DNA from: an uncultured Acidobacteriota bacterium | Lineage (GTDB): Bacteria; Acidobacteriota; Vicinamibacteria; Vicinamibacterales; UBA823 | DNA: 64,000 bases | NCBI GenBank assembly: GCA_913052135.1 | Contig: CAJXDY010000002.1 | Span: forward strand, 33,820 to 97,819 | Direction of reading: 5' to 3' | In this document: one piece after another, positions 1 to 64,000 of the stretch | How positions within the stretch are numbered: the first letter of the stretch is position 1 | How the letters are laid out: each line of letters begins with the position of its first letter | Made by a program: the position numbers and the translations under genes | Notes under the pieces: model-generated | The model's input: only the letters and a program-made list of their open reading frames with translations | Database searches by the model: none | What the model was told of the DNA's origin: nothing

Positions 1-1174
1 CTAAACGCTGCCGAATACCATCCGCACCGAAGTGTCGAAGAATCATCCAGAGTTTTAGTGCACGAAACCGCCGTCCAAGTTGAATGCCGGTGTCCATCAG
101 ATTGGTGACACCTGCCGTTTCACTCGTTTTAAGGTACTCTGGGGTGAGTGTGAAGGCTGCGCGAATCATATCCATTCGTCGACAGTACAAGGCACTCAAG
201 TCAAATGGCGTGAATAGCCATTTATGTGGATTGACAACCACCGAGTCGGCTTGTGCGCAACCATCGAGTACGTGTTCGTATCCTGGCACCATTGCGGTTA
301 CGCCTGCTATGGCAGCATCGACATGCAACCAAACGCGTTCAGTCTCGCAAATTTTTGCAATGGCTGGTACGGGATCGATGCTTGTAGTGGCCGTGGTTCC
401 GACGGTGGCGATCACTGCCAAGGGGAGCAGCCCCTTCGCACGGTCGTTTTGAATAGCGCGATTGAGTGCATCTGGTCGCATTCTGAACGAAGAATCGACA
501 GGAATCTTTTGGAGGTTCTGTTGGCCAAAACCAAGCAAAAGCACTGCTTTATCGATCGATGAATGGGCCTGTTCTGAACAGTAGATTCGTAACGCGGGAA
601 GATCGGTTCGACCTGCCAAGCCTTGTTCCCGCACTTTCGGCACTGCTGCCTCGCGTGCTGCTGCCAACGCATGGAGCGTTGACACAGATGCTGTGTCATA
701 GATGACACCATCAAAACCATCCGGTAAGCCGATCAGCCGCCTGAGCCAGGCCAGCGTTACTTCTTCCAGTTCAGTTCCTGCAGGAGAAGCTTGCCATAAC
801 ATTGCATTGACGTTGAGTGCCGCTGCCAGAAACTCTGCGAGCACTCCAGGTGCGCTACCGCTGATCGGGAAATACGCCATGAAGCCTGGATGATTCCAGT
901 GCGTCAGCCCTGGGACGATGATGCGCTCGAAATCATCCAGAATGGTGTCGAAGGATTCGCCTGAATCTGGTGCGGATGTTGGAATCGCATCCCGAATATC
1001 CCCGGGCGCAACGCTCGGCAGCACTGGGTACTTCTCGGGGTTTTGAAGATACTTGGTGACCCACTCAAGGACGCGCTGGCCGTAGCGTCGAAACGCTTCC
1101 GAATCCATATCGCCGAGGTGTTGGTTCACATCATCCGAAACAGTATGTTTCGATTCGTGTGTGTCGGTGGACAT
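1..1174 (-). CDS. PLP-dependent aromatic L-amino acid decarboxylase family (group II, DDC-like); 3' end runs off the window
   Basis: Not in the ORF track because it is truncated. Manual translation from ATG 1174 (alternative ATG 1108) gives THWNHPGFMAYFP, LWQASPAGTELE, WLHVDAA, the PLP-lysine motif VNPHKWL and GRRFRALKLW. Confidence 0.92.
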   Translation of the reverse strand, partial: MSTDTHESKHTVSDDVNQHLGDMDSEAFRRYGQRVLEWVTKYLQNPEKYPVLPSVAPGDIRDAIPTSAPDSGESFDTILDDFERIIVPGLTHWNHPGFMAYFPISGSAPGVLAEFLAAALNVNAMLWQASPAGTELEEVTLAWLRRLIGLPDGFDGVIYDTASVSTLHALAAAREAAVPKVREQGLAGRTDLPALRIYCSEQAHSSIDKAVLLLGFGQQNLQKIPVDSSFRMRPDALNRAIQNDRAKGLLPLAVIATVGTTATTSIDPVPAIAKICETERVWLHVDAAIAGVTAMVPGYEHVLDGCAQADSVVVNPHKWLFTPFDLSALYCRRMDMIRAAFTLTPEYLKTSETAGVTNLMDTGIQLGRRFRALKLWMILRHFGADGIRQRL

Positions 1175-1210
1175 AATGAGATCAGATTATACCGAACAGA
1201 CTTCGTTTAG

Positions 1211-1732
1211 CTAGCGCACGTAATCCAGCGCAAATTTCTTAAGCGTCGGACTTCGCAAGCCGATTGTTTCCGCTTCGGCCGTGGCGGCTTCGACGTCCCA
1301 ATGGTCAAGTTTGACACGCTTAATCAACCACATCGCTCCGACGCGGTTTGCGGAAGCGCAGTGAATAAAGACCGGTTGGTTTGCCGGATCGGCCACGACT
1401 TCGAGGAACTCGTCGGTCGTCTCTTTAGTCGGCGTTCGGAACGGTATGTGAAAGTATTTTAAGTCAGCAGCGAGAGCCGCTTGTGCTCCAGCTTCCACAG
1501 TAGCACCGTCTTCACTTTCTGTTCTGAAGTTGATGATTGATGTGAATCCACGTCGCTTTAGTTCGGTGATAGCGTCAGGCGAGGTTGCACCGGCACAGGC
1601 GGTTGTGGCATCAACTTGAGTAAAGTTTCGAATACCCGGTACTTCTTCCTTGTTTGGCTGTTGTCCTACAAGAATGGCTGCAAACAGAATGATGTAAGTT
1701 GCAACAGTGAACGCAATCTTAAATGTTTGCAT
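1211..1732 (-). CDS. Secreted CX5R phosphatase/sulfurtransferase-like protein (DUF442/BLH-like)
   Basis: Hydrophobic N-terminal signal; IINFRTESE and FIHCASANR (C-X5-R) motifs. Confidence 0.75.
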   Translation of the reverse strand: MQTFKIAFTVATYIILFAAILVGQQPNKEEVPGIRNFTQVDATTACAGATSPDAITELKRRGFTSIINFRTESEDGATVEAGAQAALAADLKYFHIPFRTPTKETTDEFLEVVADPANQPVFIHCASANRVGAMWLIKRVKLDHWDVEAATAEAETIGLRSPTLKKFALDYVR

Positions 1733-1887
1733 ATTAAAGCATTAAACCTTTCCAGAAAAGAGTGAGTTTCAGCAACTCAACAGGATTTGTGCGCGATACT
1801 GGTTTTCATGATTTATGATGGAGCAGTTCTTACCACCTAACATATTAACACGTGCTGTTTGCGTTACTAGTAGGAGCTATCCCTAAC

Positions 1888-2172
1888 ATGAGTGACTTAC
1901 TTTCCGATGCGATAGTTGATGAACAACTCAAGGAATTACCCGGCTGGGAACGTGTCAGAGATTCACTACAGAAGGAATTTACCTTCGACTCGTTTCCTAG
2001 TGCGATTGCGTTCGCGGTACGACTTGCTTTCGAGTCTGAGACCGTCGATCATCATCCTGACATCATGATCCAGTACAAGCGAGTTAAACTGACGTACTCA
2101 ACACATTCAGCTGGCGGTCTTACTCAAAAAGATATTGATGGAGCGCGAATTGCAAATCAGGTGATGTCGTAG
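1888..2172 (+). CDS. phhB: Pterin-4-alpha-carbinolamine dehydratase
   Basis: DHHPDI motif, LTYSTHSAGGLTQKD; AGGAG SD precedes ATG 1888. Confidence 0.9.
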   Translation: MSDLLSDAIVDEQLKELPGWERVRDSLQKEFTFDSFPSAIAFAVRLAFESETVDHHPDIMIQYKRVKLTYSTHSAGGLTQKDIDGARIANQVMS

Positions 2173-2232
2173 TATCGAATCAGTGTCTTGGCTCGAGTAT
2201 GCTGACCTAGTCCATTTTGTTCGGGAGTTAGC

Positions 2233-2745
2233 GTGAGCAGCGTCAAACTTAAGAAAAATTATAGCTCTCGCGAAGTAGCCTCTCTCACTGGGTTGTCTGC
2301 CAGACAACTGCAGTGGTGGGATGCGCGGAAACTGTTTTCGCCAACGGTCGCCTCACACCCTACACAAGCCGGAGGTTTTACTGAACGCAGGTATTCGCCG
2401 GTTGAGTTGTACGAGCTACTGGTTCTTGCGGACCTCCGCCGCCGCGGATTTTCTATTACCAAGATCCGCGCTCTGCTGGATATTCTCAAAAGCCGATTCG
2501 GTGTTCGACTTTACGATGCGATTGGCGACGGTGATAAGGTGACGCTGCTTACCGACGGGCGTGACATCTATGCGAGAACTACTTCGGGAGATTTTTATAA
2601 TCTGCTTGCTGAACCTAACCAGCCACTTCTTGTGCTCGGCAAAGAGGATACGTTGAAAGCGCTCTCCACTCGTATTAGTCGGCGCCGTAGAAAGAGCAAG
2701 TCCAAGCGGGCCAAACAAGGCAAGAAACCAGTTGTGAGTCGTTAG
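2233..2745 (+). CDS. MerR-family HTH transcriptional regulator
   Basis: YSSREVASLTGLSARQLQWWD...RRYS N-terminal MerR HTH; GTG start; basic C-terminal tail. Confidence 0.85.
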   Translation: MSSVKLKKNYSSREVASLTGLSARQLQWWDARKLFSPTVASHPTQAGGFTERRYSPVELYELLVLADLRRRGFSITKIRALLDILKSRFGVRLYDAIGDGDKVTLLTDGRDIYARTTSGDFYNLLAEPNQPLLVLGKEDTLKALSTRISRRRRKSKSKRAKQGKKPVVSR

Positions 2746-2747
2746 GA

Positions 2748-3872
2748 CTAGGTAACTTTTCCTCTGGCCGTGATCGGAATGCTCTGAACGACAGTCAAAT
2801 CGTCCACGAGAAACACGGTGTCAACTAGATTTGATACGACACAAGAGTGGTTGGGCAGGATTCTCACACGGTCGCCAGGCTCAAGCCGACTTGAGCCATT
2901 CTGGGCTATTACCACAGCATGTTCCTCTGACAAGCGATCGATAAACAAGGTGTCATCAGGAGTGGTCGTTTCCAGTTTTGTGAAAACTGCACCGTAACCT
3001 TTCGGCTGTACCTTGCCTCGTCCTGTGTCTGAGGTGAGTATCTTGCTTCCACAGTCAAGAATTAATCGATCTTCAGCCGGTTTTGAAACAACGGTCGCCA
3101 AGACCGATAAGGCACAATCCTGAAGCGTGGCTGAACCGATCGCGACTTGACTCCGGTCGTAGTAGACGTAGTTTCCTGGGCGTAATTCAGTTAATCCAGG
3201 TTCTGTAGCACTAATAAGTGCAGTTGCGGTTGCCCCAACACTAATTTCGTCGATCGCGACACCAACACGGCGAGACTCGTTCGCTAAATTTCGAAGCATG
3301 GCTGCTTCGTCTCTAGCGATTGCTACTCGTTCGTCGTCCGACTTCACGTCGTAGCTATGTCCTGCGTGACTGAGCAATCCGCGAAGACGAAGACCTTGAA
3401 GTGCTACCGTTTGTTGGAGAAACTTGACCGCAGTTTGCAGATCAGGGTCTATGCCGCATCGATGATAGCCAACGTCGACCTTAACTAGCACATCGAGCTG
3501 TTTCCCATGTTCCACCATAAACCGTGACCAGTTCTCAGCGACACGTAGGTGATCGATAGCGATTGATACATGTACACGATCCATTAGTGCAGCCAAACGG
3601 GTCGCGTTTGATGGATTTATTGGGTAGGGAAGACGAATGTCACTACAACCAGCATCTGCAAAAACTTCAGCCTCGCCAATTTTAGCGCAGCAGATACCTT
3701 GGGCGCCGTGGTCGAGTTGCCAGCGGGCAATAAGGGGACTCTTGTGTGTTTTAGTGTGAGGTCGTAGCGCTATCCCTCCGTCCGTCGCGGCACGTTGCAT
3801 CCGACCGATGTTAGCTACAAGTCTTTTACGTTCAATGAGGACTTGCGGAGTCGGCACAGCACTCAATTGCAC
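2748..3872 (-). CDS. Fold-type III PLP enzyme, D-threonine aldolase / DSD1 D-serine dehydratase family
   Basis: LRPHTKTHK (PLP Lys), HAGH, ELRPGNY, LSEEH and PNHSC metal-ligand motifs. Confidence 0.88.
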   Translation of the reverse strand: MQLSAVPTPQVLIERKRLVANIGRMQRAATDGGIALRPHTKTHKSPLIARWQLDHGAQGICCAKIGEAEVFADAGCSDIRLPYPINPSNATRLAALMDRVHVSIAIDHLRVAENWSRFMVEHGKQLDVLVKVDVGYHRCGIDPDLQTAVKFLQQTVALQGLRLRGLLSHAGHSYDVKSDDERVAIARDEAAMLRNLANESRRVGVAIDEISVGATATALISATEPGLTELRPGNYVYYDRSQVAIGSATLQDCALSVLATVVSKPAEDRLILDCGSKILTSDTGRGKVQPKGYGAVFTKLETTTPDDTLFIDRLSEEHAVVIAQNGSSRLEPGDRVRILPNHSCVVSNLVDTVFLVDDLTVVQSIPITARGKVT

Positions 3873-3896
3873 AGGTTTTTCCTTTTCAATGGCGTA

Positions 3897-5486
3897 TCAA
3901 AAGATCCGCACGCGACTCTGCTCACGTAGAAATTGTTGGACGTAGTAGGCGCCCCCGGCACCGCGACCCGAAGATCCACTACCTTTCCAACCACCAAATG
4001 GATTGATGCCGGGCCAAGCTCCAGTGGTTGCGCCAGCTTGTCGATTGGCATACACAACACCCGCTTGGATCCGATCAAAGAACTGGGCAATTTCTGATTC
4101 ATCCTCTGTAAAGATTCCTGCTGTCAAGCCGTACTCGGTTTGGTTAGACAGTTCGAGTGCTTCATCGAGTGACGCGATGCTACCGACAACAGTGAGTGGC
4201 ACGAATAACTCATCGACGAATAGTCGATGATCCAACGGGAGTCCGTCTATCACAGTGGGTTCAAGGAAATATCCATGCCGCAATAGGTCCTCCGTGATGC
4301 GTCTACCTCCCGTAAGAATCCGTCCACCGTCTTGCCCGGCTTCCTCAATGGCGCGTTCGTACGTTTTGATCGCTTGTTCGTTGATCACTGGACCAAGCCA
4401 TTTATTCCGGTCCATTGGATCGCCAACAGTGATTTGTTTTGTTTTTTCGACCAAGAGCTCAACGAAACGATCTTTTACCTCCGCTGCGACATACACGCGA
4501 GAGCATGCAGAACACTTCTGTCCCTGGGCGCCAAAGGCCGACCGCCAAACACCCTCGCTAGCCTTTTCGAGGTTAGCGGAGTTCATCACGATTGCTGGAT
4601 TCTTGCCTCCCATTTCTGTGATCACTGGGCGTGGTGTCTGTCGTCTACCGTTTTCACTTGCCAGCAACATGCCGACTTCCTTTGAACCGGTAAAGACAAT
4701 ACCGTTGATGCCTGGGTTAGCACTGATTTCCTGTCCAACCGTGGAACCAGGACCAGTGACAACATTGAGTACCCCCGGTGGTAATCCGGCTGCCGTCGCA
4801 ATTTCGTACAGCTTGATGCCGAGTAATGGCGTGTCGGTTGCTGGTTTCAATACTACAGTGTTACCTGTTACCAAGGCAGCACCGACAGGCCCGGCTGCTA
4901 GGGCCATGGGGAAGTTGAATGGTGCAATTACTCCCCAGACTCCATACGGTCGAAGGACACTTGTGTTTTCCTCGCCTGGTCCCAGTGCGTCCATTTTCAG
5001 CGCGAAGCCAGCGTTGGCTTCCATCTGGCTGCAGTAATACGCCATGAAGTCGGCTGACTCTTCGATATCACCAACGCATTCAAGCCGGTTCTTACCAGTT
5101 TCGTATCCCATCCATGCTGATAAGTCCCATCGGTTTTTACGAATGCCTTCAGAAATGTTGCGCACCACGGCCACACGTTCTTCCCAAGGTTTGGCGCTCC
5201 ATGACTTTGCCGCAGCATTTGCAGCACGTACGGCGTCACGAACATGATCCGCAGTGCCAGTCTGAAAGCGTGCCAGTACTTGTCGGGTGTCTATCGGACT
5301 GACATCATCGAACTGTTCAGCTGATTCGATGGCTTGTCCATCAATATACATGGGGTGTGTCTGGCCGAACTTCGGGGTGATTCGTTCGATGGCTCGGTCA
5401 ATGCCGTTATGCAGATCATTCATCTGGTCTGCGCTCATTGTCGCGTAGGTGATCTTCTGGTCTTGGGTCGGTTCTACCATTGCCAC
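3897..5486 (-). CDS. Aldehyde dehydrogenase, 1-pyrroline-5-carboxylate dehydrogenase (RocA/PruA)-like
   Basis: APFNFP, FTGS, EMGGKN, GQKCSACSR, ELFVP and PFGGWKGSG motifs. Confidence 0.88.
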   Translation of the reverse strand: MAMVEPTQDQKITYATMSADQMNDLHNGIDRAIERITPKFGQTHPMYIDGQAIESAEQFDDVSPIDTRQVLARFQTGTADHVRDAVRAANAAAKSWSAKPWEERVAVVRNISEGIRKNRWDLSAWMGYETGKNRLECVGDIEESADFMAYYCSQMEANAGFALKMDALGPGEENTSVLRPYGVWGVIAPFNFPMALAAGPVGAALVTGNTVVLKPATDTPLLGIKLYEIATAAGLPPGVLNVVTGPGSTVGQEISANPGINGIVFTGSKEVGMLLASENGRRQTPRPVITEMGGKNPAIVMNSANLEKASEGVWRSAFGAQGQKCSACSRVYVAAEVKDRFVELLVEKTKQITVGDPMDRNKWLGPVINEQAIKTYERAIEEAGQDGGRILTGGRRITEDLLRHGYFLEPTVIDGLPLDHRLFVDELFVPLTVVGSIASLDEALELSNQTEYGLTAGIFTEDESEIAQFFDRIQAGVVYANRQAGATTGAWPGINPFGGWKGSGSSGRGAGGAYYVQQFLREQSRVRIF

Positions 5487-5547
5487 TACCTTTCCTCTCG
5501 ATAAATGTTCTTCATTGTAGCCTTAGCCTCTTAAGTAGCATCAGACT

Positions 5548-7164
5548 TTAGGATCTTTTTCGACGGTCTTTTAAGACTTCCCGACTTGCATTCATGCCGC
5601 AGGCTCCCGTCACACCTCCACCAGGATGTGTACCTGCTCCACAGAGGTATAGTTGGCGCATGGGTGTACGGTACTGTGACAAGCTAGGGAGTGGTCGCAG
5701 GTTGAACAACTGGTCGAGCGCATGTTCTCCATGAAAAATATGACCGCCAGTCATTCCATAAGTTGATTCAAAATCGAACGGTGTCAAAACCTGCTGGCCG
5801 ACGATGTGCTGGTCGAGTGTTGGTACGTAATGCCGAAGTTCAGCGAGAACAGCGTCTTTAAACGGGTCACGCGATTGATCCCAATTACTGTCACGAAGCT
5901 GATACGGTGCAAATTGGGCACAAATAGACAACACATGGTGTCCAGTTGGCGCAAGTGTGGGATCGGTGAGTGTCGGAATAGTAATGTCCATGTACGGATG
6001 ATCTGAATATCGACCGTACTTCGATGCATCAAACGCTCGCTCAAGATAATCCAGGTCTGGACCAATGTGTATCCGGCCTGATAATGCTGAGGCGGCCTCG
6101 GTTTTCGTTGCTGTGTTTAACGCCGTGAATACAGGCAGTGCATCTAACGCCAAATTGATTTTCGCCATGACGCCGCGAGTCCGAATATTCTGTAATTTAG
6201 TGACGAAGTTCGGGTCAAGATTGGCTGGATCGACAAGGTGTAGCAATGTGCGTTTTGGATCAACATTTGAAATCACAGTCGAGGCTGTAATTTCTTCTCC
6301 GTCATCAAGAACAACACCAACTGCTTGACCGGACTTCACCGTGATTCGTGTGACCTCAACGTTATTACGAATTGTCGCACCGGCGGCCTCGGCTGCTGCT
6401 GCCATTCCTTGAGTGAGGGCTCCAAGACCACCTTGGAATCCATGGATTGCCCCGACTGGATGATCGCTAAGCGCTGCTTGCAGTAGCAACGCTGCACCAG
6501 ATCCAACTGACCGGGGACCACGGAAATCGCCATAGATACCACGTGCCGCGAGGAGGGACTTTAGTATGTCCGTTTCAAACCATTCGGCGAGGAGGTCAGC
6601 CACAGGCATGGGTAGCCAGCGCAGGAGACGGAATCCGTTAGTTCGACCGAGGGCGCGAAATTTACGGCTTGTTTTAAGGAATTGCCAAGCGTCGGCTAAC
6701 GTTGGCGTTTCGATTGACGGTGGTGTACGCCAAAGGACATCCCTCAGCAAGTCACTTATTTGGTGAATGCTTTGATTGAATTCTTGGTAACGCTCGCCAT
6801 CTTTCCTGGATAATTTCGAAATTTCCTCCACTGTGCGGTCTGCGTCAACATATGCGACAAGTCGCTGCCCGTCCAAAAGGGGTGCGAAGGCGCAAGTTTC
6901 TGGCTCCAATCGTTTCACACCAAATTGATGCAATTTCATATCGCGGATAATGTTTGGATGAACCGGTCCAGCGGAGTGTGCGAGTGTGGAGCAGCGGAAA
7001 CCAGGACACAACTCTGACGTAATTGCTGCGCCACCGACCATGCTTCGACGTTCTAACACCAACGGCTTCAATCCCGCTTTAGCAAGATAAAAAGCTGCGA
7101 CCAGTCCGTTGTGTCCTCCACCTATGATAACGGTGTCGACAGCGTGGTTACGTGTCACGTTCAT
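5548..7164 (-). CDS. Phytoene desaturase (CrtI)-like FAD-dependent oxidoreductase, paralogue B
   Basis: IIGGGHNGLVAAFYLA dinucleotide fold; LYLCGAGTHPGGGVTG C-terminal motif. Confidence 0.85.
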   Translation of the reverse strand: MNVTRNHAVDTVIIGGGHNGLVAAFYLAKAGLKPLVLERRSMVGGAAITSELCPGFRCSTLAHSAGPVHPNIIRDMKLHQFGVKRLEPETCAFAPLLDGQRLVAYVDADRTVEEISKLSRKDGERYQEFNQSIHQISDLLRDVLWRTPPSIETPTLADAWQFLKTSRKFRALGRTNGFRLLRWLPMPVADLLAEWFETDILKSLLAARGIYGDFRGPRSVGSGAALLLQAALSDHPVGAIHGFQGGLGALTQGMAAAAEAAGATIRNNVEVTRITVKSGQAVGVVLDDGEEITASTVISNVDPKRTLLHLVDPANLDPNFVTKLQNIRTRGVMAKINLALDALPVFTALNTATKTEAASALSGRIHIGPDLDYLERAFDASKYGRYSDHPYMDITIPTLTDPTLAPTGHHVLSICAQFAPYQLRDSNWDQSRDPFKDAVLAELRHYVPTLDQHIVGQQVLTPFDFESTYGMTGGHIFHGEHALDQLFNLRPLPSLSQYRTPMRQLYLCGAGTHPGGGVTGACGMNASREVLKDRRKRS

Positions 7165-7188
7165 ATGGTTCCTATCGAATGAGGCACA

Positions 7189-8787
7189 TCAGCAGGCTCC
7201 ATCGAATTTTGAGTTACCCAATATACGTTGAGCAGCGTTTCGTCCTGGAGCTCCCATAATGCCGCCTCCAGGATGAGCTCCAGACCCGCACATATAAAGG
7301 TTTTTGATGGGGGTTTGGTAGTTTGCCCAGCCTGGCGCTGGGCGCAGGAAGAACAATTGTTCAAGTGAAAGCTCACCTTGGAAAATATTCCCTTCGGTCA
7401 ATCCAAACTCCCGCTCCAGATCGAGAGGTGTCAGCACCTGACGATGCAACACAATGTTTTTCAGGTTTGGCGCATACTCTGCGAGTGTGTCAATAACACA
7501 GTCGCCAAAATGTTCCCGCTCACTATCCCAATCTCCTTGCTTTAGGTGGTATGGCGCGTACTGCACGAAACACGACATTACGTGTTTGCCAGGTGGAGCG
7601 ACAGTCGGATCTGTTAGGCTTGGAATAACGATATCTATATAAGGTCGTTCAGAGTATTGCCCATATTTCGCATCGTCGTATGCACGTTCGATGTAATCGA
7701 TGCTCGGAGAAATCGAGATTGCACCTCGTAGGTGAGAGCCCGCACCAGGTAGACATGTAAAATCCGGTAGCGTGTCTAATGCAAGGTTGACTTTACCTGA
7801 TGATCCACGAAACTTATATCGACGGATGTCATCAGAAAACTCGTCTGGTAAATGTTCGCTTCCCACCATCTTTAGAAAAGTCAAACGTGGATCAACACTT
7901 GACGCTATAACATCGGCATACACACAGTCACCGTTCTCAAGCACGACGCCAGTGGCACGTCCGCGTTTGACCAAAATTTTTGAAACGCTAGCCTCCGTTT
8001 CAATTTCCGCACCGGCTTCCCTTGCGGCTTTAGCGATTGCATTGGAGATTGCCCCTGTACCACCACGTGGTAATCCCCAAGATCGGAAAGCCCCATCAAT
8101 TTCACCCATATAGTGATGTAGCAGCACAAACGCGGTGCCTGGGGAACGCACGCCCAGAAACGTACCTATAATTCCAGACGCTGCCATTGTTGCCTTCAGT
8201 ACATCAGTTTCAAACCACTGATTCAGGAGATCGACTGCGCTCATGGTCATGAGTTGAATTTGTTTATGCTGGTTGTCAGATGACAAATTCCTAAAGCGCT
8301 TGCCAATTGACATAAGTTGCATAAGGGCACGCGGGTTGAAAGACATTGGATCAGGTGGTGTCATGCTCAGCAGCGGCTTGACGAACCGACCCATCTCGAA
8401 CATCGTTCTGCCGTAGTCTTCATAGGCCTCGGCATCAAGTCGGGAATGTCTAGCGATTTCCCGTCGAGTTGTCGCATGGTCGTTCACCCGCCAGAGATAG
8501 TCACCGTCAGGCATCGGTGTAAAGGTGCCGTCCAGCGGCAAAATTTCGAGACCATGCTTCGGGAGATTAAGATCGCGAATAATCTCAGGTCGAAGGAGAG
8601 ACACGACGTAAGAACAGACAGAGAAGGTGAAGCCAGGGAAGACTTCTTCACTAACGGCGGCGCCGCCCAATACATGACGACGTTCGAGCACCAATGTTTT
8701 CTTGCCGGCGCGCGCAAGGTACGCCGCTGTTACTAAACCATTGTGCCCACCACCAATGATGACAGCATCATACTTACCGGTCGTCAT
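7189..8787 (-). CDS. Phytoene desaturase (CrtI)-like FAD-dependent oxidoreductase, paralogue A
   Basis: Start revised to ATG 8787 (MTTGKYDAVIIGGGHNGL); LYMCGSGAHPGGGIMGAPG; the upstream ORF extension overlaps the divergent gene. Confidence 0.85.
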   Translation of the reverse strand: MTTGKYDAVIIGGGHNGLVTAAYLARAGKKTLVLERRHVLGGAAVSEEVFPGFTFSVCSYVVSLLRPEIIRDLNLPKHGLEILPLDGTFTPMPDGDYLWRVNDHATTRREIARHSRLDAEAYEDYGRTMFEMGRFVKPLLSMTPPDPMSFNPRALMQLMSIGKRFRNLSSDNQHKQIQLMTMSAVDLLNQWFETDVLKATMAASGIIGTFLGVRSPGTAFVLLHHYMGEIDGAFRSWGLPRGGTGAISNAIAKAAREAGAEIETEASVSKILVKRGRATGVVLENGDCVYADVIASSVDPRLTFLKMVGSEHLPDEFSDDIRRYKFRGSSGKVNLALDTLPDFTCLPGAGSHLRGAISISPSIDYIERAYDDAKYGQYSERPYIDIVIPSLTDPTVAPPGKHVMSCFVQYAPYHLKQGDWDSEREHFGDCVIDTLAEYAPNLKNIVLHRQVLTPLDLEREFGLTEGNIFQGELSLEQLFFLRPAPGWANYQTPIKNLYMCGSGAHPGGGIMGAPGRNAAQRILGNSKFDGAC

Positions 8788-8961
8788 GTCGCTATTTGTC
8801 CAATGATTGCAAGAGTTAATGTTTGAATGTGGAGATCGACGTGTTTCGTTCCATGCTCCAATCTGACATTGTATGCGATCGACTGGCCTTGTCGGAATCG
8901 CCTTCCACTCTCTATAATCCGATAAGGACGTCAGAACAAGACTTCGGAGATAGGAGTAATA

Positions 8962-10173
8962 GTGCCAATTGGATCGGCCGTGCACGCGCGAACCTTGCAG
9001 TTATGCGAAAGTCTTAATTATCGTGACTGGTCTGGATATTATGCAGTTAGTGCGTATGAAAGTCACCACGACTACGAGTACAGTGCTATTCGCACAGGCG
9101 CTGCTTTAATTGACATCTCTCCACTGTACAAATATCTCATCAAGGGGCCTGATGCGGAGCGCTTGGTTAACCGCGTGATTACGCGAGATGTGACGAAGTT
9201 AAAAGTTGGCCAGGTTACTTACACGACTTGGTGTGATGAATTTGGAAAAGTCATTGATGATGGCACGGTGTCGAAGTTGGCAGAAGATCGCTATCGCTGG
9301 ACTGCGGCCGACCCAAACCTGCTCTGGTTTCAGCGCAATGCCCGTGGTTTAAACGTGTCCATCGAAGATATATCACAAGAAATGGCGGCTTTGGCTATCC
9401 AGGGTCCCATGTCGGCTAAAGTGCTTGGTCGACTTTCTGATTGCGATCTACAGAACCTGAAGTACTTTCGGGTTTTGAGTACTACTTTAGCCAACCTCTC
9501 CGTAGACGTGTCACGTACTGGGTACACAGGTGATCTCGGTTATGAGTTATGGATGAAATGGCAGGATGCGGTCAAAGTATGGGATGCGGTTATCGGCCTT
9601 AAGTCGTTATTTGGTGTGCGACCGGTGGGCATGTTGGCGCTAGATGTTGCTCGCATCGAAGCTGGTTTGCTACTAACCGACGTGGATTTTGTTAGTAGCC
9701 GTAAGGCGCTGACTTCGTCACAATCCTATTCGCCGTTCGAAATGGGATTAGGGCGGCTGGTTAGTCTCGACAAAGAATGTTTTGTCGGCCAAACGGCTCT
9801 TCAGAATGAGTATCGTAGAGGATCGACTCGTCAAATTGTTGGGCTTGAGGTTGACTGGGCTCAAATCGAACGTTTGTATGATCGAGCGCAACTGCCCGCT
9901 GAACCTCCAATGGTCGCGTCCCGAGAAGCTGTACCGATTTACAACAATAATGTTCAGATTGGCAAGGTAACATCAATGACTTGGTCACCCGCACTGAAGA
10001 AGTTGATCGCCCTTGGTACTTTAGCGAAAAATAGTTGCGAACAGGGCAATCACGTCCAAGTCGAGTACACCATCGACGCGGTCCGGTACAAAGTAAATGC
10101 CACGGTGGCTAAGACACCATTCTTTAATCCCCCGCGTAAGGTTTCGACCTCGCCAATTGAAGATCCAAATTAG
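8962..10173 (+). CDS. GcvT-like aminomethyltransferase family protein
   Basis: LIDISPL, VIDDG, RTGYTGDLGYELW, ARIEAG; GGAG SD before GTG. Confidence 0.88.
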   Translation: MPIGSAVHARTLQLCESLNYRDWSGYYAVSAYESHHDYEYSAIRTGAALIDISPLYKYLIKGPDAERLVNRVITRDVTKLKVGQVTYTTWCDEFGKVIDDGTVSKLAEDRYRWTAADPNLLWFQRNARGLNVSIEDISQEMAALAIQGPMSAKVLGRLSDCDLQNLKYFRVLSTTLANLSVDVSRTGYTGDLGYELWMKWQDAVKVWDAVIGLKSLFGVRPVGMLALDVARIEAGLLLTDVDFVSSRKALTSSQSYSPFEMGLGRLVSLDKECFVGQTALQNEYRRGSTRQIVGLEVDWAQIERLYDRAQLPAEPPMVASREAVPIYNNNVQIGKVTSMTWSPALKKLIALGTLAKNSCEQGNHVQVEYTIDAVRYKVNATVAKTPFFNPPRKVSTSPIEDPN

Positions 10174-10285
10174 TAATTACGATTTTTTCGAAGCTTCTAA
10201 AGTGCGCAACTAAGTCCCAGAGTCTCGTATATGTATATAATGTGATGTTCATCTAGTTACAATCTTGTCTTCAAGGAGGACTCCA

Positions 10286-10726
10286 ATGTCGCAAGCGCAA
10301 CCACAAAATTACGGCAACCACTCGCGTATGGTTGCACCATTCCATTATGTTGCATTGCCACTTCTTCTAATCAATTTTGGTTGGTCAATTTATCGAGCCA
10401 TTACGGCGATGTCCACGGAGACCATAATTGGGGCATTAACTGCTCTTGCTCTGATCATTATTGGTTTATTTTCAAGAATACATGCTCTTTGGGCGCAGGA
10501 TCGTGTCATTAGACTCGAAATGCGCTTAAAACTAATTGACATTCTTCCAGACGACCTTAAATCGCGGTTTGACGATCTTTCAACGGCCCACCTTGTTGCC
10601 TTACGTTTTGCTAGTGATGCTGAGCTTCCTGGACTAGTTCGCAGGGTGCTCGATGGCAGTTTGACCGAACAGAAGGCGATTAAACAGGCGATTGTGAATT
10701 GGCAGGCAGACTATCAGCGTGTCTGA
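10286..10726 (+). CDS. DUF6526-like membrane protein
   Basis: QNYGNH...FHYVALP, QDRVIRLEMRL, LRFASDAEL, IKQAIVNWQADYQRV; AGGAGG SD before ATG 10286. Confidence 0.7.
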   Translation: MSQAQPQNYGNHSRMVAPFHYVALPLLLINFGWSIYRAITAMSTETIIGALTALALIIIGLFSRIHALWAQDRVIRLEMRLKLIDILPDDLKSRFDDLSTAHLVALRFASDAELPGLVRRVLDGSLTEQKAIKQAIVNWQADYQRV

Positions 10727-10757
10727 ATCCAATGGCGCACACGAAGGAGTGGTGTAA

Positions 10758-11564
10758 ATGGTTCAGGTGAGTATCCCAGTGCCAGCACGCCGGTTCGGGG
10801 AGACTTTTAGGAGTGACGCCTGGTGGCTACAACCTTTGGTTGTCGCGTTCGGGCTTGGCCTGTTTGTTGTTTATTCGACTTGGGCGGCGTTTCAGGGCGA
10901 GTATTATCACGCTGGGCCTTACCTGTCGCCGTTCTACTCGCCCGAGCTATTCGGTGCATCGTCACACGCTTGGCTCGGTACAAAACCAACGGCATGGCCT
11001 GTTTGGTTACCGTGGTCACCGGCGTTTCTTATTCTTGGTATCCCAGTTGGGTTTCGATTGACCTGCTACTACTACCGCGGCGCTTACTATAAGGCTTTCT
11101 GGGCAGATCCTCCTAATTGTGCCGTTGGCGAGCTTCGAGAGTCTTACCTCGGTGAGCGCTCGTTTCCACTCATTATCCAGAATGTACACCGGTATTTTCT
11201 CTATCTCGCCTTGGTGTTCATCATGATCCTTGCCTACGACGCTTGGAAGGGATTGTGGTTCCCTGATCCAGTCACGGGTATTACAAGTTTTGGTATCGGA
11301 GTGGGTAGTCTTGTACTAATCCTGAACGTTACTCTCCTCGGTGGTTATACCTTCGGTTGTCACTCGTTGCGTCATCTGGCAGGTGGTCGCGTCGATAAAC
11401 TCTCACACATGAATCGATTACGCCAGTCGACATATGACTGTGTGAGTTGTCTCAACCAACGACACATGCTCTGGGCGTGGATGAGCTTGGTGTGGGTTGG
11501 CTTCACTGATTTTTATATTCGGATGTGTGCAATGGGTACTTGGACAGATTTTCGGTTGTTGTGA
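10758..11564 (+). CDS. sdhC: Succinate dehydrogenase membrane anchor, mycobacterial Sdh1 (Rv0249c)-like
   Basis: Multiple TM helices; RLTCYYYR, NVHRYF, GCHSLRH, RHMLWAW; directly upstream of the flavoprotein and Fe-S subunits. Confidence 0.8.
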   Translation: MVQVSIPVPARRFGETFRSDAWWLQPLVVAFGLGLFVVYSTWAAFQGEYYHAGPYLSPFYSPELFGASSHAWLGTKPTAWPVWLPWSPAFLILGIPVGFRLTCYYYRGAYYKAFWADPPNCAVGELRESYLGERSFPLIIQNVHRYFLYLALVFIMILAYDAWKGLWFPDPVTGITSFGIGVGSLVLILNVTLLGGYTFGCHSLRHLAGGRVDKLSHMNRLRQSTYDCVSCLNQRHMLWAWMSLVWVGFTDFYIRMCAMGTWTDFRLL

Positions 11565-11599
11565 TGGGCATTTGAAGCCTTGACGACGACTTACGAGTT

Positions 11600-13405
11600 A
11601 TGGACTATCAAATCTACGAACACGATGTGTTAGTTATCGGTGCGGGCGGGGCCGGCCTTCGAGCCGCGATCGAAGCGTCGGCTTCCGGGGTCTCTGTTGG
11701 CCTGGTGTGTAAGTCACTCTTAGGTAAAGCACACACCGTCATGGCAGAGGGTGGCGTGGCTGCAGCTCTGGGCAACGTGGATGACCGCGATGCGTGGAGT
11801 GTGCATTTTGCCGATACGATGCGTGGCGGTCAGTACATGAACAATGCTCGGATGGCTGAGCTTCATGCCAAGGAGGCCCCAGAACGAGTACGTGAACTTG
11901 AAGGTTGGGGCGCACTGTTTGATCGCACGACTGATGGACGGATCTTGCAACGTAATTTCGGTGGGCACAAATATGCTCGACTTGCCCATGTAGGTGACCG
12001 AACTGGGCTCGAAATGATTCGTACACTGCAGGATCACGGGATACATCAAGGACTTGACGTGCACATGGAGTGCACGATTCTAGAGTTGCTTAAGGATGGA
12101 AATCGCGTTGTTGGTGCCTTTGGCTACGACCGCGAGCGCGGACGCTTCCGTGTATTCCGTGCGCGTTCTGTAGTGCTGGCCACCGGTGGTATTGGTAAGG
12201 CCTATAGGATTACGAGTAATTCTTGGGAATATACCGGCGATGGACATTCACTCGCGTACGAAGCTGGCGCGGATCTTATTGACATGGAATTCGTTCAGTT
12301 TCATCCAACTGGTATGGTCTGGCCACCAAGTGTGCGAGGGATTCTTGTTACCGAGGGTGTACGTGGTGAGGGTGGACTCCTAAAGAACAAGGACGGCCAC
12401 CGGTTTATGTTCGATGATATTCCTGATCTTTATAAGCATCAGACTGCCGACAACGTCGAGGAGGGTTGGCGATATACCCAAGGTGATAAAGATGCGCGAC
12501 GACCGCCAGAATTATTAACCCGCGATCACGTTGCACGATGTATTGTCCGGGAGATTAAGGAAGGTCGAGGTTCCGAACACGGTGGTGTCTATCTTGATAT
12601 CGCTTGGATTAAAGAACGACTGTCGAACGGATCTGAACATATCAAGAAGAAACTACCAAGTATGTACCACCAATTTAAGCAACTTGCTGGAATCGACATC
12701 ACTAAGGAGTCCATGGAGGTTGGTCCGACGACACACTATGTAATGGGTGGTGTTCGTGTTGATCCTGAGACTCAGATGTCCCGTGTGCCTGGATTGTTTG
12801 CAGCTGGAGAGTGCGCAGGCGGTCTGCATGGGGCAAACAGACTCGGCGGTAACTCCCTGTCGGATCTGCTGGTTTTTGGTAAACGTGCAGGCGAATCCGC
12901 AGCAGTGTTCGCGAAGGAGCACGATGCCGGGGTGGTTGACACTGACCAGGTCGGCGAAATTGCGCAACGGGCACTTCAGCCGTTTTCTCGTGACGGCGAA
13001 GGGCCTTACGCTATTCAGCAAGACCTTCAAGTCATGATGCAAGGATTAGTTGGTATCGTGCGGCAGGATCCGGAAATGCAACGGGCCTTGGATGGACTTG
13101 TGCAGCTAAACGATCGAGCCAATCAGGTAAGTGTTGTTGGACATCGTGAATACAATAATGGTTGGCATACAGCGCTTGATCTGCGGAATTTGTTAACCGT
13201 GTCTGAGGCGGTGGCTCGAGCAGCGATTATGCGTCAAGAAAGCCGAGGAGCTCACTTCCGTGAAGATTACCTCGCCAAGGATGATGCATGGGGAAAACAA
13301 AACATCATCATTCGAAAAGCACCTGACGGCATGATGCAAGTGGATTGCGAGCCAATCCCTCAGTTGCGAACTGACTTAGTTCAGATTATTCAAGATAATA
13401 AGTAG
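11600..13405 (+). CDS. sdhA: Succinate dehydrogenase/fumarate reductase flavoprotein subunit
   Basis: GAGGAG, GKAHTVMAEGG (covalent FAD His), QFHPT, TEGVRGEGG, HYVMGG, GANRLGGNSL. Confidence 0.95.
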   Translation: MDYQIYEHDVLVIGAGGAGLRAAIEASASGVSVGLVCKSLLGKAHTVMAEGGVAAALGNVDDRDAWSVHFADTMRGGQYMNNARMAELHAKEAPERVRELEGWGALFDRTTDGRILQRNFGGHKYARLAHVGDRTGLEMIRTLQDHGIHQGLDVHMECTILELLKDGNRVVGAFGYDRERGRFRVFRARSVVLATGGIGKAYRITSNSWEYTGDGHSLAYEAGADLIDMEFVQFHPTGMVWPPSVRGILVTEGVRGEGGLLKNKDGHRFMFDDIPDLYKHQTADNVEEGWRYTQGDKDARRPPELLTRDHVARCIVREIKEGRGSEHGGVYLDIAWIKERLSNGSEHIKKKLPSMYHQFKQLAGIDITKESMEVGPTTHYVMGGVRVDPETQMSRVPGLFAAGECAGGLHGANRLGGNSLSDLLVFGKRAGESAAVFAKEHDAGVVDTDQVGEIAQRALQPFSRDGEGPYAIQQDLQVMMQGLVGIVRQDPEMQRALDGLVQLNDRANQVSVVGHREYNNGWHTALDLRNLLTVSEAVARAAIMRQESRGAHFREDYLAKDDAWGKQNIIIRKAPDGMMQVDCEPIPQLRTDLVQIIQDNK

Positions 13406-13428
13406 GTTAAGGAGTTCGCGGAGAAAAT

Positions 13429-14166
13429 ATGAGCACAGCGACACTTAAGATCTGGCGTGGTAATAGAGACAGTGGTGCATTTCAGCAATATTCCACTGAG
13501 ATTGATGAAGGCATGGTTGTGCTCGATGCCGTATTGGGAATTCAAGCAGAGCAGGCCCACGACTTGGCTGTTCGCTGGAACTGTAAAGCGGGGAAATGCG
13601 GGTCATGTTCAGCAGAGATCAATGGCAATCCCAGATTGATGTGTATGACACGGATGGACACAATTCCAATTGATCGCCCCATAACGGTTGAGCCGATGCA
13701 GGCGTTTCCGTTGATTAAGGACTTGGTAACGGATGTGTCTTGGAATTTTAAGGTAAAACAGGAGATTACCCCATTTACGCCGAAACCAGCAGATGGTGAC
13801 GATGGTACCTGGCGGATGCAGCAGCGTGATGTCAACCGGGTTCAAGAATTCCGTAAGTGCATTGAGTGCTATCTATGTCAGGATGTCTGCCATGTTCTCC
13901 GAGACCATCGGAAGCACGACGAGTTTATAGGACCACGTTTTCTGGTCTACGCTGCTGCTCTTGAGATGCACCCGCTCGATATTGCCGATCGGGTCGATGA
14001 ACTTTCCTCAACTGGTGGTATTGGCTACTGCAACATTACGAAATGTTGCACGAAAGTATGTCCCGAAGAGATCACTATCACTGACAATGCAATTATTCCG
14101 CTAAAGGAACGTGTCGTCGATAAGTTCTACGATCCACTGACTAAGTTGTTTAGGATTTTCCAGTAA
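13429..14166 (+). CDS. sdhB: Succinate dehydrogenase/fumarate reductase iron-sulfur subunit
   Basis: CKAGKCGSC...C, CIECYLCQDVC and CNITKCCTKVCP cluster motifs. Confidence 0.95.
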   Translation: MSTATLKIWRGNRDSGAFQQYSTEIDEGMVVLDAVLGIQAEQAHDLAVRWNCKAGKCGSCSAEINGNPRLMCMTRMDTIPIDRPITVEPMQAFPLIKDLVTDVSWNFKVKQEITPFTPKPADGDDGTWRMQQRDVNRVQEFRKCIECYLCQDVCHVLRDHRKHDEFIGPRFLVYAAALEMHPLDIADRVDELSSTGGIGYCNITKCCTKVCPEEITITDNAIIPLKERVVDKFYDPLTKLFRIFQ

Positions 14167-14212
14167 GTTGAGTTTTCGTTAGATGTATCTTGTTGCAATC
14201 TTCCGGAGTTAA

Positions 14213-14461
14213 TTAGTGCATCCATGGGTTGCGATCTTTTTCCCATGTTTCGGCTTCCTCTTCATCCCAGTGTCGACGCTGGGCTTTCCTCTTCTGGCGA
14301 TGTCGCCAGATGGCGATAAGCGCAAGTAATGTTACAACCGACCAAAGAGTCGATGGGCTTGAGACAAATCCAACCCATAATTCCCAAACCGCTGGCCGTT
14401 GCCAATAAACGGTTTCAGTATGCTGTGCCAACGAATCTGCTGTAGCGAAGAGACTAAGCAC
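14213..14461 (-). CDS. Small hypothetical membrane protein
   Basis: GTG 14461 lies just after the upstream stop; one hydrophobic helix followed by a basic stretch (WRHRQKRK). Confidence 0.5.
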   Translation of the reverse strand: MLSLFATADSLAQHTETVYWQRPAVWELWVGFVSSPSTLWSVVTLLALIAIWRHRQKRKAQRRHWDEEEAETWEKDRNPWMH

Positions 14462-14462
14462 G

Positions 14463-15494
14463 TCAACTCTCGAAAACCTTCGCAATTTCGTCTCGGTCTG
14501 GAGGAATCAGAGGTAACGTAGCATCACCACTCTCGATTTGCATTCCATCATTGACGGGCACAACTTCTGCAATTTCTTTGACTGGAATTCCCTCCCTTTC
14601 CAGAGCTGCTACGACTTTTTCTACCGTTTTGTCTGATGCACCTATTAATAAAGCACCCGACGCAATTAAACGTAGTGGATCAATTTGCAAGCAGTGACAT
14701 ATCGCACGTGTTTCGGGAAAGATTGGCACGCGATCAGCGAAGACTCGTAACCCTTTACCAGAAGCTACGGCCAATTCGTGCAAACCAGCGACCAAGCCAC
14801 CCTCTGTTGGATCGTGCATGCTGTGAATATCACCGCTACTAGTAGCTATTCGTGCCGCTTTCACAACACTGATTCCAGGATTGAAAAGAAATTGTTCAGC
14901 TTGATCGATTTGATCTGCTGACAGGTGGTTCTGTAGCAACTCACGTTTTTCCCGAGCTAACAGAGCCGTTCCTTCGATAGCAAGGCCTTGTGTAAGAAGA
15001 ATCTTGTCGCCTACTTGTAAACTTGATTTTCTAATCAAATCCTTTTTGTCGACCTCTCCGATCATTTGTCCAACGATGATAGGTCGTTGGAGACCAGTTG
15101 TTATCTCGGTGTGGCCACCAGAGACAGTAATTCCAAACTCATCACAGGTTTGCCGAATCTCCGTCATTATGGAATCAACCATTGCAAACGTGGTTTCCTG
15201 CTCAGGCAAGAGCAAGGCTGTAAAAAACCAACGCGGGGTAGCACCCATAACAGCGATGTCGTTTGCGTTAACGTGTACGACATACCAACCGATTCTATCG
15301 GTAGCAAACGTGACAGGGTCAGTGGTGACAACAAGGTATTTGCTACCAAAGTCGAGGACAGTGGCATCTTCGCCTAACTGTGGACCTATGACGACACGCG
15401 GATCGACTCGTTGCAGCGGCGTAAGAAGTTCACGTAGTTGCTCCGCCGAAAGTTTTCCGGCTTGCAGCAAATCTAGTCTCTGCTCTTGTGACAC
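14463..15494 (-). CDS. AIR-synthase (PurM/HypE-like) family ATP-binding protein
   Basis: GKL, GEDA, TTDP, VNANDIA, GGHTE and MHDPTEGG motifs. Confidence 0.8.
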   Translation of the reverse strand: MSQEQRLDLLQAGKLSAEQLRELLTPLQRVDPRVVIGPQLGEDATVLDFGSKYLVVTTDPVTFATDRIGWYVVHVNANDIAVMGATPRWFFTALLLPEQETTFAMVDSIMTEIRQTCDEFGITVSGGHTEITTGLQRPIIVGQMIGEVDKKDLIRKSSLQVGDKILLTQGLAIEGTALLAREKRELLQNHLSADQIDQAEQFLFNPGISVVKAARIATSSGDIHSMHDPTEGGLVAGLHELAVASGKGLRVFADRVPIFPETRAICHCLQIDPLRLIASGALLIGASDKTVEKVVAALEREGIPVKEIAEVVPVNDGMQIESGDATLPLIPPDRDEIAKVFES

Positions 15495-15661
15495 TGAAGT
15501 CTAAACCTCCAGGAGGGCCAGTCAAGCTGCGATCTACATTCATACATATTAAAGTGGCGCGAGCGTACCATGGCAATCCAAGGACGGTCAATTACGTTCA
15601 ATCCCAGTTTATGTTGATCTCTCGTATAATTAAGTGTGACTACAAATCTGTGAAAATCGTC

Positions 15662-16249
15662 ATGATTCGAAGAGCGGTTACATCACGTCTACCGACTGAT
15701 TACGGGGAATTTCAACTGCACGCTTATCTTGAGGAGCGGGATAGCAATCAGGACCGTGTGCATCTGGCCCTTGTGAAAGGTGTTGTTGAAACAGGTCCAC
15801 CTCCACTTGTCCGCGTTCATTCCGAGTGTTTTACTGGTGAGGTGCTGTTCTCAAGTCGCTGCGACTGTGGTAAGCAGCTTGATAGGGCACTCTCAGCCAT
15901 TGGTAGATCCTCGTCAGGAATTTTAATCTACCTTCGTCAAGAGGGGCGCGGGATAGGCCTACTGAACAAATTAGAGGCTTACAACCTTCAAGACAAGGGT
16001 TTCGATACCGTTGACGCCAATCTTCATCTGGGTTTTGAGCCTGATCAGCGAGAATATTCAGTTGCTGTGAATGTTTTGGAAGACCTTCGAGTGCGCGAGG
16101 TCCGCTTACTGACTAACAACCCCGACAAAGTAACGGCTTTCAGCCAGTCGAACGTAAAGGTCATCGAAAGAATACCACTCGTGATTAATTCGACTCCTGA
16201 AAGCGAAGGGTACCTTGAAACCAAACGTAAACGGCTTGGTCACTTCTGA
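15662..16249 (+). CDS. ribA: GTP cyclohydrolase II
   Basis: VRVHSECFTG...RCDCG, YLRQEGRGIGL, LLTNNPDK; start revised to ATG 15662. Confidence 0.95.
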   Translation: MIRRAVTSRLPTDYGEFQLHAYLEERDSNQDRVHLALVKGVVETGPPPLVRVHSECFTGEVLFSSRCDCGKQLDRALSAIGRSSSGILIYLRQEGRGIGLLNKLEAYNLQDKGFDTVDANLHLGFEPDQREYSVAVNVLEDLRVREVRLLTNNPDKVTAFSQSNVKVIERIPLVINSTPESEGYLETKRKRLGHF

Positions 16250-16257
16250 TCACTAAG

Positions 16258-17373
16258 ATGACGTCGTCTCGCTATTTTAATAACCCTGGAAGTCGAAGAA
16301 CGACAACTCGGCCGGTTGTAATTAATCCAGAAGAGTTTGACCGTGTAGCGACTTTCTATCGTCGACAACCCCAAAACGATCCCACGCCGCTTTATCGATT
16401 GCCAGGATTGGCATCGGTGACTGGGCTAGGAGAAATCTGGTTAAAGGATGAATCGCAACGTTTCGACTTGCCCGCTTTCAAGATTCTGGGAGTGCTCTAC
16501 GCTTTCGAACGCATTCTTGAGGCACAGCCGAAAAACTCTAAGCTGGTAGTTGCCTGTGCGTCAGCCGGCAACCATGGCCGAGCTGTTGCACGCGCAGCTC
16601 GAATGCACGGATTATCGGCCAAGATTTACCTGCCGGTTAGCGTCGCACCTGCTCGGATTGATGCCATTGCTAGTGAAGGAGCTGAGGTGGTGGTGACTGA
16701 TCAAGGTTACGAAGGCTCTATCCGTCTAGTTAACACCGAGGCCAAACGCAGGGGTTGGCAGGTGGTGTCGGATACTGCATGGGACGGGTACGAAACAATT
16801 CCACGTTGGATCATGGCTGGCTACAGTTGGTTGATGGAGGAGGCATCTCTGCAGTGGGCATCGGACAAACCACCTGATGCGGTGTTCGTTCAGGCTGGAG
16901 TCGGTGGCCTCGCCTGTGCAGTTCTGACTTGGTTGGATTGGAAATATGGTTCTGGGCGTCCGCCTGTCATCACTTGTGAGCCAAGTGCAGCACCCTGCTT
17001 GTTGGAATCAGCTCGTGCCGGTCAACCTGTGGCCGTCGCCGATCGGGATACAATGATGGCCTGTCTCCGATGTGCTGAGATTTCGCCAGTGGTTTGGCCA
17101 GTGATTGAGAATGGATTTGATGCGTTTGTAGCAGTTGACGATAAGTGTGTCGCCGACACTATCCGTCAGCTTGCATATCCGAATGCCGGTGATCCAACGG
17201 TTGTTGCAGGTGCATGTGGGGCATGTGGTCTTGCCGCGCTTTTGGCGGTCATGAATGACTCTACACTAAGATCTGTGCGTGAGACTGCTAAGATCGGTCC
17301 TGATTCACGGGTGCTTGTTATTAACAGTGAAGGCGCAACTGATCCGGAGATCTATCGCTCAATCGTCAATTAA
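16258..17373 (+). CDS. dpaL: Diaminopropionate ammonia-lyase-like PLP enzyme
   Basis: KDESQRFDLPAFKILG, GNHGR, SDTAW, QAGVGG, MMACLRC, NSEGATD. Confidence 0.82.
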   Translation: MTSSRYFNNPGSRRTTTRPVVINPEEFDRVATFYRRQPQNDPTPLYRLPGLASVTGLGEIWLKDESQRFDLPAFKILGVLYAFERILEAQPKNSKLVVACASAGNHGRAVARAARMHGLSAKIYLPVSVAPARIDAIASEGAEVVVTDQGYEGSIRLVNTEAKRRGWQVVSDTAWDGYETIPRWIMAGYSWLMEEASLQWASDKPPDAVFVQAGVGGLACAVLTWLDWKYGSGRPPVITCEPSAAPCLLESARAGQPVAVADRDTMMACLRCAEISPVVWPVIENGFDAFVAVDDKCVADTIRQLAYPNAGDPTVVAGACGACGLAALLAVMNDSTLRSVRETAKIGPDSRVLVINSEGATDPEIYRSIVN

Positions 17374-17411
17374 CAACACGACCGGTGACTTTCGGCTATT
17401 AAGGAAACCAC

Positions 17412-18734
17412 ATGGAAACGGTTTTTGCGAAGTTATCATCAAAGGTCACCCTCAGAAGAATTTTGGGTCGTTGGGATTTGACCGCAATAGGTATTAATCA
17501 AGTCATTGGCAGTGGAATTTTTTTACTGCCGTCATTGATTACAGCGCAGGTCGGGGCTTGGAGCGTCATGGCATTTGTTTTGGCTGGACTGGCTTCCATG
17601 CTTGTGGCCCTTTGCTTCGCTGAAGTCGGTAGCCGATTCAAGGAAACTGGTGGTCCGTATTTGTACACCCGCGTAGCCTTTGGTCGATTTGTCGGATTCG
17701 AAGTTGGCTGGATGCAATGGATTACACGGGTGACGAGTTGGGCAAGTGTTGCCAATGGAATTCCACTAGCGCTTAGCTTCTATGTTCCAGCAGTGACTGC
17801 TGGCGTATATCGAACAGTATTCATTGTTGCACTGTTCTTAATACTGGCAGCCATCAACTATCGAGGAATCCAACAAGCCGCTTGGACAGTTAATCTTTTC
17901 ACTATTAGCAAATTAGTACCGCTGATCGTCTTTATTGCAGTAGGCGTCTTTTTTATTCAAGCCGAACCATTTACAAGGCTCACGCCGATATCCTGGTCGC
18001 AGGGCTCTACTGCCGCCCTATTACTGATCTTCGCATTTGGTGGATTCGATGTAATTCCGGTTCCAAGTGGTGAGTCTTCCAATCCACGCGACCAAGTGCC
18101 TTTTGCGATGATATCAGCTGTATCTGGTGTCACTTTGGTAATGTTATTAGCTCACGTTGTTGCTCTGGGCACTCTTCCAGGGCTCGCACAATCGGCGACT
18201 CCACTAGCTGATTCGGCGTTCTTATTCATGGGCACGTCGGGCGCGATCATTATCGGTGTTGGGGCAGTGATTTCGATGATTGGCAACAATGCAGGACAAG
18301 TGCTGACAGGTTCCCGAATGCTATTTGCACTTTCGGAGAACGGCGACTTACCGCATGTGTTGGGACGCATACACCCTCGTTTTCAAACTCCGTCGACGTC
18401 AATTCTCGTTACGACGGGACTTTCTTTAGGGCTTGCGCTATCCGGCTCTTTTGTTGTCCTTGCAACGGCTAGTGCTGTCGCCCGTTTAGTGGTCTACGCA
18501 GGAGTGGGTGCTGCGACGTTGCAGCTTCGTAAATCCAGATTCGCAGGTGTCCTGCCGACGGCGAATTTTCGCACACCGTTTGGTGCCATTGTGCCAATCT
18601 TAGCAATTGGAGTTTCAATGATTATTCTTTTTGGGGCATCCCGTGAGCAGCTCATTGCTGGCTTCGGTGCGTTGCTGATTGGTGCCGTGGTATTTGTGTT
18701 AAATAATCGGCTAGCCATTAGCGCATCTCGCTAG
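17412..18734 (+). CDS. APC-family amino acid permease
   Basis: VIGSGIF, EVGS...GGPYLY; about 12 hydrophobic segments. Confidence 0.9.
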   Translation: METVFAKLSSKVTLRRILGRWDLTAIGINQVIGSGIFLLPSLITAQVGAWSVMAFVLAGLASMLVALCFAEVGSRFKETGGPYLYTRVAFGRFVGFEVGWMQWITRVTSWASVANGIPLALSFYVPAVTAGVYRTVFIVALFLILAAINYRGIQQAAWTVNLFTISKLVPLIVFIAVGVFFIQAEPFTRLTPISWSQGSTAALLLIFAFGGFDVIPVPSGESSNPRDQVPFAMISAVSGVTLVMLLAHVVALGTLPGLAQSATPLADSAFLFMGTSGAIIIGVGAVISMIGNNAGQVLTGSRMLFALSENGDLPHVLGRIHPRFQTPSTSILVTTGLSLGLALSGSFVVLATASAVARLVVYAGVGAATLQLRKSRFAGVLPTANFRTPFGAIVPILAIGVSMIILFGASREQLIAGFGALLIGAVVFVLNNRLAISASR

Positions 18735-18788
18735 CAGAAATTGGCTTCCGATTGTGACAACTGCTGGTAATAAAAGGAAAAGGTTCTC

Positions 18789-19337
18789 ATGACGAGACAT
18801 AGTTTTACTTGCAGAATACGTCATTACGTTGGAGTGATGTTTTTTCTCGGACTCATGACTGTGCCAATTGAGGCACAAAAAACCATTATTATTGTGAGGC
18901 ACGCCGAGAAAGTTGATGACTCACATAATCCCCAACTATCTCCAAAAGGTAAGATGCGGGCCCAGGCACTAGCACGTCATCTCCAAGATGTCGGAATTAA
19001 TGCCGTGTACTCGACTGGGTATATTAGAACGATTGATACAGTCTCACCACTTGCGAAGACTTTGGGGCTCAGCGTATCGTTGGAACCCATTCACGATATC
19101 AATGCTTTCTCAGACAACGCGATCACCCGCTATCACGAAGCGCTTGTGACACAACTGCAGCGTATGCACCAGGATGACGTTGTTTTAATTGTGGGACATT
19201 CGAACTCATTACCGAGTTTACTTCAAACACTTGGCCACCCCGAACCGATTGCTATTGCTAGTGAAGAGTATGACAACCTGTTTGTCGTGATTCCAAGACT
19301 GGGAGGGCCACCAAGTGTCTTAAGGTTTCGGTTCTAA
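18789..19337 (+). CDS. Histidine phosphatase (PGM/SixA-like) family protein, probably secreted
   Basis: VRHAEK and VGHSN motifs; signal-like N-terminus; start uncertain. Confidence 0.8.
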   Translation: MTRHSFTCRIRHYVGVMFFLGLMTVPIEAQKTIIIVRHAEKVDDSHNPQLSPKGKMRAQALARHLQDVGINAVYSTGYIRTIDTVSPLAKTLGLSVSLEPIHDINAFSDNAITRYHEALVTQLQRMHQDDVVLIVGHSNSLPSLLQTLGHPEPIAIASEEYDNLFVVIPRLGGPPSVLRFRF

Positions 19338-19398
19338 TGTTTTATTTAGTTTTTAATTACGAGAACTTCATTGGACGTCACAGATCCGCCTACGTCGA

Positions 19399-20067
19399 TC
19401 ACGTAAAAGTAACGAAATCATCGAGCGGTTTCTTGGTGATGTTTGGAACTGTCGTACCTTCGGCAGGATAACCTACCACAAGCAAGAGGAACGGACGTTC
19501 ATGTATTGGTCGTTTCAAAATCTTGTTCAGAAACTTCATTGGACTTGGTGTGTGTGTTAGTGAGACCAGACCCGCATGATGAATAGCAGTGATCAGCAGG
19601 CCCGTGGCAATACCTACAGATTCTTGCACGTAGTAATGTTTTACATTCCGTCCGTCTGGCAGTAGACCGTGGGTTTCTGCGAAAATCGCGATTAAGCAGG
19701 GAGCTGTTTCTAGGAAAGGCTTATGCTCGTTGGTTCCAAGTGGTGCGAGTGCATCCAGCCACTCACGAGGTGCTCGACCACTGTAGAATGTTCGCTCCTC
19801 TTCCTCTGCACCTTCACGAATCTGTGCCTTCATAGTGGGATCTGTCACAACAACAAAATGCCATGGTTGGAGATTTGCACCGCTCGGTGCGGTACCTGCG
19901 GCTCGAAGACAATGCTTAATAACACTGTGCGGTACTGGTTGGCTTGAGAAGTCACGCACAGTTCGGCGTCCGCTTATTTCTTCATAGAAAGTTTTAGCAC
20001 GACGGCGCATTATGTGTTCCGGGTACTGTTTGTAATTGGCAAGGGGAAGGAATTGATGTGTCGACAT
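19399..20067 (-). CDS. iyd: Iodotyrosine deiodinase-like nitroreductase-superfamily flavoprotein
   Basis: [15 protein letters not shown], lid EEEERTFY...[25 protein letters not shown]; start ATG 20067. Confidence 0.8.
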
Positions 20068-20595
20068 GTAAAGATCCTCCAAAGTTACATTGTTGTTTTG
20101 ATAGCGGGTCGACTAATTTTCCTAGCAGACCAGTTGGCGATCAATGTCTCACAACTTAAAAATTAATCCCTACCATCACTTTTATTCACAGTTGCAGACC
20201 ACAACTTTTATCGTCAGTGCTTGAAATTAAGAGACTAGAGTAATCGGTGAGAAATTGGAAATGTGAGGATATCCTACGGTTAGGTATGTGAGGACGTAAT
20301 CGCCCCTTTTATTCGATATTTCTAACCCATGTCTGTGGGAGCTCGACGTTATGATAAGTGCTCATTAGTCAGCTAGTTACGAGTTTGTTGCGATTTCTTG
20401 ATTGTGGAGAGTGAACATGTTGGATCAAGTTGGGTTGTCATTAATTTTTGGATTTCACTTTTAAAGTATGTCTTACTGCAGAATTATCGAACTCTTGGAT
20501 TGCGCACCGCGAATGTCGGGGAGTGTTTGAAAAACAAGAACGAGATAGGTTATTGCTTGCTCTAGACTGGAATCAAGCGTAGACGAAATATCGTA

Positions 20596-21531
20596 ATGAC
20601 ATCTTTAAGTATTGCAATTTTAGGCTCCGGTGCAGTTGGTGGTTATTACGGAGCAAAACTAGCAAACGCAGGCCACAAAGTAACGTTTCTGGCTAGAGGG
20701 CCGCACTTGCAGGCTATTCGTAATAACGGATTAATGATCCGGAGTGTGCTCGGCGACTTGACTGTAAGAGCTAATGCGACTGATGACGCCTCTGAGGTTG
20801 GGCACGTTGACTTTGTCTTAGTCACTGTTAAGACCTATGACAACAAGAGTGCGTTACCAATGTTAAAGGCAATGGTCGGATCGAATACGGTTGTTTTAAC
20901 TCTGCAGAACGGAGTCGATAGTGTAAATGAGATTGCTGATGTTATTGGTGAGGCACCAGTCCTTGGGGGTGCAACGTACATTGCAACAGCGGTAGTAAGC
21001 CCTGGTCTAATTGAACAGACGGGAACCCATCGGCAGATTGTCTTCGGTGAAGTCTTCGGGGAACGTAACAATTTATCTAAGCGGGTTGAAAATCTTTCCA
21101 GACTTCTTATAGAAGCGGAAATAGAAGTGGAAGCGGTCAAAGATGCGCGTGTACAATTGTGGGAAAAGCTGATTTACCTCTCGCCGTTTGCAGGTTTTAC
21201 CGGAGCGAGCAGGTTGCCCACCGGACCAGTGTGGACTGATCCGGAAATCCGAGGGCTTTTCATGGACGCTGTCGGGGAGGTAGAGCAAGTCGCCCGCGCT
21301 CATGACATACCAGTCAGCGACATTATTCGGCAGAAGATTGTTGATTACATGGATAGTATTCCTGGTGCGACCCGTTCTTCACTCCTTATTGACCTTTCAC
21401 AAGGCAAGCGTCTTGAAGTTGATGCGTTGCTCGGTTCAGTGATGCGTCGTGGCCGCAAGGTTGGCGTAGCGACTCCGGTCACGTCGGCCCTGTACGCTGT
21501 ACTCAAGCCGCACGCTGGAGGTCGGGACTAG
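20596..21531 (+). CDS. panE: 2-dehydropantoate 2-reductase
   Basis: GSGAVGG, VKTYD, LQNG, WEKL, SSLLIDL...RLE. Confidence 0.9.
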   Translation: MTSLSIAILGSGAVGGYYGAKLANAGHKVTFLARGPHLQAIRNNGLMIRSVLGDLTVRANATDDASEVGHVDFVLVTVKTYDNKSALPMLKAMVGSNTVVLTLQNGVDSVNEIADVIGEAPVLGGATYIATAVVSPGLIEQTGTHRQIVFGEVFGERNNLSKRVENLSRLLIEAEIEVEAVKDARVQLWEKLIYLSPFAGFTGASRLPTGPVWTDPEIRGLFMDAVGEVEQVARAHDIPVSDIIRQKIVDYMDSIPGATRSSLLIDLSQGKRLEVDALLGSVMRRGRKVGVATPVTSALYAVLKPHAGGRD

Positions 21532-21540
21532 GGTAACTTC

Positions 21541-22359
21541 TTGTTCGATTTCAATATTCTCATCATTACAGTTACCGGAGCTGTGGCTGGCTGTCTCGGC
21601 TCGTTGTTGGGGATCAGTGGCGGGATCTTCCTCGTGCCCTTCTTGATCCTTGCTCTTGAACTTCCAGTAAGGACAGCTGTTGCTATAAGTTTGATGACCG
21701 TCATTGCTACGTCTAGCGTGGCGTCAGCAAACGAAGCTAGTCAGCGTCTACTGAATCTCCGACTTGGTATGTTGCTTCAACTTACTTCCACGGTTGGTGT
21801 ATTAACAGGTGGTCTGACCGCGATGGTGATATCAGAGCAGGCAGTGCTCAGGTTGTTCGCCATCATTTCTGTTGTCAGTGCCATCATTATTTTTAGTAGG
21901 CTTGGTCGGCGTAACGTCACACTCGATCCGGATGCGGATCCTGGACGCCTTGGGGGTCGGTTCTTTGAACAAGAAAGCGGTGGAGTGGTTACCTATCGGG
22001 TGCGACGTGTTTGGCTTGGATTAGGGGTGTCTTTTATCGCAGGGAATTTAGCAAGCGTACTTGGTATTGGGGGTGGAATTATTACAGTGCCAGTTCTCAA
22101 TGTCTGGTGCGGAGTGCCGATGCGCGTTGCGGCGGCAACGAGTGCTTTCCTCATTGGTATTACGGCGGTTGCTGCGATTCCAGCCTACTACGTAAGCGGC
22201 GACATTGTAGGATATTTATCGGCAGCTGCCGTCTTAGGAGTTCTCTTTGGTGCGCGAGTAGGTTTTTGGGTGGGCTCATGGAGCCGAGCTAAGTGGCTCA
22301 AGTTACTGTTGGGAGTCACATTACTCGCGGTTTCAGCGTTCTTATTTGCAAGACTGTGA
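21541..22359 (+). CDS. TauE/SafE-family sulfite exporter
   Basis: LGISGGIFLVP and LGIGGGIITVP repeats, ATS motifs, 8 TM-like segments; TTG start. Confidence 0.85.
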   Translation: MFDFNILIITVTGAVAGCLGSLLGISGGIFLVPFLILALELPVRTAVAISLMTVIATSSVASANEASQRLLNLRLGMLLQLTSTVGVLTGGLTAMVISEQAVLRLFAIISVVSAIIIFSRLGRRNVTLDPDADPGRLGGRFFEQESGGVVTYRVRRVWLGLGVSFIAGNLASVLGIGGGIITVPVLNVWCGVPMRVAAATSAFLIGITAVAAIPAYYVSGDIVGYLSAAAVLGVLFGARVGFWVGSWSRAKWLKLLLGVTLLAVSAFLFARL

Positions 22360-22655
22360 TGTCTAAGATTAACGATACAAATCGGTTTGAAACCATTGTT
22401 AGTGCGGTTCTTTGGAACGGCATGAGCGTGGCCACGGCGTCCCTAGTGATCGGCCTTTTGTTTTGGATGTTCGGACTGTTCAACGTGGTGAGTGCAGGCC
22501 TGTTGCATGCTGGTTTGATCATTGTGGTGGGAATGCCGACCCTTCGAGCCTTATTGGCGTTCAGTCGATTCCTGCGGGCCGGCGAATGGTCGTTTGTTGC
22601 CATTACTGCCGGTGTTTTTGCGATGCTCGTAACGTCGCTAGTGCTTGCGTTTTGA
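22359..22655 (+). CDS. DUF1634-like small membrane protein
   Basis: ATG overlaps the tauE stop (TGATG); three TM segments; PTLR motif; typical TauE partner. Confidence 0.65.
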   Translation: MSKINDTNRFETIVSAVLWNGMSVATASLVIGLLFWMFGLFNVVSAGLLHAGLIIVVGMPTLRALLAFSRFLRAGEWSFVAITAGVFAMLVTSLVLAF

Positions 22656-22665
22656 GATTGGAAGC

Positions 22666-22962
22666 CTACTCTGTGCCAGATGGGTGCAAAATGACGACAG
22701 TCGCACCCAGATGTGATTCAGGGGCGTCGTGGAAGGATCGGACGTAGGTGTTACGATCCAATACGGCTTGGACAATTCCTCGTTGTACGCCAATGCCACG
22801 ACCATGGATGAGACGAATCTCCACAAAACCCGCTGCTTGAGCCTCTTTTAGGTACTCTCTGACGACGGAACGAATATCACTTGGAGCAAACATGTGCAAA
22901 TCCAAGGTCCCATCAATTGGCACCTGATGAGGCCGCGCTTTCCTTGTTTCTGCATCTGCCAT
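22666..22962 (-). CDS. Smr-domain small protein
   Basis: LDLH, IHGRGIG, GATVV. Confidence 0.85.
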   Translation of the reverse strand: MADAETRKARPHQVPIDGTLDLHMFAPSDIRSVVREYLKEAQAAGFVEIRLIHGRGIGVQRGIVQAVLDRNTYVRSFHDAPESHLGATVVILHPSGTE

Positions 22963-23005
22963 CTGTGTTCCTAAGGGTAATTATCGGTTCGCAGGATGTC
23001 GGTTA

Positions 23006-23368
23006 CTAGCCGTCCAGCCCGCTTTGGGCTACATATCGCGCACTTACCGACGTGGTCAGACCACCACGGACTGAGAACTCACCGATAACAACCATGCGGC
23101 GAGGCTGGCAGGCTGCCACAAGATCGTCCAAGATTTGGTTAGTGGCGGCTTCATAAAAAATTCCACGGTTCCGGTACTCGATGAGGTAGTATTTCAACGC
23201 CTTCAGTTCTATGCAGCGTTGGTCAGGGCTGTAGGTAATGGTAATTTCGCCGAAATCCGGAAGTCCGGTCTTTGGACAGACGGATGTAAACTCAGGGCAC
23301 CGGATAACAATTTCATAATCACGCTCCGGCCTGGGGTTGGAGAAGGTCTCAATAGGTGAATCCGGCAT
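23006..23368 (-). CDS. queF: NADPH-dependent preQ0 reductase (type I QueF)
   Basis: [26 protein letters not shown]. Confidence 0.93.
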
Positions 23369-23375
23369 AATAGAG

Positions 23376-23384
23376 ATTTTATCA
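23376..23384 (-). promoter_or_regulatory. Extended -10 (TGaTAAAAT) 7 nt upstream of the queF ATG; probable leaderless transcript
   Basis: Minus strand reads caaTGaTAAAATctctattATG with no SD. Confidence 0.5.
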
Positions 23385-23544
23385 TTGTCTTGGGATAACG
23401 TATGAAGAGCTCGGATGCGTATTGTTGACAGACGAACGTCTACGATCTAGCATACGGGCGTTTTTGATTGGTTCCGCAACTGCCGCCGGCGCGCGCGGTG
23501 GTGACCGGATGTAACAGGCGCGCTTGAAGTCAGGGAGGATGCCG

Positions 23545-23841
23545 ATGGCCGAGGGCAAGAGAATGAGCAAGTCTGAACTGTTCTCACATTTTGCTGAGAA
23601 GTTTGATATGAAACGTTCTCAAGCGCGAGAATTTTTTGACGAGTTAAACGACTTGGCAGAGAAGGAACTGAAGCGCGTGGGTGAGTTTGTTTTGCCCGGA
23701 ATGGGAAAATTTGTTAAACAGAATCGTAAAGCTCGCCAGGGTCGTAATCCGGCCACCGGTGAGACAATTCAGATTCCAGCGAAGACCGTTGTTAAGGCGA
23801 GGATTGCCAAGGCGTTGAAGGACGCGGTTCTACCTAATTAA
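23545..23841 (+). CDS. hup: HU-family DNA-binding protein
   Basis: MSKSEL, LPGMGKF, RQGRNPATGETIQIPAK; GGGAGG SD. Confidence 0.93.
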   Translation: MAEGKRMSKSELFSHFAEKFDMKRSQAREFFDELNDLAEKELKRVGEFVLPGMGKFVKQNRKARQGRNPATGETIQIPAKTVVKARIAKALKDAVLPN

Positions 23842-23876
23842 ATTAGGGTAAACCGGTATTTCAGATAGTTTCACTG

Positions 23877-23900
23877 CACAGACGCCTTGAGGCGTCTGTG
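23877..23900. terminator. Perfect 10-bp hairpin downstream of hup (possible terminator)
   Basis: CACAGACGCC-TTGA-GGCGTCTGTG; no clear U-tract on either strand. Confidence 0.55.
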
Positions 23901-23907
23901 TCGTGGC

Positions 23908-24131
23908 TGGAAAAATGACTTCCGGTGGCGGTCGGCTGGGGGTTAGTGCCTGGCGCCTTGAGGTTCTTATTGGCAGGCATCTGGATTCGCTAGCCTGATT
24001 TGTTCGCCTTGTAGTTCGAGTCATTTGCTCAGGCCTTCGAAGAGTTGTTGAGTGTGTCTGGCTGCCAGTTACCTGCTCTGTAGCCAGCACATTTGCTCTC
24101 GCATCCAGTCGGTTAGCCTTGGTTATTTTCA
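23908..24131. ncRNA. Candidate rod-like structured ncRNA (6S-RNA-like geometry, identity unproven)
   Basis: Five nested colinear helices found by eye (see findings); no credible ORF. Confidence 0.35.
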
Positions 24132-24230
24132 AGGGACTAAACGTCGGATTATCTAACCACCAACACGCTCCAGTCTAATCGTGCCATTACAATCAAAACT
24201 GTATTCCAGATTTTCTGGTGAGGATTCTGT

Positions 24231-25649
24231 GTGACGTCTGAATATGATGTTGTGATCGTCGGGGCCGGAACTGGCGGTTATGTTGCGGCCATTCGAGCCG
24301 CACAGCTGGGTCAGCGGACTGCTGTCGTCGAGCAACATGGTGCTTTAGGTGGCACATGTTTGCATCGGGGATGCATTCCTACCAAAGCGCTTCTCGAGCA
24401 TGCTCATGCCTTTAAGATTGTGCAGGATGCTAAGACGTGGGGTATTACCTTGGGAGAGGCGGCCGTCAGCATCGACATGAAACAGGTTCAGGCGAGGAAA
24501 AACCGAATTATTAAGAATTTAAGTAAAGGGCTTGAATTCTTATTCAAGAAGAACAAAATCGAGTGGATTCGAGGTTGTGGTCGACTTCTCGCGCCAGGTC
24601 GATTGGAAGTAAATGACAACGGGACATTTAAGACCATCTCTGCTCGTGAAATTGTGCTTGCCACGGGTTCAACCCCACGTACGGTTCCGGGCATTGAGAT
24701 TGATCGCCAGCGGATTATCACAAGTGATCAAGCGATGATGCTCGATCATGCGCCACCATCAATGATTATTCTTGGTAGTGGGGCTGTCGGTGTGGAATTC
24801 GCTTCAATTTTTCAACGGTTTGGAGTCGACGTGACGTTAATCGAGATTATGGATCGACTCGTGCCACTCGAAGACGTGGCGGTCTCAAAGGAATTAGAGC
24901 GATCGTTTCGTAAGCAGGGTATTCGCATACTTACTGATACCAAAGTGACAGCAGCTATGTCTGAGGCTGACCACGTTAGAGTGGAAGCTACTGGACCAAA
25001 GGGGGAAATTGAGCACTTTGAGGCCGCTTACTTACTCGTGGCAACCGGTCGTGGGCCTGTAACAAACAACCTTGTGGCCGATGATGTCGATCTAAAGCTT
25101 GAGCACGGTTTCATTCGTGTAGACGAATTGTACCGAACATCCGTGCAGGGTGTGTCTGCGGTGGGAGATGTGATCACTCTCGGTTGGCCTGGCCATCCGC
25201 AACTGGCGCATCTGTCATCAGCGGAGGGTATCTTAGTGGCGGAACGGATTGCTGGTCGCAAGGTCACTCCGTTGAACTACGGTCACGTACCATCTTGTGT
25301 ATATTGCGAGCCAGAAATCGGCAGCGTAGGGTTAACAGAAGAAGCGGCCATCCAACGTGGTCACCGTGTTCGGGTTGGTACCTTCCCGTTCGGAGTGCTA
25401 GGACGAGCCAAGATCTCAGGCGATACAGATGGGTTTGTAAAGATTGTGTCGGATGAGCAAGACGATAAGATTTTAGGTCTCCACATGATCGGACCCCGCG
25501 CCACCGAACTAATCGCAGAGGCAGCACTGGCGTTACGTATGGAGTGCACGAGTTTAGACCTTGGCCGTACAATTCACGCGCATCCAACGTTATCAGAAGC
25601 AATTGCTGAAGCAGCACACGCGACCCACGGCGACGCAATTCATGCTTAG
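24231..25649 (+). CDS. lpdA: Dihydrolipoyl dehydrogenase
   Basis: GAGTGG, GGTCLHRGCIP redox disulfide, GSGAVG, HAHPTLSE. Confidence 0.95.
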   Translation: MTSEYDVVIVGAGTGGYVAAIRAAQLGQRTAVVEQHGALGGTCLHRGCIPTKALLEHAHAFKIVQDAKTWGITLGEAAVSIDMKQVQARKNRIIKNLSKGLEFLFKKNKIEWIRGCGRLLAPGRLEVNDNGTFKTISAREIVLATGSTPRTVPGIEIDRQRIITSDQAMMLDHAPPSMIILGSGAVGVEFASIFQRFGVDVTLIEIMDRLVPLEDVAVSKELERSFRKQGIRILTDTKVTAAMSEADHVRVEATGPKGEIEHFEAAYLLVATGRGPVTNNLVADDVDLKLEHGFIRVDELYRTSVQGVSAVGDVITLGWPGHPQLAHLSSAEGILVAERIAGRKVTPLNYGHVPSCVYCEPEIGSVGLTEEAAIQRGHRVRVGTFPFGVLGRAKISGDTDGFVKIVSDEQDDKILGLHMIGPRATELIAEAALALRMECTSLDLGRTIHAHPTLSEAIAEAAHATHGDAIHA

Positions 25650-25732
25650 TAGCATCAATTTAGTTACCTGTATTAATGATTGAGGTTTGAGTATTCGGCT
25701 CAATATAGTGATACCGCAGATGGGTGAATTAA

Positions 25733-26419
25733 TTGTCTAAGAGCCCGCATGCAGTATTGGTAGAGGGAACTGGGACACTTGAGGTGCGTCGACTTGGTTG
25801 TGTTTCGTACAACGAAGCGCTTCTTTTGCAGCAACAATTCGTGAAAGCTCGCCGTGCTGGAGAAGTTCCAGATTTGCTTCTTCTTTTGCAGCATCCTCAT
25901 GTGCTTACGGTTGGTGCTGGTGCCCGTCACAGTCACGGAAATATTGTGGCGGACTCGGCTACCTTGCAGGCTAAAGGTATACAAGTGGTCGAAGTGGGCC
26001 GAGGAGGCGATGTTACTTATCATGGCCCAGGGCAGTTAGTCGGTTACCCAATCGTTGACCTTCGGCCAGACCGATGCGACGTGCGTCGATACATGCGGGA
26101 TCTTGAGGAAGTCATGATTCGGACAGCTGGAACGTTTGGGGTTACGGCCGAACGAGTTAGTGGTCTTACTGGTGTGTGGGTCGGCAATGCGAAACTAGGG
26201 GCTATAGGAGTCCGGATCTCAAAATGGATTACAAGTCATGGGTTCGCCTTCAACGTTATGACAGATCTTGAGTATTTCAATTTAATCGTGCCATGTGGCA
26301 TCAAAGATCGTCCAGCGACTTCCTTGTCGGCATTACTTGGACGCATGGTTTCGGTAACCGAGGTTGAACAGGTTCTAACGGAACATTTTTCTGTTGTCTT
26401 CGACCGTTCAGTTATCTAA
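25733..26419 (+). CDS. lipB: Lipoyl(octanoyl) transferase
   Basis: RGGDVTYHGPGQ, KLGAIG, HGFAFN, PCG; start uncertain. Confidence 0.93.
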   Translation: MSKSPHAVLVEGTGTLEVRRLGCVSYNEALLLQQQFVKARRAGEVPDLLLLLQHPHVLTVGAGARHSHGNIVADSATLQAKGIQVVEVGRGGDVTYHGPGQLVGYPIVDLRPDRCDVRRYMRDLEEVMIRTAGTFGVTAERVSGLTGVWVGNAKLGAIGVRISKWITSHGFAFNVMTDLEYFNLIVPCGIKDRPATSLSALLGRMVSVTEVEQVLTEHFSVVFDRSVI

Positions 26420-26495
26420 CCGCTACTGAATGACAGTTATATTCTGGTTAAGTCTAGCTGCCCTTAAGGTGCAATCTAGGGAATAAAGATATCTG

Positions 26496-27344
26496 CTACG
26501 CTTTATTCAAGGCAGTCTCCAGTTGGACTTGCTCGATAGGGGACAGCACTGGTTCCACTATCTCGCGAATACCGCCTTGCCCCAAACGGACCGCAGCAGT
26601 GACAATACCAGCCTTACTCGTCTTGTCTGCGGCAGCAAAGCACGTGAGTGCGAGCTTGCAAGAATCAGTGGCGATTGCTTCGCAGACTAAACTTCCTGCA
26701 GAAGCTAATGCGTACGGTCCTGGCGGCCAAAGGTTGGCGATACGTGCACGTACACGGACTAAGGCTGGCGGATTGAACACGTTCTCTATCGGCCGACCAT
26801 CAATAGTTGCACTACTCCAGGCCACTACCACGTGTTCCGGTGGAACACCATGAATTGAGATACTTACGTTGCTTGGAGAGCACCCAGCCTCCGCAGCTAT
26901 GATGACACGGAGCGCCGAAACAAGAGCCCCAGGAGCAGACCCAATCAGTTTCTCGCGTGCCACACCTGCTTCGTTGAGGCCTCGTGCAATCAAAATTCTA
27001 TGATCAGCTTCGGCACAAACGATCGTCGCATGCGGGTTGTATTTCACAAGCTGGCATACGGTTACCAATTCCTCGTCACAGCTCCCCTGGTCTTTTGATG
27101 GTTTGGCTGGATGGGTCAAGACGATAACGTCGGCACCGACTACTTCCGACAAATTTCCAGTAGCTTTTATGGCCGTGCGGAAACCTTCGATTGGACCAGC
27201 TTGACTGATATCGAGCGCCTGTCCAGCAGCGATTCCTTCGCTCGAATCAATCAACTTGATTGAATCGATGTGGTTACGCCGCGCGAGCGTGAAAGCTAAC
27301 GTGCTGCCTAACTCGCCGGCTCCGATAATTGCTATTGTTGACAT
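26496..27344 (-). CDS. Malate/lactate dehydrogenase-like protein lacking catalytic residues
   Basis: IAIIGAG...GQALDISQAGPIEGF matches the LDH-like MDH N-terminus, but the RKPGMSR, NP, DSAR and GGHG motifs are all altered. Confidence 0.75.
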   Translation of the reverse strand: MSTIAIIGAGELGSTLAFTLARRNHIDSIKLIDSSEGIAAGQALDISQAGPIEGFRTAIKATGNLSEVVGADVIVLTHPAKPSKDQGSCDEELVTVCQLVKYNPHATIVCAEADHRILIARGLNEAGVAREKLIGSAPGALVSALRVIIAAEAGCSPSNVSISIHGVPPEHVVVAWSSATIDGRPIENVFNPPALVRVRARIANLWPPGPYALASAGSLVCEAIATDSCKLALTCFAAADKTSKAGIVTAAVRLGQGGIREIVEPVLSPIEQVQLETALNKA

Positions 27345-27425
27345 GCGATCGGCTACAGTTATCTCGGCCGGATGATACTGGATCTGTTATGCCACAAACC
27401 TTACAGGACACGATATTCTAATAAC

Positions 27426-28151
27426 ATGAATAACATACCTCAACTCGAAGGAAAAGTTGCCATTGTCACTGGTGGTTCAAGTGGAATTGGCTTGGCCATT
27501 GCGAAGCGGTTACTTGCTTGTGGTGCCAGTGTGACTATCAGCGGACGCGACGCGCTGCGTTTAGAACATGCTGCTCAGCAACTACCAAACGATAATGGAC
27601 GTCTTTGCCCTGTCAGGGCAGATGTTCGCGACCCGGCGCAAGTTAAGACGCTCTTCGACCGCACTGTAAAACAGTTCGGCGCAGTAGATATTCTTATTAA
27701 CAACGCGGGGATAGGGGTATTTGCCAAAGTGGCTGATCTTACACTTGACCAGTGGCATGCAATCATTGAAACAAACTTGAACGCCGTTTTCTATTGTTGT
27801 CGAGAGGCGATCCCATATCTACGACAACGTAATGGAGGTTGGCTGATTAATATAAGTAGTCTCGCCGGAAAAAACTCGTTTCCTGGTGGCGGCGCGTACT
27901 GCGCATCGAAGGCTGCCCTAAATGCTTTCAGTGAGGTGCTTATGCAGGAAGTCCGACATGAAGATATTCGGGTCAGTTACATCATGCCGGGCTCGGTAGC
28001 GACATCGTTTAATGATGGTAAGTCTCAGGAGGGTGCTGACTGGAAAATAGCTGCAGACGATGTCGCCCAGGTAGTGCTGGATGTACTGTCACTGAACCAG
28101 CGTTCCCTAGTTAGCCGCGTAGAGGTAAGACCTTCCAAGCCGAAAAAGTAG
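27426..28151 (+). CDS. SDR-family oxidoreductase
   Basis: TGGSSGIG, NNAG, YCASK; start ATG 27426. Confidence 0.93.
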   Translation: MNNIPQLEGKVAIVTGGSSGIGLAIAKRLLACGASVTISGRDALRLEHAAQQLPNDNGRLCPVRADVRDPAQVKTLFDRTVKQFGAVDILINNAGIGVFAKVADLTLDQWHAIIETNLNAVFYCCREAIPYLRQRNGGWLINISSLAGKNSFPGGGAYCASKAALNAFSEVLMQEVRHEDIRVSYIMPGSVATSFNDGKSQEGADWKIAADDVAQVVLDVLSLNQRSLVSRVEVRPSKPKK

Positions 28152-28200
28152 TTGCACCTAATTGTTATCTCACACATTGGTTCCGCGTTTACCCTGCGTC

Positions 28201-29169
28201 TTATGTCGAGGGTAGAACTTCTATTAGACGCTCAAAATCAATGTTTGCACCAGACACGACAGGAACGATGTTGCGTCCCGAAGCCTTTATGACACCATTG
28301 AGCACAGCGGCAACTGCTGCTGCACCAGCTCCCTCAACAATGAGTTTTTCGTTAGCAGCTAACCCGCGGATTGCATCGCGCACTGCAGTTTCACCGATGA
28401 CTATCATGTCGTCGACAAGTTCTTTAACGATATCAAACGTAATGGACTCAGGGTCAAGGTTGCCTGTTAATCCATCAGCGATTGTGTCACCGACCTCGAT
28501 CTGAGTAATGCGACCTGCCGCGAGACTTTTTTGAAATGCTTGCGAGGCATTAACTTCCACACCAATGATAGTGGTTTGTGGTGCGGCGGTTTTGACCGCG
28601 ATGGCGATACCACTCAAAAGCCCGCCTCCACCGACTGGTACCACCAAAAGATCTGTGTTGGGCGATTCTTCGAGAATCTCAAGTCCTATTGTGCCAGCTC
28701 CAGCGATGACATCGTGATCGTTATAGGCTGAAATAAACGTTGCCTGCGTTTCTAAGGCGAACGCTTTCGCCTGTTGCTCGGCTTCATCGTAGTCGATGGC
28801 AGAGTCGCGCAGGTTGGCACCGTGATAACGAATCGCATCTCGTTTGGTTCGCGGAGCATTCTTTGACGTAAAAACAGTCAATCGTGTTTCAAGCTGTTCG
28901 GCAGCCCACGCCATGGCACGACCATGATTTCCGGCAGAAGCTGTAACGACATGCGGGACGGCATCCGTCGAACGCTCAACGAGTGCGCTGATTGCATTTA
29001 CTGCTCCCCGCAACTTAAAGGAATTTGTAATTTGCAGGGATTCGAGTTTTAGTTGAACATTGCCACCACTAATCCCTGACAGCCAGGATGAAGGCGCTAG
29101 CGGTGTTCGCCTGACGTAATCCGCTATGCGTGCATGAGCGGTGATGACATCCTCGTACGTGATCGACAT
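28201..29169 (-). CDS. Threonine/serine dehydratase (catabolic, fold-type II PLP)
   Basis: ESLQITNSFKLRGA, SAGNHG, PVGGGGL, EGAGA, SGANID; no ACT domain. Confidence 0.9.
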   Translation of the reverse strand: MSITYEDVITAHARIADYVRRTPLAPSSWLSGISGGNVQLKLESLQITNSFKLRGAVNAISALVERSTDAVPHVVTASAGNHGRAMAWAAEQLETRLTVFTSKNAPRTKRDAIRYHGANLRDSAIDYDEAEQQAKAFALETQATFISAYNDHDVIAGAGTIGLEILEESPNTDLLVVPVGGGGLLSGIAIAVKTAAPQTTIIGVEVNASQAFQKSLAAGRITQIEVGDTIADGLTGNLDPESITFDIVKELVDDMIVIGETAVRDAIRGLAANEKLIVEGAGAAAVAAVLNGVIKASGRNIVPVVSGANIDFERLIEVLPST

Positions 29170-29219
29170 GACTATGTAGGCATTTTATACTTGTACCACC
29201 TCATTGTGAGGGGATCTGT

Positions 29220-29858
29220 ATGTTTCTTAAATCTTATGCTGTCGAACCCTTCTTTAAGAACGGGTTTGTTCTTGGCTGCGAAAAGAGTTTGGAAGGTGTT
29301 GTCATTGATCCGGGTGACGAAGTTAGTGACTTGTTAACCGTGATTGAACGAGAGCACTTAACGATTAGATATATCTTGCTGACGCATGCCCATGTCGACC
29401 ATATAACTGGTGTAGCCAAGGCGAAGGATGCTTTAGGGGCGCCGATCTTATTGCATTCCGATGACCTTTTTCTTTATAAAGATGCTGTGCAACATGGCGC
29501 ACACTTTGATTTACATGTGGATGAGCTACCACCCGTCGATCGTTTCTATAGCTCTCCTGAATCACTAAGCTTCGGTGAGTACGAAGTGGTCGTTCACCAT
29601 ACACCTGGGCATTGTCCGGGAGGCGTGTGTCTTCAAGTGGGAAAGACGGACACGCTAGGCTGCATGCTGTTTGTGGGTGATACGCTTTTTGCAGGTTCGA
29701 TTGGGCGCACTGATCTCCCAGGCGGTGATCACGCGACACTCATTAACTCGATTAAAGAAGTGCTGTTTGCTTTCGAAGACGAAGTTGAAGTTTATCCCGG
29801 ACACGGTCCGAAGACTACGATAGGTCACGAACGTCAAACAAATCCTTTTTTAGTCTGA
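29220..29858 (+). CDS. MBL-fold metallo-hydrolase (glyoxalase II/YcbL-like)
   Basis: THAHVDH, TPGHCPG, GDTLF, PGHG. Confidence 0.92.
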   Translation: MFLKSYAVEPFFKNGFVLGCEKSLEGVVIDPGDEVSDLLTVIEREHLTIRYILLTHAHVDHITGVAKAKDALGAPILLHSDDLFLYKDAVQHGAHFDLHVDELPPVDRFYSSPESLSFGEYEVVVHHTPGHCPGGVCLQVGKTDTLGCMLFVGDTLFAGSIGRTDLPGGDHATLINSIKEVLFAFEDEVEVYPGHGPKTTIGHERQTNPFLV

Positions 29859-29908
29859 ATCCTATGCGTGACGATTTCTGTTGGTTGATGTCCGTACATT
29901 AGATGCTG

Positions 29909-30217
29909 TTAGTCTGAGATCGGCTCGTTCGACGCGACGAGTTCAACTTGGCCAATGCGGAGTTTGTCGCCGGCGGTCAGTCGCGCGCGTTGAATCTTCT
30001 GGTTGTTGACATAAGTACCGTTAGCACTGTCGAGATCCTCGACTTCTAAGTGCCCGTCTTGATTGGTAAGGCGACAGTGGATGCGGGACACAAGCGTGTG
30101 TTCTATCACAAAATCCGCATTGCGCATCCGGCCAATAGTCTTCATGCTGCCTGGCATGATGCGGAAGGTCAGTGGTTGACACGCATTATCAACGCTCTCT
30201 TCACGTAATACCCACAT
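29909..30217 (-). CDS. FHA-domain protein
   Basis: IGR, VSRIH, DLDSANGTYVN. Confidence 0.88.
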   Translation of the reverse strand: MWVLREESVDNACQPLTFRIMPGSMKTIGRMRNADFVIEHTLVSRIHCRLTNQDGHLEVEDLDSANGTYVNNQKIQRARLTAGDKLRIGQVELVASNEPISD

Positions 30218-30220
30218 GCC

Positions 30221-31618
30221 TTACATGTCCTTGATTGCAGCAGTAAGATCGAGAATGGCTTTCTTAGCATCTGAAAACAGCATTAACGTGTTGTCAGCAA
30301 CGAATAGAGGGTTCGGAATCCCCGCAAAGCCTGGACTTAGGCTACGCTTGATGACAACCACCGTACGTGCGTTACTGACTTCGAGAATCGGCATACCAGC
30401 TATCGGACTGGACGGATCCGTTTGAGCGACTGGATTGACCACGTCGTTCGCACCAATGACGAGCGCCACATCAGTTTGCGGAAATGTCGGATTGATGTCT
30501 TCCATCTCACGTAGTTTGTCGTAGTTAACATCAGCTTCAGCTAGTAACACATTCATGTGCCCAGGCATTCTTCCAGCAACCGGGTGAATCGCAAAATCGA
30601 CTTCAGTGTTTTTTGATTCCAGTAAGGTAGCTAGGTCGCGAACAGCGTGTTGCGCCTGAGAGACGGCAAGTCCATAGCCGGGCACAATGACAACACGTCG
30701 CGCGGCATCAAATAGCATTGCCACCTCTTCAGCTCCCGCTGATTTGACTCGGCCGGCGTATACCTCATCAGCCGAGAACTCTCCAGCCACGTTCGGACTG
30801 ATCGCACCTGTGAGTACGTTTCCTAATGATCGGTTCATAGCCTTACACATGATCCGCGTGAGAATCAGACCAGATGCTCCGACCAAAGATCCGGTAATGA
30901 TCAAAACGTTGTTTTCAAGAACAAATCCTGTAGAGGCAGCGGCAAGGCCAGAATAGGAGTTCAGCAACGCGATTGCGACAGGCATATCGGCGCCACCGAT
31001 TGGAATCGTAAGCAGCACACCGCTAACTGAAGCGATAATGACCAACACCCAGTAAAGATGCGTCGCTGTTGGATCCATAACGATCATCGCGCCTACTCCG
31101 ACAGCTGTTACGGCCAATAAAAGGTTGATAATTTGTTGACCGGGAAAATGAATCGGCCTACCTGGGAGTATCAATTCCTGCAATTTGTCAAATGCGATGA
31201 GGCTGCCGAAAAAAGTAACACCACCAATCATGCCAGACATGACAGCGGCAATAGTCATTTGTGCGGTTGGTTGACTGGCATCAAATAGTGCCGCACCGGC
31301 GACTAATGTCGACGCACCACCACCGAAGCCGTTAAGGAGCGCGACCATTTGAGGTATCGCGGTCATCTGAATTTTCAGTGCTAGCGTTGTGCCAAGGCCG
31401 CCGCCTATCAGTACGCCAACCAAGATGACTGTCAGGCCTTCAAGCCCTGCACCAAATACTTGCCGATCGGCCAACGTTGTAATCACCGCAAGCAACATGC
31501 CCGAGGCCCCAATCAAATTGCCTCGTGCTGCAGTTCGCGGGTTTGTTAAGCCTTTGATCCCGAGGATGAACAATATTGATGCGACAAGGTACGAAAAATT
31601 AATAAGAGCTGAATTCAT
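30221..31618 (-). CDS. pntB: NAD(P) transhydrogenase beta subunit
   Basis: GGADMPVAIALLNSYSG, PGYGLA, HPVAGRMPGHMNVLLAEA, GANDVVNP. Confidence 0.97.
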   Translation of the reverse strand: MNSALINFSYLVASILFILGIKGLTNPRTAARGNLIGASGMLLAVITTLADRQVFGAGLEGLTVILVGVLIGGGLGTTLALKIQMTAIPQMVALLNGFGGGASTLVAGAALFDASQPTAQMTIAAVMSGMIGGVTFFGSLIAFDKLQELILPGRPIHFPGQQIINLLLAVTAVGVGAMIVMDPTATHLYWVLVIIASVSGVLLTIPIGGADMPVAIALLNSYSGLAAASTGFVLENNVLIITGSLVGASGLILTRIMCKAMNRSLGNVLTGAISPNVAGEFSADEVYAGRVKSAGAEEVAMLFDAARRVVIVPGYGLAVSQAQHAVRDLATLLESKNTEVDFAIHPVAGRMPGHMNVLLAEADVNYDKLREMEDINPTFPQTDVALVIGANDVVNPVAQTDPSSPIAGMPILEVSNARTVVVIKRSLSPGFAGIPNPLFVADNTLMLFSDAKKAILDLTAAIKDM

Positions 31619-31627
31619 CGATAAAGC

Positions 31628-31906
31628 TCAATCCTTCCTTTTAAACATACTGAGCATTCGATGAGTCACAAGAAAACCACCGATTACGTTTGTTGAGGCT
31701 AGCACCAACGCAAGAAAACCGAGCACAGTGGTTAGTGTATTTGGTGTGGTTGCCGCCAACATCGCTCCGATAATTGTGATGCCAGAAATCGCGTTCGATC
31801 CGGACATTAATGGCGTATGTAAGAGTGGTGGTACTTTTGTAATGATCTCAAAACCCACAAAAACTGCGAGCATCAAAATTGTTAGTAGTGGAATGAATGT
31901 ATCCAT
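31628..31906 (-). CDS. pntAB: NAD(P) transhydrogenase alpha subunit, membrane part
   Basis: LHTPLMSGSNAISG, NVIGGFLVTHRML. Confidence 0.95.
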   Translation of the reverse strand: MDTFIPLLTILMLAVFVGFEIITKVPPLLHTPLMSGSNAISGITIIGAMLAATTPNTLTTVLGFLALVLASTNVIGGFLVTHRMLSMFKRKD

Positions 31907-33087
31907 TAATTCGAGATCCTCTCTGTACCGCTTGGAGGCTGATTCAGAAGTTCGCAGACCCGGGCGTGAACGACTGCACCATCTTTCGAAACTAGTGTTT
32001 CGTTGGTGATTTGATCGTTCAGGTCGAATTCTGGTTGCCCTTCTTTAACGAGGTGCAGCAGGAACGTCGTGATGTTCTTGGCGTACATTTGGCTTGCGTG
32101 GTATGGAACGGTTGCTGGCAAATTGGTCGGGCCGAGCAGCGTCACTCCCTTGTGCTTTGTAGTTTGGTTGGGCTTAGTCAACTCACAGTTACCACCTTTT
32201 TCGGCTGCCATGTCGACGATTACTGATCCTGGTTCCATTCCATCGACCATGGCTTCGGTAATAAGTATTGGAGCTTTTTTACCCGGTACTAGTGCAGTGG
32301 TTATGACGACATTTGCATTGGCTACAACCTTTGCCATGGCTTCCTGTTGGCGCTGATAAAATGAGTCATCCTGCGTCTTGGCATAGCCGCTCTTGTCTTC
32401 AGCTCCCTCAGTTTCAAGCTGAAGACTAATAAATGTGGCTCCCAGACTTTCAACCTGTTGCTTAACAGCGGGTCGTACATCATAGGCATCAACTCTTGCA
32501 CCAAGCCGGCGTGCTGTGGCAATTGCCTGAAGTCCCGCGACACCAGCGCCAATAATGAGTACCCGCGCTGGAGTTACGGTTCCAGCCGCAGTCATTAACA
32601 TTGGAAACATGCGGGGAAGAGTCTCTGCAGCCAGAAGGACGGCCTTGTAGCCAGCGACAGTAGCCATTGACGACAGCACGTCCATACTTTGGGCTCGAGT
32701 GATTCGAGGCATTAATTCCAGTGAGCAGACTGTTACACCGCATTCAGCAAGCTCACGCGCCGCGTTTGGTTCACTGAGAGGTTCAGAGAGTCCAATCACA
32801 ATCTGTTTGGGTCGCAGAAGTTCGAGGTCTGCACGTCCAGCTTCGACGTTGGCGCCGAATGTGCGAACTTGTAAGATCACGTCCGCGCGACCGAAGATCT
32901 CCGCTCGCGATTCAGTGATACGCGCTCCACTTGCATTGTAGGCAGTATCAGGAAACCCAGCCGCTTCTCCAGCACCTGCTTGTATCAAAATCTCAAGTCG
33001 AGCCGTTATTAGAGATTGGATGACCGAAGGGACGACCGCGACACGACGCTCGCTTGGAAATGTTTCTGAAGGAATTCCGACGATCAT
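31906..33087 (-). CDS. pntAA: NAD(P) transhydrogenase alpha subunit, soluble dI part
   Basis: ERRVA, RITRAQSMDVLSS, GAGVAG, GGNC; TAATG coupling to the next gene. Confidence 0.95.
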   Translation of the reverse strand: MIVGIPSETFPSERRVAVVPSVIQSLITARLEILIQAGAGEAAGFPDTAYNASGARITESRAEIFGRADVILQVRTFGANVEAGRADLELLRPKQIVIGLSEPLSEPNAARELAECGVTVCSLELMPRITRAQSMDVLSSMATVAGYKAVLLAAETLPRMFPMLMTAAGTVTPARVLIIGAGVAGLQAIATARRLGARVDAYDVRPAVKQQVESLGATFISLQLETEGAEDKSGYAKTQDDSFYQRQQEAMAKVVANANVVITTALVPGKKAPILITEAMVDGMEPGSVIVDMAAEKGGNCELTKPNQTTKHKGVTLLGPTNLPATVPYHASQMYAKNITTFLLHLVKEGQPEFDLNDQITNETLVSKDGAVVHARVCELLNQPPSGTERISN

Positions 33088-33169
33088 GAGGTGACGCACC
33101 CAATCATAAGGGCGATGGCCTTCCTAAATCCATTATATGCGAACCTGCTAGGCTTTGATGCCACGTTCA

Positions 33170-34837
33170 TCATCGGAAAAATTCATGAAGTTCAGCAGCA
33201 AGAGCTAAAATCAGCTCTCGACTTATCGTTCGTTCTACCAAGTCATCATATTCTTCAATATGGCCAGTGATAGCTGGTAGCAGTAGATGGTTAACATTGT
33301 CGAGTCGAATCTGTTTGACTTGCGCACGTTGGCTCCGTGCAAGCGCGAATTGCCTTAGTCGATCGGCATGTTCTGGGATAACTTGGTGGTCCAATGTACC
33401 GTGCGCGATGACGACAGGCTGGCGAGTTTCTCTGAGGACACTCCACGGGTCAAACGTTAAATAACTCCTGAACCAGGCAGTATCAGCTGATTGCCGCATC
33501 GCAAGTGGAATACCATCCCAGCCATTGCCTGAAATAGTTGCGGCATGAATGTCTTGTTGTAATGCAATTTTCGCTTGCCGTTCGGCATCTGTAAGGGACA
33601 TGCGCTGCAGCATTTGCTGTTGCTGCTCGAGTACGAACTCAGCACCAGATTTTGATGGAGCAGCAATTAATCCAAGTGCTGTTATACGTCTTTCTTTGGA
33701 GGCTGCCAGCATGGCGATCCATGCTCCGTCAGCATGCCCAACCACTGCGATATGTCGGTCATTGACATCGTCTCTTCGACGGAGGTATTGGACCACGTCA
33801 CGCACGTCTCCCGCGTAATCATTCAATGTGGCAGTTTCGCTTCGGCCGCCACTTTGCCCAAATCCGCGTTTATCGTACCGGACAACGAGAAACCCTGCAT
33901 CGGCCAATCCGGCAGCGAGTTGACCGAGAATAGGCACGCCAGACACCATTCCATCCCTATCCATGGGCACGGACCCAGGAACCAGGATCACGGCCGGCCA
34001 TTTCGAATTGTTAGTTGACTGGGTGTCCTTTGGATAGGTCAGCGTTGCGCCAAGATTAAACCCTGTCGCTGGAATGTGTACATCCTCGTCGTTTTCATTG
34101 TCGACAGTCTGGGGGCGAGCCGTTACTGCCGCAATATCGGATCGAATGATTTCGAGACCCACCGTTGGCATACTGATGCGCAAAAGACGTTGGTGCTTGT
34201 CAGTCCAAATTTCAGCATCGAAAGGATTATTGGGATTCAGAATTGTCACATAATGGCGACGGGCATCTAAGGTCTTGCTAGCCGTAGTAATCCGTTGGTC
34301 CGATACTCGATTAAGTGAGATAGATATTTCAGCCTGTGGGGCGTAGTAGGTTGGGATGATTGTGTTTGGACTTGATACTGCCAAGCGAGCTGCAAGTGCT
34401 TCATACGCGCCGAAGATATTTGCAGGTAACACGACCGTTTGTTCTGAAACAGGATCCTTTTTTGTTTCAGAGTTGCCATTCTCCATGACTTCACTTGTGG
34501 CCACGGTCTCGGTGAAAGAGGTTCGGACCATATATGGTTCCCCAGCCACTACTGAATCAATCATCAGATCGACCGGTTTCCACAAACTGTCGTAGCGCAT
34601 TTCAAACTGTCGAATAATGAGGTCTAACGCTCCAGAAACCCGCCCCGTTGAACTCACTATCCACTCGCCGTCAGCGCGTGAGAGCGACACATTCTCTGTG
34701 CCTACTGGTTGCGCATATACAAAGATGTTAAAGACAGCCTCACCCGCTTCAGGTGCTGGCATTGACTGGGTGGTCATGGAAAACAGAGGTGCTGGAGGTG
34801 CAAGCAGTGCGACGATACAATAGATCCAAAGACGCAT
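33170..34837 (-). CDS. Secreted alpha/beta-hydrolase-fold protein with an N-terminal beta-rich domain; nucleophile Ser replaced by Ala
   Basis: GSVPMDRDG, RYDKRG, GHADG (expected GHSxG), HGTLD, NHLL; start uncertain (34837 or 34882). Confidence 0.75.
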   Translation of the reverse strand: MRLWIYCIVALLAPPAPLFSMTTQSMPAPEAGEAVFNIFVYAQPVGTENVSLSRADGEWIVSSTGRVSGALDLIIRQFEMRYDSLWKPVDLMIDSVVAGEPYMVRTSFTETVATSEVMENGNSETKKDPVSEQTVVLPANIFGAYEALAARLAVSSPNTIIPTYYAPQAEISISLNRVSDQRITTASKTLDARRHYVTILNPNNPFDAEIWTDKHQRLLRISMPTVGLEIIRSDIAAVTARPQTVDNENDEDVHIPATGFNLGATLTYPKDTQSTNNSKWPAVILVPGSVPMDRDGMVSGVPILGQLAAGLADAGFLVVRYDKRGFGQSGGRSETATLNDYAGDVRDVVQYLRRRDDVNDRHIAVVGHADGAWIAMLAASKERRITALGLIAAPSKSGAEFVLEQQQQMLQRMSLTDAERQAKIALQQDIHAATISGNGWDGIPLAMRQSADTAWFRSYLTFDPWSVLRETRQPVVIAHGTLDHQVIPEHADRLRQFALARSQRAQVKQIRLDNVNHLLLPAITGHIEEYDDLVERTISRELILALAAELHEFFR

Positions 34838-34913
34838 CGGGTACCAGCATATCATTCCGCCTTCGGAAATCGGGAGCTCCAATGCGGATATCAGTTCCGA
34901 GTGAATTTTTCTG

Positions 34914-35945
34914 ATGACGAAGACTGACGATTACGATCTCTTGCATTGTTCCGCTGGCCATTTCGTTCGTTCGACGCGTGGCACCGTGGGCGTTTCTGGT
35001 AACGACCGAGCGTCGTTTTTGCAGGGACTGCTCACCAATGATATTGAGGCCTTGTCATCAGGTCGAGGATGTTACGCGACCTATCTCACGCCTCAGGGCC
35101 GAATAATTACAGATATGAATGTACTCGACACTGGAAATAGCATTCTTCTCGACGTTGATATTGGGACTACCCACCACCTGGTTGAGCGCTTTAATAAGCT
35201 TATCTTCAGCGAAGATGTACAGATATCGGATCTGTCGAATACTTGGACGCAAATTGGCGTGCGTGGTCCGCATGCGGCGACAGCACTGGCGACAGTGCTA
35301 GCTGAGACGGATTTAGAGGCAGTGTCACTTCACGCCAGTAAATTTCTTGAATATGACGACTTTCAAACAGGGCGGGTATCGTATCTCGATGAGCACGTGC
35401 TGATTTCGAGAAATGATGATGTGGGTGTTGTGGGTTTTGATGTCAGGGTACCTACTACGCTTGATACTGCCCTGCGAGAGCGATTGGCTGCGACTGGTGC
35501 GGTGTCTGTAGATGAAAGGGTGCTTGAGATTCTCCGCGTTGAAGCGGGTCGGCCACTGTTTCCCGTGGATTTGGATGAGAGAACAATACCTCTTGAAGCC
35601 GGCATTGAAGACCGCGCCATTAGCTTGACGAAAGGATGTTACGTCGGGCAAGAGGTCATCATCAGGATTCTTCACCGGGGGCAAGGAAAGGTCGCTAGAA
35701 AACTCGTCGGTTTGACGGTTATGGAAGCTGCGTCAACAGTGCCGATGCGGAACGCGAAATTATTTGATAATGAAAAAGAAGTTGGGCATATTACCAGCGC
35801 CGTCCAATCACCCGCGCTCGGTTGTCCAATCGCGCTTGGTTATGTTCATCGTGACTATGCAGCGCCTGGCATGCAGGTGCAAATTCAGGACCAATCGCAC
35901 GGGCAAACGGGAACAGTTACGAAACTGCCGTTCACAACCCCTTAG
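34914..35945 (+). CDS. ygfZ: YgfZ/CAF17 folate-binding Fe-S/tRNA-modification protein
   Basis: FLQGLLTND, LTPQGR, signature KGCYVGQE. Confidence 0.9.
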   Translation: MTKTDDYDLLHCSAGHFVRSTRGTVGVSGNDRASFLQGLLTNDIEALSSGRGCYATYLTPQGRIITDMNVLDTGNSILLDVDIGTTHHLVERFNKLIFSEDVQISDLSNTWTQIGVRGPHAATALATVLAETDLEAVSLHASKFLEYDDFQTGRVSYLDEHVLISRNDDVGVVGFDVRVPTTLDTALRERLAATGAVSVDERVLEILRVEAGRPLFPVDLDERTIPLEAGIEDRAISLTKGCYVGQEVIIRILHRGQGKVARKLVGLTVMEAASTVPMRNAKLFDNEKEVGHITSAVQSPALGCPIALGYVHRDYAAPGMQVQIQDQSHGQTGTVTKLPFTTP

Positions 35946-36324
35946 TCCCTAAGATCTCAATGAGTTTGACGTCCGCGGGTGGAAAAGTTAGGTCTTTCAG
36001 TTCTTCCTGTGTCACCCATTGGATTGCCTGACCGAGACATGGACGTGGAGTTCCATGAATTTGACACTGGTAGAAATGCAAGAGGAGTCTACTGTCAGGA
36101 TAGTCATGCTGGACCATGTGAATCTTTTTACCTACAGAAATATCAACGTCAAGTTCTTCACGAAGTTCACGACGTAGCGCGTTGCGAAGTGTTTCCCTGG
36201 GTTTACATTTGCCGCCCGGAAACTCCCAGCACCAGGCTAGGGGTCCCTCACCTTGACGTTGTGTTACAAGAAATTTGCCATCACGTTGAACAACAGCAGC
36301 TACGACAGGTATTGGTTTAGACAT
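35932..36324 (-). CDS. mutT: MutT-like Nudix hydrolase (8-oxo-dGTP diphosphatase)
   Basis: WEFPGGK...ETLRNALRRELREE Nudix box; HDYP...LHFY. Confidence 0.8.
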   Translation of the reverse strand: MSKPIPVVAAVVQRDGKFLVTQRQGEGPLAWCWEFPGGKCKPRETLRNALRRELREELDVDISVGKKIHMVQHDYPDSRLLLHFYQCQIHGTPRPCLGQAIQWVTQEELKDLTFPPADVKLIEILGTKGL

Positions 36325-36366
36325 TCGAAATTTGAGATTCACCGGACTTGCATTATGAGGTTAATT

Positions 36367-37083
36367 TCACGATGGTTTAACCCTTGAGGTTAATTGCGGT
36401 GCCGAGACGCAGAAAAGTTTCATGGGGCATTGGAGGCAACGCGGATTACGAGCCGTACAGACTGTAGCCCCTAGATCCATGAGGCCCTGGTTGAAGTCGT
36501 AGACATGACGCCGTGGCAACAGGATTGCAGACAGTTGCCATAAATACCGACGCAGTGCGTTGCGCCGGTAATCACCACGACCCACGAAGACTCTAAACAA
36601 TACTCGGGCAACATTGGTATCGAGGATTGCTGCACGCTGTCCGAAAGCGAAACTTAGGATTGCTCCAACAGTGTAAGCGCCGATACCCTCAAATGATCTT
36701 AGTGTAACTTCATCCGAGGGCAGTTGACCGCCGTGCGATGAGACAACCTTACGTGCAATAGTAAGCAGCCGTTTTGGTCTAATGTTGTAGCCCAAAGGGT
36801 ACCAGGCGCGGAGGACGTCTCGAAGTCGAGCCTTGGACAGCGTTTCGAACGTTGGATAGCGTCTGATCCAAAATTCATACTTAGGAATTACGCGATCGAC
36901 TTGAGTCTGTTGGAGCATAATTTCAGAGACTAGAACGCGGTACGGATCAGTAGTATGGCGCCAAGGGAGATCTCGTCCGTAACGGCGATACCAACTAAGT
37001 AACCGTCGTCGAAAGCCTTGACGCTGCGCTGGATCAGGCAGTTTGTGTCGGTAGCGGTACTTTTTGGTTTTACGTTTAGCCAT
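36367..37083 (-). CDS. mutY: A/G-specific adenine glycosylase, catalytic domain only
   Basis: VSEIMLQQTQV, WYPLGYNIR, HhH GIGAYT, LDTNVARV, CTARNPRCLQCPMKLFC 4Fe-4S motif; ends directly after the FCL motif. Confidence 0.85.
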   Translation of the reverse strand: MAKRKTKKYRYRHKLPDPAQRQGFRRRLLSWYRRYGRDLPWRHTTDPYRVLVSEIMLQQTQVDRVIPKYEFWIRRYPTFETLSKARLRDVLRAWYPLGYNIRPKRLLTIARKVVSSHGGQLPSDEVTLRSFEGIGAYTVGAILSFAFGQRAAILDTNVARVLFRVFVGRGDYRRNALRRYLWQLSAILLPRRHVYDFNQGLMDLGATVCTARNPRCLQCPMKLFCVSAPQLTSRVKPS

Positions 37084-37115
37084 TCATCTCCAAGGAAGGG
37101 TACTATAGATGTGCC

Positions 37116-37655
37116 ATGAAGCTTTATACACGCACGGGCGATGCAGGTGAAACTGGATTTCTCGACGGATCTCGGGTAGCAAAATCCGACCCCCGAGTAG
37201 AGGCCTACGGCGCTCTTGACGAACTTAACGCGATTCTCGGAGTTGCGTGCACGCAGACACAGGAAGCGGACATCCTCGAAATTTTGGTTGCAGTGCAAAA
37301 AGATTTAATGGCCTTAGGCACCCAGCTCGCCGATCCAAACACCCACACTGCCAGTGGCATTCAGAAGGCACTATTAGATGATACTGATGTGCAACGTCTT
37401 GAATCTTGGATCGATGTGTTGACAACTGAGACGCCACCCCTTCGTCGATTTATTTTACCCGGCGGCTCATCATCTGCAGCTGCATTGCATCTAGCTAGAA
37501 CGGTCTGTCGGAGGGCTGAACGACGGATGGTTGCACTTGGTGCCGGTCAGGTGAAAGGCCTATTGCTGCGTTACATTAATCGGCTGTCTGATTTGTTGTT
37601 TGCTGCCGCCCGAGTTCTAAATCTCCGGGCTGGTGTCTCAGAACCTGAATGGTAA
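37116..37655 (+). CDS. pduO: Cob(I)alamin adenosyltransferase (PduO type)
   Basis: LYTRTGDAG, EAYGALDELN, RRAER, NRLSD. Confidence 0.92.
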   Translation: MKLYTRTGDAGETGFLDGSRVAKSDPRVEAYGALDELNAILGVACTQTQEADILEILVAVQKDLMALGTQLADPNTHTASGIQKALLDDTDVQRLESWIDVLTTETPPLRRFILPGGSSSAAALHLARTVCRRAERRMVALGAGQVKGLLLRYINRLSDLLFAAARVLNLRAGVSEPEW

Positions 37656-37697
37656 ACCTTAAGTTTTTGTGATTTATCATGAAACATCTCGGCAAAC

Positions 37698-38195
37698 CTA
37701 CTTTTGCTTGTCGCGTTTCCTGATACTGCTCTTTATGGCGTCGAATATTTTTTTTGCCAACTCCTGAGAAACTCGTTCCCGAATCGAGCCACATTCAATC
37801 AGTATTACGTCCGAGGTTGTCTCGACAACCACGTCCCACCGATCGTGCGCAATACCTTCAGGATGGTCTTTCACACTTGCAGGTATTGCGTTGGTGTCTG
37901 TTAGAAATTCCTTCGATGTATGTGCGGCGATGGTTGAACCATTGATTAGTAATTTCACGGCTTTTATCGACGCCTTGTCTATCGATTGATTGCCACGTAA
38001 AAAATGGGTGACGTTTTCACTGAACAACGTCATGTTCGCACCCATTGGTATCTCTGCAATTACGGAGTGTCCTCGCGCGACCAATTGGTCGCGCTTTGAC
38101 TCCCAACGTTTGCGATAGAACACCAGCGTAGTTATTAGGCTACCTGCGACCATTAGTAGAAAAAGCGCCACGACACCGGCTATGACATCTCGCAT
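37698..38195 (-). CDS. Hypothetical protein with an N-terminal membrane anchor
   Basis: 165-aa ORF filling the gap; single TM followed by a soluble domain. Confidence 0.6.
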   Translation of the reverse strand: MRDVIAGVVALFLLMVAGSLITTLVFYRKRWESKRDQLVARGHSVIAEIPMGANMTLFSENVTHFLRGNQSIDKASIKAVKLLINGSTIAAHTSKEFLTDTNAIPASVKDHPEGIAHDRWDVVVETTSDVILIECGSIRERVSQELAKKIFDAIKSSIRKRDKQK

Positions 38196-38250
38196 TTTGT
38201 GATGCTATCAGTATTAATCAGTAACGATACAAGGGTCTCAATTCGGAAGT

Positions 38251-39273
38251 TTAAGAAAACTTGCTGAGTGTTTTTAGAGCAACATCACGTGCTAGAGACT
38301 CCTTCTCGGTAGTTGTCAAGCGATGTTGTTCGGTCATGAGGTCGTAAGAGCAGGCAATAATTTTTGCGATTGTTTCTGAATAAATACGGATGATTAACTC
38401 CAATACGAACAAGCGATCAGGGCTCAGTCGATTCTGAAGTGTACCAGCAACAACTTTGCCCTCTTCTAGCATTATCTGTGCGCGATCCACGAGGTCACGT
38501 ACCAGATCTTTGAGGGGTTGACTTGCGCGACCGGCTGCCAAATCGGTTGCGAGCAACTGTTCGTTTACACCACGGTGCGCCATGTCGTCACCTGCTAAGT
38601 ACAGCAAGCCGGTTTTACCAGTCTTGAGGTCTCGCCGGAGGTCTCGCAAAACGTGGACAATATAAGCGAATAAACCTAATTTCTGACCACAAGAGTCAAG
38701 CATGAAGTCAGATGCAACCCGAAATACCTCATCGTTATCACTCCGTTCAGAAGCGATGAGATATAGATAGACTGTGGTCGGTGCAACTGTTGCGCCTTGC
38801 GCGTACCGTACGAAGTCGCTGTATGTTGCAAATCTTGTTCTTTGAAGATCTTCTCCCATGGCATCGAAGAAGTTGTCCCAAAGCTGGCGCTTTACAGGAA
38901 ATTGTTTATAAGCACGTGAGAAAGCATCAAATAATTCTGGAGCACGGGGATCGCGACACATCTCTAGATCGTGCGGGTTAGGACTTTTGTGACTAAGTGT
39001 CGCTTCAACAAGGCGCCGCCATGCATCCAAAACCGTGCGTTCAAGGATGGCTTCTTCTTTGGGACACCCTTGGGCGAGGACTTCATCAACGCGGTCGTCG
39101 ACGACTCGCATGATTGCGTAAAGCGCACAGAACGCTCGATAACGTTCCGGATCAACAAAATAGCAACTTGTTCTGTAGAGGTTATTAAAATCTTTTGCTG
39201 CGATAGCCTCAGCGGTACCATCAGCACCAGTAAGTGATCCTGGACACCAGATTGGGCTAAAATTGTGGTTCAT
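38251..39273 (-). CDS. Squalene/phytoene synthase family protein (divergent)
   Basis: LYAIMRVVDDRVDE (DDxxD), FFDAMGEDL, LGLFAYIVHVLRDLRRD, YL. Confidence 0.78.
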   Translation of the reverse strand: MNHNFSPIWCPGSLTGADGTAEAIAAKDFNNLYRTSCYFVDPERYRAFCALYAIMRVVDDRVDEVLAQGCPKEEAILERTVLDAWRRLVEATLSHKSPNPHDLEMCRDPRAPELFDAFSRAYKQFPVKRQLWDNFFDAMGEDLQRTRFATYSDFVRYAQGATVAPTTVYLYLIASERSDNDEVFRVASDFMLDSCGQKLGLFAYIVHVLRDLRRDLKTGKTGLLYLAGDDMAHRGVNEQLLATDLAAGRASQPLKDLVRDLVDRAQIMLEEGKVVAGTLQNRLSPDRLFVLELIIRIYSETIAKIIACSYDLMTEQHRLTTTEKESLARDVALKTLSKFS

Positions 39274-39281
39274 CCTGCGGG

Positions 39282-40631
39282 TCAGTTTATACGTTGTTGG
39301 TCCGCACCGCGCTTGCTTAATTGACTTCGGATGATTTTGGTGAAAAGACCAGGCCGCATAACGTTACTTCGAGGTAGGGCATGTCCAATGATGCTCATCA
39401 CCTCGTCCGCCCAAAGATGATTATGGGCTGCATGAAGCATGATTTTATCCAAAAGCCTTTGGTCGCGATGTAATCGCTGAAGTAACCGCCCCAACACGAA
39501 ATCCAGCCCAAAAGCTTTCCGCCAAGCTTTCTCATAGCTCCGGAGTGGCGTCTGGTGATGAAGAAACATGCCTGATAGCAGGGCCTGGTGACTCGCGGTA
39601 CTAGCCAGAAGGCCACTACTGACAGCTGTATGTATTCCATGACCTGTAAATGGATCTACGAATCCGGCGGCATCACCCACCAATAAAAGGCCATCCGTCA
39701 CAGTTCGCCGAGTTAGGTGTGGACCGGGCAGCAACCAACCTGCCATTGGGGCACAACCATCCAAATTGACACGTTGTCCGATTCTCTTGCGAAATATACT
39801 TTCGAGGTTGGTTCGTGTCGGCCTGGTCGGTGAATCAAAAGTACCAATACCGACATTTGCCATTCCATGCGGGCCAGGCACCAGCCAGCAGCAACCCCTT
39901 TTCAGATTAGCATCTGCGAATACCTCAAAAATTCGTTCTTGTTGCGGATATTGCACATAAGTTCGAAGTGCAACGCTATAGCCCCGATTAGAATTTCTCG
40001 GTTGGTGAAGTCCGCTGCGCTGTCCAAAACGGCTAAATGCGCCGTTGGCAGCGATGACCAAGGGTGCATGATAGTTTTTTACACTCGACCTATTTCGAAC
40101 TTTGACGATATTAACTTGTTTCTGTTGATCCCAAGTGACTTCCTCAACGGAGTGGCGTTCACGCAAGTCGGCACCACATCCCTCAGCATGGCGTGCCAGG
40201 CGTTCATCGAATAATACTCGAGGTAAGATTCGCCACGGTTGATGGTTACCTTGTCGATCACGGAATGTTCCGGTTGCATGAATATTTGTCGCCGTAGTGA
40301 ATCCGCACCCATGAATCGTAGCCGCATCGCCGGCCAGAATATCGAGGCTGGTTCCAATGGCACTTAAGGGTTTCTGGAGAGATGGTAAAAGTACGTCACC
40401 ACAAACCTTATCGCGTGGAAAACTTTCGCGTTCGAGCAGTAAGACACGATGACCGCGTCGGGCAAGGTCGGCAGCCGCTGAGCTGCCGGCCGGACCTGCC
40501 CCGACGACAATAACATCGGCATCCCAAGATTGTCGTAACATGTGAGCAGGTAGGAGTCTCCCACGGATCCTGCGGGAATAGCAATGATCGCTAGAGCTAC
40601 GATCTGTTGCTTTACGTCGTTTGACAGGCAT
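39282..40631 (-). CDS. Geranylgeranyl reductase-family FAD oxidoreductase
   Basis: GAGPAG, FPRDKVCGD, FDERL, GDAAGFVDPFTGHGI; true start may be ATG 40541. Confidence 0.85.
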   Translation of the reverse strand: MPVKRRKATDRSSSDHCYSRRIRGRLLPAHMLRQSWDADVIVVGAGPAGSSAAADLARRGHRVLLLERESFPRDKVCGDVLLPSLQKPLSAIGTSLDILAGDAATIHGCGFTTATNIHATGTFRDRQGNHQPWRILPRVLFDERLARHAEGCGADLRERHSVEEVTWDQQKQVNIVKVRNRSSVKNYHAPLVIAANGAFSRFGQRSGLHQPRNSNRGYSVALRTYVQYPQQERIFEVFADANLKRGCCWLVPGPHGMANVGIGTFDSPTRPTRTNLESIFRKRIGQRVNLDGCAPMAGWLLPGPHLTRRTVTDGLLLVGDAAGFVDPFTGHGIHTAVSSGLLASTASHQALLSGMFLHHQTPLRSYEKAWRKAFGLDFVLGRLLQRLHRDQRLLDKIMLHAAHNHLWADEVMSIIGHALPRSNVMRPGLFTKIIRSQLSKRGADQQRIN

Positions 40632-40711
40632 ACTTCTAGTTCATTGATTGTGTGTCAAGCCTTGGTTGATAAACTATGACCGAAGTTATACCTGAGGGAT
40701 ATTAATCAGCG

Positions 40712-41893
40712 ATGCAGTCGATTGTCGTTCACTACCAAGAACTTGTACTGAAGGGCAAAAACAGGCCTTGGTTTATCGCTCGCCTTGTCAGAAATCTCAA
40801 AGAAGCGACGGCTGACCTTCATGTGATTTCAGTACGGGCACTCCCGGGTCGTATTGAAATGGTGTTGGGTGTAGAGACTGAATGGCCGCTTGTTCGAGAA
40901 CGGGTCACTAAGATTTTTGGCGTGGCTAATTTTGCGTTGGCTCGACGCGTAACTGGTGACCTTGATGCTGTCGCGGGTTCTATTTTGGACGATCTTGCCG
41001 ATACTCAAACTAGTAGTTTTCGCGTCAAAACACGTCGCACTGACAAACGATATCCATTGACTTCGCCTCAAATTGATCGAGAGATAGGCGGACGTATCAA
41101 GAGGGTAAAGGGATGGCCTGTAAATCTCTCACTTCCGGACCTGACTATTTATGTTGAGATGCTTACCGATAGCACATTCTATTATTTCGACAAGATTCCG
41201 GGGCCAGGTGGACTACCTAGCGGAGTGAGTGGTCGAGTGCTGTGCCTCCAATCGGGCGGCATTGATTCACCTGTTGCGGCCTACCGGATGATGAAGCGTG
41301 GATGCCGCGTGCAATTCATTCATTTTCATAGCTATCCAATTCTTTCAAAAGCTTCTCAGGACAAAGTTCGGGAAATAGTGATGCTGCTGACAAAGCACCA
41401 GTTGCACTCTCGTCTATTTATGGTGGCGTTTGGAGAAATTCAGCAACAGGTTGTCTTACGAGTGCCGCCTCCCCTGCGCGTCGTTGTGTACCGACGTCTA
41501 ATGCTGCGCATAGCCGACCACTTTGCGCGTCAACAGAAGGCGAAAGCCCTCGTTACCGGAGAGGCCATGGGGCAGGTTGCATCGCAAACTCTCGACAATA
41601 TTGCGACCATTAATGCCGTTACTAACCTGCCCATCTTTCGACCTTTAATCGGTCTTGACAAGGAAGAGATCACAATCGAGGCGCGTAAGATCGAAACATA
41701 CCCTATTTCGATTATTCCCGACCAGGATTGTTGCCAACTCTTTATACCTAAGCATCCTTCAACCAAGGCCAAATTGCAGGCAGTACAAGAAGCCGAGAGT
41801 GAATTACCGGTTGACGATTTGGTCCATCAAGCCGTAGTTGAGGTAGTTCGTGAAGACATGACCTTTCCAGGTCACAGTCAAGTTACGGACTAG
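40712..41893 (+). CDS. thiI: tRNA 4-thiouridine synthase (no rhodanese domain)
   Basis: HYQELVLKGKNR, THUMP domain, SGGIDS PP-loop, GQVASQT, DCC. Confidence 0.93.
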   Translation: MQSIVVHYQELVLKGKNRPWFIARLVRNLKEATADLHVISVRALPGRIEMVLGVETEWPLVRERVTKIFGVANFALARRVTGDLDAVAGSILDDLADTQTSSFRVKTRRTDKRYPLTSPQIDREIGGRIKRVKGWPVNLSLPDLTIYVEMLTDSTFYYFDKIPGPGGLPSGVSGRVLCLQSGGIDSPVAAYRMMKRGCRVQFIHFHSYPILSKASQDKVREIVMLLTKHQLHSRLFMVAFGEIQQQVVLRVPPPLRVVVYRRLMLRIADHFARQQKAKALVTGEAMGQVASQTLDNIATINAVTNLPIFRPLIGLDKEEITIEARKIETYPISIIPDQDCCQLFIPKHPSTKAKLQAVQEAESELPVDDLVHQAVVEVVREDMTFPGHSQVTD

Positions 41894-41924
41894 TCAAAAC
41901 TATTGCTTACACTGTAATTGGGCG

Positions 41925-42461
41925 TTACCTGTTTAACGGATGGAGAATGCCATCCAAATAGTCATGCAGAGCATCTTGAGTGCTACGAAAAGCCAGTTCT
42001 TCCCAGGGAATCGCACTGACTTCAAATAGCCTGATTTCCAGAGATTCGTCGTCGGTGCAGAGTTCACCACCTGTTGCGGTTGCAGCGTACACCACAATGA
42101 TGGGCGTCCGACCTCGATAGGAATAGATGTTAATCAGGCCGTCAATCCGAACTTGAAGACCTGATTCTTCAAGTGCTTCTCTTTGAGCGGCACCCACGAT
42201 CTCTTCGCCTCGGTCAACGTAACCCCCAGGAAACACCCACTTGCCGTATCCGGGTTCGATCCCGCGTCGGACAAACACAATCCGTCCGTCAGTTGCTTTA
42301 ATAATTGTTCCCACGGCAAGTTTAGGATCAAGATAGAAGATATAGCCGCACACGCTGCAAAGAAGTCTTTTGGGTTCCCCTTCTTTTAACAGCCGGTGTT
42401 CGAGTTTAGCGCTGCAGACTGGGCAGAAGCGGTATTCTGGGGAATGCTGGCTATCTATCAT
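41925..42461 (-). CDS. Nudix hydrolase with an N-terminal zinc ribbon
   Basis: FCPVC...CSVCG, GGYVDRGE...REALEESG. Confidence 0.88.
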   Translation of the reverse strand: MIDSQHSPEYRFCPVCSAKLEHRLLKEGEPKRLLCSVCGYIFYLDPKLAVGTIIKATDGRIVFVRRGIEPGYGKWVFPGGYVDRGEEIVGAAQREALEESGLQVRIDGLINIYSYRGRTPIIVVYAATATGGELCTDDESLEIRLFEVSAIPWEELAFRSTQDALHDYLDGILHPLNR

Positions 42462-42513
42462 CTGGTGCCACAGTCGTGTCAGATGTGCCGAAAAAAGCGT
42501 GGCCAACGTACCG

Positions 42514-42519
42514 TATAAT
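42514..42519 (+). promoter_or_regulatory. TATAAT -10 box 7 nt upstream of the def ATG; probable leaderless transcript
   Basis: ccgTATAATcgcgaagATG, no SD. Confidence 0.55.
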
Positions 42520-42526
42520 CGCGAAG

Positions 42527-43042
42527 ATGTCTATTCTGAAGATTGCACGCATGGGTCATCCTATCTTGCGGCGTCGAGCACGCCCAGTGGATTTACTAGA
42601 GCTGACCACTGCACCGATACAAAAGCTGATCGACGACATGATTACAACAATGAAAGAGTATCAGGGAATTGGTCTAGCTGGTCCTCAGGTACACGAAGAT
42701 CTGCGGCTGTTCGTGGTAGGTGTTGAGAACGGTGACGATCCAATGCCGCTCACGGTCATTGTCAATCCCGAGCTGACTCTCCTGGAAGATACATCAGTCG
42801 ATGATTGGGAAGGATGCTTGAGTATTCCAGACGTACGGGGTCGTGTACCACGGGCGCCAGAAATTAATGTCCGCGGTTTTGATCGGCAGGGAAAGCCTCT
42901 CCAATTCACTGCGCGTGGTATGGCTGCTCGCGTGATCCAGCATGAAACTGACCATCTTGATGGCATTCTTTTTCTAGATCGGATGAAAACATTCGAATCA
43001 CTGGCCTTTATGGAGGAGTACAGTCGTTTCTTGGCTGAATAG
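42527..43042 (+). CDS. def: Peptide deformylase
   Basis: GIGLAGPQV, EGCLS, QHETDHL. Confidence 0.96.
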   Translation: MSILKIARMGHPILRRRARPVDLLELTTAPIQKLIDDMITTMKEYQGIGLAGPQVHEDLRLFVVGVENGDDPMPLTVIVNPELTLLEDTSVDDWEGCLSIPDVRGRVPRAPEINVRGFDRQGKPLQFTARGMAARVIQHETDHLDGILFLDRMKTFESLAFMEEYSRFLAE

Positions 43043-43053
43043 CCTTTTACGAC

Positions 43054-44658
43054 TTATGTAGCTTGACGCCGTTTTTCACTAGCGCGTTCCGCCTTCAATC
43101 GTTCCAAATCAATCTCGCTATGATCGGCGAATTTCATAGCCGCAGCGACTGCCTGATGTCCAGCTTGTTCCCCAATGAGTTTATGCATTTTTTGGCTCAC
43201 GCGTCGATAGGCAGGATGTCCTTGGGGAGCGCTACGAAGTTCGATAAGGTGCATTGCCTCGCGCGCATTCATCTGCATATAGAAACGAACTCGATAGGCC
43301 ATTGAAATGGCATACGATGCAATTCGTTCCAGGCCGCGAGTAATTAAGGTGTCGTAAAGATCGGCTGTTGTTGTCATAACCTTCTGCCAGTCGTTGAGCG
43401 CACCCACTTCTTCAATTGCGGCGGGTTCCGTGAAGCCATGGGCAGGTGTGAGGTTTTGCCACTCAAGAGTAAGGAGGCGATGTCGCTGCAAATCTCTGAA
43501 AGCCCCGTAGTCAGATAGCACATCGAATCGGTACGTCGCTCGTTCAAAGGCACGTCCAGGCTTGTGGCGGCGATTGGTTCTGTTACCCACATAGGCCTGA
43601 AGGACAGATACACGTTCCTCTGTGGACATCGACCGGGCTATCGAGAGTAGCTGATCGTCTGGCAGTCGTGACACGGCGTAGAGAGCCCCAGCCACAATTT
43701 TAATTTCACCATCGGGGTCGTAATCAGTCAGCACAACTTCGTCTTGAGGTTCCGGCTTGATTTGTTCTAGGACGGTCGCTGACAAGCGTTGCATATCGGT
43801 TTGGTTTTCCGCCAGGTACTTACTCCAGCGTTCACCGCGATCTGGTCGGTCGACTCGGGTTAAGAATGCGGGAATCACCTTACGTAGTTCTGTGAGCATT
43901 GCGGCAGCGTACTGCTGAGCCTCAGCCAGCGGGTTTGCACGCATCTGTAGAAGCAAGGCCTCGTACGCCTGTCCCGAGCCGTAGATACCAACGTTCGACT
44001 GGGTTGCTGCCGGTAACAGGCCACGAAGTGTATCGAGTGCTTTAGCTCTGATTGCTGCTCGGTAAACACCATCGGAATCGCTTGTCGCCTTCGGAAATCG
44101 TTTTCGATAATGAGCCTGCATAGGTTCTAGCCAGTGTGCATAGGTTGCGAAAGCAGCATCGAGCGTTTCGGTATAGTGCTTCCAGAGCACTGGATCTTTA
44201 ATTTCCTCAGGAATCAGGTATTTCCAGCGACCGTTCGACTGATCAGTGTATGGCACGTAACGTGTCGATTGCTCTAGGTACGACATGAGTCGCCCGCGTT
44301 CGAGAATCTTAGTTAAAATATTAGAAGCACCTTCACAGGCGATGTGGGCACCACCCAGTTGTGCCACTGAATCATCCCCGTAATCAGAGAACACCCGCGT
44401 ATAGAGTTTCTCAGCACGTTCGACACCAACTTCTGAAGTTGTTACGGCAGTCGCTGCCATGTCGCTAGAGAACTCGTCCAAAAAAAGACGGCGCAGGGAT
44501 TTTGCGGACCGTGAATATCGCGCGAAAAGGGCACCCTTTACTACCTCAGGTAGATTCGTGATAGCAAAGACTGGGCTATCGAGATTGGTGAAATATGGCG
44601 TTAGAGTTAGGCGTTCATTGGCCGTAAATTCTTCGTGGCCAGAAAGTACGTTAGGCAC
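43054..44658 (-). CDS. thyX: Flavin-dependent thymidylate synthase, long tandem-domain form
   Basis: N-half ERGRLMSYLEQSTRY; C-half FRDLQRHR and LIELRS; 534 aa. Confidence 0.85.
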   Translation of the reverse strand: MPNVLSGHEEFTANERLTLTPYFTNLDSPVFAITNLPEVVKGALFARYSRSAKSLRRLFLDEFSSDMAATAVTTSEVGVERAEKLYTRVFSDYGDDSVAQLGGAHIACEGASNILTKILERGRLMSYLEQSTRYVPYTDQSNGRWKYLIPEEIKDPVLWKHYTETLDAAFATYAHWLEPMQAHYRKRFPKATSDSDGVYRAAIRAKALDTLRGLLPAATQSNVGIYGSGQAYEALLLQMRANPLAEAQQYAAAMLTELRKVIPAFLTRVDRPDRGERWSKYLAENQTDMQRLSATVLEQIKPEPQDEVVLTDYDPDGEIKIVAGALYAVSRLPDDQLLSIARSMSTEERVSVLQAYVGNRTNRRHKPGRAFERATYRFDVLSDYGAFRDLQRHRLLTLEWQNLTPAHGFTEPAAIEEVGALNDWQKVMTTTADLYDTLITRGLERIASYAISMAYRVRFYMQMNAREAMHLIELRSAPQGHPAYRRVSQKMHKLIGEQAGHQAVAAAMKFADHSEIDLERLKAERASEKRRQAT

Positions 44659-44764
44659 AGAGATATAATAAACTCGGTACCCCGCGTATGGTCAATTGTT
44701 CTGCTTCAATCGTGCTAACCTACGCTCGATTACAGTGTGTCTGGATACATCGACCGAATGTCCT

Positions 44765-45226
44765 ATGAGTGTTACTTTTTGTTACAAGATCGAGGTGCGT
44801 TTTCGCGATTGCGATGAATTTGGTCATGTGAATAACGCCGTATATTTCACATATCTTGAAGAAACCCGCCATGTCTACCTCAGACATCTAGCTAGTCAAG
44901 GTGTATCCAGTAACGCCGCTGATGAAAAACTGCCGCACGGGTTTGTGCTCGTCCGGACCGAATGCGATTTTCTCTCCGAGGCATTACCAGGCGACTGGCT
45001 TGAGATTCAGTTGCGTGTATCGAAAATCGGTCGGTCAAGCTTCGGATACGAATACGAAATAATGAATACTTCCAAGAGTCAGTTGGTAGCACGGGCGAAA
45101 TCAGTTCACGTAGCTTACGATCGCATAAAGAAACGGTCGCAACCGATCCCCGAAGAGTTCCGTGCGGTCCTTGAACGTGCGATGCAAGGATTATCTGAAA
45201 CATCGATTGATGTTGTTTCGGACTGA
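44765..45226 (+). CDS. Acyl-CoA thioesterase (4HBT/YbgC hotdog family)
   Basis: VRFRDCDEFGHVNNAVYFTYLEETR. Confidence 0.88.
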   Translation: MSVTFCYKIEVRFRDCDEFGHVNNAVYFTYLEETRHVYLRHLASQGVSSNAADEKLPHGFVLVRTECDFLSEALPGDWLEIQLRVSKIGRSSFGYEYEIMNTSKSQLVARAKSVHVAYDRIKKRSQPIPEEFRAVLERAMQGLSETSIDVVSD

Positions 45227-45257
45227 CAAATTTCCATTGCACAAGGAGACAGCAGGC

Positions 45258-45473
45258 ATGATTTACATATTTGGCAAGGATACGTGACCGTACACAGTAG
45301 CTGCCCGTGAAAATTACGAAAGGCAGCAGATTGCTGTTGATTACATCAACGTAAAGCAGGATCCTGCGGGTCTAGAACGTATGCTCAAGTATAGCAATGG
45401 TCGTCGCGATGTTCCTGTAATTGTAGACGACGGCACGGTGACGATTGGATACGGTGGAAGCTGAAAGGTTTAA
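45258..45473 (+). CDS. UXX-star-type glutaredoxin-like selenoprotein with two in-frame UGA (Sec10, Sec69), 71 aa
   Basis: AGGAGA SD, then MIYIFGKDT-U-PYTVAARENYERQQIAVDYINVKQDPAGLERMLKYSNGRRDVPVIVDDGTVTIGYGGS-U-KV-stop(TAA); UGA at 45285-87 and 45462-64; SECIS-like hairpin after each. Confidence 0.88.
45300..45327 (+). promoter_or_regulatory. SECIS-like hairpin for UGA 45285
   Basis: GCTGCC/GGCAGC lower stem, CGT/ACG upper stem, loop GAAAATT starting 21 nt after the UGA. Confidence 0.6.
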
Positions 45474-45479
45474 TTGTGA

Positions 45480-45495
45480 TCTGCCGGTCGGCAGA
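45480..45495 (+). promoter_or_regulatory. SECIS-like hairpin for UGA 45462 (in the 3' UTR)
   Basis: TCTGCC-GGTC-GGCAGA; loop starts 21 nt after the UGA and has the GGUC core of the E. coli fdhF SECIS loop. Confidence 0.72.
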
Positions 45496-45612
45496 ACTAG
45501 TCAAGTTGGTAAAGTGGTTTCATGCGTGCATTGTTTAGTAAGGCAAGGCGTCGAAAGTCTTGCCCTCATTTGACTGAATTGCGGTCGTGTTATTCGGTAG
45601 ACATGGTTGGTG

Positions 45613-46431
45613 ATGCGGCATGAGTTAATTTTCGTCGGCAATCCGGGGCCGCTTACAGGAGCTGGTAACAATACTTATTTGCTGCCAGGTCTGGAACCAA
45701 CCCTGATTGATGCCGGAACAGGGCAAGACACGCATCTTCTTGCGCTTGCAGCCAAGTTAGACGAGTCGAATGCGAGATTATCCCAAAAAAAAGACTTACT
45801 CGCCAAGGTCCTAGTTACCCATTGCCATTCTGACCACGTATCTGGGGTTCCCGCAATTGCGGAACGATGGCCATTAGCTGTTTTTGCCAAAATGCCATGG
45901 AAGGATCAGGATGAGCAGTACCGTGTTTCTTGGAAGGCTTTGGAAGACGGCGATCTTATTCCAGCTGGTGATTCCACACTCCAGGTTGTCCACACGCCAG
46001 GTCACTCGCCGGATCACCTATGTTTCTTTGATCGCGAATCAGGGACGTTGTTCTCAGGCGATCTCGTTATCGCGGGAAGTAGTGTAGTGATTCCAGCTAG
46101 CGCTGGTGGAGATCTGGTGGCGTACCTGAATTCCTTGCGCTTAGTTTTATCGATGAAACCAGCTTGTCTGCTTCCAGCACATGGTTGCTCCATCGACGAA
46201 CCAAATACGGTCATTCAAGCGTATCTAGATCATCGTCAGCAACGTGAAGATCAAGTTATTGCAGCACTTCGACAAGGCGCGAAAACGATCGATGACATTA
46301 TCAGCAATGTGTACGAACCATTGGACTCTGGGTTAATCCGTGCGGCTCAGGAGAACGTACTGGCTCATTTGACGAAGCTCGTGTCTGAAGGTCGAGCTGC
46401 ACATGATGGTACGGTATGGTGGATGTCATGA
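45613..46431 (+). CDS. MBL-fold metallo-hydrolase (LACTB2-like, C-terminal winged helix)
   Basis: GNNTY, THCHSDH, TPGHSPDH, SGDL, PAHG, YLDHRQQRE. Confidence 0.88.
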   Translation: MRHELIFVGNPGPLTGAGNNTYLLPGLEPTLIDAGTGQDTHLLALAAKLDESNARLSQKKDLLAKVLVTHCHSDHVSGVPAIAERWPLAVFAKMPWKDQDEQYRVSWKALEDGDLIPAGDSTLQVVHTPGHSPDHLCFFDRESGTLFSGDLVIAGSSVVIPASAGGDLVAYLNSLRLVLSMKPACLLPAHGCSIDEPNTVIQAYLDHRQQREDQVIAALRQGAKTIDDIISNVYEPLDSGLIRAAQENVLAHLTKLVSEGRAAHDGTVWWMS

Positions 46432-46500
46432 GATGGTTTTGCTTGGATTCAAGTCTTCTGTCCTCACTGACTTTAGTAAAGACACTAGGTAGGTTCACAA

Positions 46501-47880
46501 ATGAATGATGTGATTGATTTCATCAACATGAATCGTGACCGGTTCGTTGATGAATTGAAAGAATATCTGGCCATTCCCAGTATCAGTGCACTGCCGGCAC
46601 ATGTCGGGGATGTTCGGCGATGTGCTGAGTGGACTGCTGACGAGATGCGTCGAATCGGGGTTCCAGAGGTAGAACTGATCGAGACGCCTGGGCATCCGAT
46701 TGTCTATGGTCAGTGGCTTGGTGCGGAAGGCGCTCCGACGGTTCTCTTTTATGGGCATTATGATGTTCAACCTGTGGATCCATTGGACTTATGGGAATCG
46801 CCGCCGTTCGAAGCCACAATCCGGAACGGAGAGATCTACGCACGCGGTGCAGCCGATGATAAGGGGCAAGTGTTTATGCACCTGAAAGCCATGGAAGCCT
46901 GTCTGTCGCGAGGCGAGCGTTTACCCGTGAATATTAAAGTCGTCCTTGAAGGAGAAGAAGAGATCGGCAGCGTTCATTTAGATAGTTTCATTCGTGAACA
47001 GAAGGAACGACTTGCAGCTGATGTGCTTGTGATTTCTGATTCACCGATGTTTGATCGCGGTGTTCCGTCAATCTGCTACGCGCTGCGCGGGTTGACATAC
47101 TACCAAATCGATTTACAAGGTACGACTCAAGATCTGCATTCGGGTTCGTTTGGTGGTGCAGTTGCAAACCCAGCATTCGTTCTTGCACAGGTTCTGTCAC
47201 AGATGAAAGACCGGAGCGGGCGTGTCAAAGTACCAGGCTTTTATGATGATGTTCGTGTGCTTAGCGATGACGAACGAGTTGAATTTAAAAAATTACCTTT
47301 CAATGAAAAACACTATCGTCAGGAAATTGGCGCACCTCGCTTGTTTGGCGAAAAAGGTTACTCGACACTTGAACGTGTTTCAGCGCGCCCTACGTTTGAG
47401 GTCAACGGACTGTCGTCTGGATTTATCGGTGAAGGCGCGAAAACCGTAATACCTGCTCTAGCAATGGCGAAGGTCAGTATGCGCTTGGTTCCAGACCAAC
47501 GGCCTGACAAAATTACGAAGTTGTTTGAGGATTACCTTAAGAAGGTCACTCCCAAGACTGTTGCACTAAAGATTACGAGGATGAGTGGAGGGTTGCCCTG
47601 GATCACGGAATTTAGCCACCCCTTTGTTCAGGCTACGGCGCGTGCGATTGAACGCGGATTCGGTCGGCGACCAATCTTTACTCGAGAAGGTGGTTCGATT
47701 CCGGTCGTCTCAACATTTCAAGAAGTACTCGGCCTTCCAGCGGTACTGTTTGGTGTTGGACTGCCTGATGAGAACGCTCATGCTCCGAATGAACGCCTCG
47801 ATTTAGGTAATTTTCACAATGGGGTTATTTCATCGGCTTGTTTGTATGACGAGATCTCACGGGTGGGACGACTACACTGA
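46501..47880 (+). CDS. M20-family dipeptidase (ArgE/DapE/CNDP-like)
   Basis: YGHYDVQP, RGAADDKG, EGEEE, DLHSG, HAPNE. Confidence 0.93.
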   Translation: MNDVIDFINMNRDRFVDELKEYLAIPSISALPAHVGDVRRCAEWTADEMRRIGVPEVELIETPGHPIVYGQWLGAEGAPTVLFYGHYDVQPVDPLDLWESPPFEATIRNGEIYARGAADDKGQVFMHLKAMEACLSRGERLPVNIKVVLEGEEEIGSVHLDSFIREQKERLAADVLVISDSPMFDRGVPSICYALRGLTYYQIDLQGTTQDLHSGSFGGAVANPAFVLAQVLSQMKDRSGRVKVPGFYDDVRVLSDDERVEFKKLPFNEKHYRQEIGAPRLFGEKGYSTLERVSARPTFEVNGLSSGFIGEGAKTVIPALAMAKVSMRLVPDQRPDKITKLFEDYLKKVTPKTVALKITRMSGGLPWITEFSHPFVQATARAIERGFGRRPIFTREGGSIPVVSTFQEVLGLPAVLFGVGLPDENAHAPNERLDLGNFHNGVISSACLYDEISRVGRLH

Positions 47881-47984
47881 CCATGTGGTGGAGGTTTGTC
47901 AGGATGTTCTCTCGCTGGTGGAGTTCAGCGTCTGCTCAGGTTCGGGTTTTTCTTGAAGGGTGTTTAGTTGATTAATACAAGTTC

Positions 47985-48632
47985 TTAATTCCTCGGAAGC
48001 CGTTCTCCAGCTCGAACGGGTGTGCTTAGTTGGTTTTCAGGTGGTGGATATGGACAATCGTAACGTTCATCGTAATAACAGAACGGGTGGTAGGCGAGAT
48101 TAAAGTCCAGATCGTAAATCCCACTTGAAGTGAGACTTAGATCTAAATAGCGACCAGCCGGGTAAGTTTCAGTCCCATTTGTTAAATCCCCAAAGGGAAC
48201 AAATAAGTTTTCTCGGTCGTTGCTACTAGCTTCAACGAAAGCAGAAAGATTTGAAGGGTTGCCCTTTAATGTGAACTCCAAGATGCCCACCCGACGCATA
48301 GTTCTTCTTTTACCTGTCGACGTCGGAATTTCAAATTCTACTTGGTTATTGTCGATTTGAAGCGATGCTGGCACGCGGTATCCTAACGCCGGAGGAAAGT
48401 AGCTTAAAGGGAGTAAAGTCTCTCGCCGCGATAACGGAACTGGTGAATCTGAGCTGTTCTGGAATTCCGTATCCTTAAATGCACGAGCGGCTGTTAATTG
48501 TTCTGGGTAGGAGGCCTGAGATGGGGGTGCAGGCGCGCTGCATCCTCCCAAAACAAGGATTAGATACCCTATCACCTGCCGTAAAGTGTGCCACTTTAGG
48601 CAAGGAGTGTTGCTGAAGAGAACCTTGATCAT
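47985..48632 (-). CDS. DUF1684 family protein, probable lipoprotein
   Basis: LGGC lipobox; FGDLTNGTETYPAGRYL, DFNLAYHPFC...CP...AGE. Confidence 0.85.
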   Translation of the reverse strand: MIKVLFSNTPCLKWHTLRQVIGYLILVLGGCSAPAPPSQASYPEQLTAARAFKDTEFQNSSDSPVPLSRRETLLPLSYFPPALGYRVPASLQIDNNQVEFEIPTSTGKRRTMRRVGILEFTLKGNPSNLSAFVEASSNDRENLFVPFGDLTNGTETYPAGRYLDLSLTSSGIYDLDFNLAYHPFCYYDERYDCPYPPPENQLSTPVRAGERLPRN

Positions 48633-48788
48633 CTACAAAATAATAACCGGTTCTAGTCAATAACGTATCAATGAACTGTTTTTGGATTAAACCAAGGCTG
48701 ATTGACTTGTTGAGACATCCGCCGCAAGGTCCGCCCAGAACAAAAAGATCGAAATCTGAATTAATTTCTTGGCATAAACGGACGTAAT

Positions 48789-49556
48789 TTAGAAATCGTG
48801 GGTTGCAACGAATGGTTCGACTATTTCTGCGAAGTCTTCAGGACGGCTAATAAGGCCAATGTGTCCAGTTCTACCCAATGTCGCACTGACTGCGTGAGGT
48901 ATCAGGCGAAGAAATTCTTTTGTGCTGTTAACTGGGACAACTCTATCCAGACGCGATTCCCCAGTGATAACCAGTGTTGGTGCAGTCACCTTTATGCAAT
49001 CCGTTTCAAAATTAATTCCTTTGAGCAGTCGTATTCGTTTAGCCATCTGCGTTGGTGAACAGGGTGCAGTTACAACTCGAAATGTGTGCTTAAGTGAGAA
49101 AGCGATGCATGCGGGCAAGGTATCGTGCGCCCTCGCTATTTCATGCCATAGACGGGATGAGCCTCGGGCCACGAAGGCCGGAAACAGTAAACGCGGCAAT
49201 CGTAGATATCTTTCGATTTGATAGTTAGGTTTCCAACTAGGGCTAGGAGTTGATACCAGAATTAAAGAAGAAACGCGATTTGTGTGACGTGCCGCGTAAT
49301 GAAGTGCAATTAAACCACCGTATGAAACACCGCAGATTGTAGCCTGCTCCAGTTCAGCGGTATTTAATATTTGGTCCAGTTGTTCTACGAAGTGATCGAA
49401 CCCATTACCGTTACCGTCTAACTTAGTTCGGCTGAGCGAGTAGGTAAGAACTCGGTGCCGGCGCGAAAGCGTCACGATCGCCGGATGCATCCACTCCCAC
49501 CGCCCTTCGATTCCAGGGACTACTACGATCGGAGATCCGGTTCCAGTGTCGATCAT
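48789..49556 (-). CDS. Alpha/beta hydrolase
   Basis: GVSYGG nucleophile elbow, acid region GESRLD, GHIG. Confidence 0.8.
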   Translation of the reverse strand: MIDTGTGSPIVVVPGIEGRWEWMHPAIVTLSRRHRVLTYSLSRTKLDGNGNGFDHFVEQLDQILNTAELEQATICGVSYGGLIALHYAARHTNRVSSLILVSTPSPSWKPNYQIERYLRLPRLLFPAFVARGSSRLWHEIARAHDTLPACIAFSLKHTFRVVTAPCSPTQMAKRIRLLKGINFETDCIKVTAPTLVITGESRLDRVVPVNSTKEFLRLIPHAVSATLGRTGHIGLISRPEDFAEIVEPFVATHDF

Positions 49557-49592
49557 TACAGGGTGAAGCGATTACTCGAATACTGCAAAATC

Positions 49593-50444
49593 CTATGGTG
49601 ATTGTATGACTTGCTCAAGAAGTAATTTCGCTTCGGCACTTTCAGTCGAATTGGGTTCAGAGGTAATTGCCATTTCTAGGAACATGCGAGCCGACTCGCG
49701 ATTTTCAGTGGCCAATGCCACCTGTCCAAGTTTTAAAAGCGGCTTGCTCCAGGCTAGGTCTGTATTATGAGCTTTCCAGTACCAGCCCTGCGCTTCGTCG
49801 GTCATACCAGCAGCGAGACGAATGTCGCCAAAGTTGCAGTAAACCTCACGAGCAATTGATGAATCGAGGTCATTTTCAAGAATCATTTGGTACGCTATTT
49901 GTGCTTCTTCGTAACTTTCATTCTGGAAATATGCGTGTCCTAATTTCAGGTTGACCAATGTTAATGCAGGGGCTATCTCGATAATCTCTTGATAAAGGTG
50001 AATGGCATCTTCATAACGATGCTCCACTTCTGCCGATTCTGCGGCCTGCAACTTCTCTTGCACGTCGCCGATTTCCAGTCCGGTTAGTGCACCGATACCG
50101 AAGCCTGCAGCACCACGTGCAAGCATGAATTTAAGTGGCCGGTTACGAACGTATTCTCGAACCCGAACTAATTGCTGTGAAGGGATAAAACCAGGCGACT
50201 GAACCGTGAATGCCCATGGTCCACCGTTTAGTGTAATGAATCCGAAGAACCCTTTTTCGTCGGTTGTTGACGTGAAGGATTTAGCCGTGTTTTCGGCTGT
50301 GACCGTTGCGCCTTGAATTGGCTCCTCGGTTTCATTTAATACCGTTCCCACAATTCTTGCCTGAGCTAGTGTCGATATAGTGAGAACGCTATACCACAGC
50401 GTAATAACCAAGAATTTCAGCGGCACCCGTAATGCTTGTTGCAT
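49593..50444 (-). CDS. Secreted carboxypeptidase-regulatory-like (beta-sandwich) domain plus TPR protein
   Basis: Signal peptide, IVGTV...PIQGATV...TTDEKG, followed by TPR-like helices. Confidence 0.78.
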   Translation of the reverse strand: MQQALRVPLKFLVITLWYSVLTISTLAQARIVGTVLNETEEPIQGATVTAENTAKSFTSTTDEKGFFGFITLNGGPWAFTVQSPGFIPSQQLVRVREYVRNRPLKFMLARGAAGFGIGALTGLEIGDVQEKLQAAESAEVEHRYEDAIHLYQEIIEIAPALTLVNLKLGHAYFQNESYEEAQIAYQMILENDLDSSIAREVYCNFGDIRLAAGMTDEAQGWYWKAHNTDLAWSKPLLKLGQVALATENRESARMFLEMAITSEPNSTESAEAKLLLEQVIQSP

Positions 50445-50572
50445 AAAATTGCTAGAGATGACGAATAGTTGCCTTAATCGAATCCCTTACCGGTATGCAA
50501 TCATCGATTATTCTGCAAGTATAATCCAGAAGCTTAGCTACGGCTTGTGGAACTAGTCGGAACGGACACGAT

Positions 50573-53002
50573 ATGCCTACGACATCAAATCACTCATTGC
50601 GACCCCGACTTACGTCGCTGGTTCTGCTCATTGGATTCATCTTTTTACTGACCGGCGGTTCGACGGTCTTGGCGCAGGAAGCGACACCGCCATTCGATAC
50701 AGAAAAACTATTCAGTGTGGATCGATTAATCACGCAGGCGATTGATGACGGGGAATTGCCTGGTGCGGTCGTCGTCGTGGGTTACGGTGACGAGATTGTG
50801 TATCAAAAGGCTTTTGGAAGTCGTGTCGTGAGTCAAGGTCAAGGTCTTGAGGAGATGACCGTCGATACCATTTTTGACCTAGCGTCCTTAACCAAGGTGG
50901 TTGCAACTACTACAAGCATCATGATGCTAGTTGAGATGGGCGAGATCAGGCTCCGCGATAGGGTAGCCACTTTTATTCCAGAGTTTGCTCGATATGGAAA
51001 AGAAAACGTTACGATTCATCACCTGCTGACCCATATGTCTGGATTACGTCCCGACCTCGATCTAAATCGTTCGTGGAAGGGCTCTGATGTCGCCATTCAG
51101 TTGGCGACTGAAGAGATTCTTTTGGCATCACCAGGTACCAAATTTATTTATAGTGACATCAATTTCTTTTTGCTGGGTGAGATTGTACGGCGAGTCAGCG
51201 AGATGGCTCTCGATGAATTCGCACAAACGAAAGTGTTTGAACCGCTGGGGATGTCCGACACGATGTTTCGACCACCTCGGTCGATGCAGCCACGTATTGC
51301 TCCCACGGAGTCTTGTACGATGTACGGCTGGCCGTGCGGTGGTGACGGAGCAACAATGTTACGCGGTGTCGTACATGACCCAACTTCGCGGCGTATGGGT
51401 GGGGTGGCCGGACATGCTGGGTTGTTCAGCACGGTGTCGGACTTGGTGCGGTTTTGTCGCATGCTGCTCGCAGGTGGCGTAATCGAGGGGGTTCGTATTT
51501 TCTCGCCACTAACCGTTGCAACCATGACATCAGTTGCAACACCGGCGACTGAACCAAATCGACGTGGTCTAGGATGGGACATTGACTCAGTATTTTCGTC
51601 AAATCGAGGCGAATTCTTTTCAATCGGGTCGTTTGGTCACACTGGATTTACTGGCACTTCACTTTGGATCGATCCCCGCACCAAAACCTTCGTAGTGTTT
51701 CTATCGAGCCGGCTCCATCCGGATGGTACAGGTAACGTCGTTGCTCTGAGAGCTAAGGTGGCGACAGCTGTAGCGGCTGCGATCACCGATATTCCTGAGC
51801 TTGACGTTAAAGTTACCGAATTGATTGGTACGGACTTCGGTCCTGTCGGCGAAATTCCCAGGTTTTCCCGGTCACCGGTACTAAATGGTGTTGATGTGCT
51901 TCGTGCGAGTGACTTTGACCAATTAAAGGACAAGCGAGTCGGATTACTGACGAACCATACTGGCTTAGCCCATGATGGTACTCCCACAGCTGACTTGTTA
52001 TGGCAAGCGGAAGGCGTTGAACTGGTGTCACTTTTTAGCCCCGAACACGGTATCCGCGGTGTGAAGGACTCCGCTGTGCCTTCAAGTCGTGACGAAGCGA
52101 CAGGTATACCCATTTATTCACTCTACGGTGACACTCGACGGCCAACCTTAGAAATGCTTGATGGTCTCGACGTCCTGGTCGTTGATCTTCAGGATGTTGG
52201 TGTTCGCTTTTACACCTATATGTCAACGATGGCCTATGTAATGGAAGCTGGCGCAAAGCACGGCGTATCTGTCATGGTGCTTGATCGCCCAAATCCCATT
52301 AACGGCACACAAATTGAAGGCCCGATCCAAGATCAAGAGGCACGGGGCTTTACCGGTTATTTTCCAATGCCGATTCGCCACGGTTTGACGCTTGGAGAAC
52401 TTGCGCAATTGTTCAATGTCGAATTATCGATCGGTGCCGACCTAACAGTGGTGGCCATGAAAGGTTGGCAGAGAGATGCTTGGTTCGAGGCCACCGCACA
52501 ACGATGGGTTAACCCTTCACCTAATATGCGAAATCTCATTCAGGCATCGCTCTATGCTGGAATTGGTGCGATTGAAGGTACGAACATTTCTGTTGGACGT
52601 GGCACGGACACGCCCTTTGAACAGATCGGCGCACCCTGGATTGATGGTCTAGCGCTGGCCAAACGAATGAATGAACGTATGCTGCCTGGTGTTGGGTTTT
52701 ATCCGGTATCGTTTGTACCAAATGGCAGTAAATATGTCGGCGAGCGATGTGAAGGTGTTTTTATCTTAGTGCTTGATCGCCAGTTGCTTAGACCAGTTCG
52801 GGTTGGGCTGGAATTGGCCTCTGCGCTGCAGGAGTTGTACGGCTCGCAATTTGATCTAGATGCTGCTGCACGTCTCTTCGGGTCCCGCGACGTACTTGCC
52901 CGAATTAAGGCGGGTGAGGATCCTGGCACCATTACCGCCCAGTGGGCGCCTGATGAGGATCGTTGGCGACTTCTCCGCGCTCCTTACCTGCTCTATTACT
53001 AG
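50573..53002 (+). CDS. namZ: Beta-lactamase/serine-hydrolase domain fused to exo-beta-N-acetylmuramidase NamZ (DUF1343)
   Basis: SLTK (SxxK), YSD, GHTGFTG in the N-half; GLLTNHTG, FSPEHG, DLQDVGVRFYTY, DRPNP, PSPN in the C-half. Confidence 0.88.
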   Translation: MPTTSNHSLRPRLTSLVLLIGFIFLLTGGSTVLAQEATPPFDTEKLFSVDRLITQAIDDGELPGAVVVVGYGDEIVYQKAFGSRVVSQGQGLEEMTVDTIFDLASLTKVVATTTSIMMLVEMGEIRLRDRVATFIPEFARYGKENVTIHHLLTHMSGLRPDLDLNRSWKGSDVAIQLATEEILLASPGTKFIYSDINFFLLGEIVRRVSEMALDEFAQTKVFEPLGMSDTMFRPPRSMQPRIAPTESCTMYGWPCGGDGATMLRGVVHDPTSRRMGGVAGHAGLFSTVSDLVRFCRMLLAGGVIEGVRIFSPLTVATMTSVATPATEPNRRGLGWDIDSVFSSNRGEFFSIGSFGHTGFTGTSLWIDPRTKTFVVFLSSRLHPDGTGNVVALRAKVATAVAAAITDIPELDVKVTELIGTDFGPVGEIPRFSRSPVLNGVDVLRASDFDQLKDKRVGLLTNHTGLAHDGTPTADLLWQAEGVELVSLFSPEHGIRGVKDSAVPSSRDEATGIPIYSLYGDTRRPTLEMLDGLDVLVVDLQDVGVRFYTYMSTMAYVMEAGAKHGVSVMVLDRPNPINGTQIEGPIQDQEARGFTGYFPMPIRHGLTLGELAQLFNVELSIGADLTVVAMKGWQRDAWFEATAQRWVNPSPNMRNLIQASLYAGIGAIEGTNISVGRGTDTPFEQIGAPWIDGLALAKRMNERMLPGVGFYPVSFVPNGSKYVGERCEGVFILVLDRQLLRPVRVGLELASALQELYGSQFDLDAAARLFGSRDVLARIKAGEDPGTITAQWAPDEDRWRLLRAPYLLYY

Positions 53003-53004
53003 TT

Positions 53005-53421
53005 TTAAAGTTGATAGAGCATCAGGTAAACAATGACCCCAGTGACTGATACATACAACCAGATAGGAAGCGTCCACCGCGCAATTGCTACATGACGTTC
53101 GTCCTGTTTCCGAAGTCCTCGGGTCACAGTGATTAACGCCAGTGGGAGAACGGTGACTGCCAAAATGACGTGTGAAATAAGGATCGAAAAATACACAAAG
53201 CGAAGAAAACCCACACCCTGAAACGGTTGTGAGCCTATGTTGAAGTGGTAGACGAGGTATGAAGTTAAGAACAGGGTGGAGGTAAAACACGCTAGTCCCA
53301 TGCAGAACTTATGACGCGTGATCTGTCGTTGCCGAATCATGGCATAACCTGTGACCAGTAATATAGTGGAAAGACCGTTAAGTGATGCATTGATGGCTGG
53401 CAAGTCTGAAATTTCAAGCAT
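53005..53421 (-). CDS. DUF420 membrane protein (often cytochrome oxidase-associated)
   Basis: LPAINASLN, HKFCM, YLVYH, LWLYVSVTG. Confidence 0.88.
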   Translation of the reverse strand: MLEISDLPAINASLNGLSTILLVTGYAMIRQRQITRHKFCMGLACFTSTLFLTSYLVYHFNIGSQPFQGVGFLRFVYFSILISHVILAVTVLPLALITVTRGLRKQDERHVAIARWTLPIWLYVSVTGVIVYLMLYQL

Positions 53422-53470
53422 GGGAACACCTTCACCGATTAAAAAAACTGATGGTTAGAAGTCGTGTGTC

Positions 53471-54235
53471 CTAATTTAATTTCTTAGTGTGTACTGAAAC
53501 TGCACCAGCTATAAGCATCGCAATGCCAAAAGCTGTGAGCACTAATAGTGACGTTGCTAGTGATGGCCCTGTTCCACTGGCGCCCTCAGCTAACACGGAC
53601 CGGACTGCTGAGACGCCATAGGTCATTGGATTGACCAACATAATATTCTGAATCCACTTGGAGGCGCCGTATGCTGGAAACACCGCGCCGGATAGAAGCC
53701 ACATTGGGACGAGTAGTAAATTCATGACCGCGTGAAAACCTTGCGTCGAATCTAGCCACCAGGCCAGGACGAAGCCTAGGCCAGTCAGCCCAAAGGCAAA
53801 CACGCTGAGCACCAGGACAAGTGTCGGTAGTGTGTTCCAGGAAGGACTTGCATTGGCTAATGGTGCCAGCAGTAGAAACAGGCCTGCTTGCCCACACGCG
53901 AGCGTCGTTCCACCCAGAGTCTTACCAATCACAATCGAGATCCGAGGTATCGGCGCGACTAGGACTCCTTGTAAAAAACCTGTCTGCCGATCCTCGATAA
54001 CGGAAATAGTCGAGAAGATAGCCGTGAACAAGATGATAAGCACAAGCGTGCCAGGATAGAAGTACTCTAGATAATCTACCTGTGCGTTTGTGTCGGCGCG
54101 GAATGATGATCGGAGTCCTGAGCCTAGCAATATCCAGAAAACAACAGGCGTCCCCAATGCTCCAATGATGCGGCTGCGCTGGCGGCAAAAGCGCACAATG
54201 TCACGGATCCAAAGTGTATAGATTGCGACTAGCAT
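53471..54235 (-). CDS. ABC-2 type transporter permease
   Basis: FYPG, DRQTGFLQGVLVAP, LSGAVFP, NPMTYG. Confidence 0.9.
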   Translation of the reverse strand: MLVAIYTLWIRDIVRFCRQRSRIIGALGTPVVFWILLGSGLRSSFRADTNAQVDYLEYFYPGTLVLIILFTAIFSTISVIEDRQTGFLQGVLVAPIPRISIVIGKTLGGTTLACGQAGLFLLLAPLANASPSWNTLPTLVLVLSVFAFGLTGLGFVLAWWLDSTQGFHAVMNLLLVPMWLLSGAVFPAYGASKWIQNIMLVNPMTYGVSAVRSVLAEGASGTGPSLATSLLVLTAFGIAMLIAGAVSVHTKKLN

Positions 54236-55195
54236 TTAGTGCAACGCCTGTCCGGTGTGATGCATAAAGACGTCTTCGAGCGTTGGTTTTCCGAACGTGA
54301 TAGCGTCAATTTCACCAGGAAATGCCTCAACCAGTCCTGGGATAAATTCATGGGCGCGAGGCTGCTGCAGCCGAAGACGGTTTTCGACAATATCTACGTG
54401 TGTGTCGAAACGGGCTTTGATACGGGATGCTAGCACTTCCAAATTTTGAGAGGACACGAAGATGATGTCATCTCCAAGATTAGCCGTAAGTGATGCCGGC
54501 GGCCCACAAGCGACCAGGCGACCTTTATGTAAGATGCCAACCACGTCGCATTCCGAGGCTTCTTCCATTAAATGAGTGTTTACGACGATTGTGGTGCCTT
54601 TCGTTCGACGAAGCATCTGCAGGTGTTTCCAGACATCCCGACGCGCACCCGGGTCGATTCCTGTGCTCGGTTCATCTAGCAATAAAACGGTTGGTGCTGG
54701 GAGCAGCGCTTTGGCGAGTTCTACACGTCGTTGCAGTCCACCCGACAGCGTGCCGACCAACGCATTAGCGCGATCGTCGACATGGATGAGATGTAGTAAT
54801 TCGGCGATTCGTGTTGACAGAGTGTGTCCTGAGATTCCGTACAGACGACCGTGATGCTGGAGATTCTCTTTCACTGAGAGGAGGCTGTCGAGCGCTGGAG
54901 ACTGAAACATTACACCGAGGTTACGGCGAACACGGTTGGCACTACCTTGAACATCTTCTCCACACACGCGCACTGTCCCGCTAGTTGGCCGAAGCAATGT
55001 TGAGGCTATTCGAAACAATGTTGTCTTCCCACTACCATTCGGACCCAGTAATGCGAATGAGGTGCCCATATCCACACGAAAGCTGACTGACTTAAGTGCT
55101 TCGTTTTCACCGTAGCGATGTACGAGTTCTGAGACGTCGAGCGCTGAAACGTTTAGGTGACGCCCGGTCGATGACGTTTCTGATAGTTTAGGCAT
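54236..55195 (-). CDS. ABC transporter ATP-binding protein
   Basis: GPNGSGKTT, LSGG, LLDEP, H-loop, PTLEDVF. Confidence 0.95.
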   Translation of the reverse strand: MPKLSETSSTGRHLNVSALDVSELVHRYGENEALKSVSFRVDMGTSFALLGPNGSGKTTLFRIASTLLRPTSGTVRVCGEDVQGSANRVRRNLGVMFQSPALDSLLSVKENLQHHGRLYGISGHTLSTRIAELLHLIHVDDRANALVGTLSGGLQRRVELAKALLPAPTVLLLDEPSTGIDPGARRDVWKHLQMLRRTKGTTIVVNTHLMEEASECDVVGILHKGRLVACGPPASLTANLGDDIIFVSSQNLEVLASRIKARFDTHVDIVENRLRLQQPRAHEFIPGLVEAFPGEIDAITFGKPTLEDVFMHHTGQALH

Positions 55196-56084
55196 CGTTG
55201 ACTTGAGTAAGTATTAATAGTCCAAACAGTAATGGGAGATAGATGATTGAGCCAATGAATAACCACCGCGCGTTGGTCACCGTACGGGCGATTGCAAAAC
55301 GGACCGCCAGCATTAAAAAACCTATTCCCAGTATTACTGAGCCAGGGACATACGAAAAACCTGCCAGTCCAATCCATGTGGGGGTAACACTGACCGGTAT
55401 CAAAAGTGCAATAAACGCGATCATGTGCCGGGTCGTGCGATCACCTAAAGGGTCGAGAACCGGTAGAAACAAAAATTCTGCACGCTTAAAATCCTCACGA
55501 TACATCCAGGCAATCGCGAGGAAGTGAGGAATTTGCCACAGAAACACGATTCCGAACAATATCCAACCTTCAATGCTGACCGTGCCGCGAGCGGCCGCCC
55601 ATCCTAACGCTGCCGGAAGAGCGCCTGGTATTGCCCCGATGGCAATTGCCCAGGAAGTGCGTTGTTTGAGCGGTGTGTAAATCGCCACATAGATCAGTAG
55701 GGTGGCCAAGGCTAGAACGGTGGCCACTAAGGGCGTACCAAGAAGCAGGATCAGTAACCCAGATCCCGCAAGGCCTATACCTAATAAACGACCTTCTCGC
55801 GATTCTAAACGCCTATCAGGTATTGGCCGCAAACGCGTTCGTTCCATGAGGCCGTCTGGCTCACACTCGGCGACTTGATTGAGGGCTGCCGCGCCACCGG
55901 CTACTAGGGCCGTTCCTAGTAGAGTATTAACAAAGGTAATCAATTCAAATGTTCCACGAGAACCTAGATAGTAGCCTACCCCCGTCGTCATGATAACGAG
56001 CGAATTGAGCCGAGGTTTTGTCAGCGCGATGTAGTCCATGAAACGACTGCGTGGCGCTGCTAGTATGACCACACCAGTCTTCAT
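55188..56084 (-). CDS. ctaB: Heme o synthase (protoheme IX farnesyltransferase)
   Basis: LTKPR, DGLMERTRLRP, YTPLKQRT, WQIPHF, YREDF. Confidence 0.95.
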   Translation of the reverse strand: MKTGVVILAAPRSRFMDYIALTKPRLNSLVIMTTGVGYYLGSRGTFELITFVNTLLGTALVAGGAAALNQVAECEPDGLMERTRLRPIPDRRLESREGRLLGIGLAGSGLLILLLGTPLVATVLALATLLIYVAIYTPLKQRTSWAIAIGAIPGALPAALGWAAARGTVSIEGWILFGIVFLWQIPHFLAIAWMYREDFKRAEFLFLPVLDPLGDRTTRHMIAFIALLIPVSVTPTWIGLAGFSYVPGSVILGIGFLMLAVRFAIARTVTNARWLFIGSIIYLPLLFGLLILTQVNDA

Positions 56085-57121
56085 GGATTAGTTCCTAGTG
56101 ACGAGTGGGATGACGCCGTTGTTGAGGCAGCGAACCTGGTAGTTTCCGGTGTCGAAGTCATGGTTAGCCGAGTATGGTTGACGCGTAGTGTTAGGACTAC
56201 GCTCGTAACGAATAGTAGCGCTCCGACACCGAGGTGGCTCGTGTTGATCCCCACATGTTTTCCGCTCAATACAGTGAGAGCCCCTAACGTGAACTGTACA
56301 ATAACTAAGAGAATGAGGAATCCTGCTGGTTGGATCAACTCCTTCTTGGTTCGATGATGCACTAAGACATGCAAAGCGGTAGCCAAAACTGCGAAGACTA
56401 CGAAGAGAGCACCTACGCGATGAGTGAAATGAACCCCAATCTTCCAACTCCAGCTCGGTGGAATTAGATGCCCGAAGGCTAGTGGAAAATCTGGGATAGC
56501 CAGTCCTGCGTCGGTATGACGCATTGCAGCTCCGACAAGAATTTGCAGATAGATGAGTGCCGTCGTGGTCACCGTAAGGCGACTCAAGGCCAAATCTTTA
56601 TGCGCTACGGAGTGTTGACGACCAGTGTCTGAGTACCCAGCCAGCCACCCTGATGAGGTGAACAGCGCTATGGATACCGTTAGACAGAAGAAGATTTCGG
56701 CAAGCCCGGCGTGGGCGATCGAGATTGGCGCGGGAAGATAATAGAGCACTGTAATACCGCCAAGAGTTCCCTGCATAATAACTGTAACAAGCGCGATGAC
56801 TCCGAGTCGACGCATCCATCGACGTGGGTCCACGAGCCAGATCCAGCCGGCCAAAATAATTGTCAAGAAACCGACCATACTGGCGATGAGGCGATGTCCA
56901 TGCTCGTAGAAAATTCCCCCTACCATTTGTGAGAGAGGGAAGCTAAACATGAAGTATCCGTATGTGTTTGGCCAGTCAGGCACGGCGAGGCCTGATTCCG
57001 TGCTTGTAACTAAACCGCCGACCACTAGCAGGAGTAGTGTTGAACTAGCAAGAATGAGGGTAAAGCGATGGAGCCAAATCATGCGGCCGGATGAATTGTG
57101 ATGTTGCGGATGGGCAGGCAT
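56081..57121 (-). CDS. ctaA: Heme A synthase (COX15/CtaA)
   Basis: SGLAVPDWP, EHGHR, SIAHA, HR, TSHL. Confidence 0.88.
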   Translation of the reverse strand: MPAHPQHHNSSGRMIWLHRFTLILASSTLLLLVVGGLVTSTESGLAVPDWPNTYGYFMFSFPLSQMVGGIFYEHGHRLIASMVGFLTIILAGWIWLVDPRRWMRRLGVIALVTVIMQGTLGGITVLYYLPAPISIAHAGLAEIFFCLTVSIALFTSSGWLAGYSDTGRQHSVAHKDLALSRLTVTTTALIYLQILVGAAMRHTDAGLAIPDFPLAFGHLIPPSWSWKIGVHFTHRVGALFVVFAVLATALHVLVHHRTKKELIQPAGFLILLVIVQFTLGALTVLSGKHVGINTSHLGVGALLFVTSVVLTLRVNHTRLTMTSTPETTRFAASTTASSHSSLGTNP

Positions 57122-57154
57122 GCTAGCCGCCCATCCGCAAGAATTGTGCTGTTG

Positions 57155-57937
57155 CTAGCTGACCGTGAAGGTGAAACTAATTTCTGACGTTTCACTTTCA
57201 GTAATCGTTACGTTCTGGGTTTGCGTGCCGAGCATCTCGTGCCAGGCTTCGATTACGTAGTCACCGGGTGGCAGTGTATTAATGTTAAACGCTCCTCCGT
57301 CTGCACTCACGGAGTAGTACGGGTGATCGAGTACGCCGACGTAGGCGTTCATCCAGCCATGCACGTCACACTTGAAGGGCACCATCACCTCGACTTCGGT
57401 AAATTCAGTTTCAAACGTCATACCCTCGATCGGTTGACCAGTGTTGAATTCCTGATTCGTCATGGGTGTGGCGTGAATATTGTGCAATGTTGGATCGCTG
57501 TTTACGACTTGCAATGCCTGATCCACTTGGATACCAAACACGTGCGGCAGGTATGTACAGCCGTCCTGGTTCAGGATGACTGGTTCACTCGGAGTTGGAA
57601 AGGAATGACCTTCCAGTCCTGCCTTCACATACACAAACACGTTGTGCAGTGAACCATCATCACCGACCACATAGTACTCTGTCCTCGGGTTGTCCGGTCG
57701 TTCGCCCGCGCACACGGGGTCCGAGTTCATGCGAATAACTTCCGCTTCAGGAGCCGTGCCTTCGAGATTAATAGTGCCTGTGATATTACCAGCCGTGGCC
57801 GGATCGACAGCCATAGCAGCTGGTGCTTCGGGTTCCGTTGCAGGCGCTACATCCGTGTCGCCACCATTGCCACCACATGCTCCTGCCAGAACTACTACCA
57901 TCATCGAGGCCATCGTCCACATCTTTCGTGCTTCCAT
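57155..57937 (-). CDS. Lipoprotein with a cupredoxin-like Cu site and carboxypeptidase-regulatory-like domains
   Basis: AGGAG SD before ATG 57937; LAGAC; LHNIH and CDVHGWM (H...CxxHxxM). Confidence 0.72.
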   Translation of the reverse strand: MEARKMWTMASMMVVVLAGACGGNGGDTDVAPATEPEAPAAMAVDPATAGNITGTINLEGTAPEAEVIRMNSDPVCAGERPDNPRTEYYVVGDDGSLHNVFVYVKAGLEGHSFPTPSEPVILNQDGCTYLPHVFGIQVDQALQVVNSDPTLHNIHATPMTNQEFNTGQPIEGMTFETEFTEVEVMVPFKCDVHGWMNAYVGVLDHPYYSVSADGGAFNINTLPPGDYVIEAWHEMLGTQTQNVTITESETSEISFTFTVS

Positions 57938-58153
57938 CGATATCTCCTGCTGCGAGTAAAGGAAAGTAAAGTTATTACAACTAATCAATTTATCTGTTTG
58001 GAACTGCCCAGAACGTTAAAAATATCACAGCAGGCAGAGATCGTAAACACTGGTTCGCGTGACAACCGAAATTTAGACGTCCTCGGGTGTGAAGTTTATT
58101 GTTTTTCCTTATTCATTTGTCGTCTATTAGGAATTATTATTATCTAGATGAGT

Positions 58154-58228
58154 GGCGGTATCGTCTAGGGGTTAGGATACGTGGTTCTCAGCCACGTGAC
58201 CGGGGTTCGAATCCCCGTACCGCTACCA
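58154..58228 (+). tRNA. tRNA-Glu (anticodon CTC), CCA encoded
   Basis: GGCGGTA/TACCGCT acceptor stem, CGTGG-TTCTCAG-CCACG anticodon arm, GGTTCGAATCC T-arm. Confidence 0.96.
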
Positions 58229-58245
58229 AACATTAGTTAACCGAT

Positions 58246-59115
58246 ATGCGACTACTCGCTCTGGCCGTCCTCATCACTATTCTTCCGACCTCACATCTCG
58301 ACACTGTTCTAGAGCGGGGTGAAATTCTCGTCGGTACTACCGGCGACTATCGCCCGTTTAGCTATCGGCGCCCGGATGGAGAATTCGAAGGTTTCGACAT
58401 CGACGCTGCGCGTCAATTGGGTGTGTCTTTAGGAGTTGAAGTTCGCTTCGTTCAGACGAGTTGGCCTGGACTTGAGCAAGGGCTTCTTGAACGACGCTAT
58501 GACATCGCCATGTCGGGAATCACGCGTACCCTGGACCGCCAGAAAGTCGCTTCTTTATCTGATCCCTATCTTTCGATCGGGAAGTGTCCTCTTATCAGGA
58601 GGGCAGACAGAGAGCGTTTTACTGACCTCGATGCCATCGACCGCGCCGGCGTTCGTATTGGGGTCAACCCCGGTGGAACGAATGAAAGTTTCGTGAGAAG
58701 TCATATTCACGCAGCTGAGATCGTTGTTATTGAAGATAATCTGTCCATTCCCGATGCTGTCGCTACAGGACGAGTCGACGTGATGCTGACCGACAACGTT
58801 GAAGCTGTGCTAGTTGCGAATCAAGACTCACGGCTTTTTGCTGTTTTACCAGACTCTCCGTTGAGTCATGATGAGCTCAGCTACATGCTTCCGCCACACG
58901 ACTCTATCTTTTTGAATTGGGTAAACCTTTGGCTCCACCAATTGAGGCTCACCGGTGAGCTTGATCGCCTCCGAGAACGGTGGATTAGCGGCGCTCCTTC
59001 TTCTCAAAGCGAGCACCACCACGATTCTTCAGAGCTTTCCGTTCCACAGCTTCTTCAGTCCTTAACGGCGATGCCAGCTGTTACTCAGCGAGTCTTTAAA
59101 GGTCTTCAGAAGTGA
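58246..59115 (+). CDS. Family-3 solute-binding-protein fold, cyclohexadienyl dehydratase (PheC)-like
   Basis: VGTTGDYRPFS, GFDID, DIAMSGI, NPGGTNE; signal peptide; about 45-aa C-terminal tail. Confidence 0.75.
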   Translation: MRLLALAVLITILPTSHLDTVLERGEILVGTTGDYRPFSYRRPDGEFEGFDIDAARQLGVSLGVEVRFVQTSWPGLEQGLLERRYDIAMSGITRTLDRQKVASLSDPYLSIGKCPLIRRADRERFTDLDAIDRAGVRIGVNPGGTNESFVRSHIHAAEIVVIEDNLSIPDAVATGRVDVMLTDNVEAVLVANQDSRLFAVLPDSPLSHDELSYMLPPHDSIFLNWVNLWLHQLRLTGELDRLRERWISGAPSSQSEHHHDSSELSVPQLLQSLTAMPAVTQRVFKGLQK

Positions 59116-59137
59116 TGGCTTAGGACCGAGGAAAGCT

Positions 59138-60127
59138 TCAGACGAGGACCTTTTGTCCGCTACCGTCAAGCAGAGCTCGGCTATAGGCTAGTTGTGCTGC
59201 AGCCATGTCTTCAGCCGCCATACCGAGCGACTTGAAGATCGTGATCTGGGTTTCGGATGTTCGTCCTGGTAAGTGTCCCGCTATAACCTCTCCGATTTCG
59301 CCAGCTACATGAGATTCATCGAATTTTCCCTCAGCAAGTCCGAGCACAATGTCGCCAGACTCTGCGAATGCCCCGGCACGTGAATCGACAATTAATCGGC
59401 TTCGCGTCACAAGGGCAGGGTCCATTTCTCGAAGATGTGGTTCCGGCGCTCCAACCGAAGTCACGTGAGCACCCGCCGCGACCCAAGAATCTTGAATTAC
59501 TGGTTCGGTCGATGAAGTTGCGAGAACCACTAAATCGGCTTCTCGGACGGCAGCTTCTGCGTCTGCCACGGCCTGCACGGTTTGTTTCGTCTGTAAGGTC
59601 ATCTGAGATGCGAATTGCTCACGGTGTGCTGTGGAGGGACTCCAGATGTGCACCTTGCCAATCGAAAGCGTTTCAGTGAAGGCAGTGAGGTGACTCCGGG
59701 CCTGTGCACCGGATCCAATAATGGCCAGTTTCGATGGATCACCATTGCTTCGTGCTAAGTGTCGTGCAGCGACTGCTGAGACAGCTGCCGTTCGTGCCTC
59801 TGTGATGTATCGACCATCCAGAATTGCAGTTAAAGCTCCTGTTTCAGGATCGAGTAACACAATCGTGGCGAGGTGTGATGGCAGGTTGCGCGTTTGGTTG
59901 GACCTGTAGTTTGTGACTAGTTTGACTCCTAAAGCAGGCGGGTCTGTGAGCGAAGCCGGCATAACCCCGTAGTACGCTTGCTCTGCGCCAACAGACAGGA
60001 CTGATCTCAGCGGTTGCACTATTCCCTGACCAGTTGAGAACTGCTTCAGTACACGTTCCATGGCAGACACAAGGTCGACCATTGGCAATAATCGTCGGAC
60101 TTCGGTTTCATTTAAAATAAGAGTCAT
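59138..60127 (-). CDS. Ornithine cyclodeaminase / mu-crystallin family protein
   Basis: GVKLV, TEARTAA, GSGAQA, FKSLGMAAED. Confidence 0.9.
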   Translation of the reverse strand: MTLILNETEVRRLLPMVDLVSAMERVLKQFSTGQGIVQPLRSVLSVGAEQAYYGVMPASLTDPPALGVKLVTNYRSNQTRNLPSHLATIVLLDPETGALTAILDGRYITEARTAAVSAVAARHLARSNGDPSKLAIIGSGAQARSHLTAFTETLSIGKVHIWSPSTAHREQFASQMTLQTKQTVQAVADAEAAVREADLVVLATSSTEPVIQDSWVAAGAHVTSVGAPEPHLREMDPALVTRSRLIVDSRAGAFAESGDIVLGLAEGKFDESHVAGEIGEVIAGHLPGRTSETQITIFKSLGMAAEDMAAAQLAYSRALLDGSGQKVLV

Positions 60128-60167
60128 CGGTACGCAACTTACCTCCTGACCTTATAATCGTTGAGTC

Positions 60168-61190
60168 ATGAACTCAAGTAATGCAATTCACCGGATCCGT
60201 ACGATCGACGCGCATGCTGCTGGCGAACCACTTCGTCTTATCGTCGATGGTTTTCCGCGACCTCAAGGCCGTACCATGCTCGACAAACGTGCGTGGGTCA
60301 AGAAGCACAACGACTGGATTCGTCGAAGCTTAATGTTTGAACCGCGGGGTCATATCAACATGTACGGTGCCGTTCTCACCGAACCAGTTGAGGCTGACTC
60401 GCATACAGGCATTCTCTTTATGCATAACGAGGGGTACAGCACCATGTGCGGGCACGGTATCGTTGCCGTGACCACCATCGCGATCGAGCGCGAGTTGCTA
60501 TTTGTGGCTGAGGATCAAACGACGGTCGTATTTGATTCTCCTGCAGGACCGGTTCGGGCTAGAGCGACACTGGTCAGTAATAGTTCGACACGCCGTGTCG
60601 AAAGTGTCTCATTTATAAATGTTCCATCCTTCGTCTTGCATCCTGGCGTAACCGTTAAGATTGCAGGGCGCCAGGTGTCGGTGGATGTTGCTTTTGGCGG
60701 CGCTTTTTATGCGATTGTTGATACCGAAGCGGCAGGTTTACCACTCAGCATTTCCGAGTTGTCGCAGTTGCGTCAGGCGGGTATGGAAATTAAGTACGCG
60801 GTTGAAGCAGCTGTTCGTGTAGCGCACCCATTTCAGTCATCTCTTGAAGGGATTTATGGAACTATTTTTACGGGTGTAGCCGAGTCGCCCGATGCTGATC
60901 TCCGCAATGTCACCATTTTCGCCGACGCTCAGGTTGATCGGTCGCCCTGTGGTACTGGCACAGGCGCGGTGATGGCAGTCCTAGACGCAATGGGATTAAT
61001 CGATGATGATAGGCCATTTGTGAACGAAAGCTTGCTCGGCACTGCGTTTCGGGGTCGGGTCGTCGAACGCGTCAAGGTTGGAGAGTATTCAGCAATAGTG
61101 CCTGAGATTGAAGGCTCAGCTTGGATAACGGGAGAACACACGTTCATCATTGACGAAAATGACCCACTCCGAAGTGGATTTATTCTCTAG
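60168..61190 (+). CDS. Proline racemase / hydroxyproline 2-epimerase family (Cys/Cys)
   Basis: DAHAAGEP, EPRGH, MCGHG, DRSPCGTG. Confidence 0.92.
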   Translation: MNSSNAIHRIRTIDAHAAGEPLRLIVDGFPRPQGRTMLDKRAWVKKHNDWIRRSLMFEPRGHINMYGAVLTEPVEADSHTGILFMHNEGYSTMCGHGIVAVTTIAIERELLFVAEDQTTVVFDSPAGPVRARATLVSNSSTRRVESVSFINVPSFVLHPGVTVKIAGRQVSVDVAFGGAFYAIVDTEAAGLPLSISELSQLRQAGMEIKYAVEAAVRVAHPFQSSLEGIYGTIFTGVAESPDADLRNVTIFADAQVDRSPCGTGTGAVMAVLDAMGLIDDDRPFVNESLLGTAFRGRVVERVKVGEYSAIVPEIEGSAWITGEHTFIIDENDPLRSGFIL

Positions 61191-61194
61191 GTTC

Positions 61195-62907
61195 TCAAAA
61201 TCCGATCGCCAGGCCGTCCTTTCTAGGATCCGAACCACCCATCAGTACGCCGGTAGTGGGATCAATCAAGATTCCTTGGAATCCACCAAAAGCACCGATG
61301 CTGTTTCGTAGTCGGTGACCGCGCTGTTGCAATCCCCAACGAGCCTCGACCGTAATGGCGGATTCAAGGAGAACTCCCAAGGGGGAGTGCCTAATTCGAG
61401 CGGCTTCCCCTGCCTCTTGAATATTCATTCCGAAGTCGATGAGATTTAATAGAACCTGCACATGTCCTTGGGGTTGCATGTCACCACCCATGACGCCGAA
61501 TGAGAGCCAGGGACGATTATTGCTAAAGACCATCGCCGGCACCAGTGTGTGAAATGGCCGCTTGTGGGGTGAGAGAAGATTGGGATGTTCTTTCTTAAGT
61601 GAAAACAGACTTCCTCTGTTCTGCAAGACAATTCCAGTATCACCTGCAACGACGCCTGAGCCGAAGTTACCAAATAGGCTCTGAATCAGTGAAATAACGT
61701 TACCGTCTCCGTCGGCAGCAGTCATGTAGATAGTGTCGCCTAGGTCACGGCCAGATAGATCTTGATGCCCTTCCGCTGTTGCAACTTGGTCACTGAGATT
61801 AGCAGGTTTGTACGAGTCGGCTCGGTAGTCGAGATTTATTTCTTTCCGGCGTAATGCTGCATAGTTTTTGGACAACAAGGTGCTAAGTACAGCTTGTGGC
61901 ACTGAGTCGGGATCGGCAATGAAAGCATTACGATCAGCAAAGGCGATTCGCTTGGCTTCTACGACAAGATGCAGATATTCTGCAGAGTTGTGACCGAGTG
62001 TTTGTAAATCGTAGTCTTCCAGAAGATTTAACATCTGAAGTGCCGTGATGCCTTGGGTATTTGGTGGCATTTCGTACACTTCGTACCCGCGATAGTTCGT
62101 GCTGATTGGATCGACCCAATCTGAACGATGATCCAGGAAGTCCTTCATTGCAAATAGGCCATTTTGCTGTCTTGATGTTTCGACAATGGCTTCCGCGAGC
62201 GGGCCGCCATAGAATGCATCCCGGCCTTCGGTTGCGATCAGTTCGAGTGATCTCGCCAGGGTTGGGTTTGAAAAGATCTCTCCGGTTCTCGGTGCACGTC
62301 CGTTGTGTAAGAAAGTACTGGCTGCTACAGGGTCACGCATGAGTTTCTGCGTGGAATCTTCCCACTGGTGCGCAACTACTTCCGATACCGGAAAACCATT
62401 CTTTGCGTAATTAATGGCCGGTGTTAATGCTCGTTCTAGGGAAATGGTTCCATGATGTTTAAGGAGTTCAACCCAGCCATCAACAACGCCTGGTACTGAG
62501 ACTGAGAGGATGCCTGAGTCGGGAATACTTTCAAGGCTTTTGGATGCAAACACGTCTGGTGAAGCTGCATAGGGTGAACGGCCACTTGCGTTGAGGGCAC
62601 GCAACTGGCGTGTTTCGCCATCGTGAACAATCGCGAATAAGTCGCCGCCGATGCCATTCATCGTCGGTTCAACGACGGCTAGGACTGCTGCGGCAGTTAT
62701 GGCAGCGTCGATCGCGTTTCCACCCTCCTGCATTACTTGTAGGCCAGCGGCGGAAGCTAAGGGTTGGCTAGTTGCGATCATTCCATTCCGGGCGATGACC
62801 ACCGAGCGTGTCGAATGTGGGTTTGGAGCTGGTCGATCGCCTGGTAGTTGAGCCATCGCAGGTGAGGACATTAGTAACAGGACTCCGATCTTTACACGAA
62901 TACGCAT
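61195..62907 (-). CDS. ggt: Gamma-glutamyltranspeptidase
   Basis: Signal peptide, GGNAIDAA, GIGGD, nucleophile DTIYM, LQNRG, PFHTL, GVMGG, SDPRKDG. Confidence 0.95.
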   Translation of the reverse strand: MRIRVKIGVLLLMSSPAMAQLPGDRPAPNPHSTRSVVIARNGMIATSQPLASAAGLQVMQEGGNAIDAAITAAAVLAVVEPTMNGIGGDLFAIVHDGETRQLRALNASGRSPYAASPDVFASKSLESIPDSGILSVSVPGVVDGWVELLKHHGTISLERALTPAINYAKNGFPVSEVVAHQWEDSTQKLMRDPVAASTFLHNGRAPRTGEIFSNPTLARSLELIATEGRDAFYGGPLAEAIVETSRQQNGLFAMKDFLDHRSDWVDPISTNYRGYEVYEMPPNTQGITALQMLNLLEDYDLQTLGHNSAEYLHLVVEAKRIAFADRNAFIADPDSVPQAVLSTLLSKNYAALRRKEINLDYRADSYKPANLSDQVATAEGHQDLSGRDLGDTIYMTAADGDGNVISLIQSLFGNFGSGVVAGDTGIVLQNRGSLFSLKKEHPNLLSPHKRPFHTLVPAMVFSNNRPWLSFGVMGGDMQPQGHVQVLLNLIDFGMNIQEAGEAARIRHSPLGVLLESAITVEARWGLQQRGHRLRNSIGAFGGFQGILIDPTTGVLMGGSDPRKDGLAIGF

Positions 62908-63029
62908 CTAGACCTCCTAGTAGTCATTCCACTGTACCTCCTATTCTTCCGATACAGGCCCTCATCTGCAAGAAATTCTCAAGTCTGAAAAGCGAAATTC
63001 ATATCAGAAAATGTGCTACCGTTTTCGAT

Positions 63030-64000
63030 ATGGCACTTCAAGATCGCGTTGCCAAGCTAATTGCCGAGTTACCCAAGGTGGAGCAGTTTCCGACGCAAGG
63101 AGCGACGCTCTTTATTGACCTTGAACGACAAGAGGTCAAGCGGGCCTACACTCCTCGAGCAGTCATCCAGACTTTATTGGCGGGCCGCGGGGCGAATATG
63201 TTCTACCTTTATCGGTTACTCGACGAGCAACTTGAGCCACTGGATCCAGACGTACCCTTAATTTTTGGTTCGGGCGTTCTGACCGGCATCGTGCCTAGTG
63301 CTGCACGAGGTAATGCCACATCCTGGTCGCCTGAGTCTGGTGTTTTGATGGACGGTAGTGCTGGTGATTATTTTCCGTCTTTCCTCAAAATGAATGGGAT
63401 CGACCACCTCGTGCTTTACGGACGTCCGGTGGAGTGGACAGTGATTCGTGTCGCCGGTGGACAGATAGAGTTTCTCGATGGTAGACCGTACTTGGGTCTC
63501 GACAATGATGATCTCCGTACTCGTATTGCAGTGGACATGCACGGGACGTGGGCTCGCGATCTGGCTATGGCCAGCATCACGACGGCTGGAGAGAACCTTG
63601 TCTTGACCAGTGCCATCATGACTGGACCAAAAGCGTGCTTTGCGAGGGGTGGCCCAGGGGCAAAGATGGGGTCACTGCGTCTCAAAGCTGTTGTGCTTCA
63701 GGGACAGACACATGATTTTGATACGGCTCAGCCGTACAAGGGCTACAACAAGACGATTGCGACCAAGTTGCTAGGCACATCGGTCGTCAAGAATGCCTTA
63801 CGTACGATGGGCACCCCATTTCTTTATCGGCCCAGCCGGATCCTTGGAGCGATGGGTACCAAGAATAATCAAGAGACTACTTGGACCGATCGCCTGGATG
63901 CAGAAAATATAACCCCGTATCGACCTGGGATGGCCGGATGTTTTCGGTGTCCGGTAAATTGTCGACCCCTTAATGATCTGCATGGTGATCCAGACGACAA
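63030..64000 (+). CDS. Aldehyde:ferredoxin oxidoreductase (tungsten AOR/WOR family), 3' end runs off the window
   Basis: Manual translation from ATG 63030: GRGAN, LIFGSGVLTG, SPESG, AGENLV, ARGGPGAKMGSLRLKAV, GCFRCPVNC. Confidence 0.85.
   Translation, partial: MALQDRVAKLIAELPKVEQFPTQGATLFIDLERQEVKRAYTPRAVIQTLLAGRGANMFYLYRLLDEQLEPLDPDVPLIFGSGVLTGIVPSAARGNATSWSPESGVLMDGSAGDYFPSFLKMNGIDHLVLYGRPVEWTVIRVAGGQIEFLDGRPYLGLDNDDLRTRIAVDMHGTWARDLAMASITTAGENLVLTSAIMTGPKACFARGGPGAKMGSLRLKAVVLQGQTHDFDTAQPYKGYNKTIATKLLGTSVVKNALRTMGTPFLYRPSRILGAMGTKNNQETTWTDRLDAENITPYRPGMAGCFRCPVNCRPLNDLHGDPDD

Follow-up and report, generated by a model that had tools for sequence, protein, structure and literature searches.

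A conserved trio of a GcvT-like protein and two PYROXD2-like flavoproteins in Acidobacteriota: a candidate split, folate-coupled N-demethylase

The locus and its five gene products

The window (the whole 64,000-nucleotide stretch of DNA analysed here, from an uncultured member of the Acidobacteriota) contains a stand-alone GcvT-like gene divergent from a block of four co-directional genes, the first two of which encode paralogous flavoproteins, B and A. The features are as follows.

8962..10173, + strand: GcvT-like folate-binding protein, 403 aa, with GCV_T and GCV_T_C domains; core module
8788..8961, no strand: 174-bp intergenic spacer that separates the GcvT-like gene from flavoprotein B, its divergent neighbour; presumed shared control region
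7189..8787, - strand: flavoprotein B, 532 aa, PYROXD2-like FAD oxidoreductase; core module
5548..7164, - strand: flavoprotein A, 538 aa, paralogue of B; core module in Acidobacteriota
3897..5486, - strand: P5C-dehydrogenase-like aldehyde dehydrogenase (ALDH), 529 aa; lineage-specific neighbour
2748..3872, - strand: PLP enzyme of the D-threonine-aldolase/D-serine-dehydratase family, 374 aa; lineage-specific neighbour

The gaps within the block are 24 bp (B to A), 61 bp (A to ALDH), and 24 bp (ALDH to PLP enzyme). The five genes, with their positions, gaps, and motifs, had been described in an earlier sequence-only reading of this DNA, and open reading frames and domain scans bear out that description. 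The same reading placed no gcvP, gcvH, or carotenoid genes next to the locus, which also holds: the canonical gcvT, gcvH, and gcvP genes are grouped on a different contig (G000:C1:16441 to about 20800), and no carotenoid or squalene gene was found among the ORFs scanned in window positions 1-16000, which are part of those listed. The long ORF of flavoprotein B (7189-8985) opens with GTG, and the ATG at 8787, which immediately precedes the Rossmann motif, is the likely translation start. Sigma-70-like matches in the 174-bp divergent region (8889-8918 on the + strand and 8895-8868 on the - strand) are no more numerous than in shuffled sequence.

The GcvT-like protein, one of three GCV_T proteins in the whole genome, matches GCV_T with 195 bits, followed by GCV_T_C. 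Among NCBIfam models it fits the C-terminal domain of TMAO demethylase (Tdm) best, at 274 bits; it scores 152 bits on the SoxA family model, 137 bits on DmdA, and 75 bits on LigM, and falls under the cut-offs of both GcvT models (226 versus 300 and 165 versus 236). It is a paralogue rather than the glycine-cleavage T-protein: the real gcvTHP genes lie elsewhere, and the protein is most closely related to the domain of TMAO demethylase that captures formaldehyde. Residue D100 aligns with D96 of the Thermotoga maritima T-protein and with D552 of dimethylglycine oxidase (DMGO), an aspartate that we take to be catalytic, and E195 is also retained. The arginine of the GARD motif, present in two aligned true T-proteins, is replaced by leucine in both the window protein and Tdm, and by phenylalanine in DMGO.

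Flavoproteins B and A are CrtO/CrtI-fold FAD paralogues with 44% mutual identity. Both match the Amino_oxidase family, B also matches NAD_binding_8, and DAO is matched in the Rossmann part only. Flavoprotein B scores 327 bits on the CrtO model (cut-off 1000) and 134 bits on crtI_fam (cut-off 238), and aligns over its full length with oyster PYROXD2 at 43% identity (437 bits), by which it is assigned to the PYROXD2 family; flavoprotein A is 36% identical to the oyster protein. B is the slowly evolving paralogue, with 74-83% identity among Acidobacteriota classes. A evolves faster, retains intact FAD motifs, and branches as a separate clade (SH-aLRT 99); the LLHHYMG motif of B, to which oyster PYROXD2 has the related LLHHVMG, is absent from A.

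The ALDH (Aldedh, 468 bits) carries the GQKCSAC motif at residues 322-328. It matches P5C dehydrogenases best (PRK03137, 423 bits, and TIGR01237, 393 bits, both under cut-off), and among the P5CDH-like genes of the genome it ranks first. The PLP enzyme is of fold-type III, with Ala_racemase_N and D-ser_dehydrat domains and the PLP-lysine motif RPHTKTHK; among solved structures it is closest to 4v15 and 3wqc, a D-threonine aldolase and a D-threo-3-hydroxyaspartate dehydratase.

Conservation and neighbours of the three-gene unit

The conserved unit consists of three genes: the GcvT-like gene and those for flavoproteins B and A. Across 80 Acidobacteriota loci from Blastocatellia, Vicinamibacteria, Terriglobia, and Thermoanaerobaculia, 78 have A after B, and 69 contain the GcvT-like gene, divergently oriented in 67 of these, with a median gap of 297 bp. 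The sequence-only reading had allowed that these genes might not co-occur in other genomes, which does not hold for the trio. Among 61 evenly drawn genomes, the unpublished genome G043 included, 17 have B-like genes; all 14 with a GcvT-like gene fall within those 17, and none of the 44 genomes without B has one. The two genes are adjacent in 12 of 13 genomes of this sample.

The gene order varies within and beyond the phylum. All three genes lie on a single strand in one genome (GcvT-B-A), and another has the order Rieske-B-A-GcvT. Nocardioides caldifontis has a GcvT-flavoprotein operon with overlapping gene ends. Operons are also seen in two metagenomic contigs outside the acidobacterial set: one encodes an IclR-GcvT fusion followed by a flavoprotein, with a Rieske gene alongside, and the second has the order flavoprotein-paralogue-GcvT. 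A single record, P0314 (945 aa), joins a GCV_T domain and then a PYROXD2-like domain in one polypeptide. The arrangement is far beyond chance, since it is found repeatedly over the phylum as well as outside it.

Three kinds of gene recur beside the trio in the 80 loci: a GbcA-like Rieske oxygenase (27 loci), true PurU (25 loci), and APC (amino-acid) permeases (25 and 20 loci). GbcA-like oxygenases are of the quaternary-amine demethylase type, and the one that recurs here most resembles glycine-betaine monooxygenase. In the window's genome, no Rieske oxygenase, PurU, or amino-acid permease adjoins the trio. One recurrent 492-aa neighbour cluster has no Pfam or NCBIfam match.

A candidate folate-coupled flavin N-demethylase

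What the genes encode, their conservation and co-occurrence, the families to which they belong, and the folate-site residues that are retained make it, on balance, probable that the trio works as a split flavin N-demethylase coupled to folate, with methylated amines or N-methyl amino acids as substrates. This reading is built on gene context and homology, from which we infer the chemistry, the formation of a complex, and the nature of the electron acceptor and substrate. Oxidation of an N-methyl C-N bond by one flavoprotein would yield an iminium ion; the GcvT-like protein, with tetrahydrofolate (THF), would then take the C1 unit to give 5,10-methylene-THF, with no release of formaldehyde; and the second paralogue could carry out a successive demethylation or serve as a partner subunit. 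In this organism, the ALDH and the PLP enzyme may process the de-methylated carbon skeleton, outside the module. The sequence-only reading had also proposed a split FAD amine oxidase with a THF-dependent C1 acceptor, and comparative genomics supports that part well (strict co-occurrence, adjacency in 69 of 80 loci, operons outside the acidobacterial set, and the Rieske and PurU neighbours); the partnership with the ALDH and the PLP enzyme, which it included, does not share this support.

Several further observations bear on the N-demethylase reading. The Rieske, PurU, and permease neighbours are typical of methylamine and C1 metabolism and favour it, as does the habitat, since the source organism is marine and methylated osmolytes are abundant in marine settings. 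PYROXD2 is, to our knowledge, an orphan mitochondrial flavoprotein with no known folate partner. The membership of B in the PYROXD2 family also favours this reading: human PYROXD2 variants control the levels of N6-methyl-, dimethyl-, and trimethyl-lysine, N-methylpipecolate, trimethylamine, and dimethylamine (PMC8109053, PMC5780481, PMC3169529, PMC13355647). Six observations count against this reading. First, the GcvT-like gene is missing from six of the 80 loci despite ample upstream sequence. Second, in genome G052 it lies on a different contig from B. Third, no PurU match in the window's genome passes the cut-off, and its sole Rieske homologue lies elsewhere and is distant (28% identity). 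Fourth, no GcvT neighbour was found for the bacterial family members outside the B clade, among them P0135, the sampled bacterial relative nearest to animal PYROXD2. Fifth, characterised CrtI/CrtO members act on C-C bonds of lipophilic substrates and not on amines. Sixth, the stand-alone GcvT-like proteins DmdA and LigM transfer methyl groups without an oxidase.

Among the closest known systems are dimethylglycine oxidase and the mammalian dimethylglycine and sarcosine dehydrogenases, in which the C1 unit from flavin-dependent oxidation of an N-methyl group passes to a GcvT-like folate module. The window GcvT-like protein aligns with the folate domain of DMGO from Arthrobacter globiformis (PDB 1pj5) at 111 bits. 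DMGO-type enzymes, however, have a DAO-family flavin domain fused N-terminally to the folate domain, whereas the window module has CrtI/PYROXD2-family flavoproteins encoded by separate genes, usually two paralogues per folate protein. By sequence, the GcvT-like protein is most closely related to the C-terminal domain of Tdm (PDB 9q59, 175 bits; NCBIfam NF053776, 274 bits), with which it shares the leucine at the GARD-arginine position, but it covers Tdm positions 388-759 only, and its 274 bits fall short of the cut-off of 1100; the catalytic domain of Tdm is N-terminal and metal-dependent, not a flavoprotein. Heterotetrameric sarcosine oxidase (SoxBDAG) and N-methylglutamate dehydrogenase are multi-subunit flavin N-demethylases with a folate-binding GcvT-like region; the SoxA family model matches the window protein, and sox clusters often adjoin PurU, comparable to its presence in 25 of the 80 loci. 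In SoxBDAG, however, the catalytic subunit is the DAO-type SoxB and the folate region lies inside the large alpha subunit; the window locus has no soxB-, soxD-, or soxG-like genes. Animal PYROXD2 belongs to the same protein family as B and A, but in our tree the eukaryote clade branches outside both of their clades and PYROXD2 falls outside the GcvT-linked clade, although the AU test does not reject a grouping of B with PYROXD2 (p = 0.135).

Alternative readings and the lineage-specific genes

The ALDH and the PLP enzyme are order-specific neighbours and not conserved members of the module. In the 80 loci, the ALDH orthologue is never found and the PLP gene occurs three times, at least 5 kb away; the ALDH orthologue is present in 6 of the 61 genomes, versus 17 with B. 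The ALDH adjoins the module in the window's order only, and the PLP gene only within family f1. Genome G015, 100% complete and of the same order, keeps the ALDH, the PLP gene, and MerR, with an opposite-strand GNAT gene between the first two, and lacks the flavoproteins and the GcvT-like gene. The proposal that the two enzymes are pathway partners of the trio is thus not matched by conservation. These facts also weigh against the idea that all five genes form one pathway for an N-methyl amino acid (N-methylproline, N-methylpipecolate, or methyl-lysine/methyl-ornithine), in which the P5CDH-like ALDH would oxidise an amino-semialdehyde or cyclic imine and the PLP enzyme would take a D- or beta-hydroxy-amino-acid intermediate. 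Such a pathway is suggested by the co-directional, closely spaced block from B to the PLP gene, in which no convincing terminator was found; by an RNA-library contig that spans the A/ALDH junction; and by the integrity of the block in all family f1 genomes, with the ALDH near the module in two more families of the order. Further afield, in the distant genome G024, a GcvT-like paralogue is followed immediately by an ALDH orthologue with 50% identity, with two BHMT-like genes alongside; in G075 the orthologue is surrounded by class-III aminotransferases and an amine oxidase, a setting suited to semialdehyde oxidation in amine catabolism; and an L-threonine-aldolase-like PLP gene follows A in eight Pyrinomonadaceae loci. 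The conservation in f1, however, reflects general synteny, because the sdh operon and MerR are conserved there too, and the ALDH is also the best candidate for the housekeeping P5C dehydrogenase of a genome that encodes a monofunctional proline dehydrogenase elsewhere. The ALDH is perhaps co-transcribed with the module, the pathway membership of both enzymes is uncertain, and we consider the five-gene pathway unlikely.

Slightly less likely again is a direct methyl transfer to THF by the GcvT-like protein, in the manner of DmdA and LigM, with flavoproteins that work on the carbon skeleton instead of oxidising the N-methyl group; they might, for instance, be RetSat-like saturases or desaturate an unsaturated betaine or thioether. 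Stand-alone GcvT-family demethylases without an oxidase do exist, and some members of the CrtI superfamily are saturases or isomerases. A 2026 mQTL study added crotonobetaine to the PYROXD2-linked metabolites (PMC13355647), and BHMT-like methyltransferase genes are found close to family members in G024 and next to P0156. Yet the GcvT-like protein is far closer to the Tdm domain and the T-proteins (274 and 226 bits) than to DmdA (137 bits) or LigM (75 bits), and it retains the aspartate that aligns with DMGO D552. The strict co-occurrence with the flavoproteins is what subunits or a coupled step would produce, and the PurU and GbcA-like Rieske context fits a methylene- or formyl-THF flux from oxidative demethylation.

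The flavoproteins might instead oxidise another C-N bond, of glycine, aminomethyl, or polyamine type, with the GcvT-like protein processing an aminomethyl fragment without H-protein; we regard this as a little less probable than direct methyl transfer. Both flavoproteins match Amino_oxidase, the GcvT-like protein has the T-protein fold and folate-site residues, and amino-acid permeases, arginase, and class-III aminotransferases lie beside some relatives. Against this, the GARD arginine of the two aligned true T-proteins is replaced by leucine, the recurrent Rieske partner is nearest to glycine-betaine monooxygenase, and N-methyl groups unite the PYROXD2 mQTL metabolites (PMC13355647). Highly improbable, finally, is that the flavoproteins are carotenoid or hopanoid desaturases or ketolases of CrtO/CrtI type beside an unrelated GcvT-like gene: they share the fold and FAD motifs, beta-carotene ketolase CrtO is the top NCBIfam match for both (327 and 296 bits), and the best solved relative by sequence is the phytoene desaturase 4dgk (82 bits), but the CrtO scores are a third of the cut-off of that model and the crtI_fam cut-off is missed as well, no carotenoid or squalene gene was found among the scanned window ORFs or the scanned recurrent neighbour clusters of the 80 loci, and the conserved partner is a folate enzyme, whose strict co-occurrence and repeated re-arrangement with the flavoproteins are inexplicable by chance adjacency.

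Gene families of the locus

ORF and domain scans recover exactly the gene content described by the sequence-only reading: tandem FAD oxidoreductase paralogues (A and B, 44% identical), an aldehyde dehydrogenase (ALDH), a D-amino-acid PLP enzyme, and a divergent GcvT-like gene.

Genes of the locus and its flanks (coordinates, strand, identity, and basis)
1852-2172, +, pterin-4a-carbinolamine dehydratase gene (99 bits, cut-off 80)
2233-2745, +, MerR-family regulator after the pterin-4a-carbinolamine dehydratase gene, its end 2 bp from the PLP gene
2748-3872, -, fold-type-III PLP enzyme (ORF and domain scan)
3897-5486, -, ALDH (ORF and domain scan)
5548-7164, -, FAD oxidoreductase A (ORF and domain scan)
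7189-8787, -, FAD oxidoreductase B (ORF and domain scan)
8962-10173, +, GCV_T/GCV_T_C protein, the GcvT-like gene, divergent from the other four (ORF and domain scan)
10265-10726, +, DUF6526 gene, 91 bp downstream of the GcvT-like gene
34914-35945, +, third of the genome's GCV_T-domain genes, encoding a YgfZ/CAF17-like folate-binding Fe-S assembly factor (TIGR03317 at 72 bits against a cut-off of 49)

The intergenic gaps are 24 bp (PLP/ALDH), 61 bp (ALDH/A), 24 bp (A/B), and 174 bp (B/GcvT-like). The frame of B is open from 8985, yet the ATG at 8787 immediately precedes the Rossmann motif. Promoter and terminator scans of the locus gave match counts no higher than in shuffled sequence. The YgfZ-like gene at 34914-35945 is unrelated to the module formed by B, A, and the GcvT-like gene. 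The DUF6526 gene occupies the same place in all genomes of the window's family and in 0 of 80 phylum-wide loci.

Both flavoproteins carry the GGGHNGL...ERR FAD motif and match NAD_binding_8; their match to Amino_oxidase spans the full length. Their best NCBIfam model is CrtO, an equivalog with a cut-off of 1000 bits of which they reach approximately one third (B 327, A 296 bits), and both lie below the 238.1-bit cut-off of the crtI_fam subfamily (B 134, A 139 bits); by curated cut-offs, neither A nor B belongs to the CrtO or CrtI families. Solved relatives are distant only, with CrtI matching at 82 bits. The earlier statement that carotenoid genes are not adjacent agrees with the ORFs scanned in window 1-16000, none of which is a carotenoid gene. 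The best cluster representatives include oyster and mayfly PYROXD2, and atlas neighbours bear the same name. Oyster PYROXD2 is 43% identical to B over the full length (437 bits, E 2e-152) and 36% identical to A, and the LLHHYMG motif of B, which reads LLHHVMG in the oyster protein, is lost in A. In a quick maximum-likelihood tree, B and A form separate clades (SH-aLRT 96-97 and 99, respectively), neither of which contains the eukaryote PYROXD2 clade; a grouping of B with the PYROXD2 clade is not rejected by the AU test (p = 0.135). The DAO model (PF01266) matches B in the 37-residue Rossmann part only and A over a longer, partial stretch at 58 bits. This sets A and B apart from dimethylglycine oxidase (DMGO), DMGDH, SARDH, and TSOX, whose catalytic flavin domain belongs to the DAO family (PF01266), whereas A and B belong to the Amino_oxidase family.

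The GcvT-like gene is not the housekeeping T-protein, because the genome (G000) has a real gcvT-gcvH-gcvP set on another contig. This canonical set lies together at G000:C1:16441 to about 20800, which bears out the earlier remark that no gcvP or gcvH adjoins the module. The GcvT-like protein falls below both T-protein cut-offs (PRK00389, 226 against 300 bits; TIGR00528, 165 against 235.85 bits), and a different gene of the genome matches Pfam GCV_T at 313 bits. Its best matches are, in order, the C-terminal domain of TMAO demethylase (Tdm), T-proteins, and DMGO and SoxA, with DmdA and LigM much weaker. D100 aligns with D96 of the T. maritima protein and D552 of DMGO; D100 and E195 are both retained, without variation across 16 orthologues. 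Where the two true T-proteins aligned have the GARD-motif arginine, the GcvT-like protein has Leu227, Tdm has Leu, and DMGO has Phe. We take these three positions to be catalytic or folate-site residues.

Conservation of the flavoprotein and GcvT-like genes

Sequence relatives put the window's genome within Acidobacteriota. Of 20 related genomes compared for the B-A tandem, those of the same family all have it (11/11), and it also occurs in three further families of the order. Family members keep the block entire, as they do the flanking sdh operon and the MerR gene; since these are conserved too, block conservation at this range reflects general synteny. Farther out the block loosens: in two other families of the order there are insertions between A and the ALDH gene, and the PLP gene is gone; in G007, another of the comparison genomes, the GcvT-like gene shares a strand with B and A, and there is neither an ALDH nor a PLP gene.

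At the scale of the phylum, 80 loci were fetched by similarity to B from Pyrinomonadaceae, Vicinamibacterales, Terriglobales, Thermoanaerobaculia, and others, and their neighbours were counted by tblastn. A follows B in 78/80 loci. The GcvT-like gene lies within the locus in 69/80, divergent upstream in 67, at a median distance of 297 bp; five of the eleven loci that lack it have sequence ending less than 2.1 kb upstream. We also examined 61 genomes sampled evenly across the phylum (B-like, E <= 1e-100; GcvT-like, E <= 1e-60), whose counts include one unpublished genome, G043, on which nothing else rests; as related genomes are not independent, counts are given in place of a statistical test. 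B-like genes occur in 17/61 genomes and GcvT-like genes in 14/61, all 14 of them within the 17, leaving 0/44 among the B-negative genomes, and the GcvT-like gene adjoins B in 12 of 13 genomes. Three B-positive genomes lack it: two have only distant paralogues (48-49% identical), and the third has B right at the beginning of a contig. Co-occurrence across genomes, proposed earlier as a refuting test of the module, thus turns out in favour of the trio (14/14 GcvT-like genomes with B; 69/80 loci).

Beyond the acidobacterial set, the flavoprotein family proved large in a search across 1.8 billion cluster representatives, and the contigs of eight of these were inspected. The three that fall inside the B clade of the tree all have a GcvT-like gene in the same operon: in Nocardioides caldifontis, the GcvT-like gene precedes the flavoprotein with overlapping ends; on one contig, a Rieske gene and an IclR-GcvT fusion diverge, the fusion being followed by a flavoprotein and a degenerate second flavoprotein; another has a flavoprotein, its paralogue, and a GcvT-like gene. 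None of the five outside the B clade (0/5) has a GcvT neighbour. Given 3/3 inside against 0/5 outside, the GcvT link belongs to the B clade and not to the family at large.

Several other arrangements were seen. At L100:6433-8004, on a metagenomic contig, a GcvT-like protein of 523 aa carries an N-terminal IclR-type HTH domain and may be a regulator fused to a folate protein. A single record (P0314, from a 28.9-kb ENA contig) is a 945-aa single ORF with a GCV_T domain at 18-247 followed by a PYROXD2-like domain at 420-926; its neighbours encode an arginase, a class-III aminotransferase, and an SSF transporter. Among open frames of 930-960 aa over B-like matches, no GcvT fusion was found, and behind long open frames lay separate overlapping genes (locus L007) or lone paralogues (L112 and L113). 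Five Rosetta-stone-like B-A fusions (939-1064 aa) were not counted, and the one inspected (P0310 in contig L116) is an artefact: the 1064-aa frame at L116:5001-8195 is a B gene with an internal frameshift near 6035, the frame running on into A, through either a sequencing error or pseudogenization. The comparison genome G024 (2.4 Mb, one contig) encodes fourteen PYROXD2-like paralogues, with tandem arrays of six and seven and four GcvT-like genes beside them (C1:1212277-1224886, 1619380-1631102, and 1177160-1180077), an expansion that is striking for a genome of this size and suggests many substrates.

Recurrent neighbours, the ALDH, and the PLP enzyme

The 80 loci share further neighbours. 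A Rieske oxygenase alpha subunit is present in 27/80; its best NCBIfam model is GbcA, glycine-betaine monooxygenase, at 127-221 bits, which is below the 670 cut-off. A genuine PurU (412 bits, above cut-off) is present in 25/80. Both PurU and Rieske betaine demethylases commonly accompany methylamine catabolism linked to folate. In G073, a further comparison genome, Rieske, B, A, and GcvT form a single operon. APC amino-acid permeases of two kinds occur in 25/80 and 20/80 loci, and a 492-aa protein without a family match in 25/80. Carotenoid synthesis genes (phytoene synthase, cyclase, etc.) are absent from the scanned recurrent neighbour clusters. The genome of the window has no PurU above cut-off, and a Rieske protein only as a distant homologue elsewhere. 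An L-threonine-aldolase-like PLP enzyme occurs in 8/80 loci, namely L026 (at 13872-14909) and seven other Pyrinomonadaceae loci, where this Beta_elim_lyase gene follows A. In the window's family, the D-threonine-aldolase-family gene occupies a comparable position; the two genes are unrelated.

The sequence-only reading had counted the ALDH and the PLP enzyme as partners of the flavoproteins, and this part of it falls. The ALDH orthologue is found in 0/80 loci and in only 6/61 genomes of the even sample, and the PLP gene in 3/80 loci, at least 5 kb away. Conversely, G015 (100% complete, same order) keeps the ALDH, PLP, MerR, and pterin dehydratase genes and has no flavoprotein and no GcvT-like gene; there, an opposite-strand GNAT gene separates the ALDH and PLP genes. 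The ALDH and the PLP enzyme are outside the module. The tight gaps and co-orientation in the window favour a looser link, and the ALDH may serve the module in this lineage. The pterin dehydratase and MerR pair accompanies the ALDH/PLP block in relatives, including the module-less G015.

The GQKCSAC motif attributed to the ALDH was found at residues 322-328. The protein scores below the P5CDH cut-offs (TIGR01237, 393 against 659.65 bits; PRK03137, 423 against 648 bits) and is the best P5CDH-like gene of a genome that encodes a monofunctional proline dehydrogenase elsewhere, which speaks against its membership of the module. An orthologue directly follows a GcvT-like paralogue in G024, with two BHMT-like genes beside it; in the comparison genome G075, the genes around an orthologue include class-III aminotransferases and a classical amine oxidase. 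These two placements also favour the looser link. We read the ALDH as a putative amino-semialdehyde dehydrogenase that associates with one amine-catabolic set or another, depending on the lineage. The PLP enzyme matches Ala_racemase_N (100 bits) and D-ser_dehydrat (83 bits), both above cut-off, and 4v15 (168 bits), and has the PLP-lysine motif RPHTKTHK; it scores 153 bits against 690 for the BhcC equivalog.

A proposed folate-coupled demethylase and its relation to PYROXD2

The idea of a split FAD oxidase with a THF-dependent C1 acceptor draws support from the strict co-occurrence and adjacency of the flavoproteins and the GcvT-like gene; the ALDH drops out as its partner. In the most likely mechanism, the flavoprotein would oxidize an N-methyl group of the substrate, and the GcvT-like protein with tetrahydrofolate (THF) would accept the one-carbon unit in the form of methylene-THF. 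A further demethylation, or a role as partner subunit, would fall to the second paralogue. DMGO and the sarcosine and dimethylglycine dehydrogenases follow the same logic, from which the module differs in using another flavoprotein family and separate genes. What it has in common with DMGO, DMGDH, SARDH, and TSOX is a GcvT-like folate module tied to a flavoprotein; here it is a separate, adjacent, and strictly co-occurring gene. Complex prediction for B, FAD, and the GcvT-like protein, with alignments for each, gave 0.32, compared with 0.28 for a control with B replaced, which counts neither for nor against a complex. We found no paper that characterizes the B-type flavoprotein clade or its GcvT-like link, and literature searches for a characterized PYROXD2-type enzyme, and for a system pairing a phytoene dehydrogenase with an aminomethyltransferase, returned only GWAS papers or nothing.

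Human PYROXD2 carries one of the genome's strongest metabolite QTLs: ~50% of plasma N6-methyllysine variance is explained by a missense variant (PMC8109053). Levels of N6-methyl-, dimethyl-, and trimethyl-lysine, N-methylpipecolate, trimethylamine, and dimethylamine are under the control of variants in this gene, and trimethylamine is higher when PYROXD2 expression is lower (PMC8109053, PMC5780481, PMC3169529). We found no paper assigning PYROXD2 a reaction; a 2026 study infers its role only from the "methylated amino groups" common to the linked metabolites (PMC13355647). The human genetics points in the direction of the N-demethylation reading. The bacterial context adds a PYROXD2 relative locked to a folate-binding C1 acceptor, often with a betaine-type Rieske demethylase and PurU. 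It is conceivable, if rather doubtful, that B, A, and the GcvT-like protein assemble as a new class of folate-coupled N-demethylase built on the CrtI/PYROXD2 fold in place of DAO, and that the same oxidative N-demethylation (of methyl-lysines, N-methylpipecolate, and small methylamines) is the activity of human PYROXD2. The link from the module to PYROXD2 itself is an extrapolation, as members outside the B clade are without the folate partner.

If true, the N-demethylase reading would give Acidobacteriota, including a marine lineage, an extra way to demethylate methylated osmolytes. Four metatranscriptome studies contain short Logan contigs that touch all six genes, one contig bridging the A/ALDH junction; this is a weak hint of expression, as such contigs cannot show a transcript and may stem from DNA carry-over. 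DNA near-identical to window 2700-10200, with 0.94-0.97 of sampled words shared, turns up in 13 metagenome runs (marine, seawater, and hydrothermal vent) that come from at least eight studies; the organism is a widespread marine acidobacterium.

Follow-up and report, generated by a model that had tools for sequence, protein, structure and literature searches.

A predicted two-selenocysteine protein of UXX-star family 1 encoded between a thioesterase and an MBL-fold hydrolase gene of an uncultured Acidobacteriota bacterium

Between a hot-dog thioesterase frame ending at 45226 and an MBL-fold hydrolase frame starting at 45607, the window (the whole 64,000-nucleotide stretch of DNA that was analysed; all coordinates refer to it and, unless stated otherwise, to its forward strand) contains a gap of 380 bp in which an ORF scan detected no table-11 open reading frame of at least 60 residues on either strand. 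This raises the question of whether the gap is truly devoid of genes or accommodates one whose in-frame UGA codons are read as selenocysteine (Sec) and, in the latter case, what kind of protein would be formed. Direct reading of the sequence revealed a Shine-Dalgarno-like AAGGAGA (45243-45249) 8 nt ahead of an ATG (45258-45260), which opens a frame of 71 codons terminated by a TAA (45471-45473). The only interruptions of this frame (45258-45473) are two TGA triplets, one at codon 10 (45285-45287; GKDT-U-PYT), which corresponds to the first Cys of the glutaredoxin CxxC motif, and one at codon 69 (45462-45464; GGS-U-KV-stop), which specifies the third residue from the C-terminus. Translation with TGA as U yields MIYIFGKDTUPYTVAARENYERQQIAVDYINVKQDPAGLERMLKYSNGRRDVPVIVDDGTVTIGYGGSUKV. 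An earlier note on this DNA had described the gap, the ribosome binding site, the start codon, the 71-codon frame with its two TGAs and the motifs GKDT-U-PYT, VPVI, IGYGG and GGS-U-KV, all of which are present in the sequence or its translation. We consider it highly probable that the frame is a real gene which is translated into a selenoprotein of 71 residues with glutaredoxin fold, belonging to UXX-star family 1, and we include in this estimate the predicted mode of action outlined below.

The claim that gene callers overlook this gene also applies beyond the window, as public gene calls truncate or fragment its homologues. Forms with Cys at position 10 are terminated at UGA69 (‘...GFGGT’) and named ‘glutaredoxin 3’, and forms with Sec at this position appear as 42-residue fragments. 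Moreover, several records (P0002, P0043, P0053, P0060, P0078 and others) contain translations with TGA as Trp (…GKDTWPYT…GGSWKV), some of them running past a TGA stop; such translations are artificial and arise where genetic code 4 or 25 is used for metagenome bins. The practical meaning of the present analysis is therefore an annotation fix for a gene that is omitted or truncated by callers and mistranslated with TGA as Trp by some pipelines. A general reassignment of TGA was rejected for the window's own genome, because TGA acts as an ordinary stop at the end of 411 of 1188 (35%) open frames of at least 300 codons.

Profile searches, for which Cys was substituted for Sec, matched the window protein to NF041114, “UXX-star selenoprotein family 1”, with 117.2 bits (cut-off 72), residues 2-71 covering model positions 1-70 of 70, and to the parent model NF041212 with 93.4 bits (cut-off 66). 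The Pfam Glutaredoxin profile aligned with residues 3-60 (41.5 bits, E = 1.6e-10). Because the latter match spans the first TGA and the former extends over residues 2-71, the frame is far beyond what chance would produce. Models of UXX-star families 2 and 3 and of the HUGP/GUXX-star fusion (NF041211, NF047338 and NF045501) scored 54, 50 and 49 bits, below their cut-offs of 100, 97 and 325, and all classical Grx and NrdH NCBIfam models also remained below cut-off (GRX_bact 38 versus 90 bits, NrdH 25 versus 86 bits). A confident AF2 model calculated with 20 homologues (pLDDT 90.6) displays the succession β1-α1-β2-α2-β3-β4, after which the chain ends in a short tail instead of a helix. Among PDB structures, Foldseek ranked glutaredoxins, NrdH and the redoxin BC3987 highest (TM 0.76-0.79), and the sequence-profile matches in the PDB are glutaredoxins as well. 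U-x-x-T at the active site (U10-P-Y-T13), U-x-x-stop at the C-terminus (U69-K-V-TAA) and the predicted glutaredoxin fold are thus found together, and the assignment to the UXX-star family and to the glutaredoxin fold made in the earlier note stands, given the NF041114 score above cut-off and the agreement of AF2 and Foldseek. An assignment as classical dithiol glutaredoxin or NrdH was rejected, as the motif is UPYT and not CxxC and as the chain stops 4 residues after the GG. The same genome carries a second, conventional glutaredoxin-like gene with no in-frame stops (G000:C55:3778-3975), which matches NF041114 weakly (41.9 bits).

The genomic surroundings of the gene in the window comprise, in this succession, peptide deformylase, ThyX (encoded on the opposite strand), thioesterase, the UXX-star gene itself, MBL-fold hydrolase and M20 dipeptidase. 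ThyX is a long-form flavin-dependent thymidylate synthase of 534 residues with two Thy1 stretches (43054-44658, reverse strand). The YbgC/4HBT_2-type hot-dog thioesterase (44696-45226; Pfam 4HBT_2, 87 bits) is separated by 31 nt from the UXX-star gene and probably belongs to the same operon, and the MBL-fold hydrolase (45607-46431; Pfam Lactamase_B and BLACT_WH) carries a winged-helix tail. Of 36 related loci, about 17, most of them from a single order, have a thioesterase gene directly upstream, often overlapping the start codon; this arrangement was also found on the P0013 contigs, which are unrelated metagenome contigs. The MBL-fold hydrolase and the M20 dipeptidase are conserved downstream in the window's own family and in P0007 contigs. 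Synteny of the block of ThyX, thioesterase and UXX-star gene extends over several families of the order and to unrelated metagenome contigs (L071/L072), where ThyX lies on the same strand. In other lineages the neighbours comprise an MFS transporter, ArgRS, an acyl-CoA dehydrogenase with an SDR, a U32 peptidase or an ABC transporter, and in several Acidobacteriota loci the UXX-star gene is followed by genes for a MacB-like ABC ATPase and an FtsX-type permease of ca. 850 residues. A universal functional neighbour was therefore rejected, the thioesterase being limited to the loci and contigs just named, and the other contexts being heterogeneous. As part of a more speculative reading, which is taken up below and which we hold to be rather doubtful, the operon with the hot-dog thioesterase that is conserved in Acidobacteriota might hint at an acyl-thioester or a CoA-linked substrate.

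The same data bear on the best surviving alternative, in which the protein is as described but its two selenolates serve as ligands of soft metals or metalloids (Hg, As, Cu) or carry selenium or sulfur species instead of performing thiol-disulfide exchange. Two soft ligands, one on a flexible tail and one at a helix N-terminus, would suit chelation. However, no mer, ars or cop genes adjoin the window gene, whose neighbours are ThyX, the thioesterase, the MBL-fold hydrolase and the M20 dipeptidase; no metal-resistance context was encountered among the neighbours in the window or in the loci of other lineages that were examined, the contexts there being heterogeneous; and the fold together with the cis-Pro motif are redoxin features. 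We consequently regard metal binding or chalcogen transport as unlikely and favour a redox function of the selenoprotein.

The interval between the UXX-star and MBL-fold hydrolase genes displays an indel of ca. 80 nt (approximately 45514-45593) that is present in the window and in the same-genus MAG L027 and absent from the same-genus L026. Within this indel are a GGCAAG...CTTGCC hairpin and the one terminator-like site that the region possesses (45571-45587); it could be a small inserted element or reflect a deletion in L026. The records of L026 and L027 are labelled ‘Woeseiaceae’ (Gammaproteobacteria), but in the genome collection both fall into one order with MAGs labelled Acidobacteriota/Vicinamibacterales, including G036; the NCBI labels are thus probably wrong. 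On a contig of G036 (CAVQXT010000003.1) two paralogous UXX-star family 1 genes, L036 and L045, are located about 10 kb apart.

Whether both UGA codons are read as Sec was assessed from their conservation. A family search in 41 genomes of the same order retrieved the gene above cut-off in 26 of them, nearly all with two in-frame TGAs and four with one, and a pattern search of GTDB genomes provided 20 further loci; the comparison was based on 36 distinct homologous gene sequences. Codon 10 is TGA in 25 and a Cys codon (TGC or TGT) in 11 of these, a pattern which reads as a classic Sec/Cys interchange. Codon 69 is TGA throughout (36/36), and in every case two sense codons, neither more nor fewer, separate it from a stop. 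Codon 70 encodes Gly (GGG, GGC or GGA), Glu, Lys or Ala, and codon 71 encodes Val, by means of all four Val codons, or Ile. The preservation of Val71 through synonymous codons indicates purifying selection past the supposed stop, and the ribosome must therefore read through UGA69. The stop proper is TGA in 17, TAG in 15 and TAA in 4 of the 36 homologues. The architecture with one Sec at the active site and a U-x-x-stop terminus also occurs in a MAG labelled Actinobacteria, a MAG labelled Deltaproteobacteria and unbinned metagenome contigs.

Distant relatives were collected by a full HMMER scan of the family profile against 1.84 billion representatives. At the column aligned with residue 69 they include proteins with a Cys-x-x-end, namely P0039 (...GTCGV), P0132 (...GYCGI), P0109 (...RYCAV) and P0147 (...GSCSF); in P0120, P0133 and P0148 a Cys at position 69 is recognizable from the tail pattern. 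The Cys-containing counterparts to which the earlier note had looked are thus found for both positions, for position 10 in the 11 Cys forms among the 36 homologues and for position 69 in the distant Cys-x-x-stop relatives.

The RNA structure downstream of UGA69 is consistent with its decoding as Sec. A SECIS-like hairpin in the 3' UTR (45480-45495; UCUGCC-GGUC-GGCAGA), referred to as hairpin 2, has its loop start 25 nt from the U of UGA69; its location behind the gene is explained by the fact that UGA69 leaves only two codons. The 3' UTR of each of the 36 homologues contains a hairpin that is rich in G+C and comprises 5-8 bp, and in 34 of the 36 the loop starts +20 to +25 nt from the U of UGA69. 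The loops consist of GGU, GGC, GGG, GGUC or CGUGC. The stem differs by lineage, and RNAalifold indicated compensatory double changes in 6 of 6 consensus pairs. An intrinsic terminator was rejected as explanation of hairpin 2, because no T-run follows it on the 3' side. The designation of this hairpin as the SECIS element of UGA69 is therefore well supported by comparison of sequences.

These findings also weigh on a second alternative, according to which only UGA10 encodes Sec and UGA69 is the real stop of a 68-residue protein, hairpin 2 having some other role. It would agree with the end of the Cys10 forms in public gene calls and with the fact that no Cys is found at position 69 in the close family 1 set of 36 genes. 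It would leave unexplained, however, why two sense codons and a stop invariably follow and Val71 is retained through four codons, why the hairpin is spaced like a SECIS, has G-rich loops, shows compensatory changes and is not followed by a T-run, why distant relatives carry Cys-x-x-stop at the aligned column, and why the NF041114 match extends through residue 71. Termination at UGA69 thus appears very improbable, and we retain the reading of both UGAs as Sec.

A stem-loop that may serve UGA10 is located within the coding region (45294-45337) and was proposed on the grounds of folding energy and synonymous-site constraint. Its core stem GCUGCC/GGCAGC (45300-45305 and 45322-45327) is followed, directly after the 5' arm, by G23-U24 of ‘CGUG’, nucleotides being counted after UGA10. 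The region folds with an MFE of −18 kcal/mol (z = −2.86 relative to shuffled sequence). The four-fold degenerate third positions nt 21 (GCC) and nt 24 (CGU) are invariant in 24 TGA forms, whereas in 11 Cys forms they reach an entropy of about 1.8 bits; neighbouring third positions after codon 10 vary freely in TGA and Cys forms alike. The position of the constrained G23-U24 corresponds to the known spacing of the SECIS of E. coli fdhF. The proposed 6-pair stem (nt 16-21 with nt 38-43 after UGA10) is 81% paired among the homologues and imperfect in some lineages; its covariation is no better than that of shuffles, RNAalifold returning only a trivial 3-pair structure, and the fold energies do not separate Sec from Cys forms, the synonymous-site invariance being the only property that does. 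Altogether, this sequence pattern makes a first SECIS element probable. An Rfam scan of 44600-46200 with E up to 10 produced no matches, which is uninformative because Rfam contains no bacterial SECIS family.

As the true stop is itself UGA in 17 of the 36 homologues, two UGAs only 9 nt apart must be read differently, and the simplest explanation would be that the spacing to the hairpin distinguishes the Sec codon from the stop codon. Following established bacterial Sec biology, SelB with Sec-tRNA(Sec) would bind to each hairpin and deliver Sec once the ribosome has arrived at the UGA, with the loop ca. 20 nt further downstream. The true stop, 9 nt past UGA69, would be too near the hairpin for recoding, and translation would end there for this reason.

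This scenario presupposes Sec decoding in the organism. The window, on contig C2, belongs to a 2.39-Mb assembly of 104 contigs that is 91% complete. With regard to the machinery that the earlier note had named, it contains tRNA-Sec, the selC product (67 bits, above the Rfam cut-off; anticodon tca according to aragorn), selA (536 bits) and selD (352 bits; G000:C53:8459-9382, L021), but selB was not found: an HMM search, a G1-motif scan and tblastn with the same-genus SelB returned only EF-Tu, IF2 and other GTPases from this 91%-complete genome. The tRNA-Sec gene (G000:C80:220-316, L001) is situated 220 nt from a contig end. The selD gene has one in-frame TGA and is therefore itself a selenoprotein gene, which independently requires working Sec decoding. 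Above-cut-off selB genes were found in 11 of the 15 genomes searched, the window's own included among the 15, and the same-genus genome G002 has one with 359 bits; its 5-kb selB region, flanks included, has no nucleotide match anywhere in the window's genome. Because the same-genus genome has selB and the whole region is missing here, the absence looks like an assembly gap and not like a gene loss. The undetected selB is also what would speak for a decaying glutaredoxin pseudogene or a gene untranslatable in this organism, an explanation that we consider the least probable of all and close to negligible, since conservation across the order and beyond includes both TGAs as well as the protein sequence between them, selD of the same genome likewise needs Sec decoding, tRNA-Sec and selA are intact, and the same-genus selB region with its flanks is missing wholesale from the 104-contig assembly.

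If both Sec residues are incorporated, a first scenario for the working of the protein can be derived from the modelled structure. Sec10 would be positioned at the N-terminus of helix 1, at the site of the nucleophilic Cys of glutaredoxins, with Thr13 replacing the resolving Cys at +3. Sec69 would reside on a short free tail directly after the GG turn, the usual last helix being missing. In glutaredoxins the GG turn lines the active-site groove. With Sec10 at the nucleophile position and Sec69 on a tail beside this groove, an intramolecular Sec10-Sec69 diselenide, as suggested in the earlier note, or a selenenylsulfide in the Cys10 forms, appears plausible. The tail would then shuttle redox equivalents and resemble in this respect the GCUG tail of mammalian thioredoxin reductase. 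As Sec69 is invariant in family 1 and position 10 tolerates Cys, the tail Sec is probably the indispensable centre. The comparison does not generally support a role of the tail Sec as substitute for the missing resolving Cys: many CxxC relatives end with ‘...GGG/GGS’, exactly where the tail UGA would cut, P0115 being the only CxxC protein with Thr at position 69. As CxxC relatives thus also appear to end at a tail UGA, the tail Sec is not simply a replacement of the resolving Cys. Going further, we speculate by analogy that Sec69 might be the primary catalytic centre and residue 10, Sec or Cys, its resolving partner, so that the protein would constitute a self-contained miniature of the tail mechanism of thioredoxin reductase; we hold this extension to be rather doubtful. 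If it were true, the availability of selenium would determine whether the active protein is made in full length or a Sec-less form shorter by 3 residues arises, because UGA69 is so near to the end of the protein.

Several known systems share individual traits with the window protein. Mammalian thioredoxin reductase carries a C-terminal Gly-Cys-Sec-Gly tail which exchanges redox equivalents with an internal redox centre. The likeness concerns Sec on a flexible C-terminal tail and the possible working, not the family, the reductase being an unrelated large flavoenzyme with a eukaryotic SECIS; in both cases the SECIS follows the stop codon because Sec is near the C-terminus. SelL proteins are thioredoxin-fold proteins with a UxxU motif whose two Sec have been proposed to form a diselenide; both reside in one motif, whereas those of the window protein are 59 residues apart. 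A closer relative in fold is the selenoprotein glutaredoxin of Clostridium oremlandii, whose structures 7c10 and 7c12 are among the fold matches of the window protein. According to a 2026 review (PMC13188914, citing Kim et al. 2011), it has been experimentally characterised and likewise has Sec at the first active-site position of a glutaredoxin fold, but its motif is UxxC, with a single Sec, and its C-terminal helix is complete, a Sec in the tail being absent. The sister families UXX-star 2 and 3 and HUGP/GUXX-star, which the same review credits to Haft & Tolstoy 2025, share the shortened glutaredoxin domain whose third-last residue is Sec and differ by other active-site motifs or a fused domain. 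UXX-star family 1 itself is tabulated in the review as ‘Distant Grx-like protein 1’ and credited to Zhang & Gladyshev 2008 (PMC2398784). With UXX-star family 1 the window copy shares the full-length HMM match, UxxT, two Sec, the Sec-x-x-stop end and the glutaredoxin fold; apart from its origin in an uncultured marine lineage and a terminus S-U-K-V in place of the T-U-G-V commoner elsewhere, there is no real difference. The window gene is accordingly an ordinary member of an already known family, curated (NF041114) and published (2008), and implies no new kind of biology, the family itself ranking among the few bacterial proteins with two predicted Sec and a SECIS-like element past the stop codon.

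What the first reader, a model, noticed from the sequence alone, without database searches (positions are those of the whole stretch)
45285..45500. Twin SECIS-like hairpins with identical 21-nt UGA-to-loop spacing, one coding and one in the 3' UTR
Seen: after UGA1 (ends 45287), GCTGCC(45300-05) pairs with GGCAGC(45322-27), enclosing CGT/ACG and a loop GAAAATT that starts at 45309. After UGA2 (ends 45464), TCTGCC(45480-85) pairs with GGCAGA(45490-95) around loop GGTC, which starts at 45486. Both loops begin with G exactly 21 nt after the UGA, and both stems share a CTGCC/GGCAG core. Established: bacterial SECIS elements lie just 3' of the UGA with a G at the start of the apical loop, and the E. 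coli fdhF loop contains GGUC. Inference: because Sec69 is third-last, its SECIS falls beyond the stop codon and is free of coding constraint. The pair is a natural comparison of constrained versus unconstrained SECIS in one mRNA and may tune the relative read-through of the two UGAs.
Basis: partly seen in the sequence, partly recalled or inferred. Interest (0 to 1): 0.7.

Follow-up and report, generated by a model that had tools for sequence, protein, structure and literature searches.

The report
Two SECIS hairpins of a double-selenocysteine glutaredoxin
A 71-residue glutaredoxin-like gene of the known "UXX-star" family holds two selenocysteine UGA codons, each followed by its own recoding hairpin, and the second hairpin lies after the stop codon; this is a clean but expected example of known bacterial selenocysteine decoding.

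Summary
The gene at 45258-45473 (+) encodes MIYIFGKDT-U-PYT...GYGGS-U-KV*. It scores 117 bits against NCBIfam NF041114, "UXX-star selenoprotein family 1" (cut-off 72), a published two-Sec family.

Hairpin 2 (45480-45495, UCUGCC-GGUC-GGCAGA) lies wholly in the 3' UTR. Of 135 distinct homologues, 127 have a stem of at least 5 bp in the same place, with the loop starting 16-23 nt after the UGA (mode 18). All 7 model pairs show compensatory changes, in two separate samples. There are 47 different loop-closing 5-mers and no T-run. It is a genuine bacterial SECIS outside the ORF.

Hairpin 1 (45300-45327) is tied to UGA. All 80 distinct Sec forms read CG[U/G]G at +18 after the codon. Cys forms mostly use CGC and lose the stem.

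The genome has tRNA-Sec, SelA and SelD. SelB is missing from this 91%-complete assembly.

The "identical 21-nt spacing" is not conserved and depends on how hairpin 1 is drawn. Tuning of read-through is untested. Verdict: known kind, modest interest.

The parts
45243..45248 (+). Shine-Dalgarno-like AAGGAG, 9 nt before the ATG
   Evidence: Read directly from the sequence.
45258..45473 (+). Gene for a 71-aa glutaredoxin-like double selenoprotein (U10 in U-P-Y-T, U69 in G-G-S-U-K-V-stop). Member of UXX-star selenoprotein family 1.
   Evidence: Translation with TGA=U. NF041114 117.2 bits against cut-off 72, NF041212 93.4 against 66. Pfam Glutaredoxin. A Cys paralogue in the same genome aligns Cys to both U positions.
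45285..45287 (+). UGA1, codon 10, read as selenocysteine
   Evidence: It aligns with UGA in 83 and with UGC/UGU in 52 of the 135 distinct homologues.
45300..45327 (+). SECIS 1, inside the ORF. Outer stem GCUGCC (45300-05) pairs with GGCAGC (45322-27) and encloses CGUGAAAAUUACGAAA. The conserved CGUGA is at 45306-45310, starting 18 nt after UGA1.
   Evidence: Fold at -15.4 kcal/mol, z = -3.1. The 6/6 stem is present in 9 of 11 Sec forms against 1 of 28 Cys forms in the first sample. CG[U/G]G at +18 occurs in 80 of 80 Sec forms, while Cys forms mostly have CGC. A stem of at least 4 bp closes at +18 in 60/80 Sec forms against 17/52 Cys forms, Fisher p = 1.5e-6.
45462..45464 (+). UGA2, codon 69, read as selenocysteine, third residue from the end
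   Evidence: UGA stands at this position in all 135 distinct homologues. It is always followed by x-[V/I/A] and an in-frame stop exactly 3 codons later. The Val codon uses all four synonymous third bases.
45471..45473 (+). True stop codon, TAA
   Evidence: Among homologues the stop is TGA in 75, TAG in 45 and TAA in 15.
45480..45495 (+). SECIS 2, wholly in the 3' UTR. Stem UCUGCC/GGCAGA with loop GGUC (45486-89). The loop starts 21 nt after UGA2 and 12 nt after the stop codon.
   Evidence: In 127 of 135 homologues a stem of at least 5 bp sits at the same place, against 6% of other TGAs in the same loci. Compensatory changes occur at 7 of 7 pairs, with 93-96% of cells paired against 31-49% when the partner is slid. 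No T-run follows, and the terminator scan does not call it.

Best explanation
The gene at 45258-45473 encodes a small glutaredoxin-fold selenoprotein of the UXX-star family 1. It has two selenocysteines. Each UGA is recoded by its own bacterial-type SECIS hairpin, placed a fixed short distance downstream.

Inferred mechanism, by analogy with E. coli: SelB carrying Sec-tRNA(Sec) binds the apical part of the hairpin, a G followed by U or G about 20 nt after the UGA. It delivers the tRNA when the UGA reaches the A site.

SECIS 1 (45300-45327) must also encode A-A-R-E-N-Y-E-R-Q. It is made from GCY-GCC and (A)GG-CAG-C codons, with the Arg codon held as CGU.

SECIS 2 (45480-45495) serves Sec69. Only two codons and the stop follow that UGA, so the hairpin lies entirely in the 3' UTR. 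There it is a compact G+C-rich stem with a GGUC loop, the same loop as E. coli fdhF. It evolves freely by compensatory change.

Shown here: the family membership, the hairpins, their conservation and covariation, and the link between SECIS 1 and UGA rather than UGC/UGU. Inferred: SelB binding and actual Sec insertion.
For: - Family: NF041114 117 bits against a cut-off of 72. The family is listed in a 2026 review as a two-Sec UxxT protein.
- Sec trait in the same genome: tRNA-Sec; SelD at 352 bits, itself with an in-frame TGA; SelA at 536 bits; a second Grx-like gene with U-E-A-C.
- A MAG whose copy of this protein is 94% identical has a full-length SelB at 359 bits.
- UGA2 is translated. In 135 of 135 homologues the stop lies exactly 3 codons later. 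The middle codon is Val with all four synonymous endings. A Cys paralogue aligns Cys to U69.
- SECIS 2 frequency: 41 of 49, then 110 of 135, distinct sites have a stem of at least 6 bp; 127 of 135 have at least 5 bp. The loop starts 16-23 nt after the UGA with G among the first two loop bases. The background is 2.1% and 6.0% of other TGAs in the same loci, and 0.3% in the window's own genome.
- SECIS 2 covariation: 7 of 7 pairs carry changes on both sides. The score is 0.64 and 0.84 against 0.17-0.18 in shuffles, 0 of 500 shuffles reach it, and slid controls pair at 31-49%.
- Loops are mostly GUC, GGUC, GGC, CGUGC and GGU. E. coli fdhF has UGA, 18 nt, then GGUC, and G23 and U24 are the SelB contacts.
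- SECIS 1: CG[U/G]G at +18 in 80 of 80 Sec forms. Cys forms use CGC 19, CGT 12, CGG 11 and others. Stems closing at +18 are enriched in Sec forms, p about 1e-6.
- Both elements lie within the published 16-37 nt window between UGA and apical loop.
- A bacterial SECIS placed after the stop codon works in E. coli for thioredoxin reductase, which has a penultimate Sec.
Against: - No SelB gene is found in the window's own assembly. The assembly is 91% complete, and tRNA-Sec sits 220 nt from a contig end, so this is most likely a gap.
- No Rfam family matches the region, even at E = 10.
- The covariance model built from 10 relatives finds the window's SECIS 2 in the right register but only at 6.6 bits, E = 0.37.
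- The covariation alignments were fitted to the model, so they lean towards the structure.
- The Sec-versus-Cys statistics ignore phylogeny.
- Twenty of 80 Sec forms have fewer than 4 bp closing at +18 under my rigid rule.
- Only three homologues with Cys at the C-terminal position were available, and one of them has a hairpin in the same place.
- There is no expression, Se-labelling or binding data.
Confidence: 0.88

Rival explanations
1. Hairpin 1 forms the inner CGU/ACG helix, so both loops present a G exactly 21 nt after their UGA. This matched spacing and the shared CUGCC/GGCAG core are selected to balance decoding of the two UGAs.
For: In the window both drawings give 21 nt. An inner helix CGUG/(U/C)A(C/U)G can form in several relatives, with UAC-to-CAU changes that keep the pairing. 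Other SECIS-like loops in the window's own genome sit rather far out: GUU 23 nt after the UGA in the C38 gene.
Against: The SECIS 2 distance varies from 16 to 23 nt across 135 homologues, mode 18, and is 21 in only 7. In 39 Sec forms SECIS 1 is a 4-5 bp GGCC/GGCC stem with a 5-nt CGUGA loop that starts at +18. The inner helix cannot exist there, yet CG[U/G]G is invariant. The inner helix would bury the G-U that matches the SelB contacts G23 and U24 of E. coli. The shared core is absent from most relatives.
Confidence: 0.1
2. UGA2 is the real stop codon. Hairpin 2 is a transcription terminator or an mRNA-stabilising 3' hairpin, and the protein has a single Sec (U10).
For: A G+C-rich hairpin shortly after a stop codon is the usual place for a terminator. 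A few homologues have a U-rich tract after the stem (L041, L054).
Against: No T-run follows the window's hairpin, and the terminator scan does not call it. In 135 of 135 homologues a second in-frame stop lies exactly 9 nt after UGA2, with a conserved Val codon that varies at its synonymous site. Cys aligns to this position in a paralogue. The curated family model includes the U-x-x tail. The hairpin keeps a fixed distance to UGA2 and a G-rich loop start, which a terminator would not need.
Confidence: 0.04
3. The hairpins are chance inverted repeats with no function.
For: Hairpin 2 is short, and its folding energy is not unusual against shuffles of a 49-69 nt piece.
Against: The positional background rates are 0.3% and 1.7%. 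The hairpin is conserved with compensatory change in more than 100 genomes.
Confidence: 0.01

Closest known systems
UXX-star selenoprotein family 1 (NCBIfam NF041114), also called 'Distant Grx-like protein 1' (Zhang & Gladyshev 2008; Haft & Tolstoy 2025, as listed in PMC13188914)
   Same: Full-length match above the curated cut-off. UxxT motif near the N terminus, a second Sec third from the end, and about 70 residues.
   Different: Nothing essential; this is a member. The tail is U-K-V, whereas U-G-V, U-E-V and U-A-V dominate elsewhere.
E. coli fdhF SECIS (SelB-binding hairpin directly 3' of UGA140)
   Same: A hairpin a fixed short distance after the UGA. The loop is GGUC in both. G-U in the loop lies about 20 nt after the UGA: fdhF has 18 nt to the loop, SECIS 1 has 18 nt to CGUG, and SECIS 2 has 21 nt to GGUC.
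   Different: SECIS 2 lies outside the ORF, has no bulged U and is only a 6-bp stem. SECIS 1 has a 16-nt loop region rather than a tetraloop. No Rfam model matches either.
Engineered bacterial SECIS placed after the stop codon to express mammalian thioredoxin reductase in E. coli (PMC10778597, PMC11431864)
   Same: Sec sits within a few codons of the C terminus, the stop codon lies between the UGA and the hairpin, and the SECIS is untranslated.
   Different: That arrangement is man-made with the fdhF hairpin. Here it is natural, and it is conserved in at least 135 distinct genes from many genomes.
Archaeal and eukaryotic 3'-UTR SECIS elements
   Same: Located in the 3' UTR and free of coding constraint.
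   Different: Those act at long range with a different fold and different factors (SBP2/EFSec). This one is a simple hairpin that must stay about 20 nt from its UGA. It works like a bacterial SECIS and is in the UTR only because of where the Sec codon sits.

Membership tests
[quoted passage not shown] | Whole-protein HMM score above the curated cut-off | tested here: met
   117.2 bits against 72. The parent model NF041212 scores 93.4 against 66.
[quoted passage not shown] | Sec followed by exactly two residues and a stop (U-x-x-star) | tested here: met
   U69-K-V-TAA. The same layout is found in 135 of 135 homologues.
[quoted passage not shown] | Glutaredoxin fold with a U/C-x-x-T redox motif near the N terminus | tested here: met
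   Pfam PF00462 41.5 bits. The motif is U-P-Y-T. The structure was not modelled.
Bacterial SECIS element (bSECISearch-type definition) | Hairpin immediately 3' of an in-frame UGA that aligns with Sec or Cys in homologues | tested here: met
Bacterial SECIS element (bSECISearch-type definition) | 16-37 nt between the UGA and the apical loop (PMC10778597) | tested here: met
SECIS 2 is 21 nt.
Bacterial SECIS element (bSECISearch-type definition) | Conserved G, usually followed by U, at the start of the loop | tested here: met
   SECIS 2 has GGUC. Family loops are GUC, GGUC, GGC, CGUGC and similar. SECIS 1 has CG[U/G]G in 80 of 80 Sec forms.
Bacterial SECIS element (bSECISearch-type definition) | Structure conserved across UGA-containing homologues and lost in Cys homologues | tested here: met
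   SECIS 2 shows covariation at 7 of 7 pairs. SECIS 1 differs between Sec and Cys forms. For SECIS 2 the Cys contrast rests on only 3 sequences, 2 of them without a hairpin.
Bacterial SECIS element (bSECISearch-type definition) | Sec-decoding machinery in the genome (selA, selB, selC, selD) | tested here: inconclusive
   selC, selA and selD are present. selB is absent from the 91%-complete assembly but present in the MAG whose copy of this protein is 94% identical.
Bacterial SECIS element (bSECISearch-type definition) | SelB binding and SECIS-dependent Sec insertion | not testable with these tools
   Needs gel shift, reporter or 75Se experiments.
Rfam SECIS families | Covariance-model match | tested here: not met
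   No match to any of the 4,227 families at E up to 10 in 44500-46500.
Intrinsic (Rho-independent) terminator | G+C-rich hairpin followed directly by a T-run | tested here: not met
   The sequence after the stem is ACTAGTCAAGTTGG. The scan calls only a different site at 45571-45587.

The most novel reading that the evidence does not exclude
The U-x-x-stop layout may itself be an adaptation. It pushes the SECIS out of the ORF, so the ribosome terminates before it has fully unwound the hairpin. SelB and the SECIS could then stay assembled for successive ribosomes. In the 56% of members whose real stop is also UGA (9 nt after the Sec UGA), the same hairpin would define by distance alone which UGA is Sec and which is stop. 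The family would then be a natural system for measuring the positional resolution of bacterial SECIS action, and for comparing a coding-constrained with an unconstrained element in one mRNA.
Probability: 0.1. Interest if true: 0.55.

Novelty: new member of a known kind. Interest (0 to 1): 0.3.

Why it matters
[quoted passage not shown] This gene family is a widespread natural exception. It was found in 108 of 301 sampled genomes of the window's class. The element for the C-terminal Sec is always untranslated.

Because the same mRNA often also carries a translated SECIS, the family shows what coding constraint does to a SECIS. The translated one is nearly frozen and pins a synonymous Arg codon to CGU or CGG. 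The untranslated one explores dozens of stems.

This is useful for SECIS prediction, which should not stop at the stop codon, and for annotation. Gene callers will truncate this gene at codon 9; table 11 lists only a 41-aa ORF ending at 45287. It is also useful for designing recombinant selenoproteins with C-terminal Sec.

It does not reveal a new mechanism.

Tried and rejected
- Rfam scan of 44500-46500 at E up to 10: nothing.
- RNAalifold on a plain MAFFT alignment of the 3' regions gave no structure, because loops of 3-5 nt and variable spacers put the arms out of register. I replaced it with a covariance-model alignment.
- The first test for SECIS 1, the fixed 6-bp GCYGCC/GGCRGC stem, separated Sec from Cys forms in the first sample (p = 2e-5). 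It failed in the enlarged sample (p = 0.6), because many Sec forms use a different stem (GGCC/GGCC with a 5-nt loop). The test was redefined as "any stem closing at +18" plus the CG[U/G]G motif.
- SelB candidates in the window's own genome turned out to be EF-Tu (two copies), TypA (two copies) and LepA. tblastn with the relative's SelB found nothing better.
- BLASTP of the protein against its Cys paralogue gave no alignment. MAFFT with family members aligned both Cys residues to the U positions.
- SelD's own SECIS did not show the same loop motif in a simple fold, so no genome-wide SelB consensus could be drawn.
- Haft & Tolstoy 2025 and Haft & Gwadz 2023 are not held in the library. I could not check whether they already describe the 3'-UTR SECIS.
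- Terminator reading rejected: there is no T-run.

Full report
**What is there.** The stretch belongs to a small gene at 45258-45473 on the + strand. An AAGGAG lies 9 nt before its ATG. Under table 11 the frame stops at 45285-87, and only a 41-aa ORF ending there is listed. Reading TGA as U gives one 71-residue product, MIYIFGKDT-U-PYTVAARENYERQQIAVDYINVKQDPAGLERMLKYSNGRRDVPVIVDDGTVTIGYGGS-U-KV, ending at TAA 45471-73. Every coordinate in the finding is correct.

**The protein is a known family.** With C in place of U it scores 117.2 bits against NCBIfam NF041114, "UXX-star selenoprotein family 1" (cut-off 72). It scores 93.4 bits against the parent model NF041212 (cut-off 66), and it matches Pfam Glutaredoxin. 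[quoted passage not shown] The review credits Zhang & Gladyshev 2008 and cites Haft & Tolstoy 2025 for the related UXX-star families. The two-Sec protein is therefore not new.

**The genome decodes Sec.** The window's genome (2.39 Mb, 104 contigs, 91% complete) has:
- a tRNA-Sec, 220 nt from the end of contig C80;
- SelD at 352 bits, itself with an in-frame TGA;
- SelA at 536 bits;
- another Grx-like gene with D-U-E-A-C;
- a Cys-only paralogue of the UXX-star family, whose two Cys align with U10 and U69.

SelB was not found. The best hits are EF-Tu, TypA and LepA. tblastn with the SelB of a relative found nothing better. That relative is a MAG whose copy of this protein is 94% identical, and it has a full-length SelB at 359 bits. 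I read the absence as an assembly gap, but it remains a gap.

**Homologues.** Two scans of the species-representative genome collection gave 57 loci. A family search over 301 genomes of the window's class found matches in 108 of them, and I fetched 100 of those places. After removing duplicates there are 135 distinct genes. All have UGA at the C-terminal position. At the N-terminal position 83 have UGA and 52 have UGC or UGU.

**UGA2 is translated.**
- In 135 of 135 genes an in-frame stop lies exactly three codons after UGA2.
- The codon before that stop is Val in 130 (GTC 64, GTG 43, GTT 17, GTA 6).
- The stop is TGA in 75, TAG in 45 and TAA in 15.

A fixed stop position and synonymous variation in the Val codon are what translation through UGA2 predicts. 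A true stop at UGA2 would not predict them.

**Hairpin 2 is a SECIS in the 3' UTR.**
- In the window it is UCUGCC-GGUC-GGCAGA at 45480-95. It begins 6 nt after the stop codon.
- Under one fixed rule, 110 of 135 distinct sequences have a stem of at least 6 bp, and 127 have at least 5 bp. The rule requires a contiguous stem, a loop of 3-5 nt that starts 16-23 nt after the UGA, and G among the first two loop bases.
- The same rule is met by 2.1% and 6.0% of the other 2,632 TGA trinucleotides in the first 57 loci. It is met by 0.31% of all TGAs in the window's genome.
- Stems differ widely, with 47 distinct loop-closing 5-mers.
- On alignments fitted to a 7-bp covariance model, all 7 pairs show changes on both sides. 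In the first sample 93.2% of cells pair, against 35-42% when the 3' partner is slid. In the second, separately collected sample 95.5% pair, against 31-49%. The covariation scores are 0.64 and 0.84, against 0.17-0.18 in shuffles, and no shuffle of 500 reaches them. These alignments lean towards the structure by construction, but the slid controls and the model-free count agree with them.
- No T-run follows the window's stem, and the terminator scan does not call it.
- Loops are mostly GUC, GGUC, GGC, CGUGC and GGU. E. coli fdhF, fetched for comparison, reads UGA, 18 nt, then GGUC. G23 and U24 of that loop are the published SelB contacts.
- A bacterial SECIS placed after the stop codon is known to work in E. 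coli for a penultimate Sec.

**Hairpin 1 is a SECIS under coding constraint.**
- In the window, GCUGCC (45300-05, codons Ala-Ala) pairs with GGCAGC (45322-27, in the Arg-Gln codons). They enclose CGUGAAAAUUACGAAA.
- In the first sample this 6/6 stem, as GCCGCC/GGCGGC elsewhere (a U-A to C-G swap), was present in 9 of 11 distinct Sec forms and 1 of 28 Cys forms.
- The larger sample showed a second architecture. In 39 Sec forms a 4-5 bp stem of GGCC/GGCC type closes a 5-nt CGUGA loop. In 21 Sec forms a stem closes a 15- or 16-nt loop, as in the window.
- Common to all 80 distinct Sec forms is CG[U/G]G starting 18 nt after UGA1. The Arg codon is CGU in 69 and CGG in 11, never CGC or CGA.
- The 52 Cys forms use CGC 19, CGT 12, CGG 11 and others.
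- A stem of at least 4 bp that closes exactly at +18 occurs in 60 of 80 Sec forms against 17 of 52 Cys forms (Fisher p = 1.5e-6, not corrected for phylogeny).

This places a G at the 20th and a U at the 21st nucleotide after the UGA, the same positions as G23 and U24 of fdhF.

**What does not hold.** The "identical 21-nt spacing" is not a family property. For SECIS 2 the distance to the loop runs from 16 to 23 nt, mode 18. It is 21 in only 7 sequences, among them the window and its two close relatives. The key G lies 18-23 nt after the UGA. For SECIS 1 the figure of 21 depends on drawing an inner CGU/ACG helix. That helix cannot exist in the 5-nt-loop architecture, and it would bury the conserved G-U. 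RNAfold gives yet another loop, AAA at +23. The shared CUGCC/GGCAG core is confined to the window's lineage. Whether the two elements differ in strength, and so tune read-through, cannot be addressed with sequence alone.

**Comparison with known systems and verdict.** Both elements work like, and meet the testable criteria of, bacterial SelB-type SECIS hairpins. They are not archaeal or eukaryotic-type UTR SECIS elements. The second is in the UTR only because its UGA is three codons from the end. The protein family is curated, and an engineered equivalent of the arrangement is textbook. The modest additions here are three:
- a demonstration, over 135 genes, that this natural 3'-UTR SECIS is conserved by covariation;
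- the synonymous-codon signature of the coding SECIS;
- the observation that 56% of members use UGA as the real stop only 9 nt after the Sec UGA, so the distance to one hairpin separates Sec from stop.

I rate this a new member of a known kind, with interest 0.3.

**Limits.** There are no expression, Se-labelling or binding data. The two Haft papers could not be read. SelB is missing from this assembly.

Noticed in passing
G000 as a whole; loci L007, L008, L020, L050, L077, L110: Taxonomic labels conflict. The two loci with 93-94% identical protein are titled Woeseiaceae MAGs. The genome search, however, puts the window's genome in the same order as MAGs titled Acidobacteriota. L110 (G227:C13) and L077 (G255:C38) have the contig lengths of L020 and L050.
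   Followed up: partly
G000 contigs C97, C58, C9, C20, C66: The MAG holds two EF-Tu genes (one split over contig ends) and two full-length TypA/BipA genes that clearly differ in sequence. This could be real paralogy or a sign of a mixed bin; contamination is estimated at 2.65%.
   Followed up: no
G000:C53:8459-9382 (-): SelD of this genome is itself a selenoprotein (…SCAG-U-ASK…, one in-frame TGA). A strong extended hairpin starts right at the UGA, at -25 kcal/mol.
   Followed up: partly
G000:C38:7321-7506 (-): A second small glutaredoxin-like selenoprotein gene (…GSD-U-EAC…). Its hairpin is GUGAAAGA-GUU-UCUUUCAC, with the loop starting 23 nt after the UGA.
   Followed up: partly
loci L072-L171 and L007-L063 (3' ends of homologues): Of the 135 distinct family members, 75 terminate with TGA only two codons after the Sec TGA. 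L115 and L116 add a further TAA or TAG directly behind that TGA, giving tandem stops.
   Followed up: partly
L168 and L163: Two homologues have CGA (Arg) or TGG (Trp) in place of UGA2. L168 still keeps the U-x-x tail frame (R-G-V-stop) and a 7-bp hairpin with a GUC loop at +18. That suggests a recent loss of Sec, or a sequencing error.
   Followed up: no
window 44696-45226 and 45607-46431: The gene sits between a thioesterase-like ORF and a metallo-beta-lactamase-fold ORF. The latter also follows the gene in the close relative L007, where the ORF begins MRHELIFV. Synteny in distant relatives was not examined.
   Followed up: no
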